Shown piece by piece: positions 1-64,000 of a stretch of 64,000 bases of DNA. Location of the stretch: the NCBI GenBank assembly GCA_030390025.1, contig CM059432.1, forward strand, positions 22,446,001 through 22,510,000. Reading direction: 5' to 3'. This DNA comes from Squalus acanthias. Taxonomy: Eukaryota. Numbering within the stretch: the first letter of the stretch is position 1; every line of letters starts with the position of its first letter. Under the pieces are notes generated by a model. The model did no database searches, had not been told where the DNA came from, and saw nothing but the letters and a program-made list of their open reading frames with translations. The translations under genes and the position numbers were made by a program.

Positions 1-979
1 CCGGCTTCCTCTTCCTCCTCAGCTGCAGCATCACTCCCAGTGGCAGCTTCAGGGCCCGTCTCCTCAGCTGGTGAATCACCATCTGAAAGCAGGGAGGTAC
101 AAGAGTGGCTTTAGCGTGAGGACAGGGTGGCAGTAAGGGAGGAATAAGTGCAGCGAGTTAGCAAGTTGGATTGAAAGTGTCAAAGGCTGGTGTTGTGAGG
201 GACAAGTGGAAGGACAGAGGACAAAAAGGTGATGACCTTACCATTGCTGTCCAGAACGGGGTCGGCGTCTCCAGTGGCGACGGGACCGATCACCCGGCTT
301 GCCACAATCCTGTGGACGCGCTCCTCAAGATCGCTGAGGGGTTGCAGCTGAGGCCGCCCTCCACCTGTCCGTTGCTGCTGTCTCCGATTATGCGCCAGCT
401 TGGCCTGCAAGAAAAAGGACAGCATCTGAGTAAATATACAGCCATGGTCTTGCCTGATGTGCCTCCCATAGGTGAATAGCCCTTACTGAATGCAGCCATG
501 GTCTTGCCTGATGTGCCTCCCATAGGTGAATAGCCCTTACTGTATACAGCCATGGTGTTGCCTGATGTGCCTCCCATAGGTGAATAGCCCTTACTGTATG
601 CAAAGTGTGGAATGTGTGTGTGTGTTTGATGAAAGGGCCATAGGTGTTGGATGAGTGTTGTGCATTGGGGTTTTAACACCCTCTGGCCATAGAGTGAGGT
701 TGAGATGGAGGGATGGAGAGGTATTGAGAAAAAGCCACTCACCCTGACGACCCGAGTGAGGTCGTTGAACTTTTTGCGGCATTGAGTATGGGTCCTGGGC
801 ACCATGCTCCTGGAGGAGACGCTCTGAGCCACCTCCCTCCACACTCTTCTGAACTCGCGTGGCAAAGGCCTCCTGCCACTCTCAGGGAAGAGCATACATC
901 TTCTGCGCTCCACCGCGCCAACCAGAGCATCCAAGGCCTGCTCGGTGAAGCGATGAGCGCGTTCTCTCACCCTCTCCAT
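1..979 (-). CDS. Spliced Myb/SANT-like DNA-binding protein gene of a PIF/Harbinger-type transposon (exons 979-743, 404-242, 82-<1; runs off the window)
   Basis: Exon 1 encodes MERVRERAHRFTEQALDALVGAV...WREVAQSVSSRSMVPRTHTQCRKKFNDLTRVVR (Myb/SANT-like), followed by a GTGAGT donor. Exon 2 has a TTCTTGCAG acceptor, encodes AKLAHNRRQQQRTGGG... and ends in a GTAAG donor. Exon 3 has a CTTTCAG acceptor and an acidic DGDSPAEE...EEEEE stretch. The frame is kept across both introns. Confidence 0.8.
436..600. repeat. 54-bp tandem repeat x3 in intron 1 of the Myb/SANT gene
   Basis: CAGCCATGGT...CCCTTACTG units start at 439, 493 and 547. Confidence 0.9.
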
Positions 980-1659
980 GCTTGGCAGCAAAATGGATTC
1001 ACAGGTCTCTCCAGGCCGAGATTCAAGGCTGCAATGAGCAGGGTGTGGCTGGGGAGCAAGTTGGCCCCCCCCGCTTTAAGAAGTGGCCGGCGCCAGTGTG
1101 TCTGTGTTCCCTCGCTAACTGGCAGCAGCTGCGCTGAGTTAGCGCCTCACTCCTTGGCCTTTGCGCCTTAAGACAGGTGTGCAGCGCCTGATTTAGCGCT
1201 CCACTCACCTCCCGGGGCGGTAAAAGTGAAGTTTCCAGTCAGTGCCGATAATTAGCGCCAGGCGCTAATATTTGCGTCCAGACGATATTTGCGCCCCAAA
1301 TGGGGCGCGACCTAATTTTTACCCCAATATTCCCACCATATTGTTTTGCACTCGATCCTGATTATTTGAAAGACCAGCGAAAGCTAATATCAGCAAATTA
1401 CATAGGATTATATAAGATATACGGCACAGAAACAGGCCATTCGGTTCAACCAGTCCATGCCGGCGTTTATGCTCCACACGACCCTCCTCCCGTCTTTCCT
1501 CATCTAAATCTATCAGCATAATCCTCTATTCCCTTTTCCCTCATATGCTTGTCTAGCCTAATCTCAACACGCTGTGGAGTTAAAACCTGGACCTTCCTGA
1601 CCAGAACTCCTCCCCCCGGCTTGGAAGTCCCACCACAGTAAAGATTGGGGCCCCATTCT

Positions 1660-4048
1660 GGGATGAGCTAAAATTTCCTTCAGTTAAATATTGGGAAACC
1701 AAAAGCCATGGTCTTTGCCCTTCACCACAAACTCTGTACCTTGGCCACTGGTTCCATTTTTCACCCCAGCCACTGTCTCATCTTGATCCAGACTGTTCAC
1801 AACCTCGGCGTCCTATTCGACCCCGAGCTGAGCTTCCAAGCCTACATCCTCTCCAACACAAAGGCTGCCTCCTTCCAACTCCGTAACATTGCCTACTTCC
1901 ACCCCTGCATCAATCCTTTTACTACTGATACCCTCATCCATGCCTTTGTCACCTCCAGGCTCAACTAGTCCAAAGCTCTCCTAGCAAACCTGCAATCTTT
2001 CACCCTCCATAAACGTCAGCTGATCCAATACTCTGCTGCCCGCATTCTATCCCACCAAGTCCTGCTCAATGGTCACCCCTGTCCTAGCTGACCTACGTTA
2101 GCTTCCGGTCCCCCATTGTCTCCAATTTAAAGTTTGTATCCTTCTGTTTAAATCTTTCCATGACCTCATTGATCTCTATCTCCTGTAATCTTCTTCAGTC
2201 CTACAATCTGCCCAGAACTTCTTCTTAGGCAGTCCCTCGGAACCGAGGATGACTTGCTTCCACACTAAAAATGAGTTCTCAGGTGACTGATGAGTCCAAT
2301 GCGGGACCTACAGTCTCTGTCACAGGTGGGGCAGACAGTGGTTGAAGGGGTGGGTGGGTGGGGTGCTTGGGTTGACGTGCGCTCCTTCCGCTGTTTGCGC
2401 TTGGCTTCCGCTTGCTCCCGGCGAAGAGACTCGAGGTGTTTGGCGCCTTCCCGGATGCTTCTATTCCACTTTGAGCAGTCTTGGGCCAGAGATTCCCAGT
2501 GGGGATGTTGCACTTTTTCAAGGAGGCTTTGAGGGTGTCCTTGAAGCGGTTCCTCTGCCGACCTGGGGCTCTCTTGCCGTGTCGGAGCTCCAAGTAGAGC
2601 GTTTGTTTTGGGAGTCTCGTATCGGGCATGCGGACGATGTGGCCCGTCCATCGGAGCTGATCGAGCGTGGTCAAAGCTTCGATGCTGGGGATGTTGGCCT
2701 GAGCGAGAACACTGACGTTGGTGTGCTTATCCTGCCAATGGATTTGCAGGATCTTGCGGAGGCAGCATTGGTGGTACCTCTCCAGTGCTTTGAGGTGCCT
2801 GCTGTACATGGTCCATGTCTCTGAAGCATACAGGAGGGCAGGAATCATTACTGCTATGTAGACCATGAGCTTGGTGCCGGGTTTGAGGTCCTAGTCTTCA
2901 AACACTCTCTTCCTCAGGCGACCGAAGGCTGCATTGGCAAACTGAAGGCGGTATTGGACTTCATCATCGACGTCTGTCCTTGTTGACAGTAGGCTCCTGA
3001 GGTATGGAAAGTGGTCCATGTTGTCCAAGGCCTCGTCATGGATTTTGATAATTAGGGCACAGTACTGTGTGGCGGGGGCAGGTTGGTAGAGGACCTTTGT
3101 CTTACGGATGTTTAGTGTAAGGCCCATGCTCTCGTACGCTTCGGTGAAGGTGTTGACGATGGTTTGGAGTTCGACCTCAGAGTGTGCGCAGACGCAAGCG
3201 TCATCTGCATACTGTAATTCGATGACAGAAGATGGGACGACCTTGGATCTGGACTGGAGGCGACGGAGGTTGAACAGTTTCCCGTTTGTTCTGTAAATTA
3301 GCTCCACTCCAGCGGGGAGCTTACTGAGGGTGAGATGGAGCATTGCAGCCAGGAAGATCGAGAAGAACGTTGATGCGATGACACAGCCTTGCTTGACCCC
3401 AGTCCGTACGTGAATTGGGTCTGTAGCGGATCCGTTGGTCAGGATCATGGTTTGCATGTCGTCGTGAAGCAGGCGGAGGATGATGACAATCTTTTGAGGG
3501 CAGCCGAATTTGCGGAGGACACTCCATAATCCCTCACGGTTGACAGTGTTGAAGGCCTTTGTGAGGTCAAAGAAGGCCATGTACAGCGGATGGTGCTGTT
3601 CCCTGCATTTCTCTTGTATTTGACGCGCAGTGAAGATCATGTCCATTGTGCCCCTTAGTGGGCAGAATCTGCATTGCAACTCTGGGAAGAGCTCTTCAGG
3701 CACTGGGAGAAGGTGATTGAGGAGGATTCTTGCTATGACTTTCCCTGTGGCAGCACTCTGTTCCTCTAACTCTTACCTCATGCATTACCCTCGCTTCACA
3801 CCAGTATTGGCATCCATACCTGCAGTTATCTATGGCCTATGCTCTTAGAAGTACCTTCATAAACCTTTCAACATCTCCACCTCCCTCTCCACCTTTAAAA
3901 CCCTCCTTAATCCCCAGCTCTTTTGATCACCCCTCTTAATATCTTCTTCTTTGGCTCGGAATCCACTTTTGACTGGGTATGCTTCAGTGAAGCACCTTGG
4001 TATGTTTATCTACGTTAAAGGTACTATATAAATGCAAGTTGCTGTTGT
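1660..4048 (+). mobile_element. Degenerate L2-type LINE 3' part, split by an RTE insertion
   Basis: ORF 1708-1968 has NLGVLFDPELSF...LIHAFVTSRLN (L2 RT C-terminus). The element resumes at about 3754 and ends with an ATAAATGCAAGTTGCTGTTG tail. Confidence 0.75.
2219..3752 (-). mobile_element. 5'-truncated RTE-clade LINE
   Basis: RT motifs FFDLTKAF, GVKQGC and LQYADD; C-terminal CPTC...HLRTH zinc finger; short (GAA)n tail; frameshifted. Confidence 0.9.
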
Positions 4049-5039
4049 ATAAGTCACTCTTGCAACACACAGATACACCTGTCTGAATACAGTGCCAGTT
4101 AAATTCAGGATGGAAAGGGTTAAGGCACAATTATCGGATTTAATGTCACTTGGAGTAAGGCATTCCATGATGAAGTGAAAATGTAACTTATCAGAATGAC
4201 ACTCAGTTTTAACATAAGATTTTAAGATTGATTTTTGGTGTCATGCTCAATAAAAGACATTCTATATTGTAAGACGATGAGTGATAGTTCAATATTTTAT
4301 TACTGATAATACTTTTTAAATAACCAAGGCTTCATGATACGTTATCCAATGTAAGGGATACCGGAAAAAGGATAATAAACTTTTGGATATGAAAGCAATA
4401 TGAAAAAAGTAATATTTTGGATTGGTTATTTATATATAGAATGGAATGTATTTATGTGCCATATGTAATATTTTGAATGAACTGATAAGTGATGTGTGAA
4501 TGCAGTTGTGAGCATGTCATGAGGCATCAAAATTAGCCATTGCTCTTCACTCCTGGAGAGCTGATTATGAACCCAAATCAGATCAAATGAATCTGACTGA
4601 AAACAGTCGAAGGGGAAATAAAACTGAGTCTGTTTTTAATACTTGGCTATTAATGTAAAATCAAATACAATATGTAGGATTAGAACCAACTTCCTCCATG
4701 CCTTTAAGTATGGTGCTGGTGGTAATGTGAGCATCCTCTGAATTATCAACTTATCGGATTTAATCCACAATGAGGACTTGGGAAAATGAAGAATATTGAT
4801 AGCTCTGGGTTGACTATCTATCATAATGTTAGTCAATTCAGAGTAATTTTCACCAGAGCTCCAACAGGGCTATTGTGAGAAAGTAGTAGTCAGCATACAG
4901 CCAAAGGCAGTATATGTTAGCGGTATAAGGTCAGCTGATTTTTGACTGTTCAGAAGGCTTGGCTCTGTATAAACAATTTTCTTATGCTGTAAGTATAGGA
5001 ACAACAAAAACCTCATAAATCTATTTTGAGCTAAGCTGT

Positions 5040-7382
5040 AAGAACATAAAAACATAAGAAGTAAGAGCAGGAGTAGGCCATTCGGCCCCTCGAGCCTGCT
5101 CCGCCATTCAAGAAGATCATGGCTGATCATCGACCTCAACTCCACTTTCCCGCCCTGATCGCCATATCCCTTGATACCGCTAGAGTCCAAAAATCTATCT
5201 ATCTCAGCCTTGAATATACTCAAAGACTCAGCATCACAGCCCTCTGGGGCAGTGAATTCCAAAGATTCACAACCCTCTGAGTGAAGAAATTCCTCCTCAT
5301 CTCAATCTTAAATGGCCTACCCCTTATCCTGAGACTATGCCCCCTAGTTCTAGACACTCCAGCCAGGGGAAACAACCTCTCAGCATCTACCCTGTCAATC
5401 CCCCTCAGAATCTTGTATGTTTCAATAAGATCACCTCTCATTCTTCTAAACTCCAGAGAGTATCGGCCCATTCTACACAATCTCTCATCATAGGACAGCC
5501 CTCTCATCCCAGGAATCAATCTAGTGAACCTTCATTGCACCACCTCCAAGGCAAGTATACCATTCCTTAGATAAGGAGACCAAAACTGTGGACAGTACTC
5601 CAGGTATGGTCTCACCAAGGCCCTGTACAATTGTAGCAAGACTTCCTTACTCTTATACTCCAACCCCCTTGCAATAAAGGCCAACATGCCATTTGCCTTC
5701 CTTATTGCTTGCTGTACCTGCATGCTAGCTTTCTGTGTTTCTTGCACGAGGACACCAAAATCTCTCTGAACACCAACATTTAAAAGTTTCTCACCATTTA
5801 AAAAATATTCTGTTTTTCTATTCTTCCTACCAAAGTGAATAACCTCACATTTCCTTACATTATACTCCATCTGCCACCTTACTGCCCACTCACTTAGTCT
5901 ATCTATATCCCTTTGCAGACTCTTTGTGTTCTCCTCACAGCTTACTGTCCCACCTAGCTTTGTATCATCAGCAAACTTGGATACATTACACTCGGTCCCT
6001 TCATCCAGGTCATTAATATAGATTGTAAATAGCTGAGGCCCCAACACTGATCCTTGCGGCACTCCACTAGTTGCAGCCTGCCAACCTGGAAAAGATCCGT
6101 TTATCCCTACTCTCTGTTTTCTGTCCGTTAACCAATCCTCTATCCATGCTAATATATTACCCCCAACCCCATGAGCCCTAATCTTGTGCAATAATCTTTT
6201 TATGTGGCACCTTATTGAATGCCTTTTGGAAATCCAAATATACTACATCCACTGATTCCCCTTTATCTACCCTGCTAGTTACATCCTCAAAAAACTCTAC
6301 TAAATTTGTCAAACACAATTTCCCTTTCATAAAACCATGTTGACTCTGCCTAATCATGTTATGATTTTCTAAGTGACTTGATACCACTTCCTTAACAATG
6401 GATTCCAGCATTTTCCCGATGACCGATGTTAGGCTAACTGGCCTGTAGTTCCCTGTTTTTTCTCTCCCTCCTTTCTTGAATAGCAGTGTTACATTTGCAA
6501 CCTTCCAATCTGCTGGAACCATTCCAGAATCTAGGGAATTTTGGAAGATCAAACCCAATGCATCCACTATCTCTGCAGCCACCTCTTTTAGAACCCTAGG
6601 ATGTAGGCTGTCAGGTCCAGGGGATTTGTTGGCTTTTATTCCCATTAGTTTCTCTAGTACTTTTTCTTTACTTTTATTAGTTATGTCAAGTTCCTCACCC
6701 TTATTAGACCTTTGGTTCCCCACCATTTTTGGTATGCTTTTTGTGTCTTCTACTGTGAAGACAGATACAAAATATTTGTTTAACATTTCTGCCATTTCCT
6801 TATTCTCCATAATAATTTCTCCTGTCTCAGCCTCTAAGGGACCAATGTTTACTTTTGCTACTCCTTTTCTTTTTACATACTTGTAGAAACTGTTACAATC
6901 TGCTTTTATATTTCTTGCTAGTTTTCTCTCATATTCTATTTTTTCCCTTGTTATCAATTTTTTGGTCAACCATTGCTGGTTTCTGAAACTCTCCCAATCC
7001 TCAGGCTTACTATTATTCTTTGCAACATTATAAGCTTCTTCTTTCAATCTAATGCTATCCTTAACTTTTTTAGTTAGCCAAGGTTGGATCACTTTTCACG
7101 TGGAATTTTTGTTTCTCAATGGAATGCATTTTTGTTGAAAATTATTAAATATTTCTTTAAATGCTAGCCTCTGCATACCTTTTAATCTATTTTCCCAATC
7201 TACCTTAGCCAACTCGCCCCTCATATCTATGTAATTGGCTTTATTTAAGTTTAAGACTCTAGTTTCGGACTTAGGCAAGTCACTCTCAAAATTAATGTAA
7301 AATTCTATCATATTATGATCACTCTGCCCCAGAGTATCCTTTACTATGAGATTGCTAATTAACCCTGTCTCATTACACAATA
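5040..7382 (-). mobile_element. 5'-truncated CR1 LINE (ORF2 remnants and 3' UTR)
   Basis: SDHN, NYRPVSLTS, YLDFQKAF, GVPQGSVLGP and KFADD motifs; CR1 3' UTR with a microsatellite-like tail near 5040-5060. Confidence 0.95.
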
Positions 7383-7919
7383 CATGCCACTCCCTCTATC
7401 TTTTGTTTAGATCACTAGATTTTCATTGGTTCACTGGGTTCCTGTCATCCCAAGGAGTCATTCAATTCTCTTTTTTCTCTTCCATCCGATGTAAGTTTAC
7501 CTTTGTCCTCAGACCAATCCTGCTTTGCCTTGGTGACCTTGGGCTTCCTTATCAACAGGAAGGTGGTAGAAGCTGTGATTGTCTTTGATGAACCACTCCT
7601 GCTCCTCCTGCCTCCACGGGAATGCTTTTTTAAAAAAAAACGAACTTACCTTTGGTTAGTGGCTGTTGGCGCCACTGAAGAATCCTGAGTGGGGCAGGCA
7701 TCACTGACTAATTTCTGGATGGGATCCTTCAACAAGCGTTAGGCCCCTAATTTACATAGTTAAGGGTCCTAATGCCTGTTTTAGGCATCCAACCAGGACA
7801 CCTAAAACAAATCCCACGAATTTAGTAGTGCAACCAACACCTGCGCAGATTGGGCGCAAGCTGTCTCACTGCTAAATTGATATACTTTGTGCCTGTTTTA
7901 TGCGCGAAAAGGCAATTGG

Positions 7920-8480
7920 CTATGTACTTGAAGAGGACTTATTTGCAGGGTTATGGGGAAAAACCTGGGGTGTGGAACTAAATTGGACAGGTCTTTCAAA
8001 GAGCCGGCACAGGCATAATGGGCCGAATGGCCTCCTTCTGTGCTGTAAGATTCTATGATTCTATGATTCCAGTACTGGGCTTGTATTCCCTTGAATATAG
8101 AAGATTAAGGGTTAATCTAATTGAGGTGTTTAAGATGATTAAAGGATTTGATAGGGTAGATAGAGCGAAACTATTTTCTCTGGTGGGAGAGTCCAGAACA
8201 AGGGGGCATAGCTTTAAAATTAGAACTAGGCCATTCAGGAGTGATGTCAGAAAGCACTTCTTCACACAAAGAGTAGTGGAAATCTGGAAATCTCTTTCAC
8301 AAAATGCTGTTGTTAATTGAAAATTTCAAAACTGAGATTGATAGATTTTTGTTCGGCAAGAGTATTAAGAGTTACAAAACTAAGGCGGGCAGATAGAGTT
8401 AAGATACAGATCAACCAGGATCTAATTGAATGGCGCAAAAGGTTTGCGGGGCTGAGTGGCCTCTTCCTGTTCCTATGTTC
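7920..8480 (+). mobile_element. Two adjacent CR1 3' fragments
   Basis: (ATTCTATG)n tail near 8050-8068; GLYSLEYRRLR...FFTQRVV translation; CR1 3' UTR. Confidence 0.8.
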
Positions 8481-8725
8481 CACTTTCTACCCCTTTAAGT
8501 GTAAATGTTAAAATTCCACAATATGCATTTGCTTTTCTGTTTCAATTAGCTTTTGTTTTCACAGAGGTATTATAATTTTTTATAGCGGGGGCTTTAGGTA
8601 ATAGGTAGACCTCTGCCACACACTATGCTTTGGTATTTACCACAAACCTTTGCCAAATTTAGATGCAATGTCAGACACAATGGGTTATAAATTTGTCTTG
8701 GTAACACAAAACGGGTATAGTGAAT

Positions 8726-8995
8726 CACATAGGATTACATACGATATACGGCACAGAAACAGGCCAGTCGGCCCAACCAGTCCATGCCGGCATTTATGCT
8801 CCACTCGAGCCTCCTCCCGTCTTTCCTCATCTAAATCTATCAGCGTAACCCTCTATTCCCTTCTCTCTCATATGCTTGTCTAGCCTCCCCTTAAATGCAT
8901 CTATACTATTTGCTTCAACCACTCCCTGTGGTAGCGAGTTCCACATTATCACCACTCTTTGGGTAAAGAAGTTTCTTCTGAATTCCCTATTGGAT
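8726..8995 (-). mobile_element. CR1 3' fragment (same subfamily as about 1400-1560 and 17555-17725)
   Basis: FRRNFFTQRVV...WNSLP translation and a 3' UTR shared with the other copies. Confidence 0.8.
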
Positions 8996-10939
8996 CGGCA
9001 GACTTCAATGGTAAAGGAAATAAGGTGGGGTGGCAAAACGGGCTGCCGATTGGCTATCTATTGCTCATTATGTGCTCCTGCCCGAGATGAACTTATACCC
9101 CAATTGTAGTACCAACAAAAGCAGTGCATTTAAATTCATGGGCAGCAGCTTGACCCCTTGATGTGCAGTACTGACCACATACTCTGCTGCCAACCATTGA
9201 CACACATCATTGTTGTACATAGCCTTAAATTTACATCCTTTCTGGTCTGACTTGTTGGGTTCTAATTTGGTTTCCAGCATCAGTAGCAGGTGCATCAGTG
9301 CTTGTTACCTTTTCAGCAGGTAGCTGATCCACAGTACATCCCATAATCGTACAGTATTTATATATGACTACCTATGGCTTAACTTAGTATTAACACGTAC
9401 TTTTAATCTGACTTCCAGTTACACTATATGGATATAACCCTCACTTCAATGACACATGGACATCACTATCTGGGTATTGGCCTTGGACTTGGTAAGAAAC
9501 ATGGCTGAAACATTTTCCACACAACATTCACACATAGCTATGTATGAAATAGCACTACCTTGTCAGCAGGGAAAGAGCCCCTAACTCTTCACTTTAAGCA
9601 ATGCACATCGCATGACTTAAAGTGACTCTGCATATGCTTGCACATAGCTACTCATATTTTTTGGGTTGAGACTAAGCCTAAGAGACTCTCTGGAACTGTG
9701 CTTCTTGATTGGTATATTCAGGGAAAATAAAACTGGTAGTGTTTGTTTTCTCCCTGAAGGCCCAGCATAAAGACAGACTACACCACTTTATGTCGCATCT
9801 GCGAGTTATAATTCCCAAAAGAGCCATCTTCAAAAGTTCCAGAATTAAAGGGGACCAACACTATGGTAACCATTTCTGAGAGTGGCCAAGACAATTTGGA
9901 AATAATTGAGTTCCTTCTATTAACAGTTTTGAATGGGAAGCTACTCCCCTTTGTCTTTAATTATCTGAACAGCAGGAATCTCTCTGGAAGCAGACAGTTG
10001 AGCAGGTATCTACGTCAAGTCTAATAGGGCAGGAGGGGGGATTAAATTTCCCTTATATTACTCTCATATACTGGCATACCATGAGGTAGTGCTCCCAATT
10101 TACATTAAGCATCACATTTGATAGCTTATGTACTTCTAAAACGACCCTTCTCAATTGTCTCCTTTCAAGACTGAAGTGTCTCCTGCTGTTTGTCATAATG
10201 CAGTCCGCTGACACTAGGGATTACCTTCACGACTCTTCTCTATACTCATTCAATATATGAACATTTATTCTGCAAATTTTTGGAAAAGGAATTTTGAAAA
10301 TCAGGTAAGCGTATAAGTGTACAAACCGTTATATATTATCCCAACTGAGATAACGTTAATCAATCCGGTAAACAAAGAGCTAGCTGGCACTTTCACTGTT
10401 TCATTGCTTGACCTTGGTCCTGTCTTGCACCATCAACAAACTGAAAACAGAGAATGGTTCATCACTAGAAATAGGTCAACCTTAACATTACTGCGCACAA
10501 AAATCAATGCATCCTTCAGCAAACACGACCAATTGCAGAAAGCATGCAAAAAAATTATTGCTAGCTGTCTTAAAATTCATGCTTAAAAACAAATATGAAC
10601 TTTAATGAAAGTATAACAGATTTTTTTTCCTAATTCATAACTTAATGCCGTTTCATGACAACAGTCAATCATTCTGACTTGTCAAAATAAATAAAGACAA
10701 ATGATATAAACCTGCCACTCTGAAAAGTTCAATGGAGAAATTAGTAGAAAGTAGATCCAATGACAAATATAACTTGGCTTTATCTTCAATACTCAGAAGT
10801 TAACGGTGATTAAATAAATTCTTTATTATGTCGCTTACAGGTAAATAGGTTAATTATTTCGGGAGATCTGACTGTTTCATCGATGAGGAGGAAAAAGAGC
10901 CCGTGCATCATTTCATCACATTTACATCGCGGTTTACGC

Positions 10940-11300
10940 CCCACTCCAGGACGTGAGCACATAATCTGGCCTAGCATTCCACTGCAGCTCTGAGGGAGTT
11001 CTGCATTGTCAGAGGCGTTGTCCTTTGGAAGAGATGTTAAATCAAAGGCCTGTTTGTTTATTCCAGTGGTTTATGTGGACATTAGAGAACCCACAGCCTT
11101 ATTTGAAGAGCAGGGAGTTCACCCAGAGTCCTGGCCAACATTTCTTTCCTCAACCAACACCACCAAAAACAGATTAACTGGTTCATTCATCTTATTGCCG
11201 TTTGGAGCAGTTGCTTTGTGCAAAATGGTTGCCATGATCGTCTACATAACCACAGCACTGTACTTCAAATGAATTTGATGCATGTAAAGCACTTTGAGAC
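10940..11300 (+). mobile_element. Degenerate Deu-domain SINE
   Basis: GTGGACATTAGAGAACCC...GAAGAGCAGGGAG...CCTCAACCAAC core, matching the better-preserved copies at 15900 and 51480. Confidence 0.65.
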
Positions 11301-12709
11301 AGTTCAGAGAGTGCAGGCTTTTTTCCCCTCTATCCACAAGTAATCTAATGACATTTGCCACGTGTGTCTTTAATAGACACAGAAAAGCTTTGTCTGATAC
11401 TTTATCATGGAGATGTTACTTAAATAGCCCTGCCTGTGCTTTTGAAATAATCTTATGGTGCATGAAGTTAAGCCACTCACCCAATGTCGTATATTTTGAG
11501 TGAGACCCATCAACATATATTTTGCTCTCTGACTCTAAAAAGAAACACAGTTCTATTCATTTCAGTAGGTTTGCAAATTCTCTCACTGTTTGTCTCATTG
11601 CATTGGAGGGTTGGTAACCTTGGACTATATGCCCCCTTGGCTGGAATTAAACCCAGGTCAGCTTGCCTGAAATCTGCTCCATTCATATGATGGGGGGAGG
11701 GAGGGGTCATCAAACATTGACAAGTCAGTGGAACATAAGTCCTTCAGCTAAGTCATGATTTTCAGAGGAAAATGATTACATTCAATCAGATCGACAGTGA
11801 TGAAGCAATTGGCCAAAGCAATAGATTTTTGTTAGGAAAGGGTATCAAGGGATATGGAGCTAAGGCGGGTAAATGAAGTTGAGGTACAGATCAGCCATGA
11901 TCTAATTGAATGACGATGCAGGCTTGAGGGGCCGAATGACCGACTCTTGTTCCTATGACAAATATTTCAAAAATGATATGTTATTCTGAGCAATGTATAG
12001 TAATAGATATATTAGCACAAAAAATAATACATATGTTACAAGCTAAAGGGCGTATATATTAATAAGGTGAGTCAAGAAAAGGTTAACCAAATGCTACTGT
12101 CATAGAATACAATGGTAGTTTCTTTTTGTTCTCTGGTTGTGGGCAACACTGATATGGTTGCATTTTATTGCCGAGCAAGCCTTCAAATGAGATTGCGTTA
12201 GTGGGCTTTTTACTTCATAGCAATTGTACAACCGAGTGGCTTGATAGGATATTTCAAAGGGTGTTAAGGGTCAACCGCCCAGTGTGGAACTGGAGGTCAT
12301 ACTAGGGTGGTGAGTTCTCTTTCATGAAGGACATTAGTGAACCTGTTGGGTATTTACAACAATCTGATCATTTTTCTGGTGCAATTTTACAACTTTCATG
12401 TTGGGAATTGAACTCACAAACACTCCAGGTTGTTAATCCAGTACCATAACCACTACACCACTGTAGCAAAAGCAAATGATAAAAAAGCTGGATCGATATC
12501 TAATTTGGATTTCACATGAAGGCTATAAGGAAAAGTATCCAAACAACATAGGAACATGGGAATAGGAGGCCATTCAGCCCCTCGAGTCTGTTCGGAAATA
12601 TTGGCCAGGACACCGGGGAGGACTCCCCTACTCTTCTTCGAAATAGTACCACGGGATCTTTTATGTCTACCTGAGAGGCAGAGGTGACCTCGGTTTAATG
12701 CCTCGACAC

Positions 12710-13215
12710 CAACAACAACAACAACAACTTGAATTTATATAGTGCCTTCAACGTAGTAAAACATGCCAAGGCACTTCACAGGAGCGTTATCAAACAAAAT
12801 TTGACAACGAGCTACATAAGGAGATATTAGCGCAGATGACCAAAAGCTTGGTCAAAGAGGTAGGTTTTAAAGAGTGTCATAAAGGAGGAAAGAGAGGTAG
12901 AGAGGCGGAGAGATTTAGGATGGGAATTCCAGAACTTAGGGCCTTGGCAGCTGAAGGCACGGCCGCCAATGGTGGAGCGATTCAAACCAGGGATGCTCAG
13001 GAAGCCAGAATTGGAGGAGCGCAGATATCTCGGGGGGTTGTAGGGCTGGAGGAGATTACAGAAATAGGGAGGGGCGAGGGCATGGAGGGATTTGAAAACA
13101 AGGATGAGAATTTTGAAATCGAGGCGTTGCTTAACCGGAAGCCAATGTAGGTCAGCGAGCACAGGGATGATGGGTGAATGGGACTTGGTGCAAGTTAGGA
13201 CACGGGTTTTGGATG
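12710..13215 (-). mobile_element. L2-type LINE 3' end
   Basis: SPIIPVLADLHWLPVKQRLDFKIL...GGRAFS...FKTYLF; (TTG)n tail. Confidence 0.85.
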
Positions 13216-14294
13216 GCCTCAAGTTTACGGAGGATAGAACGCTCATCCAAAAGACGGAGAAAAAGGACAGCACCTCTAACAGTACACCACTCCCACAGCT
13301 TAGATTATGTGCTGAAGTCTCTGGCGTGGGACTTGAACCCACAACCTTCTCATTCAGAGAGTACTACCACTGAGCCAAGTATAGTTAAAAATAGCCAACT
13401 AAGCTGTGGATCACGATGGTTGCTGAGCTCCTGGGACAATGGGAATGTTGTATTATGGGGAGCAATTGGTCAAGAATGAATAATGTACTAAGTAAACTTA
13501 GAGTGTTGTTCAGTTTATCTTGGGAGTTTTGGAGAATCTTAATAGAACCTTTCTCGCAGGAAATCCATGAGATAGATTTTCAGCTTGCTGCCCAGCAGTA
13601 AAACTGGCACTGTGGATCAGTTGTCCAATATAGAAATCATCAATTTTCACTTCCATTGACTTCAATGGAAATGTAAATCAGGCAGTTTCTATAACAGGAG
13701 GCCCATCTGCAACACCAGTTTTAAACTCAGACAGCAAGTTAAATGCTAGTTTGGATTCGAGCTCATACATGGTTCCTTCTTTCAATCAATATGGGTGGAC
13801 ATTCCAATTCTTCGCTTGCCAGCACACAATTTTTTACCCATTCACTTTAATGGGAGCGAGAATCACAGGCTGACGAGTACGAGATCGGAATTTCTACTTC
13901 TGATTTTTGCTGCTTTCCAGTAAAAAGTTTTGATTTGCAGCACAGGCTAGGTAAAGGATATTCAAAAGCAAGCTATTGTTCCCAGAATTTATCCCAAAGG
14001 TAAGGTGACCAAATACTCATGGATGCTGCAGACAAAATCTTAAGCCTCTGACCGTCAAGTGTTGTTTCAAAGATGCTATTAACAGAATTATCGCTACATC
14101 CATTTTATTTAAAACGTGGCTATCCTAAATATGGAGGCGATTTTAGTGTCTCCCATGTTTCTCTGACAGCCAGGTTTCATCTCTCTCCAACTGATTGACC
14201 TCTCGTATTGATTCGTTCTTAAGTATCCAATGCTCTGCTTAGCTCTATTATGGCCTCGTCCGTTAAAAACATTGACATATCTGTTCATGCTATA

Positions 14295-15048
14295 GGCCTG
14301 GATTTTAGCCCGGAGGCGAGTTGGGTGGGGGGGGGGTGGCTGTTTTGAGGTTAGGAAACCTGGAAGAAAGAAGGTCATGTAGGTGTAGTGTGGGAGTGGG
14401 AGGGATCGTGGTGGGGATCGCGGGTGGGGTGGTGTTCCGATTGCGGAGGGGGGGGGATTCCCGATCACGGGTACTCCCAATCACGGGGAGGGGGTTCCGA
14501 TTGTAGTTGGGGGTTTCTGATCACGGGGTGGGGGTTTGATGTTGGTTGGGGGGAGCAGATGGTGGTCGGGGGTAGTAGGTGGTGATTGGGGATTCCGATG
14601 GTGGTCAGCGGATCCGATGGTTGAGGGGTGTGGGGGGGAGCAGACAGATCGTGAGGGGGATGGGGGCAGGTTTACTGAGTAGCTTTTTGGGCCTGGAGGA
14701 AACACTCCTGCTCTCCCGGCCCACAAGCAGTGCTGTAAAGGTACTTTCCTCATGGATTCTGCCCTTCTCGCCTCCTTTCAGTTGCCGGGTTTCCTGAGGC
14801 TCGGGAAAATCGGCCGACTTGAGTTAAAAATAGATTCAGTTTTAAAATGAAGGCAGGCAGTCTTAGTATAATATTTAAATGACCAACCCACCTCCCGCGA
14901 GCGAATTGGTCGCCCACCCTTCGTCTCGCCTCCATTAAAGCCTGAAGTGAGCGGGCTCGAGGTGGGTTGTGTTCCTTTTGCAGATTTTTTGAATTTTAAC
15001 CTCTGACCCGACACCAACCCACCGTTTTTGGGAGTTAAGATTCAGCCC
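14295..15048. mobile_element. Non-autonomous TIR element (MITE-like) with a G-rich interior
   Basis: Ends GGCCTGGATTTTAG / TTAAGATTCAGCCC; flanks ATA/ATC; a second copy lies at 48370-50367. Confidence 0.7.
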
Positions 15049-15894
15049 ATCATTTCCTTCCTTGTTGTCATCGACTGGTTTCTGCCTCTACTAGTCAACA
15101 AGCCAATCTCCCTTTCTCTCTCTGCTCTCAATCTCTGCCAGGCTCTGGTTGAGTGTCCTATACTATGTTCTAGAGGGTCTCATTCGTAATTACTGAGTTG
15201 GCTGATATACCCTTCTGACCATGATAAGGATGCCATCTTGAGCTATGAGTTTTTTTATACTTGTTCTCAGGATGCGTAGATGTTGGCAAAGTTGCATTTA
15301 TTACCCATTCCTAATTGTCTGAACGATGTGATGGTGGGCCTTCTGCTAGCGATTGCTTTCACAACTAGGCCACTTCAGACGGCATCAAGGATCAACCACA
15401 TAGTGTGGGACGAAAGTCACATGTCGGCCAGACTGGGTAAGTATGGCAGGTTACCTATCCTCAAGGACATCAGTAGGGTTTTTTTTTAACAACAATCTGG
15501 CAGCTGTCATTCTGGGACCAGCCCAAAAATTACAAGATTTATTGGGTTTGACTTTGGATGATAGGATGTCAATAGAGATGAAAATCTGGAAAGATATATG
15601 ACGAGCGACTGATCTGATGTCGCCTGTTTTCCACTATGGCCCAAAGTCAAAATTACTCCCATTGAATTCAAGCCAATTTCAAAACTTACCATGACTTCTG
15701 GATTGCTTATCTATTATCATATGCCCTACACCACATACCCACAATAAAGAAGTCAAAGATTTTTCTAAACAAAACTAGAGGACTTTCTTTTATGTGCATA
15801 TATGTTTCCCAGCATCACTCTGGCCAAATCTGCATTAAACTGTCACAAAAATATTCAGGTATCCACCATAGACACTTCAGGAAAGAGAAAGAGA

Positions 15895-16348
15895 AAAAGA
15901 AACACTTGCATTTATATAATGCCTTTCATGACCCCAGGATGTCCCAAAGTGCTTCACAGCCAATGGTGTACTTTTGAAGTGTAGTCACTGTTGTAATGTA
16001 GGAAAGGCGGCAGCCAATTTGCGCACAGCAAGCTCCCACAAACAGCAAAGTGAAAATGATCAGATAATCTGTTTAGTGATGTTGGTTGAGGGATAAATAT
16101 TGACGAAGGACGATTCCCCCTGCTCTCCTTTGAAATAGTGCCATGGGATCTTTTACGTCCACCCGAGAAGGAAGACTGGGCCTCGGTTTAACGTCTGATC
16201 CAAAAGATGGCACTTCCAACAGTGCAACACTCCCCCAGTACGGCACGAGAGCATCAGCCTAGATTTCTGTGCTCAAGTCTCTGGAGTGGGATTAAATCCC
16301 ACAACCTTCTGAATCAGAGGTGGGAGTGCTATCACTGAGCCATGGCTG
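15895..16348 (-). mobile_element. Near full-length tRNA-derived Deu-domain SINE (SacSINE1/AmnSINE1-like core)
   Basis: tRNA-like head near 16290-16348; Deu core GTGGACGTAAAAGATCCCATGGCACTATTTC; 3' tail resembling the L2 ends in this window. Confidence 0.8.
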
Positions 16349-19300
16349 ACGCCCAATGTTATGTCTAAGTCCTGATAAGATAGCAATTAAAATAAATTTC
16401 ATACTTATTTTATTGCTCATATTTTTAATTGGCAGATTGTTGGTGGTTGACTTGTTTGTGATTCTGCCACCATCGATGTTAATTAAGATAAACTGCACAC
16501 CTTTGGTCTCTAAAATAAGAAGCTGCTGAGAAGAGCAATATGTGATGACATGTCCTCCCATCTCAACAAGAACAGCAATGTGTTTCAAATGTAGTAGCTG
16601 AGCCCTCCAGTGGCTCAGCTTATGAAGACATTACCCAAGGTGCATCTTAATCATACAGACCCAGGCCCGGAATTTCCACAGGGCCAGCGGTGCACTCTTG
16701 GCATAATTCAGTTGTGTGGTGGCAGAGAAATCAGCCGGGACCCGAATACATCCAGGCTGCAAGATTCTGTCAGGGACCATCTTGGGGCGGAATCGCCATC
16801 CACCACAAACATGATCCTTGAGGAGGACAGAGCTGGGGAGGGGATTGCCTCACTAGGACATTCCTCACTCCAGGCCTTCTTAATGCCAGGTGACCTGGAC
16901 ATCAGGAAGAAGCAGGCATGTAAGTCTTCTGAACAGCAGAAGTCGGGCCCACCTGCATCTCCAGGCTAGGGTCCTGGACTGGATGACTTTAGAAATTGTA
17001 ACTTTGCCTGATCAGGTGGCGTTCATAGAAAGTATTCTCCTATTCTGCTATATGGCAGCACTTGTGACAGGAGCTCGCCAGCGGCTCTGGTGATCCGCCA
17101 ATCCAGTGCTGTATCTCCCACATCTTCTCCACTGGCAGGTGCCTAAAGTGCACCCATGATGGCACAGGCACTCACTGATCGTATTCTAATCAAATGACCT
17201 TGGATATTCGGCAGAATCAGGAGACAAATTCGCTGGTGCCAACTCTGTGGCATTTTTTCCAGTGGAGTGGAGCCGAGGATTCTCAGCCCAGCAAGGTACT
17301 GGGTGTGATGCCCAGTCTGTGCTGAGCAGGGGTACTTCAAATTGTCCTCAGTGCCCCTTAGCCTAGGGAGGGAGCATATCAACCAGCACGTGGGCAGACA
17401 TTGGGTGAGGACTGGACTGAAGCCAACTGTGATGATTCTCAAGCTCAAACAGCCTGCTGACACTCACTGTGTTAACTCATGCTAGAAAAATACTTCGACA
17501 AGACTCTCATTGAATGAGTCTATGGTTTCTCAGCTTTCTGGTAGGGAGGGGAATAATTCTAACATAGAATTATATGGAATTTTGCTGCATAGAAACAGGC
17601 CATTCAGTCCAACAGAGTCTATGCTCCACACGAGCCTCCTCCCACCTTACTTCATCTCACCCTATCAACATATCCTTTTATTCCTTTTCCCTCACGTACT
17701 TCTCTCGTTTCCCCTTAAATGCTTCAAATTCTGGGGTTGGGGGTAACGTGTGTGGGGAAGGAATATGCACTAAATAAAGAAGACCAGTGCTGAGAGGAAA
17801 TATTTTCATAAATTTTCATCTTTATTGCTCCTGATGCAGAGCTGAAGACTAAAATTAACCCTAAAATCTCTGATGTCCACTGATTGTGTTAAAGAAAAAG
17901 GACAACATTGATCTTTGTTTCTACTTTATAACTTAAAAATATCCCATTTTTATTTTAAAATTCTCTCTAACACAACAACGAACATTTCTATTGTCTTTCT
18001 CATGTACCGAGGGTTACCTCAAGTGAAAGTGGATAAAAAGTCAAACATAAGCAGGAGGGAGAAAGAAAACGAGGGTTGGTGGACGAGGAAGGTGTAACCG
18101 AAGAGACGGGTTTTAAGGGGTTCAGAAGGGAAAGGGGTGAAAAGTCAGAGGTGCTGAGGAATAGAGTTCCATAGTGGCTGAAGGGGCCGTTGGCTCATGT
18201 AGGAATGGAGGGTATAACCACCCAAAAGGAAAAAATCAGCTTTGTCAGCAATAAATGATGAGCAACTTTTGTTGGAAATGTTTTAATTTGTGCTTTGACA
18301 ATGCTGAGTAGTGTGCAGGTCTGCAGCTTTTAAACTTTGTCAATTTATTTTGCTGTTACTTTTGAAATGTGACAGATTTATGTTTATGCCGATTGTCTGC
18401 CACAAAACCTATTTCAAAAACATGCTGAAAATGTAGAATGCTTCAGTTGCTGCAGTATTTGTGAGTAGGGAGCTAAGGAAAGCCCTCAGTTGCCTTAACA
18501 TTGTGCTTCAGCTAGGAGCTTAATTAAACCCGTCGGGTCCAGTAAGGTTTGGGAATGGATCTCTCTAAGGCAATGAGGCCCATTTGACAGTTTTAGCAGT
18601 GTAAGAGTAAATTTGCCACTGCATTCCCAGCACAGAGCATCGCATGCCAGGAGTGCAAATCAGAATATTGGACTTGGAAGGTTGAACAGAAATGGACAGA
18701 AAGTTAGACGGTTTGTGTACTGGGCACACGATCACCCTAGGCAATATATACTGCTGTAGTGCCTGATGCACAAAAGTAGAAAATTTCCCCTTTAATTATA
18801 AGAGTTGTAATAAAGTGTAATTGTATATCTGTCTATCAGAGGGGTCTATTCACAGATGCAGTGCAGCTATTTGGTAAACTCTTTCTTGGGCCTTGTAAAT
18901 CCATAGGTGATTGTGTACTGTTGCAACAGTGGGAGTGAAGGAGAGATTGTTATCTCATCCATGTGCGGTTTTTCCTTAGTTTCTTCAGAACTCTGCTATA
19001 TGCAGACAAGTTTCTCCGCATTTCTCTGCATTACATTTCATCTGCACAATCTACTAACTTGTCTATGTCCTCCTGAAGTCACTTACAATCTTCTTCACAA
19101 TTAACCACGCATCCTGCTTTTGTGTTGTCTGCTAATTGAGCCGGCAGGCATTACATCTTGGTATTCAAGGGTCACGCCCATGCACACTAGAGCTGAAAAA
19201 CGTAGACAAGCAATCAGAGAACCCCGTCCCAGTGATCTTATGAATGTGGGAGCTGTGGTTGGAAGACTTAGCCAGGCACATAAGTAGACCCACCAGGAGG

Positions 19301-20924
19301 TACAGTGGATGGATGTACGCTGGCAAAGAAGGACTGTGCTAAGAAGGAAAAGAGGCAAAACAAAAGATTTGTGTATGACTTTCGATCATCAAAGTGAGAC
19401 CCTAATGGACATTTGAGACCCTAATGATAATATTGGCCGTGCCATTTCCACATTGGGCAGCCAGTAAAATCTGAGATTTAAAGTTACCACAGTCCTGAGA
19501 ACCACAGTGACTGATGGAGGCCTGTCGGTGGCAAATTCAAGCAAGGAGTAAAGCAAAGACAATAATAGGGAATTGTAGTTCACTCCTTACTGGAGGAGCA
19601 CATAGAACAGGACAGTTTTAAGGCTGTCCCCATGACCACAGAACTCCGCCCTTACAATTAAATCTGAGAATTCAAATCTCTCATGCTCCTGGGAGCTGCC
19701 CAATTCAATCACCATGGCGTCCCAGGCCACGGGATGCTTAAATATACATTGTGCATTTACAGGATGCCTCAGTTCTGCTTCCCCAGTTTTTCTGAGGTTG
19801 TTGCTTATGCCTAAATCTCAAATTGTGGCACCTTACTACATTTGAATAGCCCAATATTCTTTTTTCAACTACCCTGCCTAGCACATTATTTCAAGCATAT
19901 ACTTCTATTTAAATGAAGAAGATCTTCCTGATCTAAATAAATGGATTGAGCTGAACGGTCATATTCATCCACGTGCAACAGACCCCTGGATGTGTATCGT
20001 CTATTTATTTACTCTCGTGCTTCTCCACATGAGATTCATTAAAGTGATGACAAAAAGAGAGGACAGAATTTAAAGATGCTCCAATTTTCTTCTGAGAATG
20101 CATGTCAAACTGGAAAATTAGCAAATGCTGACCACCGACTAGAAAAAAGCTGACACAGCCTGTTAAAGCTGACAACCTGAAAACAACCCTTAATGTAAGT
20201 CTATGACATGTAAAACAAGTATTACACTGAAAGTGCAGCGAGTCAGACTTTTCATAAATGAAGGCATACCCAACAACCCATCACTTGTCTTGCAGAGAGA
20301 AAACTATTAAAGTATGTGAAATTAAATGTTGCATTGACTGATTTAAACATTCCGGGAGAAAGATTTGAGCACTGAAGGCATAAGATTTATTTTTTGTAGA
20401 GGAGTTTGTAGACATGAACTTTGCTGCCCCCTCCTCAAAAAAATTTCAATCTTGGTCATTTTTCAGGATATATTTTATAGATATCAGAAACATTTTATGA
20501 CTTGCATACTACTTCACAAGACAAGCTAATGAGCAAAGCCCCTTGCCTTCTGAGTAATTTAACAAAAAATAGACTGTTAACAAAGCCAGCAAAGAAGATG
20601 ACATTAAGAAATGTTACGAAACCTACTACAGATCATTAGCTATTACAAACTTAAAGTCACAATTGCCATTTTTCAATCTGCAAGTTTACAAATGTTGTAT
20701 CTCTGTTGCTGTCTTTATTCTGATTTCTGCAGTGTAAATAGGATGGATTCCAGAGCAGTGTTACCATGGCGTTAACAGCAAGAATAAAACCTAACCTTAA
20801 ACTAGTTTTTTTTTGAACCAATGCTTTCTCAAGAGAACGATATTTCATTTATTACGAATGATTGAAAATGTGCAGCTTTAAATTTCACTTCTCAAATATT
20901 CATTTTGGTGGCATAACAAATAAA

Positions 20925-21664
20925 GAACTCGCGTTTCTGCTTTGGGTGCAATCGGTGATTCGGGCGCAAATCGCCCTCAAAATTGCGCTAGTTTTAAGAC
21001 GTTTCTGCTAAAACTCATTTGCATATCGCGGAATGTTAAATCTTCCATGAACCAGCGCAATCGGGCAGTGTTTTAGCATGTAATTCTTTAAAAATAAAAA
21101 TCCTTTAATAAATATTAATTGATATATTTAAGAGTGGGAACCTGGTGCAGTTTTATTAATACAGCTAAAGATGGGTTTATCACAAAAAATACGCATTTTT
21201 TATCAGAGAATCTAATTCACCACTTGTTAGTAACCCAATTTTAAATAACTGAAAATTACTTAAAAAACACTATACAGAACCATTTAATAGTTCCATTGGT
21301 ATGCAGTAGTCAGTTTCTTAGTAAATTAAAATATATATATTTAAAAGCTTTTAAAAGGTGCCTATTAGTGTCCTTGTGCCTAAAATAACAGATTAATTTT
21401 TGAGCCACCTGAAGGCCCGCAAACGGGCGCAATTAGCGGAAACTTGCAATGGTGATTAATTCGATCTGGGGCCGTGGCCAGTTTTGCGGGCAGGGCTGGC
21501 TTCTAGCGCGATGTATTTTAAACTAACGCAGAAGATCGCGGAAACTAGATTTGCGTTGGATGTAATTTTTGCACTTGAAATTCCGCGATCTTTTGTGCTG
21601 GTTTGGCTGATTTTGGGTGTTTTGCACTGAAAATAACATCGCAACTGAGCGGAAACTCCTGCCC
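20925..21664. mobile_element. MITE-like element with CpG-rich ends and an AT-rich core
   Basis: Right end GCGGAAACTCCTGCCC; left end is a degenerate inverted match; layout resembles the other MITEs here. Confidence 0.5.
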
Positions 21665-21771
21665 ATCGTCTTTTACAGCCTCAGGACATCCCCAAGACAG
21701 TGCTGAGCAGTAGAGTGGTAGGCGGTCAACCAGGACAGTGTTGTTCAATACATTAGCCACTAGCCATATGT

Positions 21772-22005
21772 TGAGAGGTCGCACAACACCAGGTTATAGT
21801 CCAACAGTTTTATTTTAACTCACAAGCTTTCGGAGTTACAACTCCTTCGTCAGGTGAAGTGAGGAGATCTCCTCACTTCACCTGACGAAGGAGTTGTAAC
21901 TCCGAAAGCTTGTGAGTTAAAATAAAACTGTTGGACTATAACCTGGTGTTGTGCGACCTCTCAATTTTGTCCACCCCAGTCCAACACCGGCATCTCCGCA
22001 TCATG
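21772..22005 (+). mobile_element. Penelope-like element terminal fragment forming a perfect 194-bp palindrome with hammerhead cores
   Basis: 21771-21964 is a perfect inverted repeat centred on GAGA|TCTC; CTGACGA...GAAA core; flanking duplication ACTAGCCATATGT at 21759-21771 and 22006-22018. Confidence 0.8.
21878..21915 (+). ncRNA. Minimal type I hammerhead ribozyme motif (mirror copy on the - strand)
   Basis: TCAC-CTGACGA-A-GGAGTT-GT-AACTCC-GAAA-GC-TT-GTGA: stem I TCAC/GTGA, stem II, and a palindromic AAGCTT stem III. Confidence 0.7.
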
Positions 22006-23179
22006 ACTAGCCATATGTGGCTAATTGGGAATCCAGATGTGGCTAATTACATTGTAAATAAAAAAAATGAGTAATAGGCACCATCGTTGGGCATGTGATC
22101 TCAATACTCAAATTCACCCAGTGTATCTATGTGTACTTTAACCTTTTTTGGTAAAATGGTAAGATGAAGGGCAGAGTGTGCGAGTATTTTTTGATCGTTG
22201 TGTGTGCTTTACTTCCTTGGTTATTGCTTATGGGTTATCTGCTAAAATGAGGTGTAACACGGGTGAAAACACCGGGCTTCAGCACCATGGAACCACCGGC
22301 AACATTGTACGGAGAGGGGAGCTGTCACCGTGGTCAGCACGACCAATTGGAATAACCGCTCCAGGCCGGCAGAGGAAAGCAAGTCCAACCAATAAGGAAC
22401 AGCTCCAATAGGGCACGTCATGTCAAAGGGCAAGCAGCATCCAAGTGCATTCTGGATGGAGAGCAGGGGCGGGTCTGACAGGTTTCATTGTATGAGTCAA
22501 CATTCCCAGGAATCCCTCTGATGAAGTCAAAGTACTGCTCGCAACTGCAGGACAAAATCCTAGAGGCTGCACTAAGATGTGGTGTGTCTATTAAATCCGT
22601 GCAAAAATTCCAACCCTTGGTGAAACAGAATGACGGCAAAGTTTCACACTGAATGTGGAATATGTTTTTTAAGTAAATATACATGTGAAGTATAATTACC
22701 TGCATTGTATGTAAGGCCTTTTCCACTAAAACTAGTGCATGAGGCTAAAACGATGTTGCCGTAGCATGCCTGTGGCTAGTCGACGATTTCTATTGGACAA
22801 CACTGAACGCGGGTCATCAAGCTGTCACAGCCAATTAATTTACTTCTGAAGTATAGTCACACTTATAAAGGAGACACTACAAACTATGAAGCTACAGCAA
22901 AATTGTTAGTAGCTGTGTAATATGCATCCTTTTACGAGCTGTTACATTGGATGAGTACAAACCCAATCGTTTTTCAGCTAGTAATAAGAGACTGGCAATT
23001 TGTTAAAGGGGAAGTGGACAAATGATAGAAAAATGTTAGCACTGACACTGCAGCTACCTTGTTTTGGAGAAAGCCTTCTCACACTCCAAGCTGAAAGAGG
23101 CAACTTGGGGGTGAAAGATTTGAAAACAGTCAGAAAAGGGAAGGCTCCAAGACCTGGATAAAGAAGCAATAGAATGCTA

Positions 23180-23585
23180 GGCAATAACAACAATAACGTG
23201 CATGTACAGGGCACCTTTAACATAGTAAAAGGTCCCAAGGCGCTTCACAGGAGTGTTATCAAATAAAATTTGACACTGAGCCACATAAGGAGATATTAGG
23301 ACAAGGGGGAAGCTTGGCCAAAGAAGTAGGTTTTAAAGAGTGTCTTTAAGGAGGAGAGAGAGGTAGAGGGGCAGAGAGGTTTAGGACAAGAATTCCGGAG
23401 TTTAGTGCCTAGGCAGCTGAAGGTATGGCCGCCAATGGTGAAGCGATTAAAATCGGGAATGTGCCAAAGGCCAGAATTGGAGAAGTGCAGAGATCTCAGA
23501 AGGTTATGGCATGCAGGAGAGTACAGAGATAGGGAGGGGCAAGGCCATGGAGGAATTTGAAAACAAGGATGAGAATTTTAAAATT
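23180..23585 (-). mobile_element. L2-type LINE 3' end
   Basis: Closely similar to 12710-13120. Confidence 0.8.
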
Positions 23586-23871
23586 TTAAAGGCACTCAAC
23601 CGGGGTCATCAAGCTGTCTTTTAACTGTTTAGTTATCCTTTGTTGGTTGTATTCTCTTTGAAACCCATCCATAATAAACTGGTGTTTGGGATGCTTGTGC
23701 AACAGGGCATGGCTCATCTACAATAAATCAAGATATATCGAATCTTTGATTTTACAATTGAAGATCATGAGCTCCGCCATAAATTAACAGAACTCTGACT
23801 GCTGCTCAGGTGAATGGGGCAATTAACCATTGGGATAGAGAGAGAGAGAGACTCAGGACCAAACACAGAAC

Positions 23872-24008
23872 TTTCTGATGAAAGGTCTTCGACCTGAATC
23901 GTTAACTCGGTTTCTCTCTCCACAGATGCTGCCTGACCTGTTGAGTGTTTCCAGCATTTTCTGTTGTTATTTCAGATTTCCAGCATCCGCAGCATTTTGC
24001 TATTGTTT
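23872..24008 (+). mobile_element. Penelope-like 3' fragment with a degenerate hammerhead core (family 2)
   Basis: CTGATGA-AAGGTC-TTC-GACCT-GAATCGTTAAC followed by the CAGATGCTGCCTGACCTG tail shared with the copies at 26368 and 33800. Confidence 0.6.
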
Positions 24009-26367
24009 TAATGTCATTAGGCTGTTTGACTGTGAGCACCCTCACAGTTGAACCCAAACTTGATATCCATACCACACTCACACGTGCATGTGCATGCTTG
24101 CATGCCCAATCACACGCACATGCTCAGGATAGTTATCAGGAACCTAGCCTAGTGGCACTTCAGCTGACTGCACTGCCCCTGCAGATGTCCTATCTGTGAT
24201 CAGCTACTTAGCTTGGACCATGTTTGAACCTGGGACTTCCTGATCTGCATGACTAACTATAACTATTAGAACTGTGCTATTACTTACTAAGCCAGGGGAT
24301 GCTCGATTTCTAGCTTTTAATTACTTTTTATTTTATAGATTTTCTTATTGGTGAGGACAGGGAATACTTTACAGAGGAGGTTATGGTACAGAGAGCCTTC
24401 TGAGGAAGGTCATAGTCATCTTGTTGCAAAATCCGCTACCACAAACTTCAAAACATCTGTATCGTCAGGAATTTTTTGCTTGCATATTAAAACATTACTC
24501 TTCCCAGAAAGTCAATGCTGCTCAAAGAACTGACAGCTTGGTAACAGCACTGATAATAGCAGACAGGGCAAATTTTCAGAGATTTGTATTAAACTTTGAG
24601 GTTTTTTTTCCAGCATCAAAAGCATGTGAACCACTCAGGAAAATGCTATTGCCATCATTTTTTAAATGATATGTAAAGATATTAATTCAGACCCACAATA
24701 TGAAATGATAAATTAAGCACGAAAATGCTCACATATTATGCTGACTGTAGAAATGATGGTATTTACATATTACATAGACAGCAACTATGTAAGTTTTTTG
24801 ACGCACATTATATTTTTCTCTCTCGAACTGCTCATTTGCAGTGTTAATTAATCTCATAATTGCTGCATTTGAGAAATAAATCACTTCTAGGATTGAAAGA
24901 CCATTTCTGTTGATTAAACCAAAAATAACCAGCAAAAGCCGTGGACTTTGAAATGACCAGCGAACAAATAACGCATTCATCTGAAATCCCCCCACCCCTT
25001 CTATTCTAGCAACACTTTTAACCCATTCATTTGAAATGGGTTAACATCTCCACTGAAATAGCAGAGAGAGGTGTTTCAGACAATAGGAAATTGTATGCTA
25101 ATGTCCTATGCGTCATTTCAAAGCCTATTTCTTTTTTCCTTGTAGGGAACTACTGAAGCTTCATATCTGCTGCAGCAGGATTTCATAGTTCCTGCTTGAT
25201 ATCTAAAATAAATCTGGAACATGCAACATTGATGCTCTTTGCTGGCTTTTGTGATAAACTCCAACTGGGAAGTTCCTTTGAGTCAAATTTACTGCTCACA
25301 ACACCAACACTATTTCCCATTTGTTGCTCGAACCACACCTATTTTATCCCTCCGCTCCCTAAAGGTGCTGACTCATTCCACATATGGTCTGTAGCGTAGT
25401 CATCCAGCCGCCAGAGGGAGAACTAGGTATCATGCTCAGACTGTATGAATCAATGGGTTTCCCTGCAAATAAAAGAGAAACATGACATTCTGACAATGAC
25501 AATGGTTCAAAAATATTAATGAGAGATTCATGAATCAGTTCTGGGGAAATAATGATGCATTTAGGAGGAACAGATATGATTAATTAACTCATGTAGGGTA
25601 TGCATGCTTTGCCCAGCTGTAGGCTAATGTATGGAATGAGTCAATAACCATGGAGCCATTGTATCCCAGGTATTGGTACCCAACTGAGTAGTAATATAAT
25701 TCTACTAGCAATATGGCCTCAATATCAACATCAATTCGGGTCTCTCTTTCAGGAAAAGGAGGTTCCCCATCGTACCTAAAGGACTAAGTTGTTCAAAAGT
25801 TTGCATGTTATATGTTAGAATGTCTGTTTATTTGTTTTTTACAGATAAGCTGTCAGTCTATCTTAAAGGAAGGGAGGGATGTAGTGCATTCATCCAGGTA
25901 CTAGAGGGAGAACTAGGTGTTTTCCATTGGCGCAAGGACCATGCTGTGATTGCAAGAATTAAGGGCTTTTCCTGCAAATAAAAATAAGTATTGAAAAGAC
26001 AAACACGATATATAGTTCCACAAGTATGGACCCTTCCTTTGATACCTCACCCATTGCCCTCACAATAGTAAGTGCATGCCAACAGGTTAGATTCATACTG
26101 GGTAAATCAGTTAGCCTGCAAGATGGAGTTTGCAAGCTAACAGGAGCTACAGAATGTGAAGTTATGGGGTGACTGCACGACCAGCAGGGAGCTGTGCTCA
26201 TGGATCAGAGACAGGGCTACAATATTGGAACCCAATTCTTCAACCCACACAGCCTGTGAGGGCAAATTGCCACCTCGTTTCCAACTGTAATGTTCTTTAG
26301 CATTTAATGCTAGATTATTTGGAATCCTAACACAGTACAATATCAGGAATGCACATCATAACTTCTT

Positions 26368-26602
26368 ACAAAAAGAAAATACTGCAGATGCTGGAAATCT
26401 GAAATAAAAACAGAAAATGCTGGAGACACTCAGCAGGTCAGGCAGCATCTGTGAAGAGAGAAACAGAGTTAACGTTTCAGGTCGATGACCTTGCGTCAGA
26501 ACTGGAAAAAAGGAAGTGGAACAGATTTTTAAGCGAGTGTAGGAGCTGGGAAAGGGGGGAGGGGATGAAAGAACAAAAGGGAAGGTCTGTGATAGGATCA
26601 TA
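26368..26602 (-). mobile_element. Penelope-like 3' fragment (family 2) with a 15-bp TSD
   Basis: TSD ACATCATAACTTCTT at 26353-26367 and 26603-26617; hammerhead-like CTGACGC...GAAACGTTAAC on the - strand. Confidence 0.65.
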
Positions 26603-27999
26603 ACATCATAACTTCTTGTTCTGTTTCAGATTTCTAGTGCTTGTGCTTTTCCTTTCATCTCCACTAAAATTATTTGTAGCCTGATTTATTTTCTTTCTGG
26701 AAGAATCCTGTAAAACTCAAGACTTTACAACTTTTCCACTTAAGTATTTTTTTTATCATCCATCCTATGGAACCAGCACACCATGAAATGCACACATCAT
26801 CTATAAACTAGCCTGTGGATGTTTTTGAAAGCCTTTATAAAGTTAATGAAATTGAACATTAAAAATTGCTGAAAATCCATTTAATTCAGGGTATTGCGCA
26901 ACATGAAAATTTGATCTATGCATGAGTGAAGTTTCTGAAATGTCTGACTGCCCTTCTGTTAATACAAATTGTAGTGCTTTCTCAAGTGGTTCAGGGTTAC
27001 TTTTAATATAAGGCCTCATCCAGCGCATATGGAATAACCCTGTCCCAATCTTCATATTCAGCTGGCATTCCTTTCTTCGGGGTATTTGAATGCAATTCTG
27101 CGCAATCATTTTGGAGAACGGTTGTTCCTTCCATAGCCTTGAATATTTTCTTTCTCTCCCCACTTCTGCTGAAGGTTCTGATTCGCGATGGAGTACGGTT
27201 TTACGTGTGCCTCTAGCCCCTCTCTTGCCTTGTTCAATTGGCCATTCTTCACATGTGAGGCTTGACAATGGTGTTGCCAGGTTGCACAGTCATACAGGGC
27301 ATTGAAGGCCAAGCCTGGTCCTTTTTTCATCCAACTTCCACGTGAGGACACTTCCCAACAGGGGCCACTAGAGAAGAGTCATGAACACTAACCTTGGCTC
27401 ATTTTTTTACCATTTTCGTTTAACAGTGCTGAGACCTATTGTAGCTCTCCAGCTCAAAACCAAATAAGACCACATATGAGGTCCTCCTCGTCTGCATGAT
27501 TCAATGCCACAACCACTGTTGCCTTAACCCACTAGGCCATCAAGTCCAGTAAATCATTCCTAGTCTCACTGTGACTTGATTTTAATATTTCTGCTGAAAT
27601 TTCTTTTAATTGCACCTGTTTTTTTTTGTTCTTTAACTCATTGATGGTTTGTATCATTATAACTGCCTATTAATCAATTTAATAGTTTAGCTCTGGCATG
27701 TTCTGGATCTCATTACAGGTTGCTGGCATTTCTGGTTGTGGTTAATCAGGGAAGATTACGGAACAAAACTGGGAATAACAAACTGACAGCGCTCTTTGAA
27801 GTTATTAGTGTTTGGTGTACATCTATGACTGGATAGTCATTATAAAGCTGATAAATAGTGAACCAGGATAAAAGAAGATACAGAAGTTGAATTTCTTTGA
27901 AACGTGCCGTACAAGTTGGCCTGAAAAAAAAAAATCAGCATTAGCTGATCTCCAGTGGCATTGCTCATTAGTACTCTGAGGCTCAAGGCCTCCCTTAAT

Positions 28000-29738
28000 G
28001 GCCCAAACATTTGTGTTGATACGCGAGAGTACGCACTGTGTACTCTCGCGTATTCTGTCTCCAATTGCCGGTTTTCTGCATGCACTGCGCATGCGCTGAA
28101 AACCGGCACTTGGTGAATTCAAAAGGGGGCGGTTCCTAAGTGAATCGCGTGCGCGCTACAGGCTGCGCGCACGCAGTGCACTTAGTGCTTTGAACGCGCA
28201 GGTAAGTATGGAAGATTTAACACATAAAGAAAGGAGGCGTAATACCCTCTTTTAACAAGGTAAGTAGTTAATTAAGTATTATTTTGAATTTTTTTTAACA
28301 GGTATATCTTTTTTAGAGACTTTAAAGACAGGTAAGTTTATTTTTATAACTTTTTAAAAGATTTTAAATTTTTTCAAAAATCTAATTTTTTGTTTAAAAT
28401 GGTTAATTTATTTAACTATACTTATTTTATTAATGTGATGTTTTTTTTTTATTTAATTGAGGTTTAGCTGTTCTTTTGGGGGGGTATAGTATTCATAGCA
28501 GAATTTTATACACTTCTATGAGGTCCCCTCTCAATCTTCTAAACTCCAGTGTGTACATCCCTAAACTACATAGTCTCTCCTCATAGGTCAATCCCGCCAT
28601 TCCTGGTATCAGCCTGGTGAATCGCCGCTGCACCCCCTCCATGGCAAGAACATCTTTCCTCAGATGAGGCGACCAAAACTGTACACAGTACTCGAGGTGT
28701 GGTCTCACCAGTGCCCTGTACAGCTGCAGCAAGGTATCCCTGTTCCTGTATTCCAACCCTTTTGCTATGAAGGCCAGCATACCGTTTGCCTTCTTGATCG
28801 CCTGTTGCACCTGCATGCTCGCCTTCAGTGACTGGTGTACAAGAACACCCAGGTCTCTCTGTACTTCCCCCTCTCCCAATTTATTGCCATTTAAATAATA
28901 ATTTGCCCTCCCGTTCCTGCACCCAAGGTGGATAACTTCGCACTTGTCCACATTATAGTGCATCTGCCATTTATCCGCCCAATCACCCAGTCTGTCCAAA
29001 TCGCTCTGGAGCTTCCTGGTCTCCTCCTCTGAGCCCACCCCCCCTCCTAGTTTAGTGTCGTCTGCAAATTTGGAAATGCTGCATCCGACTCCCTGATCCA
29101 GGTCATTAATGTAAATTGTGAACAGCTGGGGACCCAGGACAGATCCCTGTGGTACCCCACTTGTTACTGCCTGCCATTCAGAAAATGAGCCGTTTATTCC
29201 AACTCTCTGTTTTCTATCTGACAGCCAGTTCTCTATCCACGTCAATACTTTCCCCTTTATCCCATGAGCTTCAATTTTCCCTGCTAATCTTTTATGTGGG
29301 ACCTTATCGAAGGCCTTTTGGAAGTCCAGGTACACCACATCTACTGGCTCTCCCCCATCTATTTTACCAGTTACTCCCTCAAAAAATTCCAATAGATTAG
29401 TCAAGCACGATTTACCCTTTGTAAATCCATGTTGACTCTGTCCTATCCTGTCCCCATTTGCTAAGTGCTCCGCTATTTCATCCTTAATGATGGACTCCTT
29501 CACAGCTGTGCTGTGAAAGCTATGAATGAAAAATGGTGTGCTGCCATTGGCTCTAACTGAGTCACGTGATCCCACAGCTCGCACGAATTAACTACGCCTG
29601 TGGGATATGAAAGCCCTGCACAGCTGCTGTCCAGAACATCAAGTTCGTGCGAGCTGGGACTAAAAAAGCCAGCGCACAGTGAGAGATCGCGGGGAAGCCT
29701 TACCCTCGCACGAAGGCTCCCTCACGAATTTTTGGGCC
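28000..29738. mobile_element. MITE-like TIR element containing a nested CR1 fragment
   Basis: Ends GGCCCAAA / TTTGGGCC; colinear with the copy at 29890-30654 once the CR1 is removed. Confidence 0.75.
28500..29498 (-). mobile_element. Internal CR1 RT fragment with no 3' tail
   Basis: Uninterrupted frame ESIIKD...YLDFQKAFDKVPH...GVPQGSVLGP...KFADD...IEVYKIL. Confidence 0.9.
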
Positions 29739-29889
29739 AAAGTGTTTGCACTCGGAACCAGAGTGGAACACAACACAGGACAAAAGTTGCATGTTTACTG
29801 CCTTACAGGTGTACCATTTAGCATCACCACATTACTATTTAAATGAAGATTTAATGAAACATCAGGCTGTCTGGCATGCCAAAGTTAAT

Positions 29890-30654
29890 GGGCCAGAAAT
29901 TCAGCACTTGCCGGGTGAGTACGCGCTGTGTACTCACCCGTAAGGCCTCCTGAAGTGCCGGTTTCCTGCATGCACTGCGCATGCATGGGAAACCGGAACT
30001 TCCGGTCTCGTGAAGGGAGGGGTTCAGAGGTGAACCGCGTGCGTGGGAGAGGCTGCGCACACGCAGCGAACTTCGTTTTTTTTTCAGGTTTCTCCGGGAA
30101 GGTAAGTATGGAAGAAGCTGCACTTTTAAAAAGGAGGCGCAAGACCCGTTTTTAACAAGGTAAGTGGTTAATTAATTACAATTTTAAAAATGTTTCAACA
30201 GCTTTATCTTTTTTAGATACTTTAAAGAAAGGTAAGTTTATTTTTAGCACTGTTAAAAAGTATTTTAATTTTTTCAAAAATTTAAATTTTTGTTTAAAGT
30301 AGTTAATTTATTTAACTTATAGTTATTTTAAAAATGTGATGTTTTTAAAAAAAATTATTTGTAGTTTAGGTGTTGTTTTGGGGCCGATTTCAATTCATAG
30401 ATTTGACAGGTCTTCCTGTCAAATCTATGAATGAAAGATGGTCTGCTGCCATTGGCTCTCCATGGCCCACGTGATCCCAGGGGACGCATCGCACTAACTA
30501 CGCCCCTGTGATACACAAGCACTACACACCGGCAGCTGCAGGAGGCCCAGGAGCTGAAGTCCCCGTGGGCCCAGAGGTCAACGGCAGGCGCGGTAGGTAG
30601 GTGCGCGCGCGATCCTTGCACCCGCGGGAAGCCAGGGAGCCGAATTTCTGGCCC
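29890..30654. mobile_element. MITE with 16-bp TIRs and a 3-bp TSD
   Basis: TIR GGGCCAGAAATTC(A/G)GC at both ends; TSD AAT at 29887-29889 and 30655-30657; internal 18-bp perfect hairpin at 30393-30432. Confidence 0.85.
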
Positions 30655-30863
30655 AATATTTTCCATTATGGTGTCAAAGTTGAAAGATCACCTATAGCAC
30701 AGCCAGTTTTAGGGCCCACTTACTCCACTAATTTATATGCCTCCTATGCGAATGTACTCCACTCCCTGCAAAAATAAGGAAAAAATAGGGACTCCCAATT
30801 CTATTTTTCAATAAATTCAATTTTAACTACACCTCCAAAATACTGCCCATATTGCTAGTCAAT

Positions 30864-31049
30864 GGGAATAATTTTCACTTCGGGCATGACCCTAAAACTG
30901 GCAGTTATGGATCAGTCGGCCATTATACACCTAACCTGATTTTCATTTACATTGAAGTCAATGGAAAGGAAAATCGAGCCAAGTGTATAACGGGCGGCCA
31001 ATCAGCAACCACTCGTCTTCCGCCCGTGCCAAAAGTAAAAATTAACCCC
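30864..31049. mobile_element. Short 186-bp MITE
   Basis: Ends GGGAATAATTTTCACTT / AAGTAAAAATTAACCCC; TSD AAT; central CATTGAAGTCAATG near-palindrome, with similar cores near 13655 and 55250. Confidence 0.65.
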
Positions 31050-31289
31050 AATGATTCTAAAACATATATATACAGAGTAACTTTTCAAGGCATTGTTCCC
31101 GGCATGGAACATCCCTAAACGAGACTGTGGCCGGAGATAGGGTTTTCCACTATAGAGTCAATTTGGTGACTTGTGCTCCTCCAGTGAAGATAGAGCCTTG
31201 TAAAATTACCGCAATAAAATTATTCTTGGTGTGCTGTTTACGCCATCCCAGGGAGAAACTCAACAGAGGCTTTCCTTGTAAGTTTAAAT

Positions 31290-32890
31290 GCTTTTTTTTA
31301 TTGGTTTATGGGATGTGGGTGTCACTGGCAAGGCCAGCATTTATTGCCCATCCCTAATTGCCCTTGAGAAGTTGCTGGTGAGCCGCCTTCTTGAACCGCT
31401 GCAGTTCGTGTAGTGAAGGTACTCCCACAGTGCTGTTAGGGAGGGAGTTCCAGGATTTTGACCCAGCGACGATGAAGGATTGGCGATATACTTCTAAGTC
31501 AGGATGGTGTGTGACTTGGAGGGGAATTTGGAGGTGGTGGTGTTCCCATGCATCTGCTGCCCTTGTCCTTCTAGGTGGAAGAGGTCGCGGGTTTGGGAGG
31601 TGCTGACGAAGAAGCCTTGACGAGTTGCTGCAGTGCATCTTGTAGATGGTACACACTGCAGCCATAGTACTCTGATCCTGGATGATGTCAAGCTTCTTGA
31701 GTGTTGTTGGAGCTGCACTCATCCAGGCAAGTTGAGAGTATTCCATCACACTCCTGACTTGTGCCTTGTAGATGGTGGAAAGGCTTTGGGGAGTCAGGAA
31801 GTGAGACACTCGCCGCAGAAAACCTAGCCTCTGACCTGCTCTTGTAGCCACAGTATGTATGTGGCTGGTCCAGTTACGTTTCTGGTCAATAGTGACCCCC
31901 AGGATGTTGCTGGTGGGGGATTCGGTGATGGTAATGCAGTTGAGTGTCAAGGGGCAATGGTTAGACTCTCGCTTGTTGGAGATAGTCATTGCCTGGCACT
32001 TCTGTGGCGCGAATGTTACCTGCCACTTATCAGCCCAAGCCTGAACGTCATCCAGGTCTTGTTGCATGCTGGCATGGACTGCTTCATTATCTGAGGAGTT
32101 GCGAATGGCACTGAACACTGTGCAGTCATCAGCGAACATCTGCATTTCTGACCTTATGTTGGAGGGAAGGTCATTGATGAAGCAGCTGAAGATGGTTGGA
32201 CCTGGGACATTACCCTGAGGAACACCTGCAGCAATGTCCTGGGACCTTCAAGCACCACAACCATCTTCCTTTGTGCTAGGTATGACTCCAGCCAGTGGAG
32301 AGTTTTCCCCCAAATTCACATTGACTTCAGTTTTAATAGGGCTCTTTGATGCCACACTTGGTCAAATGCTGCCTTGATGTCTAGGGCAGTCACTCTCACC
32401 TCACCTCTGGAATTCAGCTCCTTTGTCCATATTTGGACCAAGGCTGTAATGAGGTCAGGAGCCGAGTGGTCTTGGCGGAACCCAAACTGGGCATCAGTGA
32501 GCAGGTTATTGGTGAGTAATTGTCGCTTGATAGCACTGTCGATGTCTCCTTCTATCACTTTGCTGATGATTGAGAGTAGACTGATGGGGCGGTAATTGGC
32601 CGGATTGGATTTGTCCTGCTTTTTATGGACAGGACATACCTGGGCAGTTTTCCACATTGTTGGATAGATGCCAGTGTTGTAGCTGTACTGGAACAGCTTG
32701 GCTAGAGACGCGGCTTGTTCTGGAGCACAAGTCTTCAGCACGATAGCCGGGATGTTGTCGGGGCCTATAGCCTTTGTTGTATCCAGTGCGCTCAGCCGTT
32801 TCTTGATATCATGTAGAGTGAATCGATTTGGCTGAAGACTGGCTTCTATGATGGTGGGGACCTCAGGAGTAGGCTGATATGGATCATTGG
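31290..32890 (-). mobile_element. CR1/L2-group LINE RT fragment (a family distinct from the canonical CR1 copies)
   Basis: NYRPISLLS, ALDIKAAFD, MFADD and WADKWQVTFAPQKC motifs; disrupted. Confidence 0.85.
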
Positions 32891-33130
32891 TAGAGGCTGT
32901 GGTATAGTGGATGGACAGGCTTGATGAGCTCAATAGTTTTATGCTTTCCAATGTTCTTATTTCTTTTCCCTTTAAATCATATAGGAACAGGTGAACAAAA
33001 CATCGGTAACACCCAGACAAATTGGTCAGTATGGCACAGTGACCAAATACTAAGGGAACACATTAAAAATTTTAAAATTAGGAATAATAAAGGAAGACGG
33101 AGAAATAATAATAAATAATTAAAAAAATAA

Positions 33131-33675
33131 AGGAGAAACTATTTCCATTGGCAGGAGGTCAGTATACGGAGATGCCGGTGTTGGACTGGGGTGGACAAAA
33201 TTGAGAGGTCGCACAACACCAGGTTATAGTCCAACAGTTTTATTTGAAATCACAAGCTTTCGGAGCTATCGATTGCTTCTTCACCTGAGGAAGGAGCAAT
33301 CGATAGCTCCGAAAGCTTGTGATTTCAAATAAAACTGTTGGACTATAACCTGGTGTTGTGCGACCTCTCAAGGAGGTCAGTAACCAGAGGACACAGATTT
33401 AAGATAATTGGCAAAAATTCTAGGGGGCAAATGAAGAGAATTTTTTTTACGTAGTGAGTTATTATGATTTGGAATGCACAGCCTGAAATGATGGTGAAAG
33501 CAGATTCAGTATTAAATTTCAAAAGGGAATTGGATATATACTTGAAAAGGAGACATTTGTGGAGCTATGGGCAAAGAGCAGGGGAGTGGGACTAATGGGA
33601 TAGCACTTTCAAAAAGCCAGCACAGACACAATGGACTGAATTCCCTCCTTATGTGCTGTATGATTCTATGATTCA
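33131..33675 (+). mobile_element. CR1 3' fragment interrupted by a Penelope-like insertion
   Basis: GAGAAACTATTTCC...ACCAGAGGACACAGATTTAAG continuity across the insert; (ATTCTATG)n tail near 33660. Confidence 0.75.
33165..33370 (-). mobile_element. Second palindromic Penelope-like fragment with a hammerhead core
   Basis: Same arms as 21771-21964 with the unpaired tail on the opposite side; CTGAGGA-AGGAGC...GCTCC-GAAAGCTTGTGA on the + strand; TSD AGGAGGTCAGTA at 33153-33164 and 33371-33382. Confidence 0.8.
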
Positions 33676-33799
33676 ATATGGATGGAAGTTTTCACCCAAT
33701 GGATAATAATGTTTATCATTTCAAAAAGAATTCAATAAGTATTTTAAAAGGAAGAATATAAATGAATACAGAAAAGGGCAGAAAACAAGATTGGAGTAG

Positions 33800-34145
33800 C
33801 TAGATGAGGTGTAAATGACAATGGCAATTGCCATTGCCATTTACACCTCATCTAGACTCATCTATTGTTTCTTAACTTGTCCCATTACCATCTCTTTTTG
33901 CCTTGCACCCTTTTGTATTTTAATCTCTCTTGCCTTCCAGCCTATGACAGACCTTCCCTTTGTTCTTTCCTCCCCTCCTCCCTTTCCCTGCCCTTACACT
34001 TGCTTAAAAATCTGTTACATCTCTACCTTTTTCCAATTCTGACGAAGGGTCTCAGACCTGAAACGTTAACTCTGTTTTTCTTTCTCCACGGATGTTGCCT
34101 GACCTGCTGAGTGTTTGCAACATTTTCTGTCGTTATTTATTATTA
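33800..34145 (+). mobile_element. Penelope-like fragment (family 2) with a 5' hairpin and an intact hammerhead core
   Basis: Inverted repeat at 33800-33855 (28-bp arms, 1 mismatch); CTGACGA at 34039-34045, AGGGTC-TCA-GACCT, GAAA-CG-TT-AAC; flanking GAGTAGCTAG duplication. Confidence 0.65.
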
Positions 34146-35548
34146 GAGTAGCTAGCTCCAGTTACAGAGCTGGCATGGCTTCTGTGCTACAAATTCTGAT
34201 TCTAGACAGTTGTGAAATAAGTGACCGGGGAAGACGATTGAGCATGAATGAATTCAAGTGGCAAATAGGTGGACTTCTGGAGGGAAAGGACTGAGAGGTA
34301 TAGTAAGAAGTAGGAGTGCAATGGGAGCGATATTCCACTCGCAAATTGAACTGCTGCAGTTCCCTGAGATAGGAAGCAAATGAATACAGACTCTCCTGTC
34401 AATGGCACAGCTTGTCATGCTTTCAAACACCAGCTCTTCCACTGGTCTGAGCATCTAACCTGTTCATTTTACAGCAGGCATATGTGTGGGAGCTGACACA
34501 GAAATGCACTGAGCCGAACAACACCAGATGTGAGTGAATTATCAGCTTTTAGCCAGTGTTACTATACATTATAGGCTGCAGTTGTGAATGGAATTTTTTT
34601 TATTGTGACAGCAGCTCTTTGATGGGTGTGAAAATCTCAAAGCACTGTCGGGCAGGTGCATCTAAATAAAACAGTGCCTGGGACAGTTTGCTCCATCTGC
34701 TTGTAACGTTCCTGGACCGAACTTCAAGTATTTTTTAAAAATTTCAATATTATCGTTACTGTTTTCCCTCATCAATACATGGGAATGAAGCATTTTTTTT
34801 GATTTTTGGCACTTAGCGAAATTCTTCCCAATGAAAATGTAACTGAAAAACTCAATGTGAGCACCAAGCAACTCACTCCCAGCTTTTCAATACTGCCCTA
34901 GTGTTGGTATTGGGCATTCCGAAAAAAATTATCACCTTATCACACCTCTCAGACAAGGGGGCCCACCTGAAGGAGGCATTAGGCCCATTGCTTATGCAAA
35001 TTGGGGCCCAACATCTGTTTCAGGCCCCGTTGTGAAATTGGACCCCGATGGAGCGCCGCATGCGTCATGTATGAGGCCAGTTTTCTCAGACACACAGGCA
35101 ATACAGCGGTCCTTAAAGGGATCACTGGAGACTACCATCCTAAAGGTAAGTTAAGGGTGCTCGTCCTGATTCCACATTAAAACTGTGGACTGCTGACAGG
35201 CACCCGCAGCTCACTGATAAGATGCAAATGAGGCCAGAGGACTAATTGCCGTGGTCCTTCCGTCTGCCTCTTCAACCACGATCCAATTTCTAGGCTAAAT
35301 TTCTCTGCTTGTCTTCAAGCCACACTTTAGTATCTCATTTGAAGAACGGCATGTCTGACAATGCAGCACTCCCTCAGTATCATGCTGGAGTATCAGCCTA
35401 GATGGTGTAGTCAAGTTCCGAAGAGGAGCTTGAACCCAATGCCTTCTGACTCAGAATGATAAGTGTCGATGCTGAGAAAAGCCTCCTCCTCTTTTGAGGG
35501 TTGTAGGTGTAAGGAAAGGGTTAATTCTCTTTATATTGGCGTAATATT

Positions 35549-36321
35549 AGCCCAGAATTTGCGATTGTAATAACGGTGAGACTGTCAGCGTTCACCACTA
35601 TTACTGACAGCAACTTCTGGAGTCTGAACATGCACATTTAAACGTGGAAATCCTGAAGTTGTTGTCAGTGATACCCTGTTCCTCCACAGGGTTCACTGTT
35701 GCAGTCCTTGCAGATGGAAATCAATTTGAAATCACTGAATTGACATGAAATTCCACTTTTTACACTATATTATCACTGTAAAAACCATTGAAAAAGTTAA
35801 GCCTTGTTGAATTAGGTGTAACTGTGTTTTTAACGGCGTACTAAGTCATAATTACTGCTGAACAACCTCTCTGGCCCTAAAAAACTAATTTTATATTTGT
35901 GGAGTGTCATTTTCTCCATTCCATGATAAAAAAACTATATAGATTTTTAAAATAATAAAAATTATTTTTATTTTATTTTTTACAAGTTTGTTTATGATAT
36001 TTCATCTTTTACCTTAATCCCATGTGTCTGTCCCAATTTTTATTTTGCTTCGTGTAAAATTATAACAACTGAATGATAAAACCTGCTTGCAACTTCCTGG
36101 TTTGCTGTCTGAGAATTCTTCAATGTGATTGGCTGCTTAGTCTGCTTGATGACATCTCTGTTGCTGGATGCCAGAGATCCCTTATAGATGGCGCCAGCAT
36201 GAAATTAACGTCGGAAATGGTAAAATTGACGCCACAGAGCCCACTAAAAGTTTGTGGGCAGCTTCTTTTGAGGTCAGCGGCAAGCGCCGTCACATCGACG
36301 CTGACTGCAGAAATCCGGGCC
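35549..36321. mobile_element. MITE-like TIR element
   Basis: Ends AGCCCAGAATTTGC / GCAGAAATCCGGGCC; TSD ATT on both sides. Confidence 0.65.
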
Positions 36322-37359
36322 ATTAATTTTTAGCTTCTACCTGTTAACTGAGTTTCAATGTTCAGTTTAGTCAGTGGGAATTAAAAGTTGTATCAGTCAG
36401 AGACAGTCTTTAGATGAGAAGAAATGACAAAAAAGCTGTCTTTGTTAGCTCCAGCCTTTTAAAGTTACCTGCCTGAGAACTGGAAAATTAGGGTGGGTAA
36501 CCAAACAGGGGAGTCTGATTTGTGTGCTGCAAGAACAGGGCAATCAAATCAGTGTTGAATGATGAATGTGGATTAGGTTATGTCAAATCATGTGGATTCC
36601 CAAATAGCCAGGGTGGGGGAAAAGAAGCCTTAAAAGCAGGGGTGTTTGGAGAGATATCTCAGAATTTAATGAAGCCTGATTAGCTCAAGAACGTGTGAAT
36701 TCTCCGGTGAACTCATAATGTATCACCATAAGTGGAGATGAGGTAGTGTGAATGAATAAGCCATATTCAGAAAAATACACCATTCTATGAAATAATTCTG
36801 GCCTTATTGTAACATGACAAACTGGGCTTGAAAATCTAAAAACCTAACAATGGAAAAGCTGTAAACAGCATACAGGCTATTGAGATAAGATAACCTTATT
36901 GAAACAGGAGGTTGGAGGTTCCTGAAAGTCTGAAGCTTTGGAAAGAACCCAATGGTACACCCTGTTAAGGTGTCCTAAATTACACTTTGGAAAGAAACAC
37001 AGAAAATTAAGAAACATATGCCTTCGTAAAAATGACATCAAATGAAACACAGGAGACATGATTTTGTGTTGCAACCAGCTGAGGTAACAAAGAAGACAAT
37101 GGTGCACCCAGTTGAGGTGTTTTAATATACACGTCGTAAAAAGACACAAACAGAAGACCTTGGTAAAATGACATCCAATAGATGCATCTGCTGTCAAACC
37201 GTTTTATGGTAAGCTTTGAACACCTAAGGGTAGAGACATGAGTCTGGATTGCTACCAGCTGAACTGACTGTAAGAATAGCAGGGGTCAGCAGAAAAATGA
37301 CTAGAGATAATTAGCTTACATCAACAGAAAACTTCAAAAGAAATGCCACTGAGAAAGGA

Positions 37360-37367
37360 TATAAATA
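37360..37367 (+). promoter_or_regulatory. LTR TATA box
   Basis: TATAAATA conserved in both LTRs (second copy at 44607) and upstream of the donor and polyA signal. Confidence 0.7.
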
Positions 37368-37439
37368 TTGAACTTTCAAATGGGATGATAGTCTCGCTGT
37401 AAATGAGCAAAGCGATTCTCGGCTTCAGAGGCAAGCTCT

Positions 37440-37445
37440 GTAAGT
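37440..37445 (+). promoter_or_regulatory. Putative major splice donor in R
   Basis: CT|GTAAGT about 80 nt after the TATA box, present in both LTRs (second copy at 44687). Confidence 0.65.
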
Positions 37446-38005
37446 CTACAACTCTTTGTACCTTGGGGATCAAAAAGGTACTGTATTTGATTTTGGTGGA
37501 TATCCTGGAATAAGACTAAGATATGTAAAAATGTAACGAAGTTAAGATTTGAGAATAAGGATCTCTGATAATAGAATTGTAAGATTTCTGTTTTTGGAAC
37601 TGTTAATGTTGCGATTGAATCACGAACTGTAAATTACATGTTGGTTCTTTAATAAATCTATATATTTTTAGAATTGTCTCACAAAATACTTCTGTATCAA
37701 ACTCGCGAACTCAATCTCTGTACGCGCTTTGGTGAGGAGTTGCAGAATTCTGGGGGAGTTTTCCGGACCCTCTTAATATCTGGAATGTTACAGTCTAGCT
37801 AAACTTATTAAAAGTGCTATCTGGAGGGCGGTAACATCTTCAGGTTGTTCCTTTCCTTTAGGGAGAGATAGTCTGGACCTTCAGACCCAATTAAGCATCT
37901 TTAGGATTCGGCTACCTCAAACTTTAGTTGAAAGTGAACGTCTGAGGAATACACCTGATCCGGGGTAGCCCTAAAGGGGCTAGGACTAGTAATTATCCCT
38001 TCAGT

Positions 38006-38023
38006 TGGTGCCCAATGTGTGTG
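38006..38023 (+). promoter_or_regulatory. Primer binding site, tRNA-Lys1,2 type
   Basis: TGGTGCCCAATGTGTGTG begins 2 nt after the LTR. Against TGGCGCCCAACGTGGGGC, the first 14 nt differ only by two CpG-to-TpG changes. Confidence 0.85.
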
Positions 38024-38134
38024 TTAACAAGTTGATACCGAACCTATACTTATATTTATATCTATATCCATCTTGTAGATTGTTAAGTATAGAAGGAGTG
38101 TTTTACTGACAGACCCAGATTTAAGTCTCTAGAG

Positions 38135-39808
38135 ATGACAAGTCCCTGATCAGGCCTTGTAGAACTTAACTCAGAACTCCCTCAATATGCCATTGAGGTC
38201 TAGAAATTTCTTATAAAGTTCATATTAAACCCTAACCGAGGTTAGGTCCTGACGAAGTGGCAAACCCTGTCAGAATTGGCCAAGTCTTTTTATTCGGAAA
38301 TTCAAACGATTGCTTTATTAGGGGAAATAATCCTATCCCTGTACCTCCACAAAACCAAGTGATATTTTTTTAAATAGAAGGCTTTGATGCCGACGGACCA
38401 TTAGAACTCATGGCATGATTGATGTTGATCCCCAGAACCAGGGGATACAAAATATCCAGTGGGATAATCAAACAAATACTCCAAATCCACTAAATTCCTT
38501 AATGATAAGGTGCACACCCGCACAATTGGGAGGCCTAATGAACAATGCCCAACAAGGTGGTGGCAACCATGGCCGAATAATAGGACCCGGAGCAGCCTAT
38601 GCTCCCGAGGCCATGGATTCCGGTTAAGGTGGCAAGCTCATGATAAAATAAATGACCAGAATCTTCGAGAAAACTATAGACAGCTTAGAATCCATTATAG
38701 TCAATGCCGACAGGCACTAGCTCAATCTTATCTAAATGCTGGAGGCGCAATGATTACTGGTCCAGTAAGCCAACCCCAGCAACCAAACCTGAGCTCTATC
38801 TACACAATGTGTGGTAGACCGGGCAACATCAGCCAGGAAAAAACCTGCTGGATTCTAACTAACCTTGATAAATTGGAAACCTGTTGCCAAGATTGGAATG
38901 CCCAACACCTGAGGCAACTACTACAAATGATACTAAGTTCAGACTTAATTCCCCCATTAAACCAGTGTAACAACTGGGTTCAAATATATGCCTATGTTCT
39001 CATGGCAACTCAGGGAGGGCATGTAATGGGTTCCATCAAGGAAATACTCACTAATACAGCCACAACTAAAGGGCTGGTAGCTGCCTACAGATTAGGCAAA
39101 GTACTTACACAGGATAACTGGGACATTGTCCATGGTTGCCTGGCCAATCAATACCAAAATACAGCCCTCAAACTTGCCTGTGAGGGTGCTCTAAAAGATT
39201 ATCGAGATAACCAACAAAGATGGGATAATGTCAATCGCATTATCCAATTAAACCATGACCTCTTAGGTCTACCCTAAACTAAACCTATAATGAAATCAGA
39301 AACTAGGGATAAAAAAACCGGAGAAGGTACCTTTGGTACTCAGAAACAAGGACTGTATAGACCCAAGTCTCAAGTCCACCCCGCCCAGACACAAACTCGT
39401 GGCTCGGGACTCCCAAGATGGTATTCCAGAAGGATTACACCCCCAACTCGCCCACAATACGAGAAAGATTTCTCCCTGGAAAGATGGGATAGACGAGGGG
39501 CTAGACCTCGAAAGGAAAGCGAAGGACAGTGGACTCCCTATGGGGACAGCTTTTACACTGGCCAAAACTATCAGAGAGCCATGGGAGGATACCGGGAAAA
39601 CCGAAATGGGGATCAAAAAGATTCCCAGCAGAACCAACGTCCACCCCAACAGGAGGATCGTCAAGATAATAAACGGTCTGACAAAACCCCTCAGGGATTT
39701 GGAAAACATGATACCCCCAAGAGGGAGGAACAAAAATCAATTAAAATAATTAAAGACAAAGCAGCAAATGAAACTCAGGATCCTGAGGATGAACAATCCC
39801 AGGATTGA
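38135..39808 (+). pseudogene. gag: Foamy-type Gag (disrupted; start uncertain)
   Basis: GLVAAYRLGKVLTQDNWDIVHG and HDLLGL align by eye with foamy capsid GVATAYTLGMMLSGQNYQLVSG and YEILGL; Arg/Gly-rich C-terminus; no CCHC knuckle; in-frame stop at 39275-39277; disrupted 5' part. Confidence 0.8.
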
Positions 39809-42800
39809 AGGCCTGGCACCCAGCCAGGGCCTCTTGAATTCCCCTATGCCCTGGCAACCTTGCCCACAAACACACAAGTGAAGGCCCTGTTTGATACAGG
39901 AGCTGATTACACTGTAATAGATCCTGCAATTATAAAAACTAAGTGGAAAGATTTGGGGAGCCCAATTTGTAAAAGACCATTAGGGGGATTCACACAAGAC
40001 AAAACCAAAATAATTAATTTTTACAAAATACCTATTACTATATATGGAATCACGGTGACCCTAGATGTAGGACTGATACCACAATTGGCCTGTTCCCTCA
40101 TTATAGGACAACCAGACATGAAACATTACCTTAAAATCTCAACCAGACCTGTAGAAGCATCCACAGACCAGGATGACAGGGAAAAACATGTTCGGACACA
40201 GCTTGATCGAACTTGCCTAGAGGGGGGAGGCAAAGACCTCCTCGAGCAACTCATTAATAGATACTACCCTTATCTACAACGCCATCCAAATCAATGTGGA
40301 AAGATAGACATCAAATCCCACCCACTTGATGCTGGCTGGAATAAACCTAAAAAACAGTGGTCTATTCAAGATCACAAAGGAAAAATCGATCTCCTAACAA
40401 CGCTCAAAGAACTAACAGAACAAGGTATCTTAATCAAAATGGCATCTAGAACTAATTCACCATTGTTTGGTGTTGCTAAACCAGATGGGAGGTGGAGATT
40501 AGTGGTCGATTCTACAGCCTTAAATAGGGTAACGGCCCCACATACTGCACAACAACAAAATTCCACAGCCTTTCTCTCTGGAATCACGAGGGAAAAATAT
40601 AAATCTTGTATTGATCTAGCAAACGGCTTCTGGACACATCCAATCGAAAAAGCTGATTGGCCAAAAACAGCGATGACTGGACCCGATGGTTATCAGTACT
40701 GCTGGACCAGATTGCCCCAGGGATTTCAAAACAGCCCCGTTCTCTTTTCAGCCCACATCATTGACCTTTTAAAAGACCTACCTAACGTCAATTCTTATGT
40801 GGACGATATATATCTGTCACATGACAATCTCCAAGAGCACTTGAAAGCCATTGATAGTGTTTTATCCAGACTTACAGCTGCTGGGCACTTAATCAACATA
40901 AAAAAGAGTCAACTAGTTAGGGAAGAGGTAGATTTTCTGGGCCTGCGACTAACTGGAAACGGTAGAGGATTAACTCAATCCTATAAAGAAAATTTAGCCA
41001 CCATTCAATATGCTAAAGCTCTGAAAAATCTGCAAGCAAGTTTAGGACTCCTGAATTTTGCTCGATCCTTTACGCCAACCTTTGCCGAGCTCTCAGCCCC
41101 CCTGTATGCTAGAGTGGGCGAAGCAGCAAAAGGACCATTCATATTTTCACCAGATGATTACTCAAAATTGCAACAATTATGCCGAGAGGTACAAAAAGCC
41201 ATAGACCTGGAACAGAGGGACTTACACGTTCCCCTCAATATTCATCTCAGGTCATCACCTAAAGTGACAGTTGCAGTTTTCTATAATGAAAAGAGTATAG
41301 TGCCCTTTCAGTTCCATTCTTATAACTTTTCCAATGTTGAAAGGAGGTACATGAAAAAGAAAGGGACATGACTATGGTAGTCCAATGCCTCATCAAGGCA
41401 CGAACCCTTCAAGGGAAATACCCCATTACCATCTATACTGAGATTCCCAATTTAAGATCAGTATTGAGGATGACCTCTGATGAAAAAAGAGCCACCCAGA
41501 TCCGATATGATAAATGGGCATCGTTCTTGAATGATCCTACACTCATTTTTAAATTCCTCTCCCCAGAAATGGACTTAGAGCATCTCCCCATCATGGACGA
41601 TGATGATACGAAGGAGGGAATCAGACAAATACCTATGAGACCGCTTACAGAGTACCATCCAGTCATTTACTGTGATGGATCTTCAATGACAATTAACAAA
41701 GGGACATCCCAACAATCCTCAGCTGGGACGGGGATAGTAGTAGGGACTTTTCGAGATTCCTATTCTTTTTATCCAGAAGTATTACTGTTCATACCCCTTG
41801 ACCATAAGACAGCACAATATGCTAAAGCCGCAGCATTACGACATGCTTTAGAAAAGGCAGACCCTATTAAACCCACATTAATCTGTATGGATAGTGACTA
41901 CTGTAAAAGAGGATATAACCAAGATCTAGTTTTCTGGGAACAAACAAATGTTACCAATCATAAGGGTAAACCCATAAAACATAAGTCATTGTGGGAAGAC
42001 ATTCTCCATTCGAGAATGGAGAAACAGAATTGTCAGGTGATTCATGTAAACGGGCATACCACTGGGACAGTACATTCAAAAGGAAACAGTCATGCAGACG
42101 AACAAGCAAAACGTTCGGTCTGCATGACACCTCACTAGGGCAGAATGGGCAGCTAATCAGGATGAGGAACTGATTCAGCTATTAGACCCAACAAAAGAGA
42201 ATCCACCAGGATATCCACCAAAGTACTTTTACTCAGAAACCCCTACGGGTATTGTGCCAGTTAAGTTGCCCAAGGGAAACCGAGAAGTACCCCCGAGACA
42301 CAAACGAGAACAGCTTGTAAAAGTAGCTCACGAGGGCATAGGTCAAGCACATTGTGGTTCCAGAACAACATTCTGCAAATTGACCCCCTTATATTGGTGG
42401 CCAGGCATGCTTAAGGCCTGTAAAACATACGTGGCAAATTGTGAGCCATGCTATTTAACCAATAAGTCATCACTAATTAAGCCACCACCATTGGCTCCTG
42501 TGAAAGCTGATGAGCCAATGGGGAAATTCTTTATTGACTTTATTGGACCACTTCCCCCATCTTTGGGATACACAGATGTTCTTGTTTGTGTAGATGGATG
42601 CACTTGCTTCTGCTAGCTGGTCCCCACAAAAACTGTTTTGGAAAACGCACTCGCCAATGCTATTACTGACATAATTACTGGAGCTGGTGCACCCAAAATC
42701 TTAGACTCCGATCAAGGCAGAGCCTTTGTCTCCAAGGTCTTCAAAGACTACTGCGAACAAAGGGGGATTGGGTTAGAGCACAGCACGCCACATCATCTGC

Positions 42801-43606
42801 AATCAGCGGGGCTGGTGGAATGTAAAAACCAGGAAGTAAAAAAGCTATTGGTCAAACTGTTGAGAATCAGGGGAAGCAAGTGGACCACCGTCATTCCGGA
42901 GGTGCAGCTATCACTTAATAATGTGCCCGCATCTGCATCAGGGACAGTGTCCCCTAAAACTCCATGTTATCTAATGAATGGGGTTGAGATGCATACACCG
43001 CTTACCCATAGTTCTTTTATTGCCTCTACACACTCTGAGTCCTTGACCCGGCAGCGACAGTTAGATTTTTAAAAAAAAGTAACAGAGGAGATTCATCAAA
43101 TTGATCAGAGGATAAGGGAGGCAAATAGGCAGAAAAAATTGACAAACAAAGCATGGCAACCCCTAGCAGGAGAATGGGTACAGGAAAAGAAGTTCGAGCA
43201 AAAACCTGGTTTAAGACTGAAGTGGAAAAAACCTGTTCAAATACATTCTGTTATTAACGAAAGAACAGTTAAATGACATATTAATCAGCCGAATAGCAAG
43301 CATATTCGTAAAACTGTCTCCATAGAGAATCTCAAAAGATGTCCTGCGAGATACCGAAATGGAGGAATAATACAAGGTGCAGTCGTACACTGTCTTTCAA
43401 GACCCAGCTTGGAGCACGACACAGGAAATGAATGCAATCGAATTACTGACGATGGTCAGTCAGACGGTGTCGCCGACTCCTCCACACGATGCTTGGCAAC
43501 ACCTCAGGAATTGGATTCACGAAAAGCCACAACCGAAACAAGGCAAGATCAACGCGTTACTTCAACGAAGGAGGAAAACACTGTGGATGAAGAAGGAATC
43601 AACTGA
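39789..43606 (+). pseudogene. pol: Foamy-type Pol: protease-RT-RNase H-integrase (disrupted)
   Basis: PR LFDTGAD; RT KPDGRWRLVVD, DLANGFWTHPI, LPQGFQNSP and YVDDIYLSHD (40796); RNase H YCDGS...GNSHAD; IN N-terminal extension [31 protein letters not shown], and C-terminal TVSIENLK. Frameshifts near 41360 and 42120; stops at 42614, 43070 and 43274. Confidence 0.95.
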
Positions 43607-43685
43607 GCGCCTGGCAAGGCCTTTACGAAAACAAGAATCTGTCCACACGCTGGATCGAAGGAACAGCGTGTCAAGCTTCAGCTAG
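43359..43685 (+). pseudogene. env: Putative env leader-peptide remnant
   Basis: ATG in the +1 frame inside the pol 'NG' codons just after TVSIENLK, the same position as the env start in prototype foamy virus; stop at codon 4; no SU or TM follows. Confidence 0.5.
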
Positions 43686-43983
43686 TTCCAAATGACGTCT
43701 CCTTGACTCATATGAATAACTCACATCTACGGAACGTACATCTGCTGATTGTCCATTCTAAGTACATGTTGTTTTGCGAATTGCATGACAATGTACATAT
43801 CGCCCGTTTAAATTGTGTTCAATTTAAAATAAGGCAAAACATTGTCCTAGGATGACTTAAAAGGAATTTTTCATGTAGCACATGATTAGGCTTTTATGAA
43901 TTTCTTGACATTAATGTGCTATTGTAACCTTATTAGTAACATTGACCAAACTCTGTCTAGATGCTCGAGTTCATTTTTTGGTC

Positions 43984-43992
43984 AGAGGGGGG
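43984..43992 (+). promoter_or_regulatory. Polypurine tract
   Basis: AGAGGGGGG directly abuts the TG of the 3' LTR and is preceded by a T-run. Confidence 0.85.
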
Positions 43993-45234
43993 TGTGAAGG
44001 AATAAGCCATATTCAGAAAAATACACCATTCTATGAAATAATTCTGGCCTTATTGTAACATGACAAACTAGGCTTGAAAATCTAAAAACCTAACAATGGA
44101 AAAGCTGTAAACAGCATACAGGCTATTGAGATAAGATAACCTTATTGAAACAGGAGGTTGGAGGTTCTAAAAGTCTGAAGCTTTGGAAAGAACCCAATGG
44201 TACACCCTGTTAAGGTGTCCTAAATTACACTTTGGAAAGAAACACAGAAAATTAAGAAACATATGCCTTCGTAAAAATGACATCAAATGAAACACAGGAG
44301 ACATGATTCTGTGTTGCAACCAGCTGAGGTAACTAAGAAGACAATGGTGCACTCAGTTGAGGTGTTTTAATATACACATCGTAAAAAGACACAAATAGAA
44401 GACCTTGATAAGAATGACATCAAATAGATGCATCTGCTGTCACACCGTTTTTATGATAAGCTTCGAACACCTAAAGGTAGAGACATGAGTCTGCATTGCT
44501 ACCAGCTGAACTGACTGTAAGAATAGCAGGGGTCAGCAGAAAAATGATTAGAGATAATTAGCTTACATCAGCAGAAAACTTCAAAGGAAATACCACTGAG
44601 AAAGGATATAAATATTGAACTTTCAAATGGGATGATAGTCTTGCTGTAAAGGAGCAAAACGATTCTTGGCTTCAGAGGCAAGCTCTGTAAGTCTACAACT
44701 CTTTGTACCTTGGGGATCAAAAAGGTACTGTATTTGATTTTGGTGGATATCTTGGAATAAGACTAAGAAATGTAAAAATGTAACGAAGTTAAGATTTGAG
44801 AATAAGGATCTCTGATAATAGAATTTAAAAATTTCTGTTTTTGGAACTGTTAATGTTGCGATTGAATCACCAACTGTAAATTACATGTTGGTTCTTTAAT
44901 AAATCTATATATTTTTAGAATTGTCTCACATAATACTTCTGTATCAAACTCGCAAACTCAATCTCTGTACGCTCTTTGGTGAGGAGTTGCAGAATTCTGG
45001 GGGAGTTTTCCGGACCCTCTTAATATCCGGAACGTTACAGTCTAGCTAAACTTATTAAAAGTGCTATCTGGAGGACGGTAACATCTTCAGGTTGTTCCTT
45101 TCCTTTAGGGAGTGATAGTCTGGACCTTTAGACCCAATTAAGCATCTTTAGGATTTGGCTACCTCAAACTTTAGTTGAAAGTGAACGTCTGGGGAGTATG
45201 CCTAAAGGGGCTAGGACTAGTAATTATCCCTTCA
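43993..45234 (+). repeat. 3' LTR (1242 bp)
   Basis: Direct repeat of the 5' LTR with about 45 substitutions (manual count), a few 1-nt indels and a ~17-bp deletion in U5; AATAAA at 44898-44903. Confidence 0.97.
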
Positions 45235-45321
45235 GTAGAAGATCAGCCATGATCTTATTGAATGGTGGAGCAGGCTCAAAGGGCCAAATGGCCTACTCCT
45301 GCTCCTATTTCTTATGTTCTT
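45235..45321 (+). mobile_element. CR1 3' UTR fragment that is the proviral integration target (left part about 36731-36746)
   Basis: The joined flanks read GTGGAGATGAG-GTAG-AAGATCAGCCATGATC...TTCTTATGTTCT, matching the CR1 3' UTRs near 11880 and 50200. Confidence 0.8.
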
Positions 45322-45574
45322 AAGTGTGCTGTTAAATGTATGTGCAATTATTATCAAATATAATTACCACTGTATGCTTAATATTCAGTGTATAGCAACA
45401 ATAAATGCTTTGGAACTCTATTATTTTGACGAGTAAATTATAAACTTATAATAAGAACAGCCATCATCTAACGTAAGGCAGAACAGGTGGATAAAGACTA
45501 TAGATTATAGGATGAAGGAAAGACTGAGGAAGGGAAGAAACTCTCCGGGCTGGAGGAGATACTGGAGCAGCTTA

Positions 45575-46190
45575 GAATCATAGAATCATAGAAAGTTACA
45601 GCACGGAAGGAGGCCATTTCGGCCCATTGTGTCCGCACCGGCCAACAAAGAGCTATCCAGCCTAATCCCCCTTCCCAGCTCTTGGTCCGTAGCTCTGCAG
45701 GTTAGAGCATCCCAAGTGCACATCCAAGTACTTTTTAAATGTGTTTAGGGTTCCTGCCTCTACCACCCTTTCAGGCAGTGAGTTCCATACTCCCACAACC
45801 CTCTGGGTGAAGAAATTTCCTCTCAAATCCCCTCTAAACCTTCCACCAATTACTTTAAATCTGTGCCCCCTGGTTTTTGACCTCTCTGCTAAGAGAAATA
45901 GGTCCTTTCTATCCAATTTATCTATGCCCCTCATAATTTGATACACCTCAATAAGGTCTCCCCTCAGCCTCCTCTGTTCAAAGGAAAACAGACCCAGCCT
46001 ATCCAGTCTTTCCTCATAGCTAAGATTCTCTACTCCCAGCAACATCCTTGTAAATCTCCTCTGTACTCTCTCTAGTGCAATCACATCTTTCCTGTAATGT
46101 GGTGACCAGAACTGCATGCAGTACTCTCGCTGAGGCCTAACTAGTGTTTTATACAGTTAGAGCATAACCCCCCTGCTCTCGTATTCTATG
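45575..46190 (-). mobile_element. CR1 3' fragment
   Basis: QFWSPHYRKD...FFTQRVVGVWNSLP; (CATAGAAT)n tail. Confidence 0.9.
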
Positions 46191-48369
46191 CTTGTTTAGA
46201 TGTATTGTGGTGCACCTTTAAATAAGAATAAAATAATAATTTCTGCAGTCAATTGGAAAGCAAAAAGACTCTTCATTACTCAATTGGATGATTCTTGACT
46301 ATCAGTCAAACAGCCTTATCCCATCTCCAATATTTTTATAACTAATACACAGAAGTGTTCAAAGAAAATGAAAAATCACTATGTTTTTTAACGACCCAAT
46401 GATTTTTCTCCTGGGTTACTCGTAGCAGTGCCCTGGAGATTAATCTTCAATTGCTGTAGCCTCCAGGCACATCTGGAGGGTTGGCACCCTAGATGAGGTA
46501 CTGGAGGGCTGTTGTCTGCCATAAGTCATGAACAGGACCATCGTTTTACAGAGACTGACAAAGTCATGTTCCATTTTTGCTACATGGCATTCCTGGAATT
46601 TTATCTATGTTTTGAAATGACATCTCGCGATACCTTCTGTTTATAATCAGGCTGAATGTTTTATACTGGCTGAATGATTTTTTCATCATGAGGGGTTACC
46701 AGATTTTATGGGGGGGTGGGGTGGGGGAAAGGGTTATTGGAGATCGTATTTTGGATTTCAACCCATTTTTGTGTGAAAACTGTGGCCTTCTTCATGAAAC
46801 TCTACCTCTAGAAAAGGGAGGGAGGAAGCGAGGGGAAGGAAATTGGAAAAATAATTGGTTGGGGATTTTAAACTTCTATTTAATTGAACAGAACTATTTA
46901 CTCCAGTGGAGATGACGAATGTCCACTTGCTGTTGCCAAGGATGTAGTTTGAAGCTAGAAATCACAAGCAGATTATATGGTATATGTTCCTGTATCTCAG
47001 ACTTTATGAACCTTTGCAAGCAATACAACCTTCTTAAATAGATCTCCGTTCCTTCATCGTCGCTGGGTCAAAATCCTGGAACTCCCTACCTAACATCCCG
47101 TGAATGAATTAAAAAAATTGAATTTTAATGATAGTCAAGGAAGAACAGATCAGTTGCAGGAAAATTGGTGTTTGTCACCGACCTGTTGTGAAGTGAGGGG
47201 TGGGGGGGGGGGGGGGGGCAGGGGAAGGAGTGGGGGTGCATGTGCGATGAACCATCATGGGCTTATTTAGTTCTGAGCCAGTGGACACGCCTTCGGCCAA
47301 AGCAAAGGAAGATGAATGGACAATGTTATTTGACGGGATGGCACTGAACCCATTTCTCAGTTGCCTGGACAAACCATGTGCATCTTAATGAGCTTTCAAT
47401 TCATCACTTATTCCATGCTTCACACTGCAGACTCGCCACAGTTCTGTTGAGGTTGGGAGTGATTTATAGGCACAATTCAGGCTAAATCAAAGGATGCAGC
47501 TAGCAATGAAAAGATTAGAGAACACATTGTGCAAAATTTAAAACCCAGACAGATGGGAGACACTCAGTTCTGTTTCGACACTTTCCCCACCCCCAGTTCC
47601 CGAGACACATATACATACGTGCACATTCACACACATATGCACGCACTCACACACACACACAAACTCACACGCACCAATGCCATATGCATGGGCTTTAAAG
47701 GGGCAATAATTGGAATGCTGTCTGTGAATTTATTTTCCAATCATAATGCTGCAGAAATAAATGGCTGGTTCTGGAAAAGTGACTGAAATTAACGAACTGT
47801 GCATTAAGCTTTCTAAAGGTATGATTTGTTTTGAAAGTTGAAAAACTTTATTAGATTGGTTACCTCCACAGAGGCTTCAGTCGTGAACAACCCAGCGTAT
47901 GTGAAGCGACTAGAAATGAGGGAGCTTTGCAAAGCTGCAGTACCATGGGCTGCCATTACATCAGCCCTCCCTTTCTAATATGGTAACTTTTGATAATTGC
48001 AGAGTCCCAAGCACAGGCCAGGGACTAGACTTGGCTGTCGGACTAGCACTTGTCTAAAAAGGATTTAGTTTTCTCTTTGTTTCCTTCACTTTTCTACCAA
48101 CCTCTCCGTAAGGGGCTGACATTAAGGAGGATGTTTGCGCGTGGACCCTCTGGCACCTCACCCAGTTGCCCATTCTTAGTCATGCGCCAACTTAGTAGTG
48201 AGTGTCAGCAGGCTATTTCATACTAGGGAGTATCATATACAGTTGTATCGGCTGTAGCAGATATTCTTTACATTGCCCAAGTAGCCATTCTTCATTTATA
48301 AACCACGAGCGTGAGTGTTGGCAGGCTATCTTACCACAAGAGTCTCCTCCTGCCATCCAGGCACACATA

Positions 48370-50367
48370 GGCCTGGATTTTAGCCTGGAGGCAAGTTCTG
48401 TGCGGAAGGGGGTGGGGGGGAGTCGGGGGGGGGGGGGAGGCTGTTGTGAAGTCAGGAATCCTGGAAGAACGGGTTTCCTGAATGTCCTGCAGAATTTAAC
48501 TGCAGGGCTGCTTCAGATTTTTTTCTGTGGGGTTCCCGCCCACAGGCAGCCTGATTTCGGGTGGGAAGCCTGCTTCACAAGGCCGAAGCCTTCAACAGCA
48601 GGTAGGTGTATTGGGGGAGTGAGAGGGATTGTGAGGGGGTGGGGGGGGTCTGGATTGCGGGGGAGGTCTGATGGTGGTCCGGGGTTCCGATCATGGTGGG
48701 GGGATCCGATGGGGGTCTGGGGGCTCCTGATTGTGGGTAGGTAGTTCATTGGTGGTCCGGGGGGTCCCGATCGTGTGGGGGTCCGATGGTGGTCCAGAGA
48801 TCCCGATTGTGGGGGGGGTCCGATGGGGGTCTGGAGGCTCCTGATTGCGGGTAGGGAGTTCATTGGTGGTCCGGGGGGTCCCGATCGTGTGGGGGTCCGA
48901 TGGTGGTTCAGAGATCCCGATTGTGGGGGGGGGGGGGGTCCAATGGTGGTCCAGGGGGGTCCTTTGGTAGTCAGGGGAGGCCTGATGGTGGCCAAGGGGC
49001 CCAATGGTGGTTGGGGAGGTCTGATGGTGGTTGGGAGGGGGGGGGGGGTCCAATGGTGGGAGGAGCAGACAGATCGTGGTGGGCACTTTACTGGGTAGCT
49101 TGTTGGGCTGAGAGGAAGCACTTCTGTTCCTCCTGGCCCATAAGCAGTGCAGTAAAGGGACTTACCTCATGGATTCAACTCTTTTCGCCCCCTTTAAGCT
49201 GCTGAGTTTCCCGAGACATGGGAACCCCTGCCGATATGAGCTAAATATAGAATGACTGTTAAAATGAAGATGGGCCGTTTCATTATTATAGTTAAATGAC
49301 CAACTGCTTCCCTCGAGCAGGTTGGTTGCCTGCCCCTTATCCCGCCTCCATTAAAACCAGAAGTGGCCAGGTTCGGCTCCTGTTCTCCAAGTTTGCAGAC
49401 GACACAAAGCTGGGTGGGTGTGTGTGTTGTGAGGAGGATGCAGAGAAACTCCAGTATGATTTGGACAGGTTGGGTGATTGGGCAGATGCATGTGGTAAAT
49501 GCGAGGTTATCCACTTTGCTGGCAAAAACAGGAAGACAGATTATTATCTGAACGGCAATAGATTGGGAAAAGGGGAAGTGCAACGAGACCTGGGTGTCCT
49601 TGTGCACCAGTCGCTGAAGGTAAGCATGCAGGTACAGCAGGCGATTAAGAAGGCAAATGGTATGTTGGCCTTCATAGCGAGAGGATTCGAGTACAGGAGC
49701 AAGGATGTCTTGCTGCAGTTGTACAGGGCCTTGGTGAGACCACACCTTGAGTATTGTGTGCAGTTTTGGTCGCCTTATCTGAGGAAGGATGTTCTTGCCA
49801 TGGAGGGAGTGCAGCGAAGATTCACCAGACTGATACCTGGGATGGCAGGAATGACGTATCAAGAGAGATTGGGTTGATTGAGCTTGTAGTCACTCGAGTT
49901 TAGAAGAATGAGAGGGGATCTCATAACAGGACTAGACAGACTAGATGCAGGAAGGATGTTCCCGATGGCGGGGGAGTCCAGAACCAGAGGTCACAGTCTA
50001 AGGATAAGGGGTAAGCCATTTAGGACTGAGATGAGGAGGAATTTCTTCACCCAGAGAGTGGTGAACCTGTGGAATTCTCTACCACGGAAGGCAATTGAGG
50101 CCAATTCATTAAATATATTCAAGAATGAGTTAGATATATTTCTTAAGGCTAAAGGGATCAAGGGATATGGGGAGAAAGCAGGGACAGGGTACTGAATTTG
50201 GATGATCAGCCATGATCTCATTAAATGGCGGAGCAGGCTCGAGGGGCCGAATGATCTACTCCTGCTCCTATCTTCTATGTTTCTATGTTTCTATGTTCCA
50301 GATTTTTTGCATTTTAACCTCTGACACGACCCCAACCCACCCGTTTTTGGTACTTAAGATTCAGCCC
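48370..50367. mobile_element. MITE-like element (family of 14295-15048) with an internal 114-bp tandem duplication and a nested CR1
   Basis: Same termini as the 14295 copy; G-rich CCGAT repeats with units at 48706 and 48820. Confidence 0.75.
49385..50298 (+). mobile_element. 5'-truncated CR1 nested in a MITE
   Basis: SKFADDTKLGG...FFTQRVVNLWNSLP; (TTCTATGT)n tail. Confidence 0.9.
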
Positions 50368-51378
50368 ACAGTCTCTGAATAGGAATCAGGAGAGGGAGGC
50401 TTGGCTGATTTTTCCACTAGTCTACGGGTACGGAATGAAATGTAGAGCCCACTAATCTGGACTAACGGAGATGAGCTAATTTAGCACAGGCCAAGGATCA
50501 AGCTGGGATCTTCCCGACCTGTATGGCCCACTTCCAAAGTAGTGGAGCCCTTACCAATTGATCCAATGTTTGGGGGAGTATCCTTAGAAGGGTTTGTATT
50601 CGACAATTCCTAGAAATTCTACCTGAGTGGTAGTCAGTGTGGAAGATTCATCTATCAGAGAGGAGCCCACAGTTGGCTGTTGGATCTTACAGTTCACTGT
50701 AACCGTCGTGATACAAATTCATTTTTTTTGCAATAAATACCCCAATAACCAATGAGGCCTTCAAGAGAGCTGGTGATAAACAATGATTTAGAGGAGTGAC
50801 TGGAGGTTGGAATGATTGATTCATTCTCAGAGTTCAGAACCTTTAAATTAACATGAAGACCACTGACAGTAAATCCTGGCACACGTAAATTAAATTAAAT
50901 ACTTGCCACAAATTATCAGAATTTTTCCAGATTTTTATCCTGGACCAGTTGCAACAAAAACAAATAAAGATCTGGCTCTGCCACAGGGTATTAACTGTAC
51001 CTGCCCCCTTAATGGTACTGTTGCCTTTAAGGCCCTGATCTTGCTCCTCCTGCACTCGAACACCTCCAGCAGCACCCATGGTAATAAGGCCCAGCGGAAA
51101 TGCTGCAATGTTTCCCTGAGTACAGTGCACACACCTCACTTGAGAACTGTTCCACAAGAGGAAAATCAGCTCTCTATTATCACAGATTTTTATTTTGTCA
51201 TTTGTTGTATTAGCTGAAGATCCAGTTACTTACAAAGATAAACATTCATGAAAACAGAGGAATTTTTGAAACAGGTAAAGACCAGGAGGCCCTGCAATCC
51301 TTGTTCGATAGATCGACCGCAGTTACTCGTTTCACTTTATCTCTCAATCCTTTCCCTTTCCAGGAAATCGACACTTAC

Positions 51379-51403
51379 CTTTGTCGAGCCGCTGCGGTTC
51401 CAT
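51379..51403 (-). CDS. Possible first coding exon of an unidentified host gene (MEPQRLDK)
   Basis: GTGATGG start context, AAG|GTAAGT donor, locally CpG-rich non-repetitive-looking sequence, TGCGCA motif upstream. Confidence 0.35.
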
Positions 51404-51474
51404 CACCCGTGAAACTTGTCAGAGCTTGCACTGCGCAGGCTCCAACCAAAAGTGGCAATCGGGCTCCTAATTAA

Positions 51475-51790
51475 AAGAAAGACTTGCATTTATATAGCGC
51501 CTTTCATGACCACTGGACGTCTCAAAGCGCTTTACAACCAATTAAGTACTTTTTGAAGTGGAGTCACTGTTGTAATGTGGAAAATGCGGCAGCCAATTTG
51601 CGCACAGCAAGGTCCCACAAACAGCAATGTGATAATGACCAGATAATCTGTTTTTGTTATGTTGGTTGAGGGATAAATATTGGCCAGGACACCGGGGATA
51701 ACTCCCCTGCTCTTCTTCGAAATAGTGCCATGGGATCTTTTACGTCCACCTGAGAGAGAGCAGACGGGGCCTCGGTTTAACGTCTCATCC
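51475..51790 (-). mobile_element. Deu-domain SINE 3' part
   Basis: Closely matches 15900-16200. Confidence 0.8.
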
Positions 51791-54229
51791 AACAGAATTT
51801 ACGTCATAGGACAATATTTAGAATATTAAAAAAGGGGCCTATCACCTGAAACAGGCGGGCACTTTGGACACCCGACGGTAGGCCCCTTTCAAAATGAAGT
51901 CAGCTGCATCGCCGGTGTTAACGGGGCGGGAAGGCTACCGACCCTATTTTGAGACTATTACATTCATGTTAACACCAGGTGAGAACAGTCAAAATCATCC
52001 CTTGGACTTTTTAGCTTAGATAGGAGTCATCTGAGAGGTGCTGCAATAAGGTTTATAAGATAGTTAAGTGAATGGAAACGATAAACCTGGAATATTACTT
52101 TAAGTAGCGAGTCTAAATCAAGGGAACATAGATTTAAACTAGTAAGAGGTAAATTTTGGACGGATGTCAGGAAATTCTTGTTTACATCAACAACACCAAC
52201 AACCACCTGGACAGAAATGATACATTCGTCAAAGTTGCAGTTGAAATATTTAAAGCTGCTTTTATGCTTGATTTGTGCCATGTGAAGAAGAAATACTGAA
52301 CAGCCATGAAGGACAAAAAATAAATGGAACAATCAAAAGAAACCATAAGGCACTTGGGTTAAAGCTAGTGAGTTTGTGAATATTGTACATCAAAACAAAG
52401 TGCTTGGCTTCTGTTAGTGCCTTATCAAATCATCAAAATGCTTCACATATGAAATTACTTTTTAAAGTGCGGTGAAAGTTGTTATATAAACAGACATAGC
52501 AATCATAAAGAATATCCGACAAACAACAAGTAGATAAATAATCAGTTAGTCTGTTTTTGTTGATGGAGGAATGTTGACCAGACACTAAACAACGATCTGC
52601 TCTTATCTGAACAGTGCCAGGGATCGTTAACATTCACCGAGGACTGATTCCTGGTAATCCTCGGGCCTCTTGGTTCTTGCGCGCGCCGAGTCTGGCCCCA
52701 AAATCTACTCCTATGAGAATCACAGTTGAGGGTGCTGCCAACTGATCCAGGCTGACACACATCAAGGTGGTTTTCATTACAAAATGTTTGTCTTTTCATA
52801 AAGAAATGAGTAGTCTTTTCAGTGGTGAATTTTAGGCAAGAACCTGTGCACTATGCCTTTGCCAAGACCTCTGTTCTGCCTGAATCACTGATGCAATTCC
52901 ACTCACATTATGCCGTGCCACCTTTATCCCTCTCATTTTGCACTTAGCATCTCTGTGTTGCTTTGTCCCTGCCAATGTCTACACTGTCAACTCGTGTATA
53001 CAGTACTTTAGACCAATTCAAACTTCCAACTAAAGCCTGGGTTCCAATAAATCTCTTTCTGTGCCTCTCCTCCTCGAAGATGCTACCTCTTTGACCAAGC
53101 TTTTTGCCACCTGTCCTAATATCTCCTTGTGTGGCTTGGTGTCAAATTCTCTTTGATAACGCTCCTGTAAAATGCCTGTGTACATTTAACTACGTTAAAG
53201 GCGTTATATAAATGCAAGTAATTATTGTTGTTCGACAACAAACATCAGTAATATTTAAAAAATCTTGATTTAGTTTGAAATAGCTGTACATTCGATCAAA
53301 GCTAACGTGCACCTACTAATCATAATAATCCCTTGTCCTTCCAAAGAACTTCTACTTTTGTGGCTTTCTGCAATTACAACTGGGGCAGCGAGCTGGTTTC
53401 ATCTAAACCTGCTATTTTAGCTTAGTTTACAGCCAATGATTGAATGTGTTGTGGAACAGTGATGATTGATTGCTGTGTGGTACAGAATGCTTCCTGAGCT
53501 GCTGGGATGCGAGAAATGTCATGCCAAGAAAGCCAATTGGTCAAGCATAAATAATGTGCAATATAAACTTAGATAGGTTTAGATTTTGTTTGATTTGCCT
53601 TTGTGAAACAGAGACAAACTTTGTAAATCCTTACTTGATGGATTGTACAATCTCTTAGAAGGTCTATAATATATCTACTTTAGCAGATCTATATCCCAGG
53701 TTTATTTTTTCCTTTTGATCTTTTGAATGGACCTTTCAGACTGAAGATACCTAATTTCTCTGGCACATTCAGATCTCTTCAAAGACAATAATTAGGGAAA
53801 ATTGGTTTAAAGACAACCTCTGATATAAAACTTGACCGATCTTTATAAGTTGATTATCCCAATATTCTTCCCTCTTAAGAAATAGGAGCAGGAGTAGGCC
53901 ATACTTTTGGCATTGTTGACTCATATGAAAACATGGTTGTGTGTGTGTGCTAGCAGCCTCTGCTACCTCATTCGAATGGCCATTCTTCTGAGCTGATTTC
54001 TGATGGTGAATACAAGCAAGTTATTCAACCATGAAAGACATCAGACCCAAGCCCGATCCTGTCCTCACATACATGGTGGTAAATTTTCATCTTTTTCACC
54101 AAGTTTTCCTTCCACAGGCCATGAGCAACTGATGGCCTGTAAGAAACCTGTTTAATCTCACAAGAAAAGGTTCTGCAGAGTTACTCCCTTCCAAACTGGA
54201 ACTCAGCACCAGCATCCCTACTATGACCA

Positions 54230-55127
54230 AGCCATTCCTTACACACTCATTGTGGGGTATACCGTTATCTCTCACCATTCACTGCAACTCACTAAGACAC
54301 TTCCAAAGGTGAGCACAGACCTGTACAATAAGGCAAAGTGTTGAAAATAAAGATTTCAATGTTCGACAACACAGTAACAGAAAATTTACATGACCATTGC
54401 ATAAAACACCCAAGTGCCTGCCCTTGTGTGTTCTTAGTTGGTATGATTGCAGTAGGATGAGGGTGAGTGTCAGGGGTGGCTAGTGAGATGGGGGAATGAT
54501 AATGTAGATAGAGAGGGGTGGGTGGAGGAGTAGGGTAGGGAAGGCAGAGTGATGGGGATGTGATGAGTGGCACAGCAGGATGAGGTTGTGTGTGGCTTTG
54601 CAGTGATGTTTTGTGATCTACTCAGATCATTAAAAGGTTTGTACCACTGCAGCCAGGTCCTCCTGATGACATCCCTGCTTTTGTCCTCCTGTACAATGTG
54701 CAACCAGGCTGCGTTGGTGTCCTGGAGAGGTCTCTTCCGCCCTTGGAAGGGAAGAGAACCTCCCTGCATGCTGTGACTCCCTTCATAAGCATATGAAGGG
54801 AGTCATGTGAGAGCCTGGGTGCAGCCGTGCACCTTTGTGCAGTGCTTGTCAGTGTTTGCTGCACCTCAATGCTGCAGAACACTGACAGCACAACTGTCAT
54901 TATGAATGCTGCCATGGTCCCTTTAAGCAAACTGGCTGATGATGCGTCATCAAATGACATCATCAGGCCCACTTCCTTTTAACTGGCCGGGAACCCCGCA
55001 GGGTGGGCTTAACAAGCCCTATTAACGGAAAATCCTTTCCACAGAGCAGCTGCAGTCGGGAATGGGACCGGAACCCGCCAACTACCTCTCCCGCTGCGAA
55101 CCCGCCTCCGCTGGCAAAATCCAGCCC
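54230..55127 (-). mobile_element. Partial Harbinger-type element with a decayed Myb/SANT reading frame
   Basis: APRLSHDSLHMLM...RKRPLQDTNAAWLHIV...FNDL in shifted frames; homologous to about 59637-60560; terminus GGCAAAATCCAGCCC. Confidence 0.7.
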
Positions 55128-55622
55128 TGTGTGTCGAGTAGATCTGCATATTTGCCACCTGGGCATTAAGCATCTCCCAGGTGAAGCACAGATGGAAACA
55201 GTCAGGTGGGGAGCATTGCACGTTGTAATGGGACCTGCCTAATTTTCCTTTCATTGAAATGAATGGAAGGAAAGTCTGACAGGTTCTATAAGGGGCTTGT
55301 GAATCATTGAATCATAGAATCATAGAAATGTACGGCACAGAAGGAGGCCATTCGGCCCATTGTGTGTGTGCTGGCCGAAAAAGAGCTATCCAGCCTAATC
55401 CCACTTTCCAGCTCTTGGTCTGTAGCCTTGTAGGTTACGGCACTTCAAGTGCATATCCAAGTATTTTTTAAATGCGCTGAGGGTTTCTGCCTCTACCACC
55501 CTTTCAGGCAGTGAGTTTCAGACCCCCACCACGCTCTGGGTGAAAACATTTCTCCTCAACTCTTCTCTAATCCTTCTACCAATTACTTTAAATCTACCCC
55601 CCCCCCCCCACCCCCTGGTTAT

Positions 55623-57254
55623 TGTAGGGGGTGGTGGTTTGTGTCAGCTTCACCTCTGACTTCTGAGCGGTTCGAATCGCTCCCACTCCCTTGGTTCTAG
55701 ACCCTGGACTTATTTGGGGGTTGTGATAAAAGGTGCAGCAGACAACTGAGTTTGATGAAAATAACTTCAATCTTTATTAAAAAGGTAAAACACAAATAAT
55801 AACACTCTTAACACTCTAAAGGTGGGGAACACTTCGGTACAAGCGAGGGAAATGACAGTAGAACAACACTTCACCCCTCCCAACCCCACTTTACTAGTTA
55901 AGTTAGGTTTTGAAGGACCAGGGATAATGCTCACCAATCCTTTGACAGTTGGGCTAAATCGCGGTTTTGGGGTTCACTGTTTATGGCGGTTAGTTTCTGC
56001 CATACCCCGTACGCGGTAGAGAACTTCACCTGCGTATCTGGTCCGTCTTCGCGAGTCCGCTGATGCGGTAGGATGTCGTTTTGGATTTATCTGGTGAGTA
56101 ACCAATTTCTTTCGGTTAGCAATAGGGTTTAGAGTCTTTGGGAAAATCTTACCCAGGGGTAAGTCAGGAGTAGATTGTAGAGTGGAAACTTTGCGGTTCT
56201 TCGGGTTTTCTTCCCTTGAGTTGGTCTTTGTTGGTCGCGGTGGCCTGCTATTACCCGCTCAGTTGGGGGTAATATACGGTTGTTGGTTTCTTGAGGCTTT
56301 TGGTTTCCGCGATGGTTTTAGGCCTTGTCTAGTGTGTCAGGTCAAACTCGTGGAGCCGTCGGTAACTTGTTGCTGCTTGTTGCTCCGGGTGATTGTGTTG
56401 GGACCGTTGTTGGAGTTCCGTCGAGGTGGTATCTTCACGAGCTGGACTCAGGTGTGTCTGAGTGGTGAGCGATGCCGACTCGCTTCTAGCTCGGCTTGTC
56501 TTCTTCCTTGTTTCTTCTTCTTCTTCTGCTGTGTGTTGAACTGCTTAACGGGCCTTTCAATTATACTGATTTGAAGTGGCCTTATCTACCCGCCAAATCT
56601 ATTCAGTTCATTGTCTGGTTTTGGCGGGCTCGTTAATCGGTAACGACTTACTAGCGTGTTAACTGGTTTTTTAACAGGCCTTCAATCTCACCCATTGAAC
56701 ATGGCTTTATCTACCCGCCAAATCTGCTCAGTTCATTGTCTGATTTTGGCGGGCCTGTTACCAGTAACTGCTCTGTAAGTGTCAAATGGCTTTTGGGATG
56801 GCTTGCATCCTGTCGATCTCCTCAGTTGATCACTGGTGATTGATTTCGTGTTGAGTTTTCTAGGCTGGACTCGGTCTTTCTATAGAATGGGTCTGAGTGG
56901 GTTGTATTATGCATGTTTCTGATGGGCCCTGTAATCGGTTTTGATGGGGCCTGTATTTTGGGTGGGACTGTCCCTGGGTCTATTGTTCAAATGTTAATGT
57001 CTGCTGGGGCTTGAGTGAGGTCATCCCGGTTCCCCAGACAGTGTAATTAACTGCAATAACCAAACTGCTTTTACAGAGGTTGACCCACCTCCATGTCCCT
57101 TTACCAGCCCAGACATGTTTTTAAAATGCCAAAACTTGGTTTTTGGTCTTACATTCCTTAGGTTAGGCCCAAATGCATTTTTATCACTCTGAGGTAGTTC
57201 CAAAGTCCTTTTTCCTTAGGTTTTTGGGAATCTGCGAATTTTGGAAACCTTACA
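55623..57254 (-). mobile_element. Solo LTR (1632 bp) inserted in a CR1 3' fragment
   Basis: TGTAGGG...CCTTACA ends; 4-bp TSD TTAT at 55619-55622 and 57255-57258; the flanks rejoin as CR1 CCCCTGG-TTAT-TGACCTCTCTGCT; AATAAA on the - strand at 55773-55778. Confidence 0.85.
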
Positions 57255-58554
57255 TTATTGACCTCTCTGCTCCTCTTCACCAATGATCCTTTTTACGCTC
57301 CATCTCGTCAATGCGCACGCCTAGGTGTTGAAGATGAAAATCTACCCCATGTGCTTTTCAGCATGATCAGACTGTAAAAATCCCTCTCTTCATTAATTTG
57401 ATCAAACTGAGTTAATGATGATGACATTGTGGCATTCACCTCACAATGTGTTAGCGCTGCTCAGTAAATCACTCCTATGTGTAACTGGGTCCGATGCACG
57501 GTAATCCACAGCAGGTCAGTGAGTATTGTTTAGTTTGTTATGGCCTTGTTAAAGGCCCATTGTGAGTCCTTATGCAAACTTGCACACCCTTGGAATTCCA
57601 ATAATACAAGTATACATTTTGCTTGTCAGAACTGGTTAGGACAGCAAAAGAATTAGAAGATGTAGAAAGTGACCCAAAATAGACAAAAGAGAAGCTCGTG
57701 GGACAAATGCATACAGTGACAGACAGGAGAAAATCCCAGACTGCCCTGATGGGAAAGAGCTAAAAAATAAATCCACAGAAATCATATGGAATCAGTGATT
57801 ATTTCCCTTTCAAATCTAAGGTGTTGCTGGTGGGTATCTTTGGAGAGGTCCAGATATGAGATTCTGGCCCAGTATATATGCAAAAGTTAACGTAAGGATG
57901 TATCCGAATGGAGTATATGTAAACTCACCTGCCATACTTTCTTTGATCCTTATCTTCCTCCTCTAAGATCTGCAAGTTGTCAGATTTCTTTTTTTATTTG
58001 TTCCTGGGATTTGGGCTTCGCTGGCAAGGCCAGCATTTATTGCCCATCCCTAATTGTCCTTGAGAAGGTGTACACACAGGAATGTCAGGGCCGCTGAAAG
58101 AGTTGGGAGAAAAAATATTTCAGAGAAAGTGGTGTACAGTTGTTCTTCTGACTGTTGAGGGGAAATTTACATGATAGACAATGTTGGGGTGATGCATGCG
58201 TGGACCTTCATATATAAACTCACTGATTCCGCACTCCCAGCTCAAAAGGAACTGCGGATCATAGATAGGGCTTCAACACTGCAGCCCGATTCTTCTGTAT
58301 GTGTGCTCTTTGAGGGCAGCTCCCCTCTGGGAATGAAGAATTTACTCTATAGATTATAGATCAAAGGTGATCCTTTCTAAAGAGGTGATTGACAAAATGC
58401 CATTATAAATCCTTTGAGAAGTTGGTTCCTAACGTTCATCCTTTGAAGCTTCCTGTGTATAAGTGCCTAAATTGTACTTTGTTGAGCTCAACTAAGGCTG
58501 CCGCTGACACAGCAAGATGAAATGATTTCAGTGGTAACACGTTGGCACACTGAT

Positions 58555-58695
58555 GGCAGCTGTAGCTCAGTGGTAGCACTCTCACCTCTGAGTCAGAATG
58601 GTTGTGGGTTCAATACCTCACACCGAAGATTTGAGGACAAATCTAGACTGACATTTCAGTGCAGTTCTGAGGGAGTGCTGCATTGTCAAAGGTGC
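58555..58695 (+). mobile_element. tRNA-derived SINE head
   Basis: A-box TAGCTCAGTGG and B-box GGTTCAATACC followed by SINE body sequence; not a cloverleaf tRNA. Confidence 0.7.
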
Positions 58696-58709
58696 CATAT
58701 AGAATCATA

Positions 58710-59604
58710 GGGGGAAAAATTCAGTTGGTTTGCGCCTCCCGTTTGCGCCATAAGAGGGCATTAATGGGACGCAATGCAACTAGCGCCCGGGCGCGGCAAT
58801 ATCTGCGCCTCTCGCGAAATTGACCAGACATTTTGCGGCGCCGCTAAACACTACCGCCACGATCTCCTGCGCCAGCAGATTGTGACGTCAGTCGAGTGCG
58901 CAATGCCCTGGTATCGCCCCGGAGCAGATATTGAGTGGCGCCTCCTGCCTTACCTGCCTACCGCTAGCAACAACAGGTTGAGGGGAGCGTTTTGCAGTCA
59001 GGAAGGGACTGGGGGAGCGCTATTTAAAGGCGACCGCTTCCTGCTTTTTTTTGTTCGTGACATTTTTGCACCACGCATTCTGAGAGAGAGAGAGAGAGAG
59101 ACTTCTGGACAGATTCAACGCTGTGTGAAGGCGTTTTGGGTACTGAGCAGCACTTTGCAGGTTCATTTTGATTTGCCCTTCCATGCATCTATTTAGAAGA
59201 GACTGTGGGGGCTGCACTCTGAGCTCTTTCCCTGGTCTCTCCATTGTTCTTTCCAGCAGATTTGATGTACAGGTCTCTCCAGGCCGAGATTCAAGGCTGC
59301 AATGAACAAGATGTGGATGGAGAGCAAGATCAACCCTCCCCTTTAAGAACTGGCCGGCGCCTTTGTGTCTGTGTTCAATTGCTGACTGACATCACATGAG
59401 CTTCGCCAGCGCTCTGAGGTAGCGCCTCGCTCCTCGGCCTTTGCGCCTTAAGACAGGTGTGTAGCGCCTGATTTAGCGCTCCAATCACCTCCAGGGGCGA
59501 TAAAAGCCAAGTTTGCAGTCAGAGGCGATAATTAGCGCCAGGCGCTAAACTTTGCGCACAGCCGATAATTGCGCCCCAAATGGGGCGATACTGAATTTTC
59601 CCCC
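58710..59604. mobile_element. Non-autonomous derivative of the Myb/SANT-carrying Harbinger-type element
   Basis: TIR GGGGGAAAA(A)TTCAG / CTGAATTTTCCCCC; TSD ATA; the right ~335 bp match 1001-1325. Confidence 0.85.
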
Positions 59605-59636
59605 ATAGAAATTTACGGCACAGAAGGAGGCCCATT

Positions 59637-61369
59637 GGCCGCAATTTTCCCTACCTCAGCGGGCGATGTCGGTGGCAGGTCTTGGACATGCTGTTGGCTC
59701 CATCCTGGCCTCCGACATGATTTTCCCCTGATTGGGCTTGTTAAGCCCGCCCAGCGAGTTTGCCGGCAAATTGAAGGAAGCGGGTCTAATGACATCATTT
59801 ATGACGAGTCATCAGTCAGTTTCCTGAAAGGGACCATGCCCAAGTTTAGTTTGACATTTGTGCTGTCAGTGTTCTGCAGCATTGAGGTGCTGCAAACACT
59901 GACAAACACTGCACAGAGGTGCACGACTGCCCCATGGCTCTCGCATGACTCCCTCCATATGCTTATGGAGGAAGACACAGCACGCAGGGAGTTCTCTTCC
60001 CTTCCAATGAGCAGAAGAGACCTCCCCAGGAGACCAAGGCAGCCTGGTTGTACATTGTACAGGAGGCCACAAGCAGGGATATCATCAGGAGGACCAGGCT
60101 GTAGTGGCGCAAACCTTTCAATGATCTGAGCAGATCACAAAATATTACTGCAAAGCCACACTCAACCTCATCCTGCTGTGCCACTCATCACATCCCCATC
60201 ACTCTGCCTTCCCTACCCTACTCCTGCACATCCTTACTCACACCAACTTACCTTGCCCCTCCGCCCATTTCTCTCTATCTACATTATCACTTCCGCATCT
60301 CAATAAACACCCCTCACACTCACCCTCACCCTAGTGCAATCATTCCAATTAACAACACACAAGGATAGGCACTTGTGTGTTTTAGCCAATGTTCATGTGA
60401 AGTTTCTGGTAATATACTGTCAAATATTGAAATCTTTATTTCAACACCTTGCTTTCTTGGACAAATTTGTGTGTACCTTTGGCAGTGGCTTAGTGAGCTG
60501 CAGTGAATGGTGAGACATAACGGTATCCTCCGAAATGATGATGAGTGTGAAAGGAATGGCTTGGGCATTGTAGAGATGCTTTATGGTGTTAGTGTGGGGT
60601 GGTGCCAACCTGGCGCATTATGTGACAGCCAGGGTGTGCAGCATGAAGTGAAGTAAATGTGGCCATGGTGAGGCCATCCCTGGCATCCTGGGTAGAAATG
60701 TGGTCGGATGCTGATGCCCTTTGTCCTGTGCGGCATCAGTTGATTGTGAAGAAGATTGGTGTGGTTGTTGGTGCTGCTGGTGCTGATCGTGGTCAGATTT
60801 TGAGGGCCAAGGTGAGAGAGTATAAAGTGCGCCCATGCTGATGGAATAGATAACAGGTGAAGTAGTGATGACAGAAGCGATCTATCAATGGTAGGAGAGG
60901 TAATGAGGTCAGACTGGATGGAGACTTGTGTAAAGACTTACAGCATCCTGATTCTGTAGTGGAAATGCAGTTTAGAGATGCTAGTGCTTAAGGGAAGATA
61001 TCTGAATCAGCTGGGAGCTTTGACTTGACATTTGAAGCTGTCAACTCATCAGCTGATTCAATGGCCACTGACCTCTCGCCTCAGCTTCACAGATGAGGTC
61101 TAGGCACAGTAGGAAACGGTGGGAGAATGGTGAAAGTTAAAAATCTGGGGAAAAAAGCATTGTTAAGTGGCTGTAAACAAGCCACTAATGATTTGAATTG
61201 GATCCCCCGCCGCTGCCTGTTGGGTCTGCACAGCGCTGGCAGACCCGACATTGGGAAATGCAGGTGTGCGCTTTTTGACAACGGGTTCCCGACCCGCTGT
61301 CAATCATTTTAAATTTCGCAGCTGACCCACCAACAATTGGGTCCGCTGAGCGCCGGCAAAATCGCGGCC
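59637..61369 (+). mobile_element. Internally deleted Harbinger-type element with a decayed Myb/SANT frame
   Basis: TIR GGCCGC(A/G)ATTTT; TSD ATT at 59634-59636 and 61370-61372; homologous to 54230-55127. Confidence 0.8.
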
Positions 61370-63900
61370 ATTGTGTCTGTGCCGGCCGAAAAGAGCTATC
61401 CAGCCTAATACCACTTTCCAGCTCTTGGTCCATAGTCTTGGTGGTTACGTCACTTCAAGTGCATATCCAAGTACTTTTTAAATGTGATGAGCCTTTCTGC
61501 CTCTAACACCCTTTCAGTCAGTGAGTTACAGATCCCTAACCTCTCTGGGTGAAAAATGTTCTCCTCAACTCCCCTCTAATCCATCTACCAATTACTTTAA
61601 ATCTATGCCCCCTGATTATTGACCTCTCTGCTAGGGGAAATAGGTCCTTCCTATCCACTCTATCTAGGCCCCTCATAATTTTATACACCTCAATCACGTC
61701 TCCCCTCAGCCTCCTCTGTTCCAAAGAAAACAACCCCAGCCTATCCAATCTTTCCTCACTGCTAAAATTCTCCAATCCTGGCAACATCCTCGTAAATCTC
61801 CTCTATATCCTCTCTAGTGCAATCACATCTTTCCTATACTGTGGTGACCAGAACTATACACAGTACACTAGCTGTGGCCTAACTAGTGTTTTATACAGTT
61901 CAAGCATAACCTCCCTGCTCTTATATGCTATGCCTCGGCTAATAAAGGAAAGTATCCCGTATGCCTTCTTAACCACCTTATCTACCTGGCCTGCTACCTT
62001 CAGGGATCTGTGGACATGCACTCCAAGGTCCCTCTGTTCCTCTACACTTCTCAGTATCCTACCATTTATTGTTTATTCCCTTGCCTTGTTAACTCTTCCC
62101 AAATGCATTACCTCACACTTCTCTGGATTGAATTCCATTTGCAACTTTTTTACCCATCTGACCAGTCCATTGACATCTTCCTGCAGTCTACAGCTATCTT
62201 CCTCACTATCAATCACGCGGCCAATTTATTATCATCTGCAAACTTCTTAATCATTCCCCCTACATTGAAGTCTAAATCATTGACGTATACCACAAAAACA
62301 AGGGACCTTGCACTGAGCCCTGTGGAACCCCACTGGAAATAGCCTTCCAGTCACAAAAACACCCTTCGAACCATTACCCTTTGCTTCCTGCCACTGAGCC
62401 AATTTTGGATCCAACTTGCCACTTTTCCTTGGATTCCATGGGCTTTTACTTTTCCAACCAGTCTGCCATGTGGGACCTTGTCAAAAGCCTTGCTAAAATC
62501 CATGACGACTACATCGAACGCATTACCCTCATCAACCTTCCTTGTTATCTCCTCAAAAAATTCAGTCAAATTAGTCAGATACGACCTTCCCTTAACAAAT
62601 CCATACTGACTATCCTTGATTATTCTGTGCCTTTCTAAATGACGATCAATACTGTTCCTCAGAATTTTTTCCAACAATTTGCCCACCACTGAGATTAGGC
62701 TGACTGGACTCGGTCTATCCCTTTCTCCCTTTTTAAACAATGGTATAACATTAGCAGTCCTCCAGTTCTCCAGCACCATACCTGTAGCCAGAGAGGATTG
62801 AAAAATGATGGTCAGAGCCTTCGCTATTTCCTCTCTTGCTTCTCTAACAGTCTGCGATACATTTCATCCGGGCCTGGGGATTTATCTGCTTTCAAAGATG
62901 CTAAACCCCTTAATACTTCCTCTCTCACTATGCTTATCTCATCTAATATTTCACACTCCTCCTCCTTAACTACAATGTCTGCATCGTCTCTCTCTTTTGT
63001 GAAGACAGACGCAAAGTATTCATTAAGAACCATACCCACTTCTTCCGCCTCCACACACAAGCTTCCTTCTTGGTCTCTAATAGGCCCTATTCTTTCTTTA
63101 GCTAACCTCTTGCTCTTTAAGTATTTATAAAACATCTTTGGGTTTTCCTTGATGTTACTTGCCAATATTTTTTCATGCCCTCTCTTTGCTTTCCTAATTT
63201 CCTTTTTAATTTCACCCCTGCACTTGCTATACTCCTCTAGGCATTCTGTAGTATTTAGCTCTCAGTATCTGACATTAGCTTCCCTTTTTTGCATTATTCT
63301 ACCCTGTATGCCCCTTGACATCCAGGGGACTCTAGATATGGGAGTTCCACTCTTTTTCTTTGTGGGAACGTATTTTCTCTGAACCCTCACTATCTTCTCC
63401 TTGAATGCCTCCACTGTTCTGACTCTGATTTACCTTCAAGTAGCTGTTTCCAGTCCACTTTTGCTGAATCACATCTCAACTTAGTAAAATTGGCTTTTCC
63501 CCAATTGAGAACTTTTACTCCTGATCTAGCTTTGTCCTTTTCCATAACTATGCTAAATCGAACTGAATTATGATCACTACCACCAAAAGGCTGATACCTT
63601 CCACCTGCCCAGCTTCATTCCCTAAAACTAAGTTCAGAACTGCCCCCTCTCTTGTTGGGCTTACTACATACTGGCTAAAAAAGTTCACCTGAATGCATTT
63701 TACAAATTCAGCACCCTCTATACCTTTTACACTGATTCTATCCCAGTTAATGTTAGGATAGTTGAAATCCCCTACTATTACTGCCCTATTGCTTTTGCAT
63801 TTCTCAGCAATTTGCCAACATATTTACTCTTCTATCTCCCTCTGACTATTTGGGGGTTGATAGTACACTCCCAGCTGTGTAACTGCCCCTTTTTTGTTCT
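61370..63900 (-). mobile_element. CR1 LINE (ORF2 remnants), with its 3' tail split by two DNA transposons
   Basis: KSPGPD, MDFSKAFDKVPH and GLFSLEQRRLRGD motifs; the tail continues at 59605-59636 and about 58697-58709. Confidence 0.92.
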
Positions 63901-64000
63901 TCATCTTTTGGATGAGACATTATACGTCTACTCTCTCAGGTAGACATAAAAGATCGTTTGACACTATTTTGAAGAAGAGCAGGCGAGGTCCCCCCAGTGT

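Follow-up and report, generated by a model that had tools for sequence, protein, structure and literature searches.

The window analysed here, a stretch of 64,000 nucleotides, holds at positions 36747-45234 a provirus with two LTRs and with gag and pol between them, which raises the question from what kind of retrovirus it descends and how it reached its present form. We regard it as very likely that this is a dead, env-deleted foamy-like (Spumaretrovirinae-like) endogenous retrovirus (ERV) provirus in a probable elasmobranch genome, with the history proposed below. The earlier note on this DNA had described a foamy-like provirus in a shark-like host, with LTRs of ~1.25 kb, a 4-bp target-site duplication (TSD), a primer binding site (PBS), a polypurine tract (PPT) and gag and pol reading frames, and all of these parts were recovered (Table 1). 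In agreement with the proposed host, the one relative of a flanking LINE ORF that carries an organism name comes from a bamboo shark (1/120 among the matches listed), and the nearest named ERV relative in the subclade of the window element comes from a catshark.

Table 1. Features of the provirus, in window coordinates.
Feature	Position	Strand	Basis or remark
TSD GTAG, 5' copy	36743..36746	.	same 4 nt at 45235-45238
5' LTR, 1257 nt, TG...CA	36747..38003	+	alignment of LTR pair
PBS, tRNA-Lys(CUU)	38006..38023	+	TGGTGCCCAATGTGTGTG, 2 nt past 5' LTR
gag, ~525 codons in other copies	38257..39808	+	reading frames, comparison with other copies
Foamy-type Gag central (capsid) domain	38795..39271	+	Pfam PF20672 (Gag_FV_central), 55 bits, cut-off 30
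TGA between gag and pol, one shared reading frame	39806..39808	+	ORFs, other copies
pol	39809..43606	+	reading frames, Pfam, PDB and foamy Pol alignments
Protease (DTGA)	39872-40366	+	Spuma_A9PTase PF03539, 28.5 bits, cut-off 21
Candidate internal PPT	40219..40230	+	first 9 nt are the exact AGAGGGGGG of the 3' PPT
RT (YVDD)	40475-40951	+	within pol
RNase H	41662-42117	+	within pol
Integrase: N-terminal extension, HHCC, core, SH3-like end	42155-43364	+	prototype foamy virus (PFV) alignment
Remnant of env 5' end, overlaps pol end	43371..43635	+	no Pfam match of its own
env-deletion junction	43636..43664	+	comparison with env-bearing relative
3' PPT	43984..43992	+	AGAGGGGGG, adjoins 3' LTR
3' LTR, 1242 nt	43993..45234	+	alignment of LTR pair
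TSD GTAG, 3' copy	45235..45238	.	matches 5' copy

The 5' and 3' LTRs align with 1203 matches, 40 mismatches and 5 indels (96.8%), corresponding to a K2P distance of 0.034 (26 transitions and 15 transversions across 1240 aligned positions), and the same pair was recovered by an independent repeat search. A candidate TATA at 37360 and a candidate AATAAA at 37651 in the 5' LTR are motif matches only. Two other clean-ended copies of the family are flanked by 4-bp duplications of their own, TTAC and TTGT. While the PBS of the window copy has decayed by transitions at two CpG sites, other family copies carry TGGCGCCCAACGTG... at this site, which pairs with the terminal 14 nt, CCA included, of a tRNA-Lys(CTT) whose gene ARAGORN identified in the host. 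The corresponding 3'-end pattern had 239 matches in the host versus 0 in the control, which upholds the Lys1,2 primer that had been claimed. Translations of five copies extend to the candidate internal PPT, and three of them retain the glycine run that it encodes.

Both genes carry lesions in the window copy. In gag, the start codon is GTG (ATG in 10/10 other copies), an in-frame stop lies near 38370, 1-bp deletions are found at 38397 and 38606 and a 24-bp deletion at 38784, and TAA replaces at 39275-39277 the CAA of other copies. In pol, which measures ~1275 codons in the family, we found a 1-bp deletion at 41351, a 32-bp deletion at 42131 and stops at 42614-42616 and at 43073-43276. A Gag capsid domain of foamy type, lacking zinc knuckles, is present, and protease, RT, RNase H and integrase are of foamy type as well.

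Profile and structure searches, which the earlier note had proposed for Gag, both led to foamy viruses. The Gag sequences tested scored 50-55 bits against PF20672, and Gag matched the PDB entry 5m1h at the sequence level (E 3.7e-4). The central domain of a Gag model (pLDDT ~70-79) had the PFV capsid 8ozk (E 5e-8, TM 0.79) and 5m1h as best PDB folds; foamy Gags were part of the alignment behind this model, which means that fold and sequence agreement are not independent lines of evidence. The N-terminal region of Gag is kept in the family, and its predicted fold gave a weak hint to the PFV Gag-NtD 4jmr (E 0.25). As previously claimed, Gag appears to carry no Cys-His box: no CCHC pattern was found in the full-length Gag of a natural copy that is 93% identical to the window element. 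A search for Gag homologues via shared words returned none among 4163 candidates at E 0.01, and no significant match was obtained between Gag and the N-terminal part of P0031, the Gag-Pol ORF of a relative.

The PR-RT region matched foamy virus PR-RT structures in the PDB with E 1.9e-92 to 2.7e-89, compared with 6.7e-32 for Ty3 and 5e-26 for MLV. Likewise, six named foamy virus Pols were matched at E 9e-92 to 3e-83, the next match following at 1.7e-29. Identity of PR-RT to the Pol of mammalian foamy viruses (prototype, simian, feline, bovine) is 36-42%, and among 1.84 billion protein representatives feline foamy virus Pol was the best match (40%). The integrase is 42% identical to that of PFV across ~300 aa; this alignment begins at Pol residue 758, inside the N-terminal extension, which accords with the extension recognised before. 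The motifs DLANGFWTHPI, YVDDIYLSHD, IGPLPPS and TVSIENLK, to which the note had pointed, are all present.

How Pol was produced is suggested by the junction of the two genes. All 27 copies read at this place have gag and pol in one frame, and the two genes do not overlap. In the 26 other copies, the junction codon is TGA in 20, TGG in 4 and TGC in 2. In the pol frame, no ATG precedes the DTGA active site; the first Met follows this site, ~103 codons into the frame. Pol may thus have been made as a Gag-Pol fusion through read-through of the single in-frame UGA, a step that we consider less certain than our other inferences. Gamma- and epsilonretroviruses and the frog class III ERV XtERV-S make Pol via a read-through Gag-Pol fusion, whereas modern foamy viruses translate it from a spliced mRNA of its own that provides an AUG. 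Alternatively, Pol could have been expressed without Gag, from an mRNA made by splicing or internal initiation or from a non-AUG start, the TGA being a plain gag stop; we consider this less likely than not. To our knowledge, Pol is expressed independently of Gag in all characterised foamy viruses, and exogenous foamy genomes have pol in the +1 frame, overlapping gag (17/17), with an ATG 31-55 nt before the gag end in 16/17. Moreover, a hairpin directly after the UGA was not significant (z -1.65, 12/200 shuffles folding as well; z -1.29 for 121 nt). It begins 1 nt after the stop, and known read-through stimulators sit farther away; the family copies are too alike for a covariation test of RNA structure in this region. 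Also against read-through, a sense codon replaces TGA in 6/26 copies, although these TGG and TGC variants yield a direct Gag-Pol fusion and also speak against independent Pol. So do the single shared frame, its lack of an ATG ahead of the protease active site, the contig of a relative with a single Gag-Pol ORF of 1687 aa (P0031) and a Pleurodeles gene model (P0205) that fuses Gag_FV_central to RT and may be an annotation artefact. No GT..AG joint from leader to pol was listed for contigs of four sequencing runs (two presumed RNA) over 36400-45600. Two other joints, 39723>42018 and 40304>41576, were rejected as splices; they are also present in non-RNA runs and are therefore deletion variants. 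From the portion of the literature consulted, the yeast element Tca2 also weighs against read-through, as it illustrates that the bypass of a gag UGA with a 3' pseudoknot, by which pol is expressed, can stay unclear (PMC2194720); no mention of gag-pol frames was found in the consulted part of the supplements of PMC5512871. Judged by its reading frames, the family would lack one trait of Spumaretrovirinae sensu stricto, namely a Pol translated independently of Gag from a separate frame that has an AUG.

Pfam detected no match in the env remnant or in the downstream ORFs of the window copy. In an env-bearing relative, whose gag-pol is 87-92% identical to the window element, 3166 nt separate the points aligning to 43635 and 43665. 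Identity to this locus is 85-93% for five more env loci. Eleven matches to foamy Env (PF03408), spread over at least 6 places of the genome, exceeded the cut-off, and none of the 14 control genomes had any. The window copy thus has an env deletion of ~3.2 kb, at precisely the place where relatives from the same genome have a foamy-type env. A single env-bearing locus was connected with its own gag-pol, and this copy is rearranged at the gag-pol junction. Its env end and LTR are ~560 nt apart; no tas/bet-like ORFs were detected in the copies, all of which are degraded. In Spumaretrovirinae sensu stricto, the transactivator and accessory genes tas and bet and an internal promoter are located downstream of env. 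Accessory ORFs in U3 were rejected, as no recurrent ORF occurs in the LTR across 11 copies.

The family is large. The earlier note had suggested searching the LTR across the genome and related species: within the genome, a first look gave 6083 candidates with the LTR and 741 and 591 with internal probes, none of which are counts; both flanks of the provirus belong to a very high-copy repeat. All 40 scored copies are colinear from the pol end to the PPT. Differences among copies in gag and pol are biased to silent changes (dN/dS 0.46 for gag, 0.45 for PR-RT, 0.37 for RNase H and 0.62 for IN in 55 pairs; 0.71-0.92 for out-of-frame controls). LTR pairs of family copies are 2.6-4.1% apart, a dating that left out 7/11 aligned copies with insertions, truncation or misalignment. 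Neither the env deletion, nor the large family, nor the single gag-pol frame with its TGA had been remarked on in the note.

We propose that the family goes back to germ-line invasion by an exogenous foamy-like virus that possessed gag, pol and env. A single env-deleted derivative would then have multiplied inside the genome by retrotransposition that relied on Gag and Pol. Judging from LTR divergence, this spread would date back some tens of millions of years, with hundreds of proviruses and thousands of LTRs as its product; the window copy would have decayed afterwards. Reinfection of germ cells by env-less copies that were packaged and enveloped in trans by env-bearing helpers of the same family appears rather unlikely to us. 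It would fit with the env-bearing relatives of similar divergence in the same genome and with the retained Gag N-terminal region, including its tentative resemblance to 4jmr; in PFV, this region binds Env. However, one and the same env deletion is common to all scored env-less copies, and the 741 and 591 env-less candidates face 13 env-bearing ones, the env search being a stricter first look. Also in disfavour of helpers, env loss goes along with genomic expansion as a general pattern; Magiorkinis and colleagues reportedly described this in 2012.

The position of the element among retroviruses was addressed by an RT phylogeny, as the earlier note had advised, and Pol fell inside the foamy clade. 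In a careful maximum-likelihood PR-RT tree of 47 rows and 405 columns, which included 8 exogenous foamy viruses, the clade of foamy viruses and foamy-like ERVs (FLERVs) containing the window element had support of 100/99, and a quick tree of 72 rows gave SH-aLRT 99 for the foamy clade. The window element grouped with one contig-encoded protein and Scyliorhinus torazame (94/80), and this lineage in turn with the tetrapod foamy viruses (97/85), joining the 8 exogenous ones at 97/92. The chimaera sequence and the teleost-type clade branch outside, which contradicts the deep-branching position that had been suspected. A tree holding the exogenous foamy viruses and Pleurodeles together was not rejected (p-AU 0.122), and placement beside mammalian rather than salamander foamy viruses is therefore not secure. 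A tree holding all bony-vertebrate sequences together was rejected (p-AU 0.010), this grouping having been chosen after seeing the tree. The tree sample is one without endogenous foamy viruses of coelacanth, reptiles and birds and without true ERV-L sequences.

We regard it as highly improbable that the element is a class III ERV (ERV-L/ERV-S/XtERV-S type) whose resemblance to foamy viruses is confined to pol. ERV-L elements lack env and carry a dUTPase. The window element shares with them the missing env, and neither the region downstream of env nor the LTR yielded accessory ORFs; on the other hand, Pfam gave no match to a dUTPase domain in the window element, Gag has the foamy central domain and the relatives have foamy Env. 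Furthermore, frog and turtle class III-like sequences, those of Xenopus included, form a separate group (91/89) outside the foamy clade. According to the part of the source available, the Xenopus class III element XtERV-S resembles the window element in its gag-TGA-pol layout in one frame and in lacking a Cys-His box, and its env is of class I (PMC8278194). Membership in the gamma- or epsilonretroviruses (class I) was rejected, as six gamma-like genomes are placed elsewhere in the tree (96/93 with relatives), a Cys-His box is missing and only the gag-stop-pol layout is common.

Taken together, the foamy traits of the family comprise its Pol phylogeny, the YVDD RT, the A9-type protease, the N-terminal extension of integrase, a Gag central domain without zinc knuckle, the tRNA-Lys1,2 primer, the 4-bp TSD, long LTRs and, in relatives of the window element, Env of family PF03408, all as in mammalian foamy viruses. 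Unlike exogenous foamy viruses, it has the protease motif DTGA, a Pol longer by ~130 residues and, besides the shared gag-pol frame, no detected tas/bet-like ORFs; the window copy in addition has no env. Its pol lies within the foamy clade like that of CmiFLERV from another cartilaginous fish, Callorhinchus milii, whose protein XP_007889123 is 34% identical to the window element. However, the C. milii sequence stands apart at the base of the clade, and only pol was detectable according to the excerpt consulted (PMC5512871), in contrast to the recognisable gag, pol and LTRs, and env in relatives, of the window family. In the accessible part of its description, the small-spotted catshark consensus ERV-Spuma.0-Sca is likewise of an elasmobranch host, Spuma-like by pol and represented by hundreds of fragments; it has 9220 nt, LTRs of 866 nt, a gag of 753 and a pol of 982 codons, was grouped with FLERVs of ray-finned fish, and neither Gag nor Env domains are reported there (PMC10699275). 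Two motifs of the window element did not turn up in the supplements to that description, in which long entries are cut short. The window family differs in the lengths of LTR, gag and pol, in its foamy Gag and Env domains and in its place beside tetrapod foamy viruses, a separation made by annotation only as far as this source goes. Hence, of the suspicion that the lineage was undescribed, an unusually complete new member stands, but chondrichthyan foamy-like ERVs were already in print, at least in the parts of these reports that we consulted (PMC5512871, PMC10699275).

As far as these same sources extend, records from cartilaginous fish are thin, comprising pol alone from a chimaera and a single catshark consensus in which neither Gag nor Env could be recognised (PMC5512871, PMC10699275). 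The family described here provides the full foamy-type set from a shark-type host, i.e. LTRs, primer site, Gag capsid domain, Pol and the Env of relatives, and it clearly exemplifies expansion in a genome after loss of env. The gag-TGA-pol layout of the family hints at how Pol was produced early on and makes testable when foamy viruses gave up the Gag-Pol fusion. The tree position argues against simple co-divergence with the vertebrate classes. Foamy viruses, a textbook example of virus-host co-divergence, look like the oldest of the retroviral lineages. It is conceivable, though doubtful in our view, that an elasmobranch foamy lineage with Gag, Pol and Env of foamy type, closer to tetrapod foamy viruses than the teleost and chimaera lineages, still made Pol as a Gag-Pol read-through fusion. 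If true, the line to mammalian foamy viruses would have acquired Gag-independent Pol expression, the hallmark of Spumaretrovirinae, only late, and an ancient transfer between vertebrate classes rather than co-divergence would account for the shark lineage.

The frames of the window provirus were left unrepaired, and analyses used its intact 520-codon PR-RT, frames that are naturally open in other copies, or X in place of stops. In a PDB sequence search the top five chains were foamy virus PR-RT (E 1.9e-92 to 2.7e-89), and beyond the foamy chains Ty3 (6.7e-32) and MLV-type RT (~5e-26) were matched. Six named foamy virus Pols topped the longer-protein matches in a 5.8-billion set (36–42% identity, E 9e-92 to 3e-83), followed by the next match at E 1.7e-29. 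No protein exceeding 42% identity was present among 1.84 billion representatives in a full HMMER pass. Here, feline foamy virus Pol was the best match (40% identity) and P0031, an unnamed 1687-aa protein, the runner-up; further matches included proteins of Callorhinchus milii (34%), teleosts and Pleurodeles and a model from Scyliorhinus torazame (42% over 250 aa). Pfam detected Gag_FV_central (55 bits, cut-off 30) and Spuma_A9PTase (28.5 bits, cut-off 21) in the window and likewise RVT_1, RNase_H, Integrase_H2C2 and rve. The Pol motifs considered near-identical to prototype foamy virus (PFV) in the earlier note indeed align with PFV Pol, and the integrase is 42% identical to that of PFV over ~300 residues, in an alignment beginning inside the N-terminal extension.

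A careful maximum-likelihood tree was calculated from the RT-connection region (47 rows, 405 columns, LG+C20+F+G4, PMSF approximation). Besides the window, the rows comprised 8 of the 17 exogenous foamy genomes detected in viral contigs, 16 proteins of foamy-like and 6 of frog/turtle class III-like type, 4 gamma-like genomes plus 4 relatives, 2 delta-like genomes plus one relative, one further protein and an outgroup of 4; 25 of the 72 rows of an earlier quick tree, mostly Gypsy-type and long-branch, had been removed for search feasibility. The window falls into a foamy clade supported by 100/99, as proposed from the sequence alone. Within this clade the C. milii sequence is basal and a teleost-type clade (100/99) branches next; a further clade (97/85) unites Pleurodeles, the window group and the exogenous viruses. 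The window group, consisting of the window, P0031 and S. torazame (94/80), is placed as sister of the exogenous foamy viruses (97/92), with the C. milii and teleost-type branches outside, and the deep-branching position suspected earlier is not supported. A constraint joining the exogenous viruses with Pleurodeles was not rejected by the AU test (p 0.122), and the sister relationship seen in the tree is provisional. Rejected was the constraint uniting every bony-vertebrate row to the exclusion of the shark lineage (p 0.010), which was chosen post hoc from the tree and includes several teleost-type rows without a named host. Judged by the tree and the AU tests, the window lineage is foamy but not deep-branching.

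Gag was analyzed using the natural full-length protein of another copy (525 aa, 93% identical), which has a high content of Q, G, N, P and R and contains no CCHC motif. It matched PF20672 (50 bits), PFV Gag 5m1h (E 3.7e-4) and a PFV-like Gag (E 1e-8, 19% over 162 aa). An AlphaFold model, for which this protein was aligned with 12 foamy Gags and two further copies, was of low confidence overall (mean pLDDT 46) with ~70–79 for residues 184–349. The top PDB matches of the predicted fold were the PFV capsid 8ozk (E 5e-8, TM 0.79, rmsd 2.7) and then 5m1h, and the N-terminal region gave a weak hint of similarity to PFV Gag-NtD 4jmr (E 0.25). As foamy Gags were included in the model alignment, the fold match does not count as evidence separate from the sequence match. 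The HMM and structure matches, together with the missing CCHC motif, agree with the spumavirus-type Gag without a Cys-His box that had been postulated.

The gag and pol genes of the shark family share one frame, with a single TGA between them. Among 26 other copies, the junction codon is TGA in 20, TGG in four and TGC in two. Three of the four members of a subfamily (L025, L027, L030, L034) carry TGG rather than TGA at this position; the subfamily has a common internal deletion within gag (element positions ~1953–2920). No ATG precedes the DTGA active site in the pol frame, the first Met being located at ~codon 103. In contrast, pol of exogenous foamy viruses occupies the +1 frame, overlapping gag (17/17 genomes), with an ATG 31–55 nt upstream of the gag end in 16 of the 17. 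The shark layout matches that reported in passages of PMC8278194 for XtERV-S, a frog class III ERV, and is also fitted by P0031, a single Gag-Pol ORF on a contig of 10,956 nt, and by the 987-aa Pleurodeles waltl model P0205, in which Gag_FV_central is joined to RT. The salamander model could be an annotation artefact. P0031 and P0205 suggest that foamy-like viruses outside the mammalian ones may often have gag and pol in frame. Because of the same-frame TGA layout, the lack of an early pol ATG and the parallels in XtERV-S, P0031 and Pleurodeles, we infer, with clear caveats, that Pol of the shark family would be made by UGA read-through. A hairpin directly after the gag UGA was not significant, and for Tca2 the bypass route of a similar gag UGA is called unclear in PMC2194720. 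In the text passages searched of PMC5512871 (with supplements), PMC5210030, PMC10699275 and bioRxiv 2020.12.18.423569, no discussion of an in-frame layout was found, though their figures may show one.

The region from the integrase end to the PPT is colinear in 40/40 scored copies (92–95%) and internal regions of full copies measure ~6.0 kb; therefore, the family as scored is without env. Foamy_virus_ENV gave 11 above-cut-off matches at at least six places in the genome and none in 14 control genomes. One env locus, when joined with the adjacent upstream stretch, carries gag-pol 87–92% identical to the window element. This locus on contig C20 has 3166 additional bases between the points matching window 43635 and 43665, and five other env loci are 85–93% identical to it. 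The env deletion begins ~30 nt past the pol stop (43604–43606), 7 of 11 copies have the end of their pol frame at 43603, and the env 5' end overlapping pol survives. The loci with foamy-type env (PF03408), at least six in number (L078+L082 on C20; L076, L077, L079–L081), are degraded and 85–93% mutually identical. Env of the C20 copy is ~3.2 kb long and ends ~560 nt before the LTR; its integrase region contains an insertion of 840 nt.

Features of the window provirus and its surroundings (window positions). Lesions were called by alignment with ten other full-length copies of the same genome and are private if differing from at least 7 of the 10, unless another basis is stated.
Feature	Position	Strand	Remark
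LTR pair (direct repeat)	36747-38003 and 43993-45234		both TG...CA
gag pieces, stop-to-stop	38468-39277, 39278-39808		
pol pieces, stop-to-stop	39809-41371, 41341-42138, 42128-42616, 42617-43072, 43277-43606		
GTG at gag start	38257		ATG in 10/10 other copies
In-frame TAA in gag	39275-39277		CAA in other copies
Private deletion	38110		10 bp
Private deletion	38397		1 bp
Private deletion	38606		1 bp
Private deletion	38784		24 bp
Private deletion	41351		1 bp
Private deletion	42131		32 bp
Private insertion	43867		1 bp
Private deletion	43983		1 bp
ORFs of repeat-rich surroundings	290-1075, 2891-3772, 5532-7095	(-)	
ORFs of repeat-rich surroundings	28493-29587, 31354-33062, 62351-62863	(-)	

Every anatomical item observed in the earlier note (LTR pair, 4-bp TSD, primer site, PPT, frames) was borne out. 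The LTRs are ~96.8% alike (1203 matches, 40 mismatches, five indels; K2P 0.034) and GTAG is present on both sides of the pair. Two bases past the 5' LTR the window copy reads TGGTGCCCAATGTGTGTG, and other family copies read TGGCGCCCAACGTG. A T-arm plus acceptor pattern ending in ...CCCCACGTTGGGCG had 239 matches in the host genome (control 0), one of which is a tRNA-Lys(CTT) gene (ARAGORN). Based on these host matches and the family PBS sequence, the primer site is assigned to the Lys1,2 type; in the window copy two of its CpGs have decayed. The 3' LTR is adjoined by AGAGGGGGG. Inside pol, the stretch 40219–40230 repeats 9 nt of the 3' PPT core exactly (chance expectation in 6 kb ~0.02, own arithmetic) and may be a central polypurine tract, a trait of foamy viruses and lentiviruses; this candidate lies in the protease-RT linker, not in integrase. 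At the lesion sites of the window copy, contigs of four public runs have the family state, too. Both gag and pol are open in none of the 11 aligned copies.

The provirus is inserted within a very high-copy host repeat (36717–36746, 45235–45322), whose summed contig depth reaches into the millions in two runs. Hence, paralogous repeat copies serve as empty-site control for the insertion boundaries. Loose contig ends before 45235 look like 5' flank. The surroundings contain many LINE-type reverse transcriptase ORFs (at least five) and a Myb/SANT-like Harbinger-type ORF, and no host exon was recognized among window ORFs of at least 130 aa. For the LINE-tail ORF beside the provirus, Chiloscyllium punctatum was the single organism-named relative among 120 matches listed. 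The GC-rich stretch 48001–50000 (GC 0.54, GC skew +0.28) has overlapping ORFs of 156–231 aa on both strands without Pfam matches.

Searching the genome (3.71 Gb, 3882 contigs) yielded 6083 LTR, 741 internal-region and 591 pol-end-probe first-look candidates, numbers that are lower bounds rather than counts and indicate a family with proviruses in the hundreds and numerous solo LTRs. Averaged over 55 pairs, dN/dS was 0.46 for gag, 0.45 for PR-RT, 0.37 for RNase H and 0.62 for integrase. Out-of-frame reading of identical columns gave the higher values of 0.71–0.92, which argues that part of the divergence arose under selection on Gag and Pol. Four copies with clean LTR pairs have K2P distances of 0.026–0.041. 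Under the rates of 0.5e-9, which PMC10699275 assumes for cartilaginous fish, and ~2.2e-10, implied in PMC4422223, these LTRs would be roughly 26–93 million years old. Near-identical family words from window 36400–45600 occur in runs X1–X20 that come from eight studies and bear at least seven organism labels; thus the family is common to several related species or labels.

The lineage had also been considered possibly undescribed. This probably holds for the family itself in the open-access literature, but not for cartilaginous-fish foamy-like ERVs as such: a C. milii element is published, as pol only in the passages of PMC5512871, as is a catshark consensus ERV, which the annotated architecture and placement reported in passages of PMC10699275 set apart from the window family. 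No other description of elasmobranch or chondrichthyan foamy-like ERVs was found in the open-access papers searched. Taken together, the window element is an unusually complete member of an already known kind, and two of its features are worth following, the in-frame gag-TGA-pol layout and the position near the tetrapod foamy viruses.

Follow-up and report, generated by a model that had tools for sequence, protein, structure and literature searches.

How does a retrovirus with foamy-type proteins make its Pol when pol lies behind gag in the same frame, with a stop codon between the two? In textbook accounts, what distinguishes foamy viruses from every other retrovirus is that their Pol is made independently of Gag. 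In the exogenous foamy viruses, according to the available text of two reports, Pol has its own AUG on a spliced mRNA and is never made as Gag-Pol (PMC3705302, PMC9143442). The provirus that raises the question lies in a window of 64,000 nucleotides from Squalus acanthias (contig CM059432.1), whose numbering we use throughout, and all its features are on the plus strand.

The provirus is foamy-like, decayed and without env, and it spans 36747-45234 between the two copies of a 4-bp target-site duplication (left copy 36743..36746, right copy 45235-45238). Its 5' LTR (36747..38003, 1.26 kb, TG...CA) carries a TATA-like motif at 37360 and an AATAAA at 37651, and it is 3.3% diverged from the 3' LTR at 43993..45234 (40 mismatches in 1243 aligned columns, K2P 0.033). 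The primer-binding site (38006..38023) is decayed and of the tRNA-Lys type, as in foamy viruses; 13 of its first 14 letters are identical to the tRNA-Lys site of AliFLERV (PMC5512871 supplement). A polypurine tract is found at 43983..43992. No Env match was obtained, and only about 390 nt separate the end of the pol frame from the 3' LTR. A 104-codon open stretch (43371..43685) overlaps the end of pol where env would start, and it has no match in Pfam or Atlas. A foamy env, an internal promoter and accessory genes were not found within 36747-45234; env and the accessory genes may have been lost by deletion. Internally deleted derivatives, mapped from loose contig ends, are common in the family. 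The loose ends joining 38696 to 39666 were considered as splice joints and rejected, as no cut yields GT..AG and they are present in a DNA run. The provirus belongs to a family of foamy-like endogenous retroviruses with multiple copies, of which it is a dead member.

The coding content of both genes is of the foamy type. The gag gene (38415..39808) encodes a foamy central domain (PF20672 Gag_FV_central, E 9.9e-15) and an Arg/Gly-rich tail (R+G make up 19% of the last 176 aa) without any Cys-His (CCHC) box; it is broken by an inferred frame change near 38625 and by a premature stop at 39275. The pol gene (39809..43606) follows the order PR-RT-RNaseH-IN, and its homology spans 39830-43363, which is full length, with the DTG and YVDD motifs kept and about five breaks (frame changes near 41355 and 42110-42160; stops at 42614, 43070 and 43274). 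As residue 3 of SFV Pol aligns at 39830, the entire protease N-terminus lies downstream of the gag stop. The A9 protease family PF03539 matches at E 2e-6, above the cut-off, and the PR-RT part aligns with the foamy Pr125Pol structures at E 2e-92, against only 5e-26 for the MLV RT. The 520-aa pol frame is 36-38% identical to foamy Pols over 95-98% of its length in five of six hits. In an RT tree of 17 rows, which carries a long-branch warning and in which ERV-L and the foamy-like elements of fish, amphibians and coelacanth are not represented, the provirus is sister to six foamy-virus Pols (support 96/97). Protein searches with the protease region gave no close relative (0 of 203 candidates; elsewhere a single 81-aa fragment at 43%, P0015, is uninformative), other protein searches with pol returned foamy Pols and more distant RTs only, and no relative emerged from scans of viral, metagenome and prokaryote contigs.

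At the junction, the gag frame 39278-39805 closes with TGA at 39806-39808, in the context UGA-AGG, after which pol stays in frame with gag over 520 codons (39809-41368). Counted from the stop, codon 29 is the protease's catalytic Asp (39893..39895, in LFDTGAD), and the first ATG of the pol frame comes at codon 104 (40118), 75 codons beyond this Asp. A sequence-only reading of the window had described gag and pol as in frame, parted only by this TGA and with no ATG before the protease site, and the letters are as it stated. It had also pointed to a +1-frame ATG at 39789; this ATG is present, together with a second one at 39768 in the same frame that had been missed. Both open a short ORF (39768..39881) without Pfam match, closed by TGA 39879-39881 after 37 codons from 39768 or 30 from 39789, which does not join pol here or in the majority of the related copies. 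Since the +1 frame carries five ATGs within the 528 nt of 39278-39805, such an ATG is no more than expected by chance. An intron linking it to pol was also considered and rejected: the only GTs, at 39878 and 39889, are too near the catalytic Asp, and no usable splice donor was found after the +1 ATGs. The AGs that could act as splice acceptors just downstream of the stop have weak pyrimidine tracts, and 230-295 of 407 AGs are equally or more pyrimidine-rich. A slippery frameshift site, which that reading had named as evidence for a different junction, is absent near the stop; the sole X-XXY-YYZ heptamer in 39500-39960 is at 39594, and a -1 frameshift is not needed.

To learn the state of the junction across the family, contigs of four public runs from four organisms were aligned to 39180-40020 (692 contigs for X1, 1268 for X3, 1226 for X4 and 5 for X17). 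X17, with its five contigs at depth 3-7, is classed as RNA by an automatic guess only. By setting, the copies are at least 85% alike, so any conservation seen among them is shallow. With a threshold of 5% of depth, the full indel table has no inserted base for any of the four runs, and its only two rows, 39318 and 39641, are both distant from the junction. Among the five listed contigs that bridge the stop, three are gapless (about 10% diverged), two have a net loss and none has a net gain; these contigs are the only positive control for insertion detection, as no insertion is listed anywhere in the stretch. No substitution falls in 39766-39850 among the 40 of 113 variant rows listed, where the three DNA-scale runs reach a depth of thousands, and at this scope stop variants below roughly 40-50% of depth could escape. 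By itself, neither the variant-free stretch (p 0.31 for the largest gap) nor the lack of a row in 39806-39850 (p 0.09) is significant.

Several controls qualify these observations. The premature stop at 39275 is flagged as private to this copy, with a different reading in 98%, 100% and 98% of depth. Private places of this kind number about 13 over the 841 nt, a rate of 1.5% that agrees with half the LTR divergence. The CGA codons at 39494 and 39510 are decayed in about 1% of X1 depth, versus 28-55% in X3 and X4. X1 would therefore reveal a sense codon that had turned into TGA since insertion, and it reveals none. Differences between runs also exist outside CpG (39608 at 0%, 65% and 53%; 39765 in X4 only), which indicates several master lineages, all retaining the stop. 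With no extra base, no listed row at the junction and the stop at 39275 duly flagged, gag-TGA-pol in one frame, with no AUG before the protease active site, is the state of this copy and the majority state among its relatives in four organisms.

We consider UGA readthrough, yielding a Gag-Pol fusion, as the best reading of this layout, with a probability of about 0.72: the first pol ATG is 75 codons past the catalytic Asp, the acceptors are poor and TGA is the majority state. Ribosomes would read through UGA 39806-39808, instead of translating a separate spliced pol message, and the viral protease would then free Pol by cutting near the Gag C-terminus. An engineered foamy Gag-Pol fusion retains RT activity, according to the available part of PMC3705302. 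The UGA-AG-N context also occurs at other in-frame gag-pro stops, as UGAAGA in SSSV and UGAAGU in a frog ERV (PMC13517186 section 4.1.2). The base 3' of the UGA is A, not the leaky C (for the C context, see PMC3159437).

The rival that survives best, unlikely as we hold it to be, is that the copies with the in-frame TGA form a lineage silent for pol and copied in trans with the aid of a helper, the autonomous virus having another junction and being rare among the copies. The internally deleted derivatives would suit such a lineage, and so would the third positions, which hold 11 of 24 polymorphic places (p 0.14; 9 of 18 outside CpG, p 0.11) and give no significant sign of purifying selection on pol; in the pol part, three of five polymorphic places, read by hand, are silent. 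However, pol is full length with both motifs kept, and its roughly five breaks are in line with the 1.5% decay after insertion. TGA is also the majority across three organisms whose runs represent distinct master lineages.

A slightly less likely alternative is that Pol is after all Gag-independent, made from a spliced mRNA that joins an upstream AUG exon to an acceptor just after the stop. The AG at 39822-39823 is in phase, a phase-0 CAG lies just ahead of the residues aligning with the foamy Pol N-terminus, and foamy viruses employ a suboptimal 3' splice site for pol, as stated in the available text of PMC3705302. Against this, pyrimidines make up a share of 0.47 at this AG, a value that 230 of 407 AGs equal or exceed. 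Foamy acceptors, as far as the available text goes, sit within gag, 5' of the pol AUG, an arrangement precluded here by the stop. At 39809-39830, neither a joint nor a loose end occurs among those listed (104 more loose ends are unlisted), which is weak evidence given the five contigs of the RNA-like run.

We regard as improbable a start of Pol at a non-AUG codon after the stop, through reinitiation or internal entry. The pol frame does offer near-cognates, namely AGG (codon 1), CTG (15), TTG (18) and GTG (24). AGG is a very poor start codon. Starts at codons 15-24 would remove most of the 23 residues that foamy proteases have before the catalytic Asp, and codon 15 is variable between copies. 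Teleost foamy-like elements with stop-start overlaps speak for such a start (PMC5512871).

The sequence-only reading had offered, as one of its branches, a foamy-style pol in the +1 frame with its own ATG at 39789 (or 39768), from which this copy alone would have lost a base. The +1 ATGs are there, this copy has other private breaks, and the newt NviFLERV-2 has its pol in +1 with a 125-nt overlap with gag (PMC5512871). However, no run has an inserted letter at the 5% threshold, the bridging contigs give three gapless cases and no net gain among five, and the ATG belongs to a frame with five per 528 nt, so that this branch is largely refuted and is a shade less credible than a non-AUG start. 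As for a single fused gag-pol ORF whose sense codon decayed to TGA after insertion, it is almost certainly wrong and does not fit the family data. CpG decay to TGA does reach 31-55% at 39494 in X3 and X4, but X1, with its decay of about 1% at CGA codons, has no majority difference at 39806-39808.

If readthrough does operate, RNA structure 3' of the stop may have aided it, which we propose with less assurance than readthrough itself. The sequence-only reading had drawn a GC-rich hairpin right at the stop (39809..39832). It folds as drawn (-14.5 kcal/mol; pair probability 0.71-0.98 in free RNA), but taken by itself it stays within what chance would give (z -1.66, 12 of 200 shuffles equally good). 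Because it begins at the stop, with no spacer, it is probably not a working readthrough signal. Two other elements appear to be better candidates for a stimulator. The first is an 8-bp GC-rich stem pairing 39823-30 with 39848-55 (39823..39855), 14 nt after the stop, which is predicted to be favored when the stop-adjacent bases are held open (probability 0.56 with the stop and 8 nt, 0.97 with the stop and 12 nt); the only listed variant in its arms, 39851, preserves pairing as G-U. The second is a 12-bp long-range helix with one G-U, whose 5' arm (39835..39846) lies within the loop of the 8-bp stem and whose 3' arm is at 39981..39992 (probability 0.94 in free RNA). This 3' arm also encodes LGGF of the protease, so its conservation is not independent evidence. 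The spacers after the stop are thus 0, 14 and 26 nt for the three helices, and no two-sided or compensatory change was seen. The 0- and 14-nt spacers fall outside the 7-12 nt of known readthrough signals.

Compared with shuffles, the folds of longer segments are moderately better than chance (39806-39930, z -2.34, 1 of 200; 39806-40010, z -2.42, 2 of 200). Among 103 windows of 90 nt along gag-pol, those at the junction rank first and third by energy, and the better one eighth by z. Three of the six helices ranked strongest in the 6-kb interior start within 40 nt of the TGA, versus none at five other stops. These three share one GC-rich arm, however, the energy cut-off was chosen with them already known, and 3% of positions are followed by one or more comparably strong helices. 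An Rfam scan of 39700-40100 gave no match, only two chance-level hits, and the listed variant 39883 (10-47% of depth) disrupts the outer stem of an alternative fold. On these predictions, a ribosome on the stop would melt the adjoining hairpin, and the RNA could refold into the 8-bp stem 14 nt downstream, which would compete or combine with the 12-bp helix to its partner some 150 nt further. What stands of the readthrough branch of the sequence-only reading is that a conserved TGA plus structure fits the family data, while readthrough itself is what we infer from them.

With the exogenous foamy viruses (PFV/SFV, BFV), the provirus shares the Gag central domain, the A9 protease, the lack of a Cys-His box, the Lys-type primer-binding site, the long LTR, the 4-bp duplication and the RT clade. 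It differs by having pol in frame behind a stop with no AUG before the active site, and by the lack of env and accessory genes in this copy; as pol is not a separate ORF with its own AUG, we class the provirus as foamy-like and not as a strict foamy virus. In three published endogenous foamy-like elements, with frames computed from coordinates, pol is a separate +1 ORF overlapping gag by 125 nt in NviFLERV-2 (PMC5512871, Supplementary Note 1), and it lies in another frame with an overlap of 1 nt in the cichlid AciFLERV and 4 nt in the killifish AliFLERV (PMC5512871). All three share the 4-bp duplications with the provirus, and the two teleost elements also have the Lys-type site. The catshark ERV-Spuma.0-Sca, a cartilaginous-fish element that its authors place in the foamy clade (PMC10699275, Table S4, in the portion available), has annotated gag (1538-3796) and pol (3920-6865) coordinates that share a frame, as in the provirus. 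It may be a second in-frame case, but its pol may have its own usable ATG 123 nt past the gag stop; the available portion of PMC10699275 makes no remark on the shared frame. It belongs to another family, with an 866-nt LTR and an env, and was grouped with teleost elements.

Outside the foamy clade, XtERV-S of Xenopus tropicalis (class III) has an in-frame TGA between gag and pro-pol, a proposed readthrough and no Cys-His box, but it is ERV-L/ERV-S-like, by its authors not particularly foamy-like, and its readthrough is a proposal only (PMC8278194). MoMLV, WDSV, SSSV, ZFERV, a toad ERV and SnRV all have one in-frame stop between gag and the DTG motif, as here, and SSSV and the toad ERV have the UGA-AG-N context in common with it (PMC13517186). 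The MoMLV signal consists of UAG, an 8-nt purine-rich spacer and a compact H-type pseudoknot, all three of which are lacking at this junction, and the gamma- and epsilonretroviruses are far from the provirus in Pol. The long helix (39835-46/39981-92) resembles the 10-12-bp stem closing a 100-150-nt loop at alphavirus and tobravirus UGA codons, but those stems lie 7-12 nt after UGA-C and are backed by covariation, whereas ours is 26 nt after UGA-A with no covariation seen (PMC3159437).

Readthrough as such is no new mechanism, and the copy described here is dead. No readthrough foamy-like element was found in the literature searched, one shark foamy-virus paper not being covered, and a 2026 review of animal-virus readthrough contains neither "foamy" nor "spuma", so a candidate UGA readthrough signal is added here from a group missing there. 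A foamy-like family with in-frame gag-UGA-pol means that Gag-independent Pol is separable from foamy-type Gag and Pol proteins. The in-frame junction either predates the switch to Gag-independent Pol or reverses it. It is possible, though we lean against it, that readthrough was the ancestral state of the foamy stem, common to ERV-L-like class III and to gamma- and epsilonretroviruses, and that Gag-independent Pol came later, perhaps twice; the two later origins would then correspond to tetrapods, with a spliced pol in +1, and to teleost elements, with their stop-start overlap. When Gag-independent Pol arose thus becomes testable, namely by mapping the state of the junction onto a Pol phylogeny that includes elements of sharks, teleosts, coelacanths and amphibians.

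The gag frame of this env-less, foamy-like provirus ends at a TGA (39806-39808), beyond which the same reading frame, now pol, stays open over 520 codons, with the catalytic Asp of the protease at codon 29 after the stop and the first ATG of the frame at codon 104. The junction letters are confirmed as the sequence-only reading had given them. The ATG that it had singled out in the +1 frame, at 39789, is indeed present, with an in-frame companion at 39768, but it is commonplace (there are 5 ATGs in the +1 frame of 39278-39805), and the frame closes at 39879. A hairpin at 39779-39806, just 5' of the stop, encloses this ATG and includes the first base of the stop in its pairing (probability 0.94). 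In the alignment, residue 3 of the SFV Pol corresponds to 39830, and the foamy start Met is placed near codon 6 past the stop; at that position the element has neither an AUG nor a near-cognate codon. There is no slippery site for frameshifting at the junction.

We then have to consider whether this layout belongs to the family or to this copy. Part of the element interior is contained in 20 public runs from 8 studies (at most 44% of its words), and related copies were compared over 39180-40020 in four of them, with thresholds of 85% likeness and 5% share; the contigs placed numbered 692 for X1 (organism A), 1268 for X3 (organism B), 1226 for X4 (organism C) and 5 for X17 (organism F, tentatively classed as RNA). 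At this share, the full indel table has two rows, at 39318 and 39641. Among the 29 pieces listed (there are 3168 others), 5 span the stop and extend at least 31 letters to either side of it: three are gapless though about 10% diverged (X1 39715-39886, X1 39733-39854 and X4 39715-39939), and the other two are net shorter, by 1 and 2 letters, at positions not given. None of the 40 substitutions listed, out of 113 rows, falls in 39766-39850, and because all 40 reach at least 41% of the depth in some run, we infer that any unlisted variant at the stop is a minority one, the ranking rule of the rows being unstated. Private lesions are detectable in this comparison, since at the premature gag stop (39275) the three large runs differ from this copy in 98%, 100% and 98% of their depth; there are about 13 private places in 841 nt (1.5%), which agrees with half the LTR divergence. 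Two gag CGA codons (39494 and 39510) have decayed in about 1% of the X1 depth versus 28-55% in X3 and X4, so that, had the junction TGA replaced a sense codon after insertion, X1 would be expected to reveal it. This unevenness points to a younger burst of the family in organism A, and non-CpG differences between runs, at 39608 and 39765, indicate separate master lineages.

Since neither insertions nor listed variants of the stop were seen, while the controls detect both private lesions and decay, the in-frame gag-TGA-pol arrangement is the majority state of the family in these four runs, with minority variants possible. Two of the arrangements that the sequence-only reading had considered fall away: a fused gag-pol ORF, because X1, in which CGA decay is low, has no majority difference at the TGA, and a foamy-style +1 pol that lost a base, because no inserted letter occurs anywhere in 39180-40020 at the 5% share and none of the 5 listed bridging pieces has a net gain.

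Other copies also carry two distinct internal gag deletions, 38696->39666 (969 nt, present in DNA run X1 and in RNA-like run X17) and 38668->39596 (927 nt), both multiples of three that preserve the two ends of Gag, N-terminus and C-terminal tail, in one frame, with short microhomology and no GT..AG at either joint. In one X3 contig, late gag is joined directly to the RNase H region (39732->42027), a gutted derivative without the junction and RT.

The simplest remaining route to Pol, judging from the layout, would be UGA readthrough, to which we give a probability of about 0.7: on unspliced RNA, the ribosome would read through the gag UGA and so make Pol. Pol was full length at the time of insertion, which suggests that it was still in use; the selection test is not significant (third positions at 11 of 24 polymorphic places, p 0.14). 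A splice acceptor located after the stop is a possible but weak alternative, as the AGs found there have a pyrimidine share of 0.41-0.47 and 230-295 of 407 AGs are equally good. The spliced foamy pol message, whose acceptor lies inside gag upstream of pol's own AUG (PMC3705302), cannot work here. At 39731-39760, about 22 residues before the stop, the Gag tail reads S-I-K-I-I, which loosely resembles VXXV, the p3 cleavage motif of foamy viruses (PMC8278194), and is a candidate site for freeing Pol from a Gag-Pol fusion.

As a readthrough signal, the sequence-only reading had proposed the 24-nt GC-rich hairpin at 39809-39832, which folds as drawn but which alone is within chance (z -1.66, 12 of 200 shuffles as good). 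In free RNA, it is predicted to form (0.71-0.98) together with a 12-bp helix, 39835-46/39981-92 (0.94). It begins at the first base 3' of the stop, where the RNA would be held open by a ribosome on the stop, and known stimulators begin 7-12 nt downstream (PMC3159437). If the stop and the next 8 nt are kept unpaired, the prediction shifts to an 8-bp GC stem (39823-30/39848-55), at 0.56 versus 0.41 for the long helix, and with 12 nt unpaired the stem rises to 0.97. Three of the 6 strongest interior helices start at most 40 nt from the junction stop, as against 0 for five other stops, and three such helices lie ahead of 28 of 5734 positions (at least one, 172 of 5734), the three sharing one GC-rich arm and the energy cut-off having been picked after seeing them. 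By folding z-score, the junction ranks 8th of 103 windows. The single listed variant in the 8-bp stem preserves pairing as G-U, one listed variant disrupts the outer stem of an alternative fold, no two-sided changes were seen among related copies, and Rfam has no match at the junction. The structure is a lead rather than a result. The stop context, UGA-AGG, is without the leaky C; similar contexts, UGAAGA and UGAAGU, occur at the gag-pro stops of two aquatic retroviruses, themselves unverified as readthrough sites (PMC13517186). Two perfect hairpins lie in the RNase H-integrase region, at 42089-42128 (11 bp) and 42488-42521 (10 bp). Their folding z-scores (-4.3 and -3.7) are lower than any others in the element; in foamy viruses, elements for packaging and Pol encapsidation are located towards the 3' end of pol.

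The provirus itself is complete (36747-45234), with a 4-bp TSD, a Lys-type PBS, a PPT and TG...CA LTRs 1.26 kb long that differ at 40 of 1243 columns (K2P 0.033), which gives a rough age of about 33 million years if the rate assumed for catshark, 0.5e-9 per site per year, applies (PMC10699275). The foamy central domain is found in Gag (E 9.9e-15), which lacks a Cys-His box, and Pol comprises a protease of the foamy A9 type, RT, RNase H and integrase. The best Pol matches are foamy-virus Pols (36-42% identity, E 1e-83 to 1e-92), the next ranking at E 5e-57 or weaker, and in an RT tree of 17 rows, none of them fish or amphibian foamy-like, the element and six foamy Pols come out as sisters (96/97). 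This copy is dead, with one frame change and one premature stop in gag and two frame changes and three stops in pol. The provirus has no env. At 43359-43685, overlapping the end of pol where env is expected to begin, lie a short frame opened by an ATG and an open stretch of 104 codons; these have no match in Pfam or Atlas and may be left over from an Env leader or accessory gene. The insertion lies beside LINE-like RT fragments and SINE-like repeats (45238-50300 and elsewhere), which fill much of the window, and tandem repeats occur at 435-602 (54-nt unit) and 48698-48925 (114-nt unit). P0017, a retrovirus-like PR-RT fragment filed under a Cetobacterium metagenome-assembled genome, probably stems from host DNA that ended up in a bin from fish gut.

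Our full-text literature search found no description of readthrough in any foamy-like element; outside its scope lies a 2022 paper, reportedly on an endogenous foamy virus of cartilaginous fish, which may cover this family, and the novelty of such a junction is therefore provisional. Gag-Pol is never made by mammalian foamy viruses (PMC9143442, PMC3705302). According to published coordinates, pol of newt NviFLERV-2 lies in the +1 frame and overlaps gag by 125 nt, and two teleost foamy-like elements have pol in another frame, with 1- and 4-nt overlaps (PMC5512871); teleost gag and pol are termed independently transcribed (PMC5210030). An in-frame TGA is described for XtERV-S, a non-foamy class III element (PMC8278194), and gag and pro-pol in the same frame for epsilon- and ERV-L-like frog ERVs (bioRxiv 2024.07.05.601823). 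A catshark element placed in the foamy clade has, judging from its coordinates, gag and pol annotated in one frame with 123 nt between them (PMC10699275 Table S4). The available portions of PMC3386198, PMC6955096, PMC7947760, PMC8227577 and bioRxiv 2020.12.18.423569 do not discuss the junction.

The element probably works like a readthrough retrovirus at its junction, and the remainder is built like a foamy virus. We class it among the foamy-like ERVs rather than the strict-sense foamy viruses, because the separate pol was looked for and not found. That the in-frame stop represents the ancestral state is a tentative and rather unlikely reading, the alternative being a reversal.
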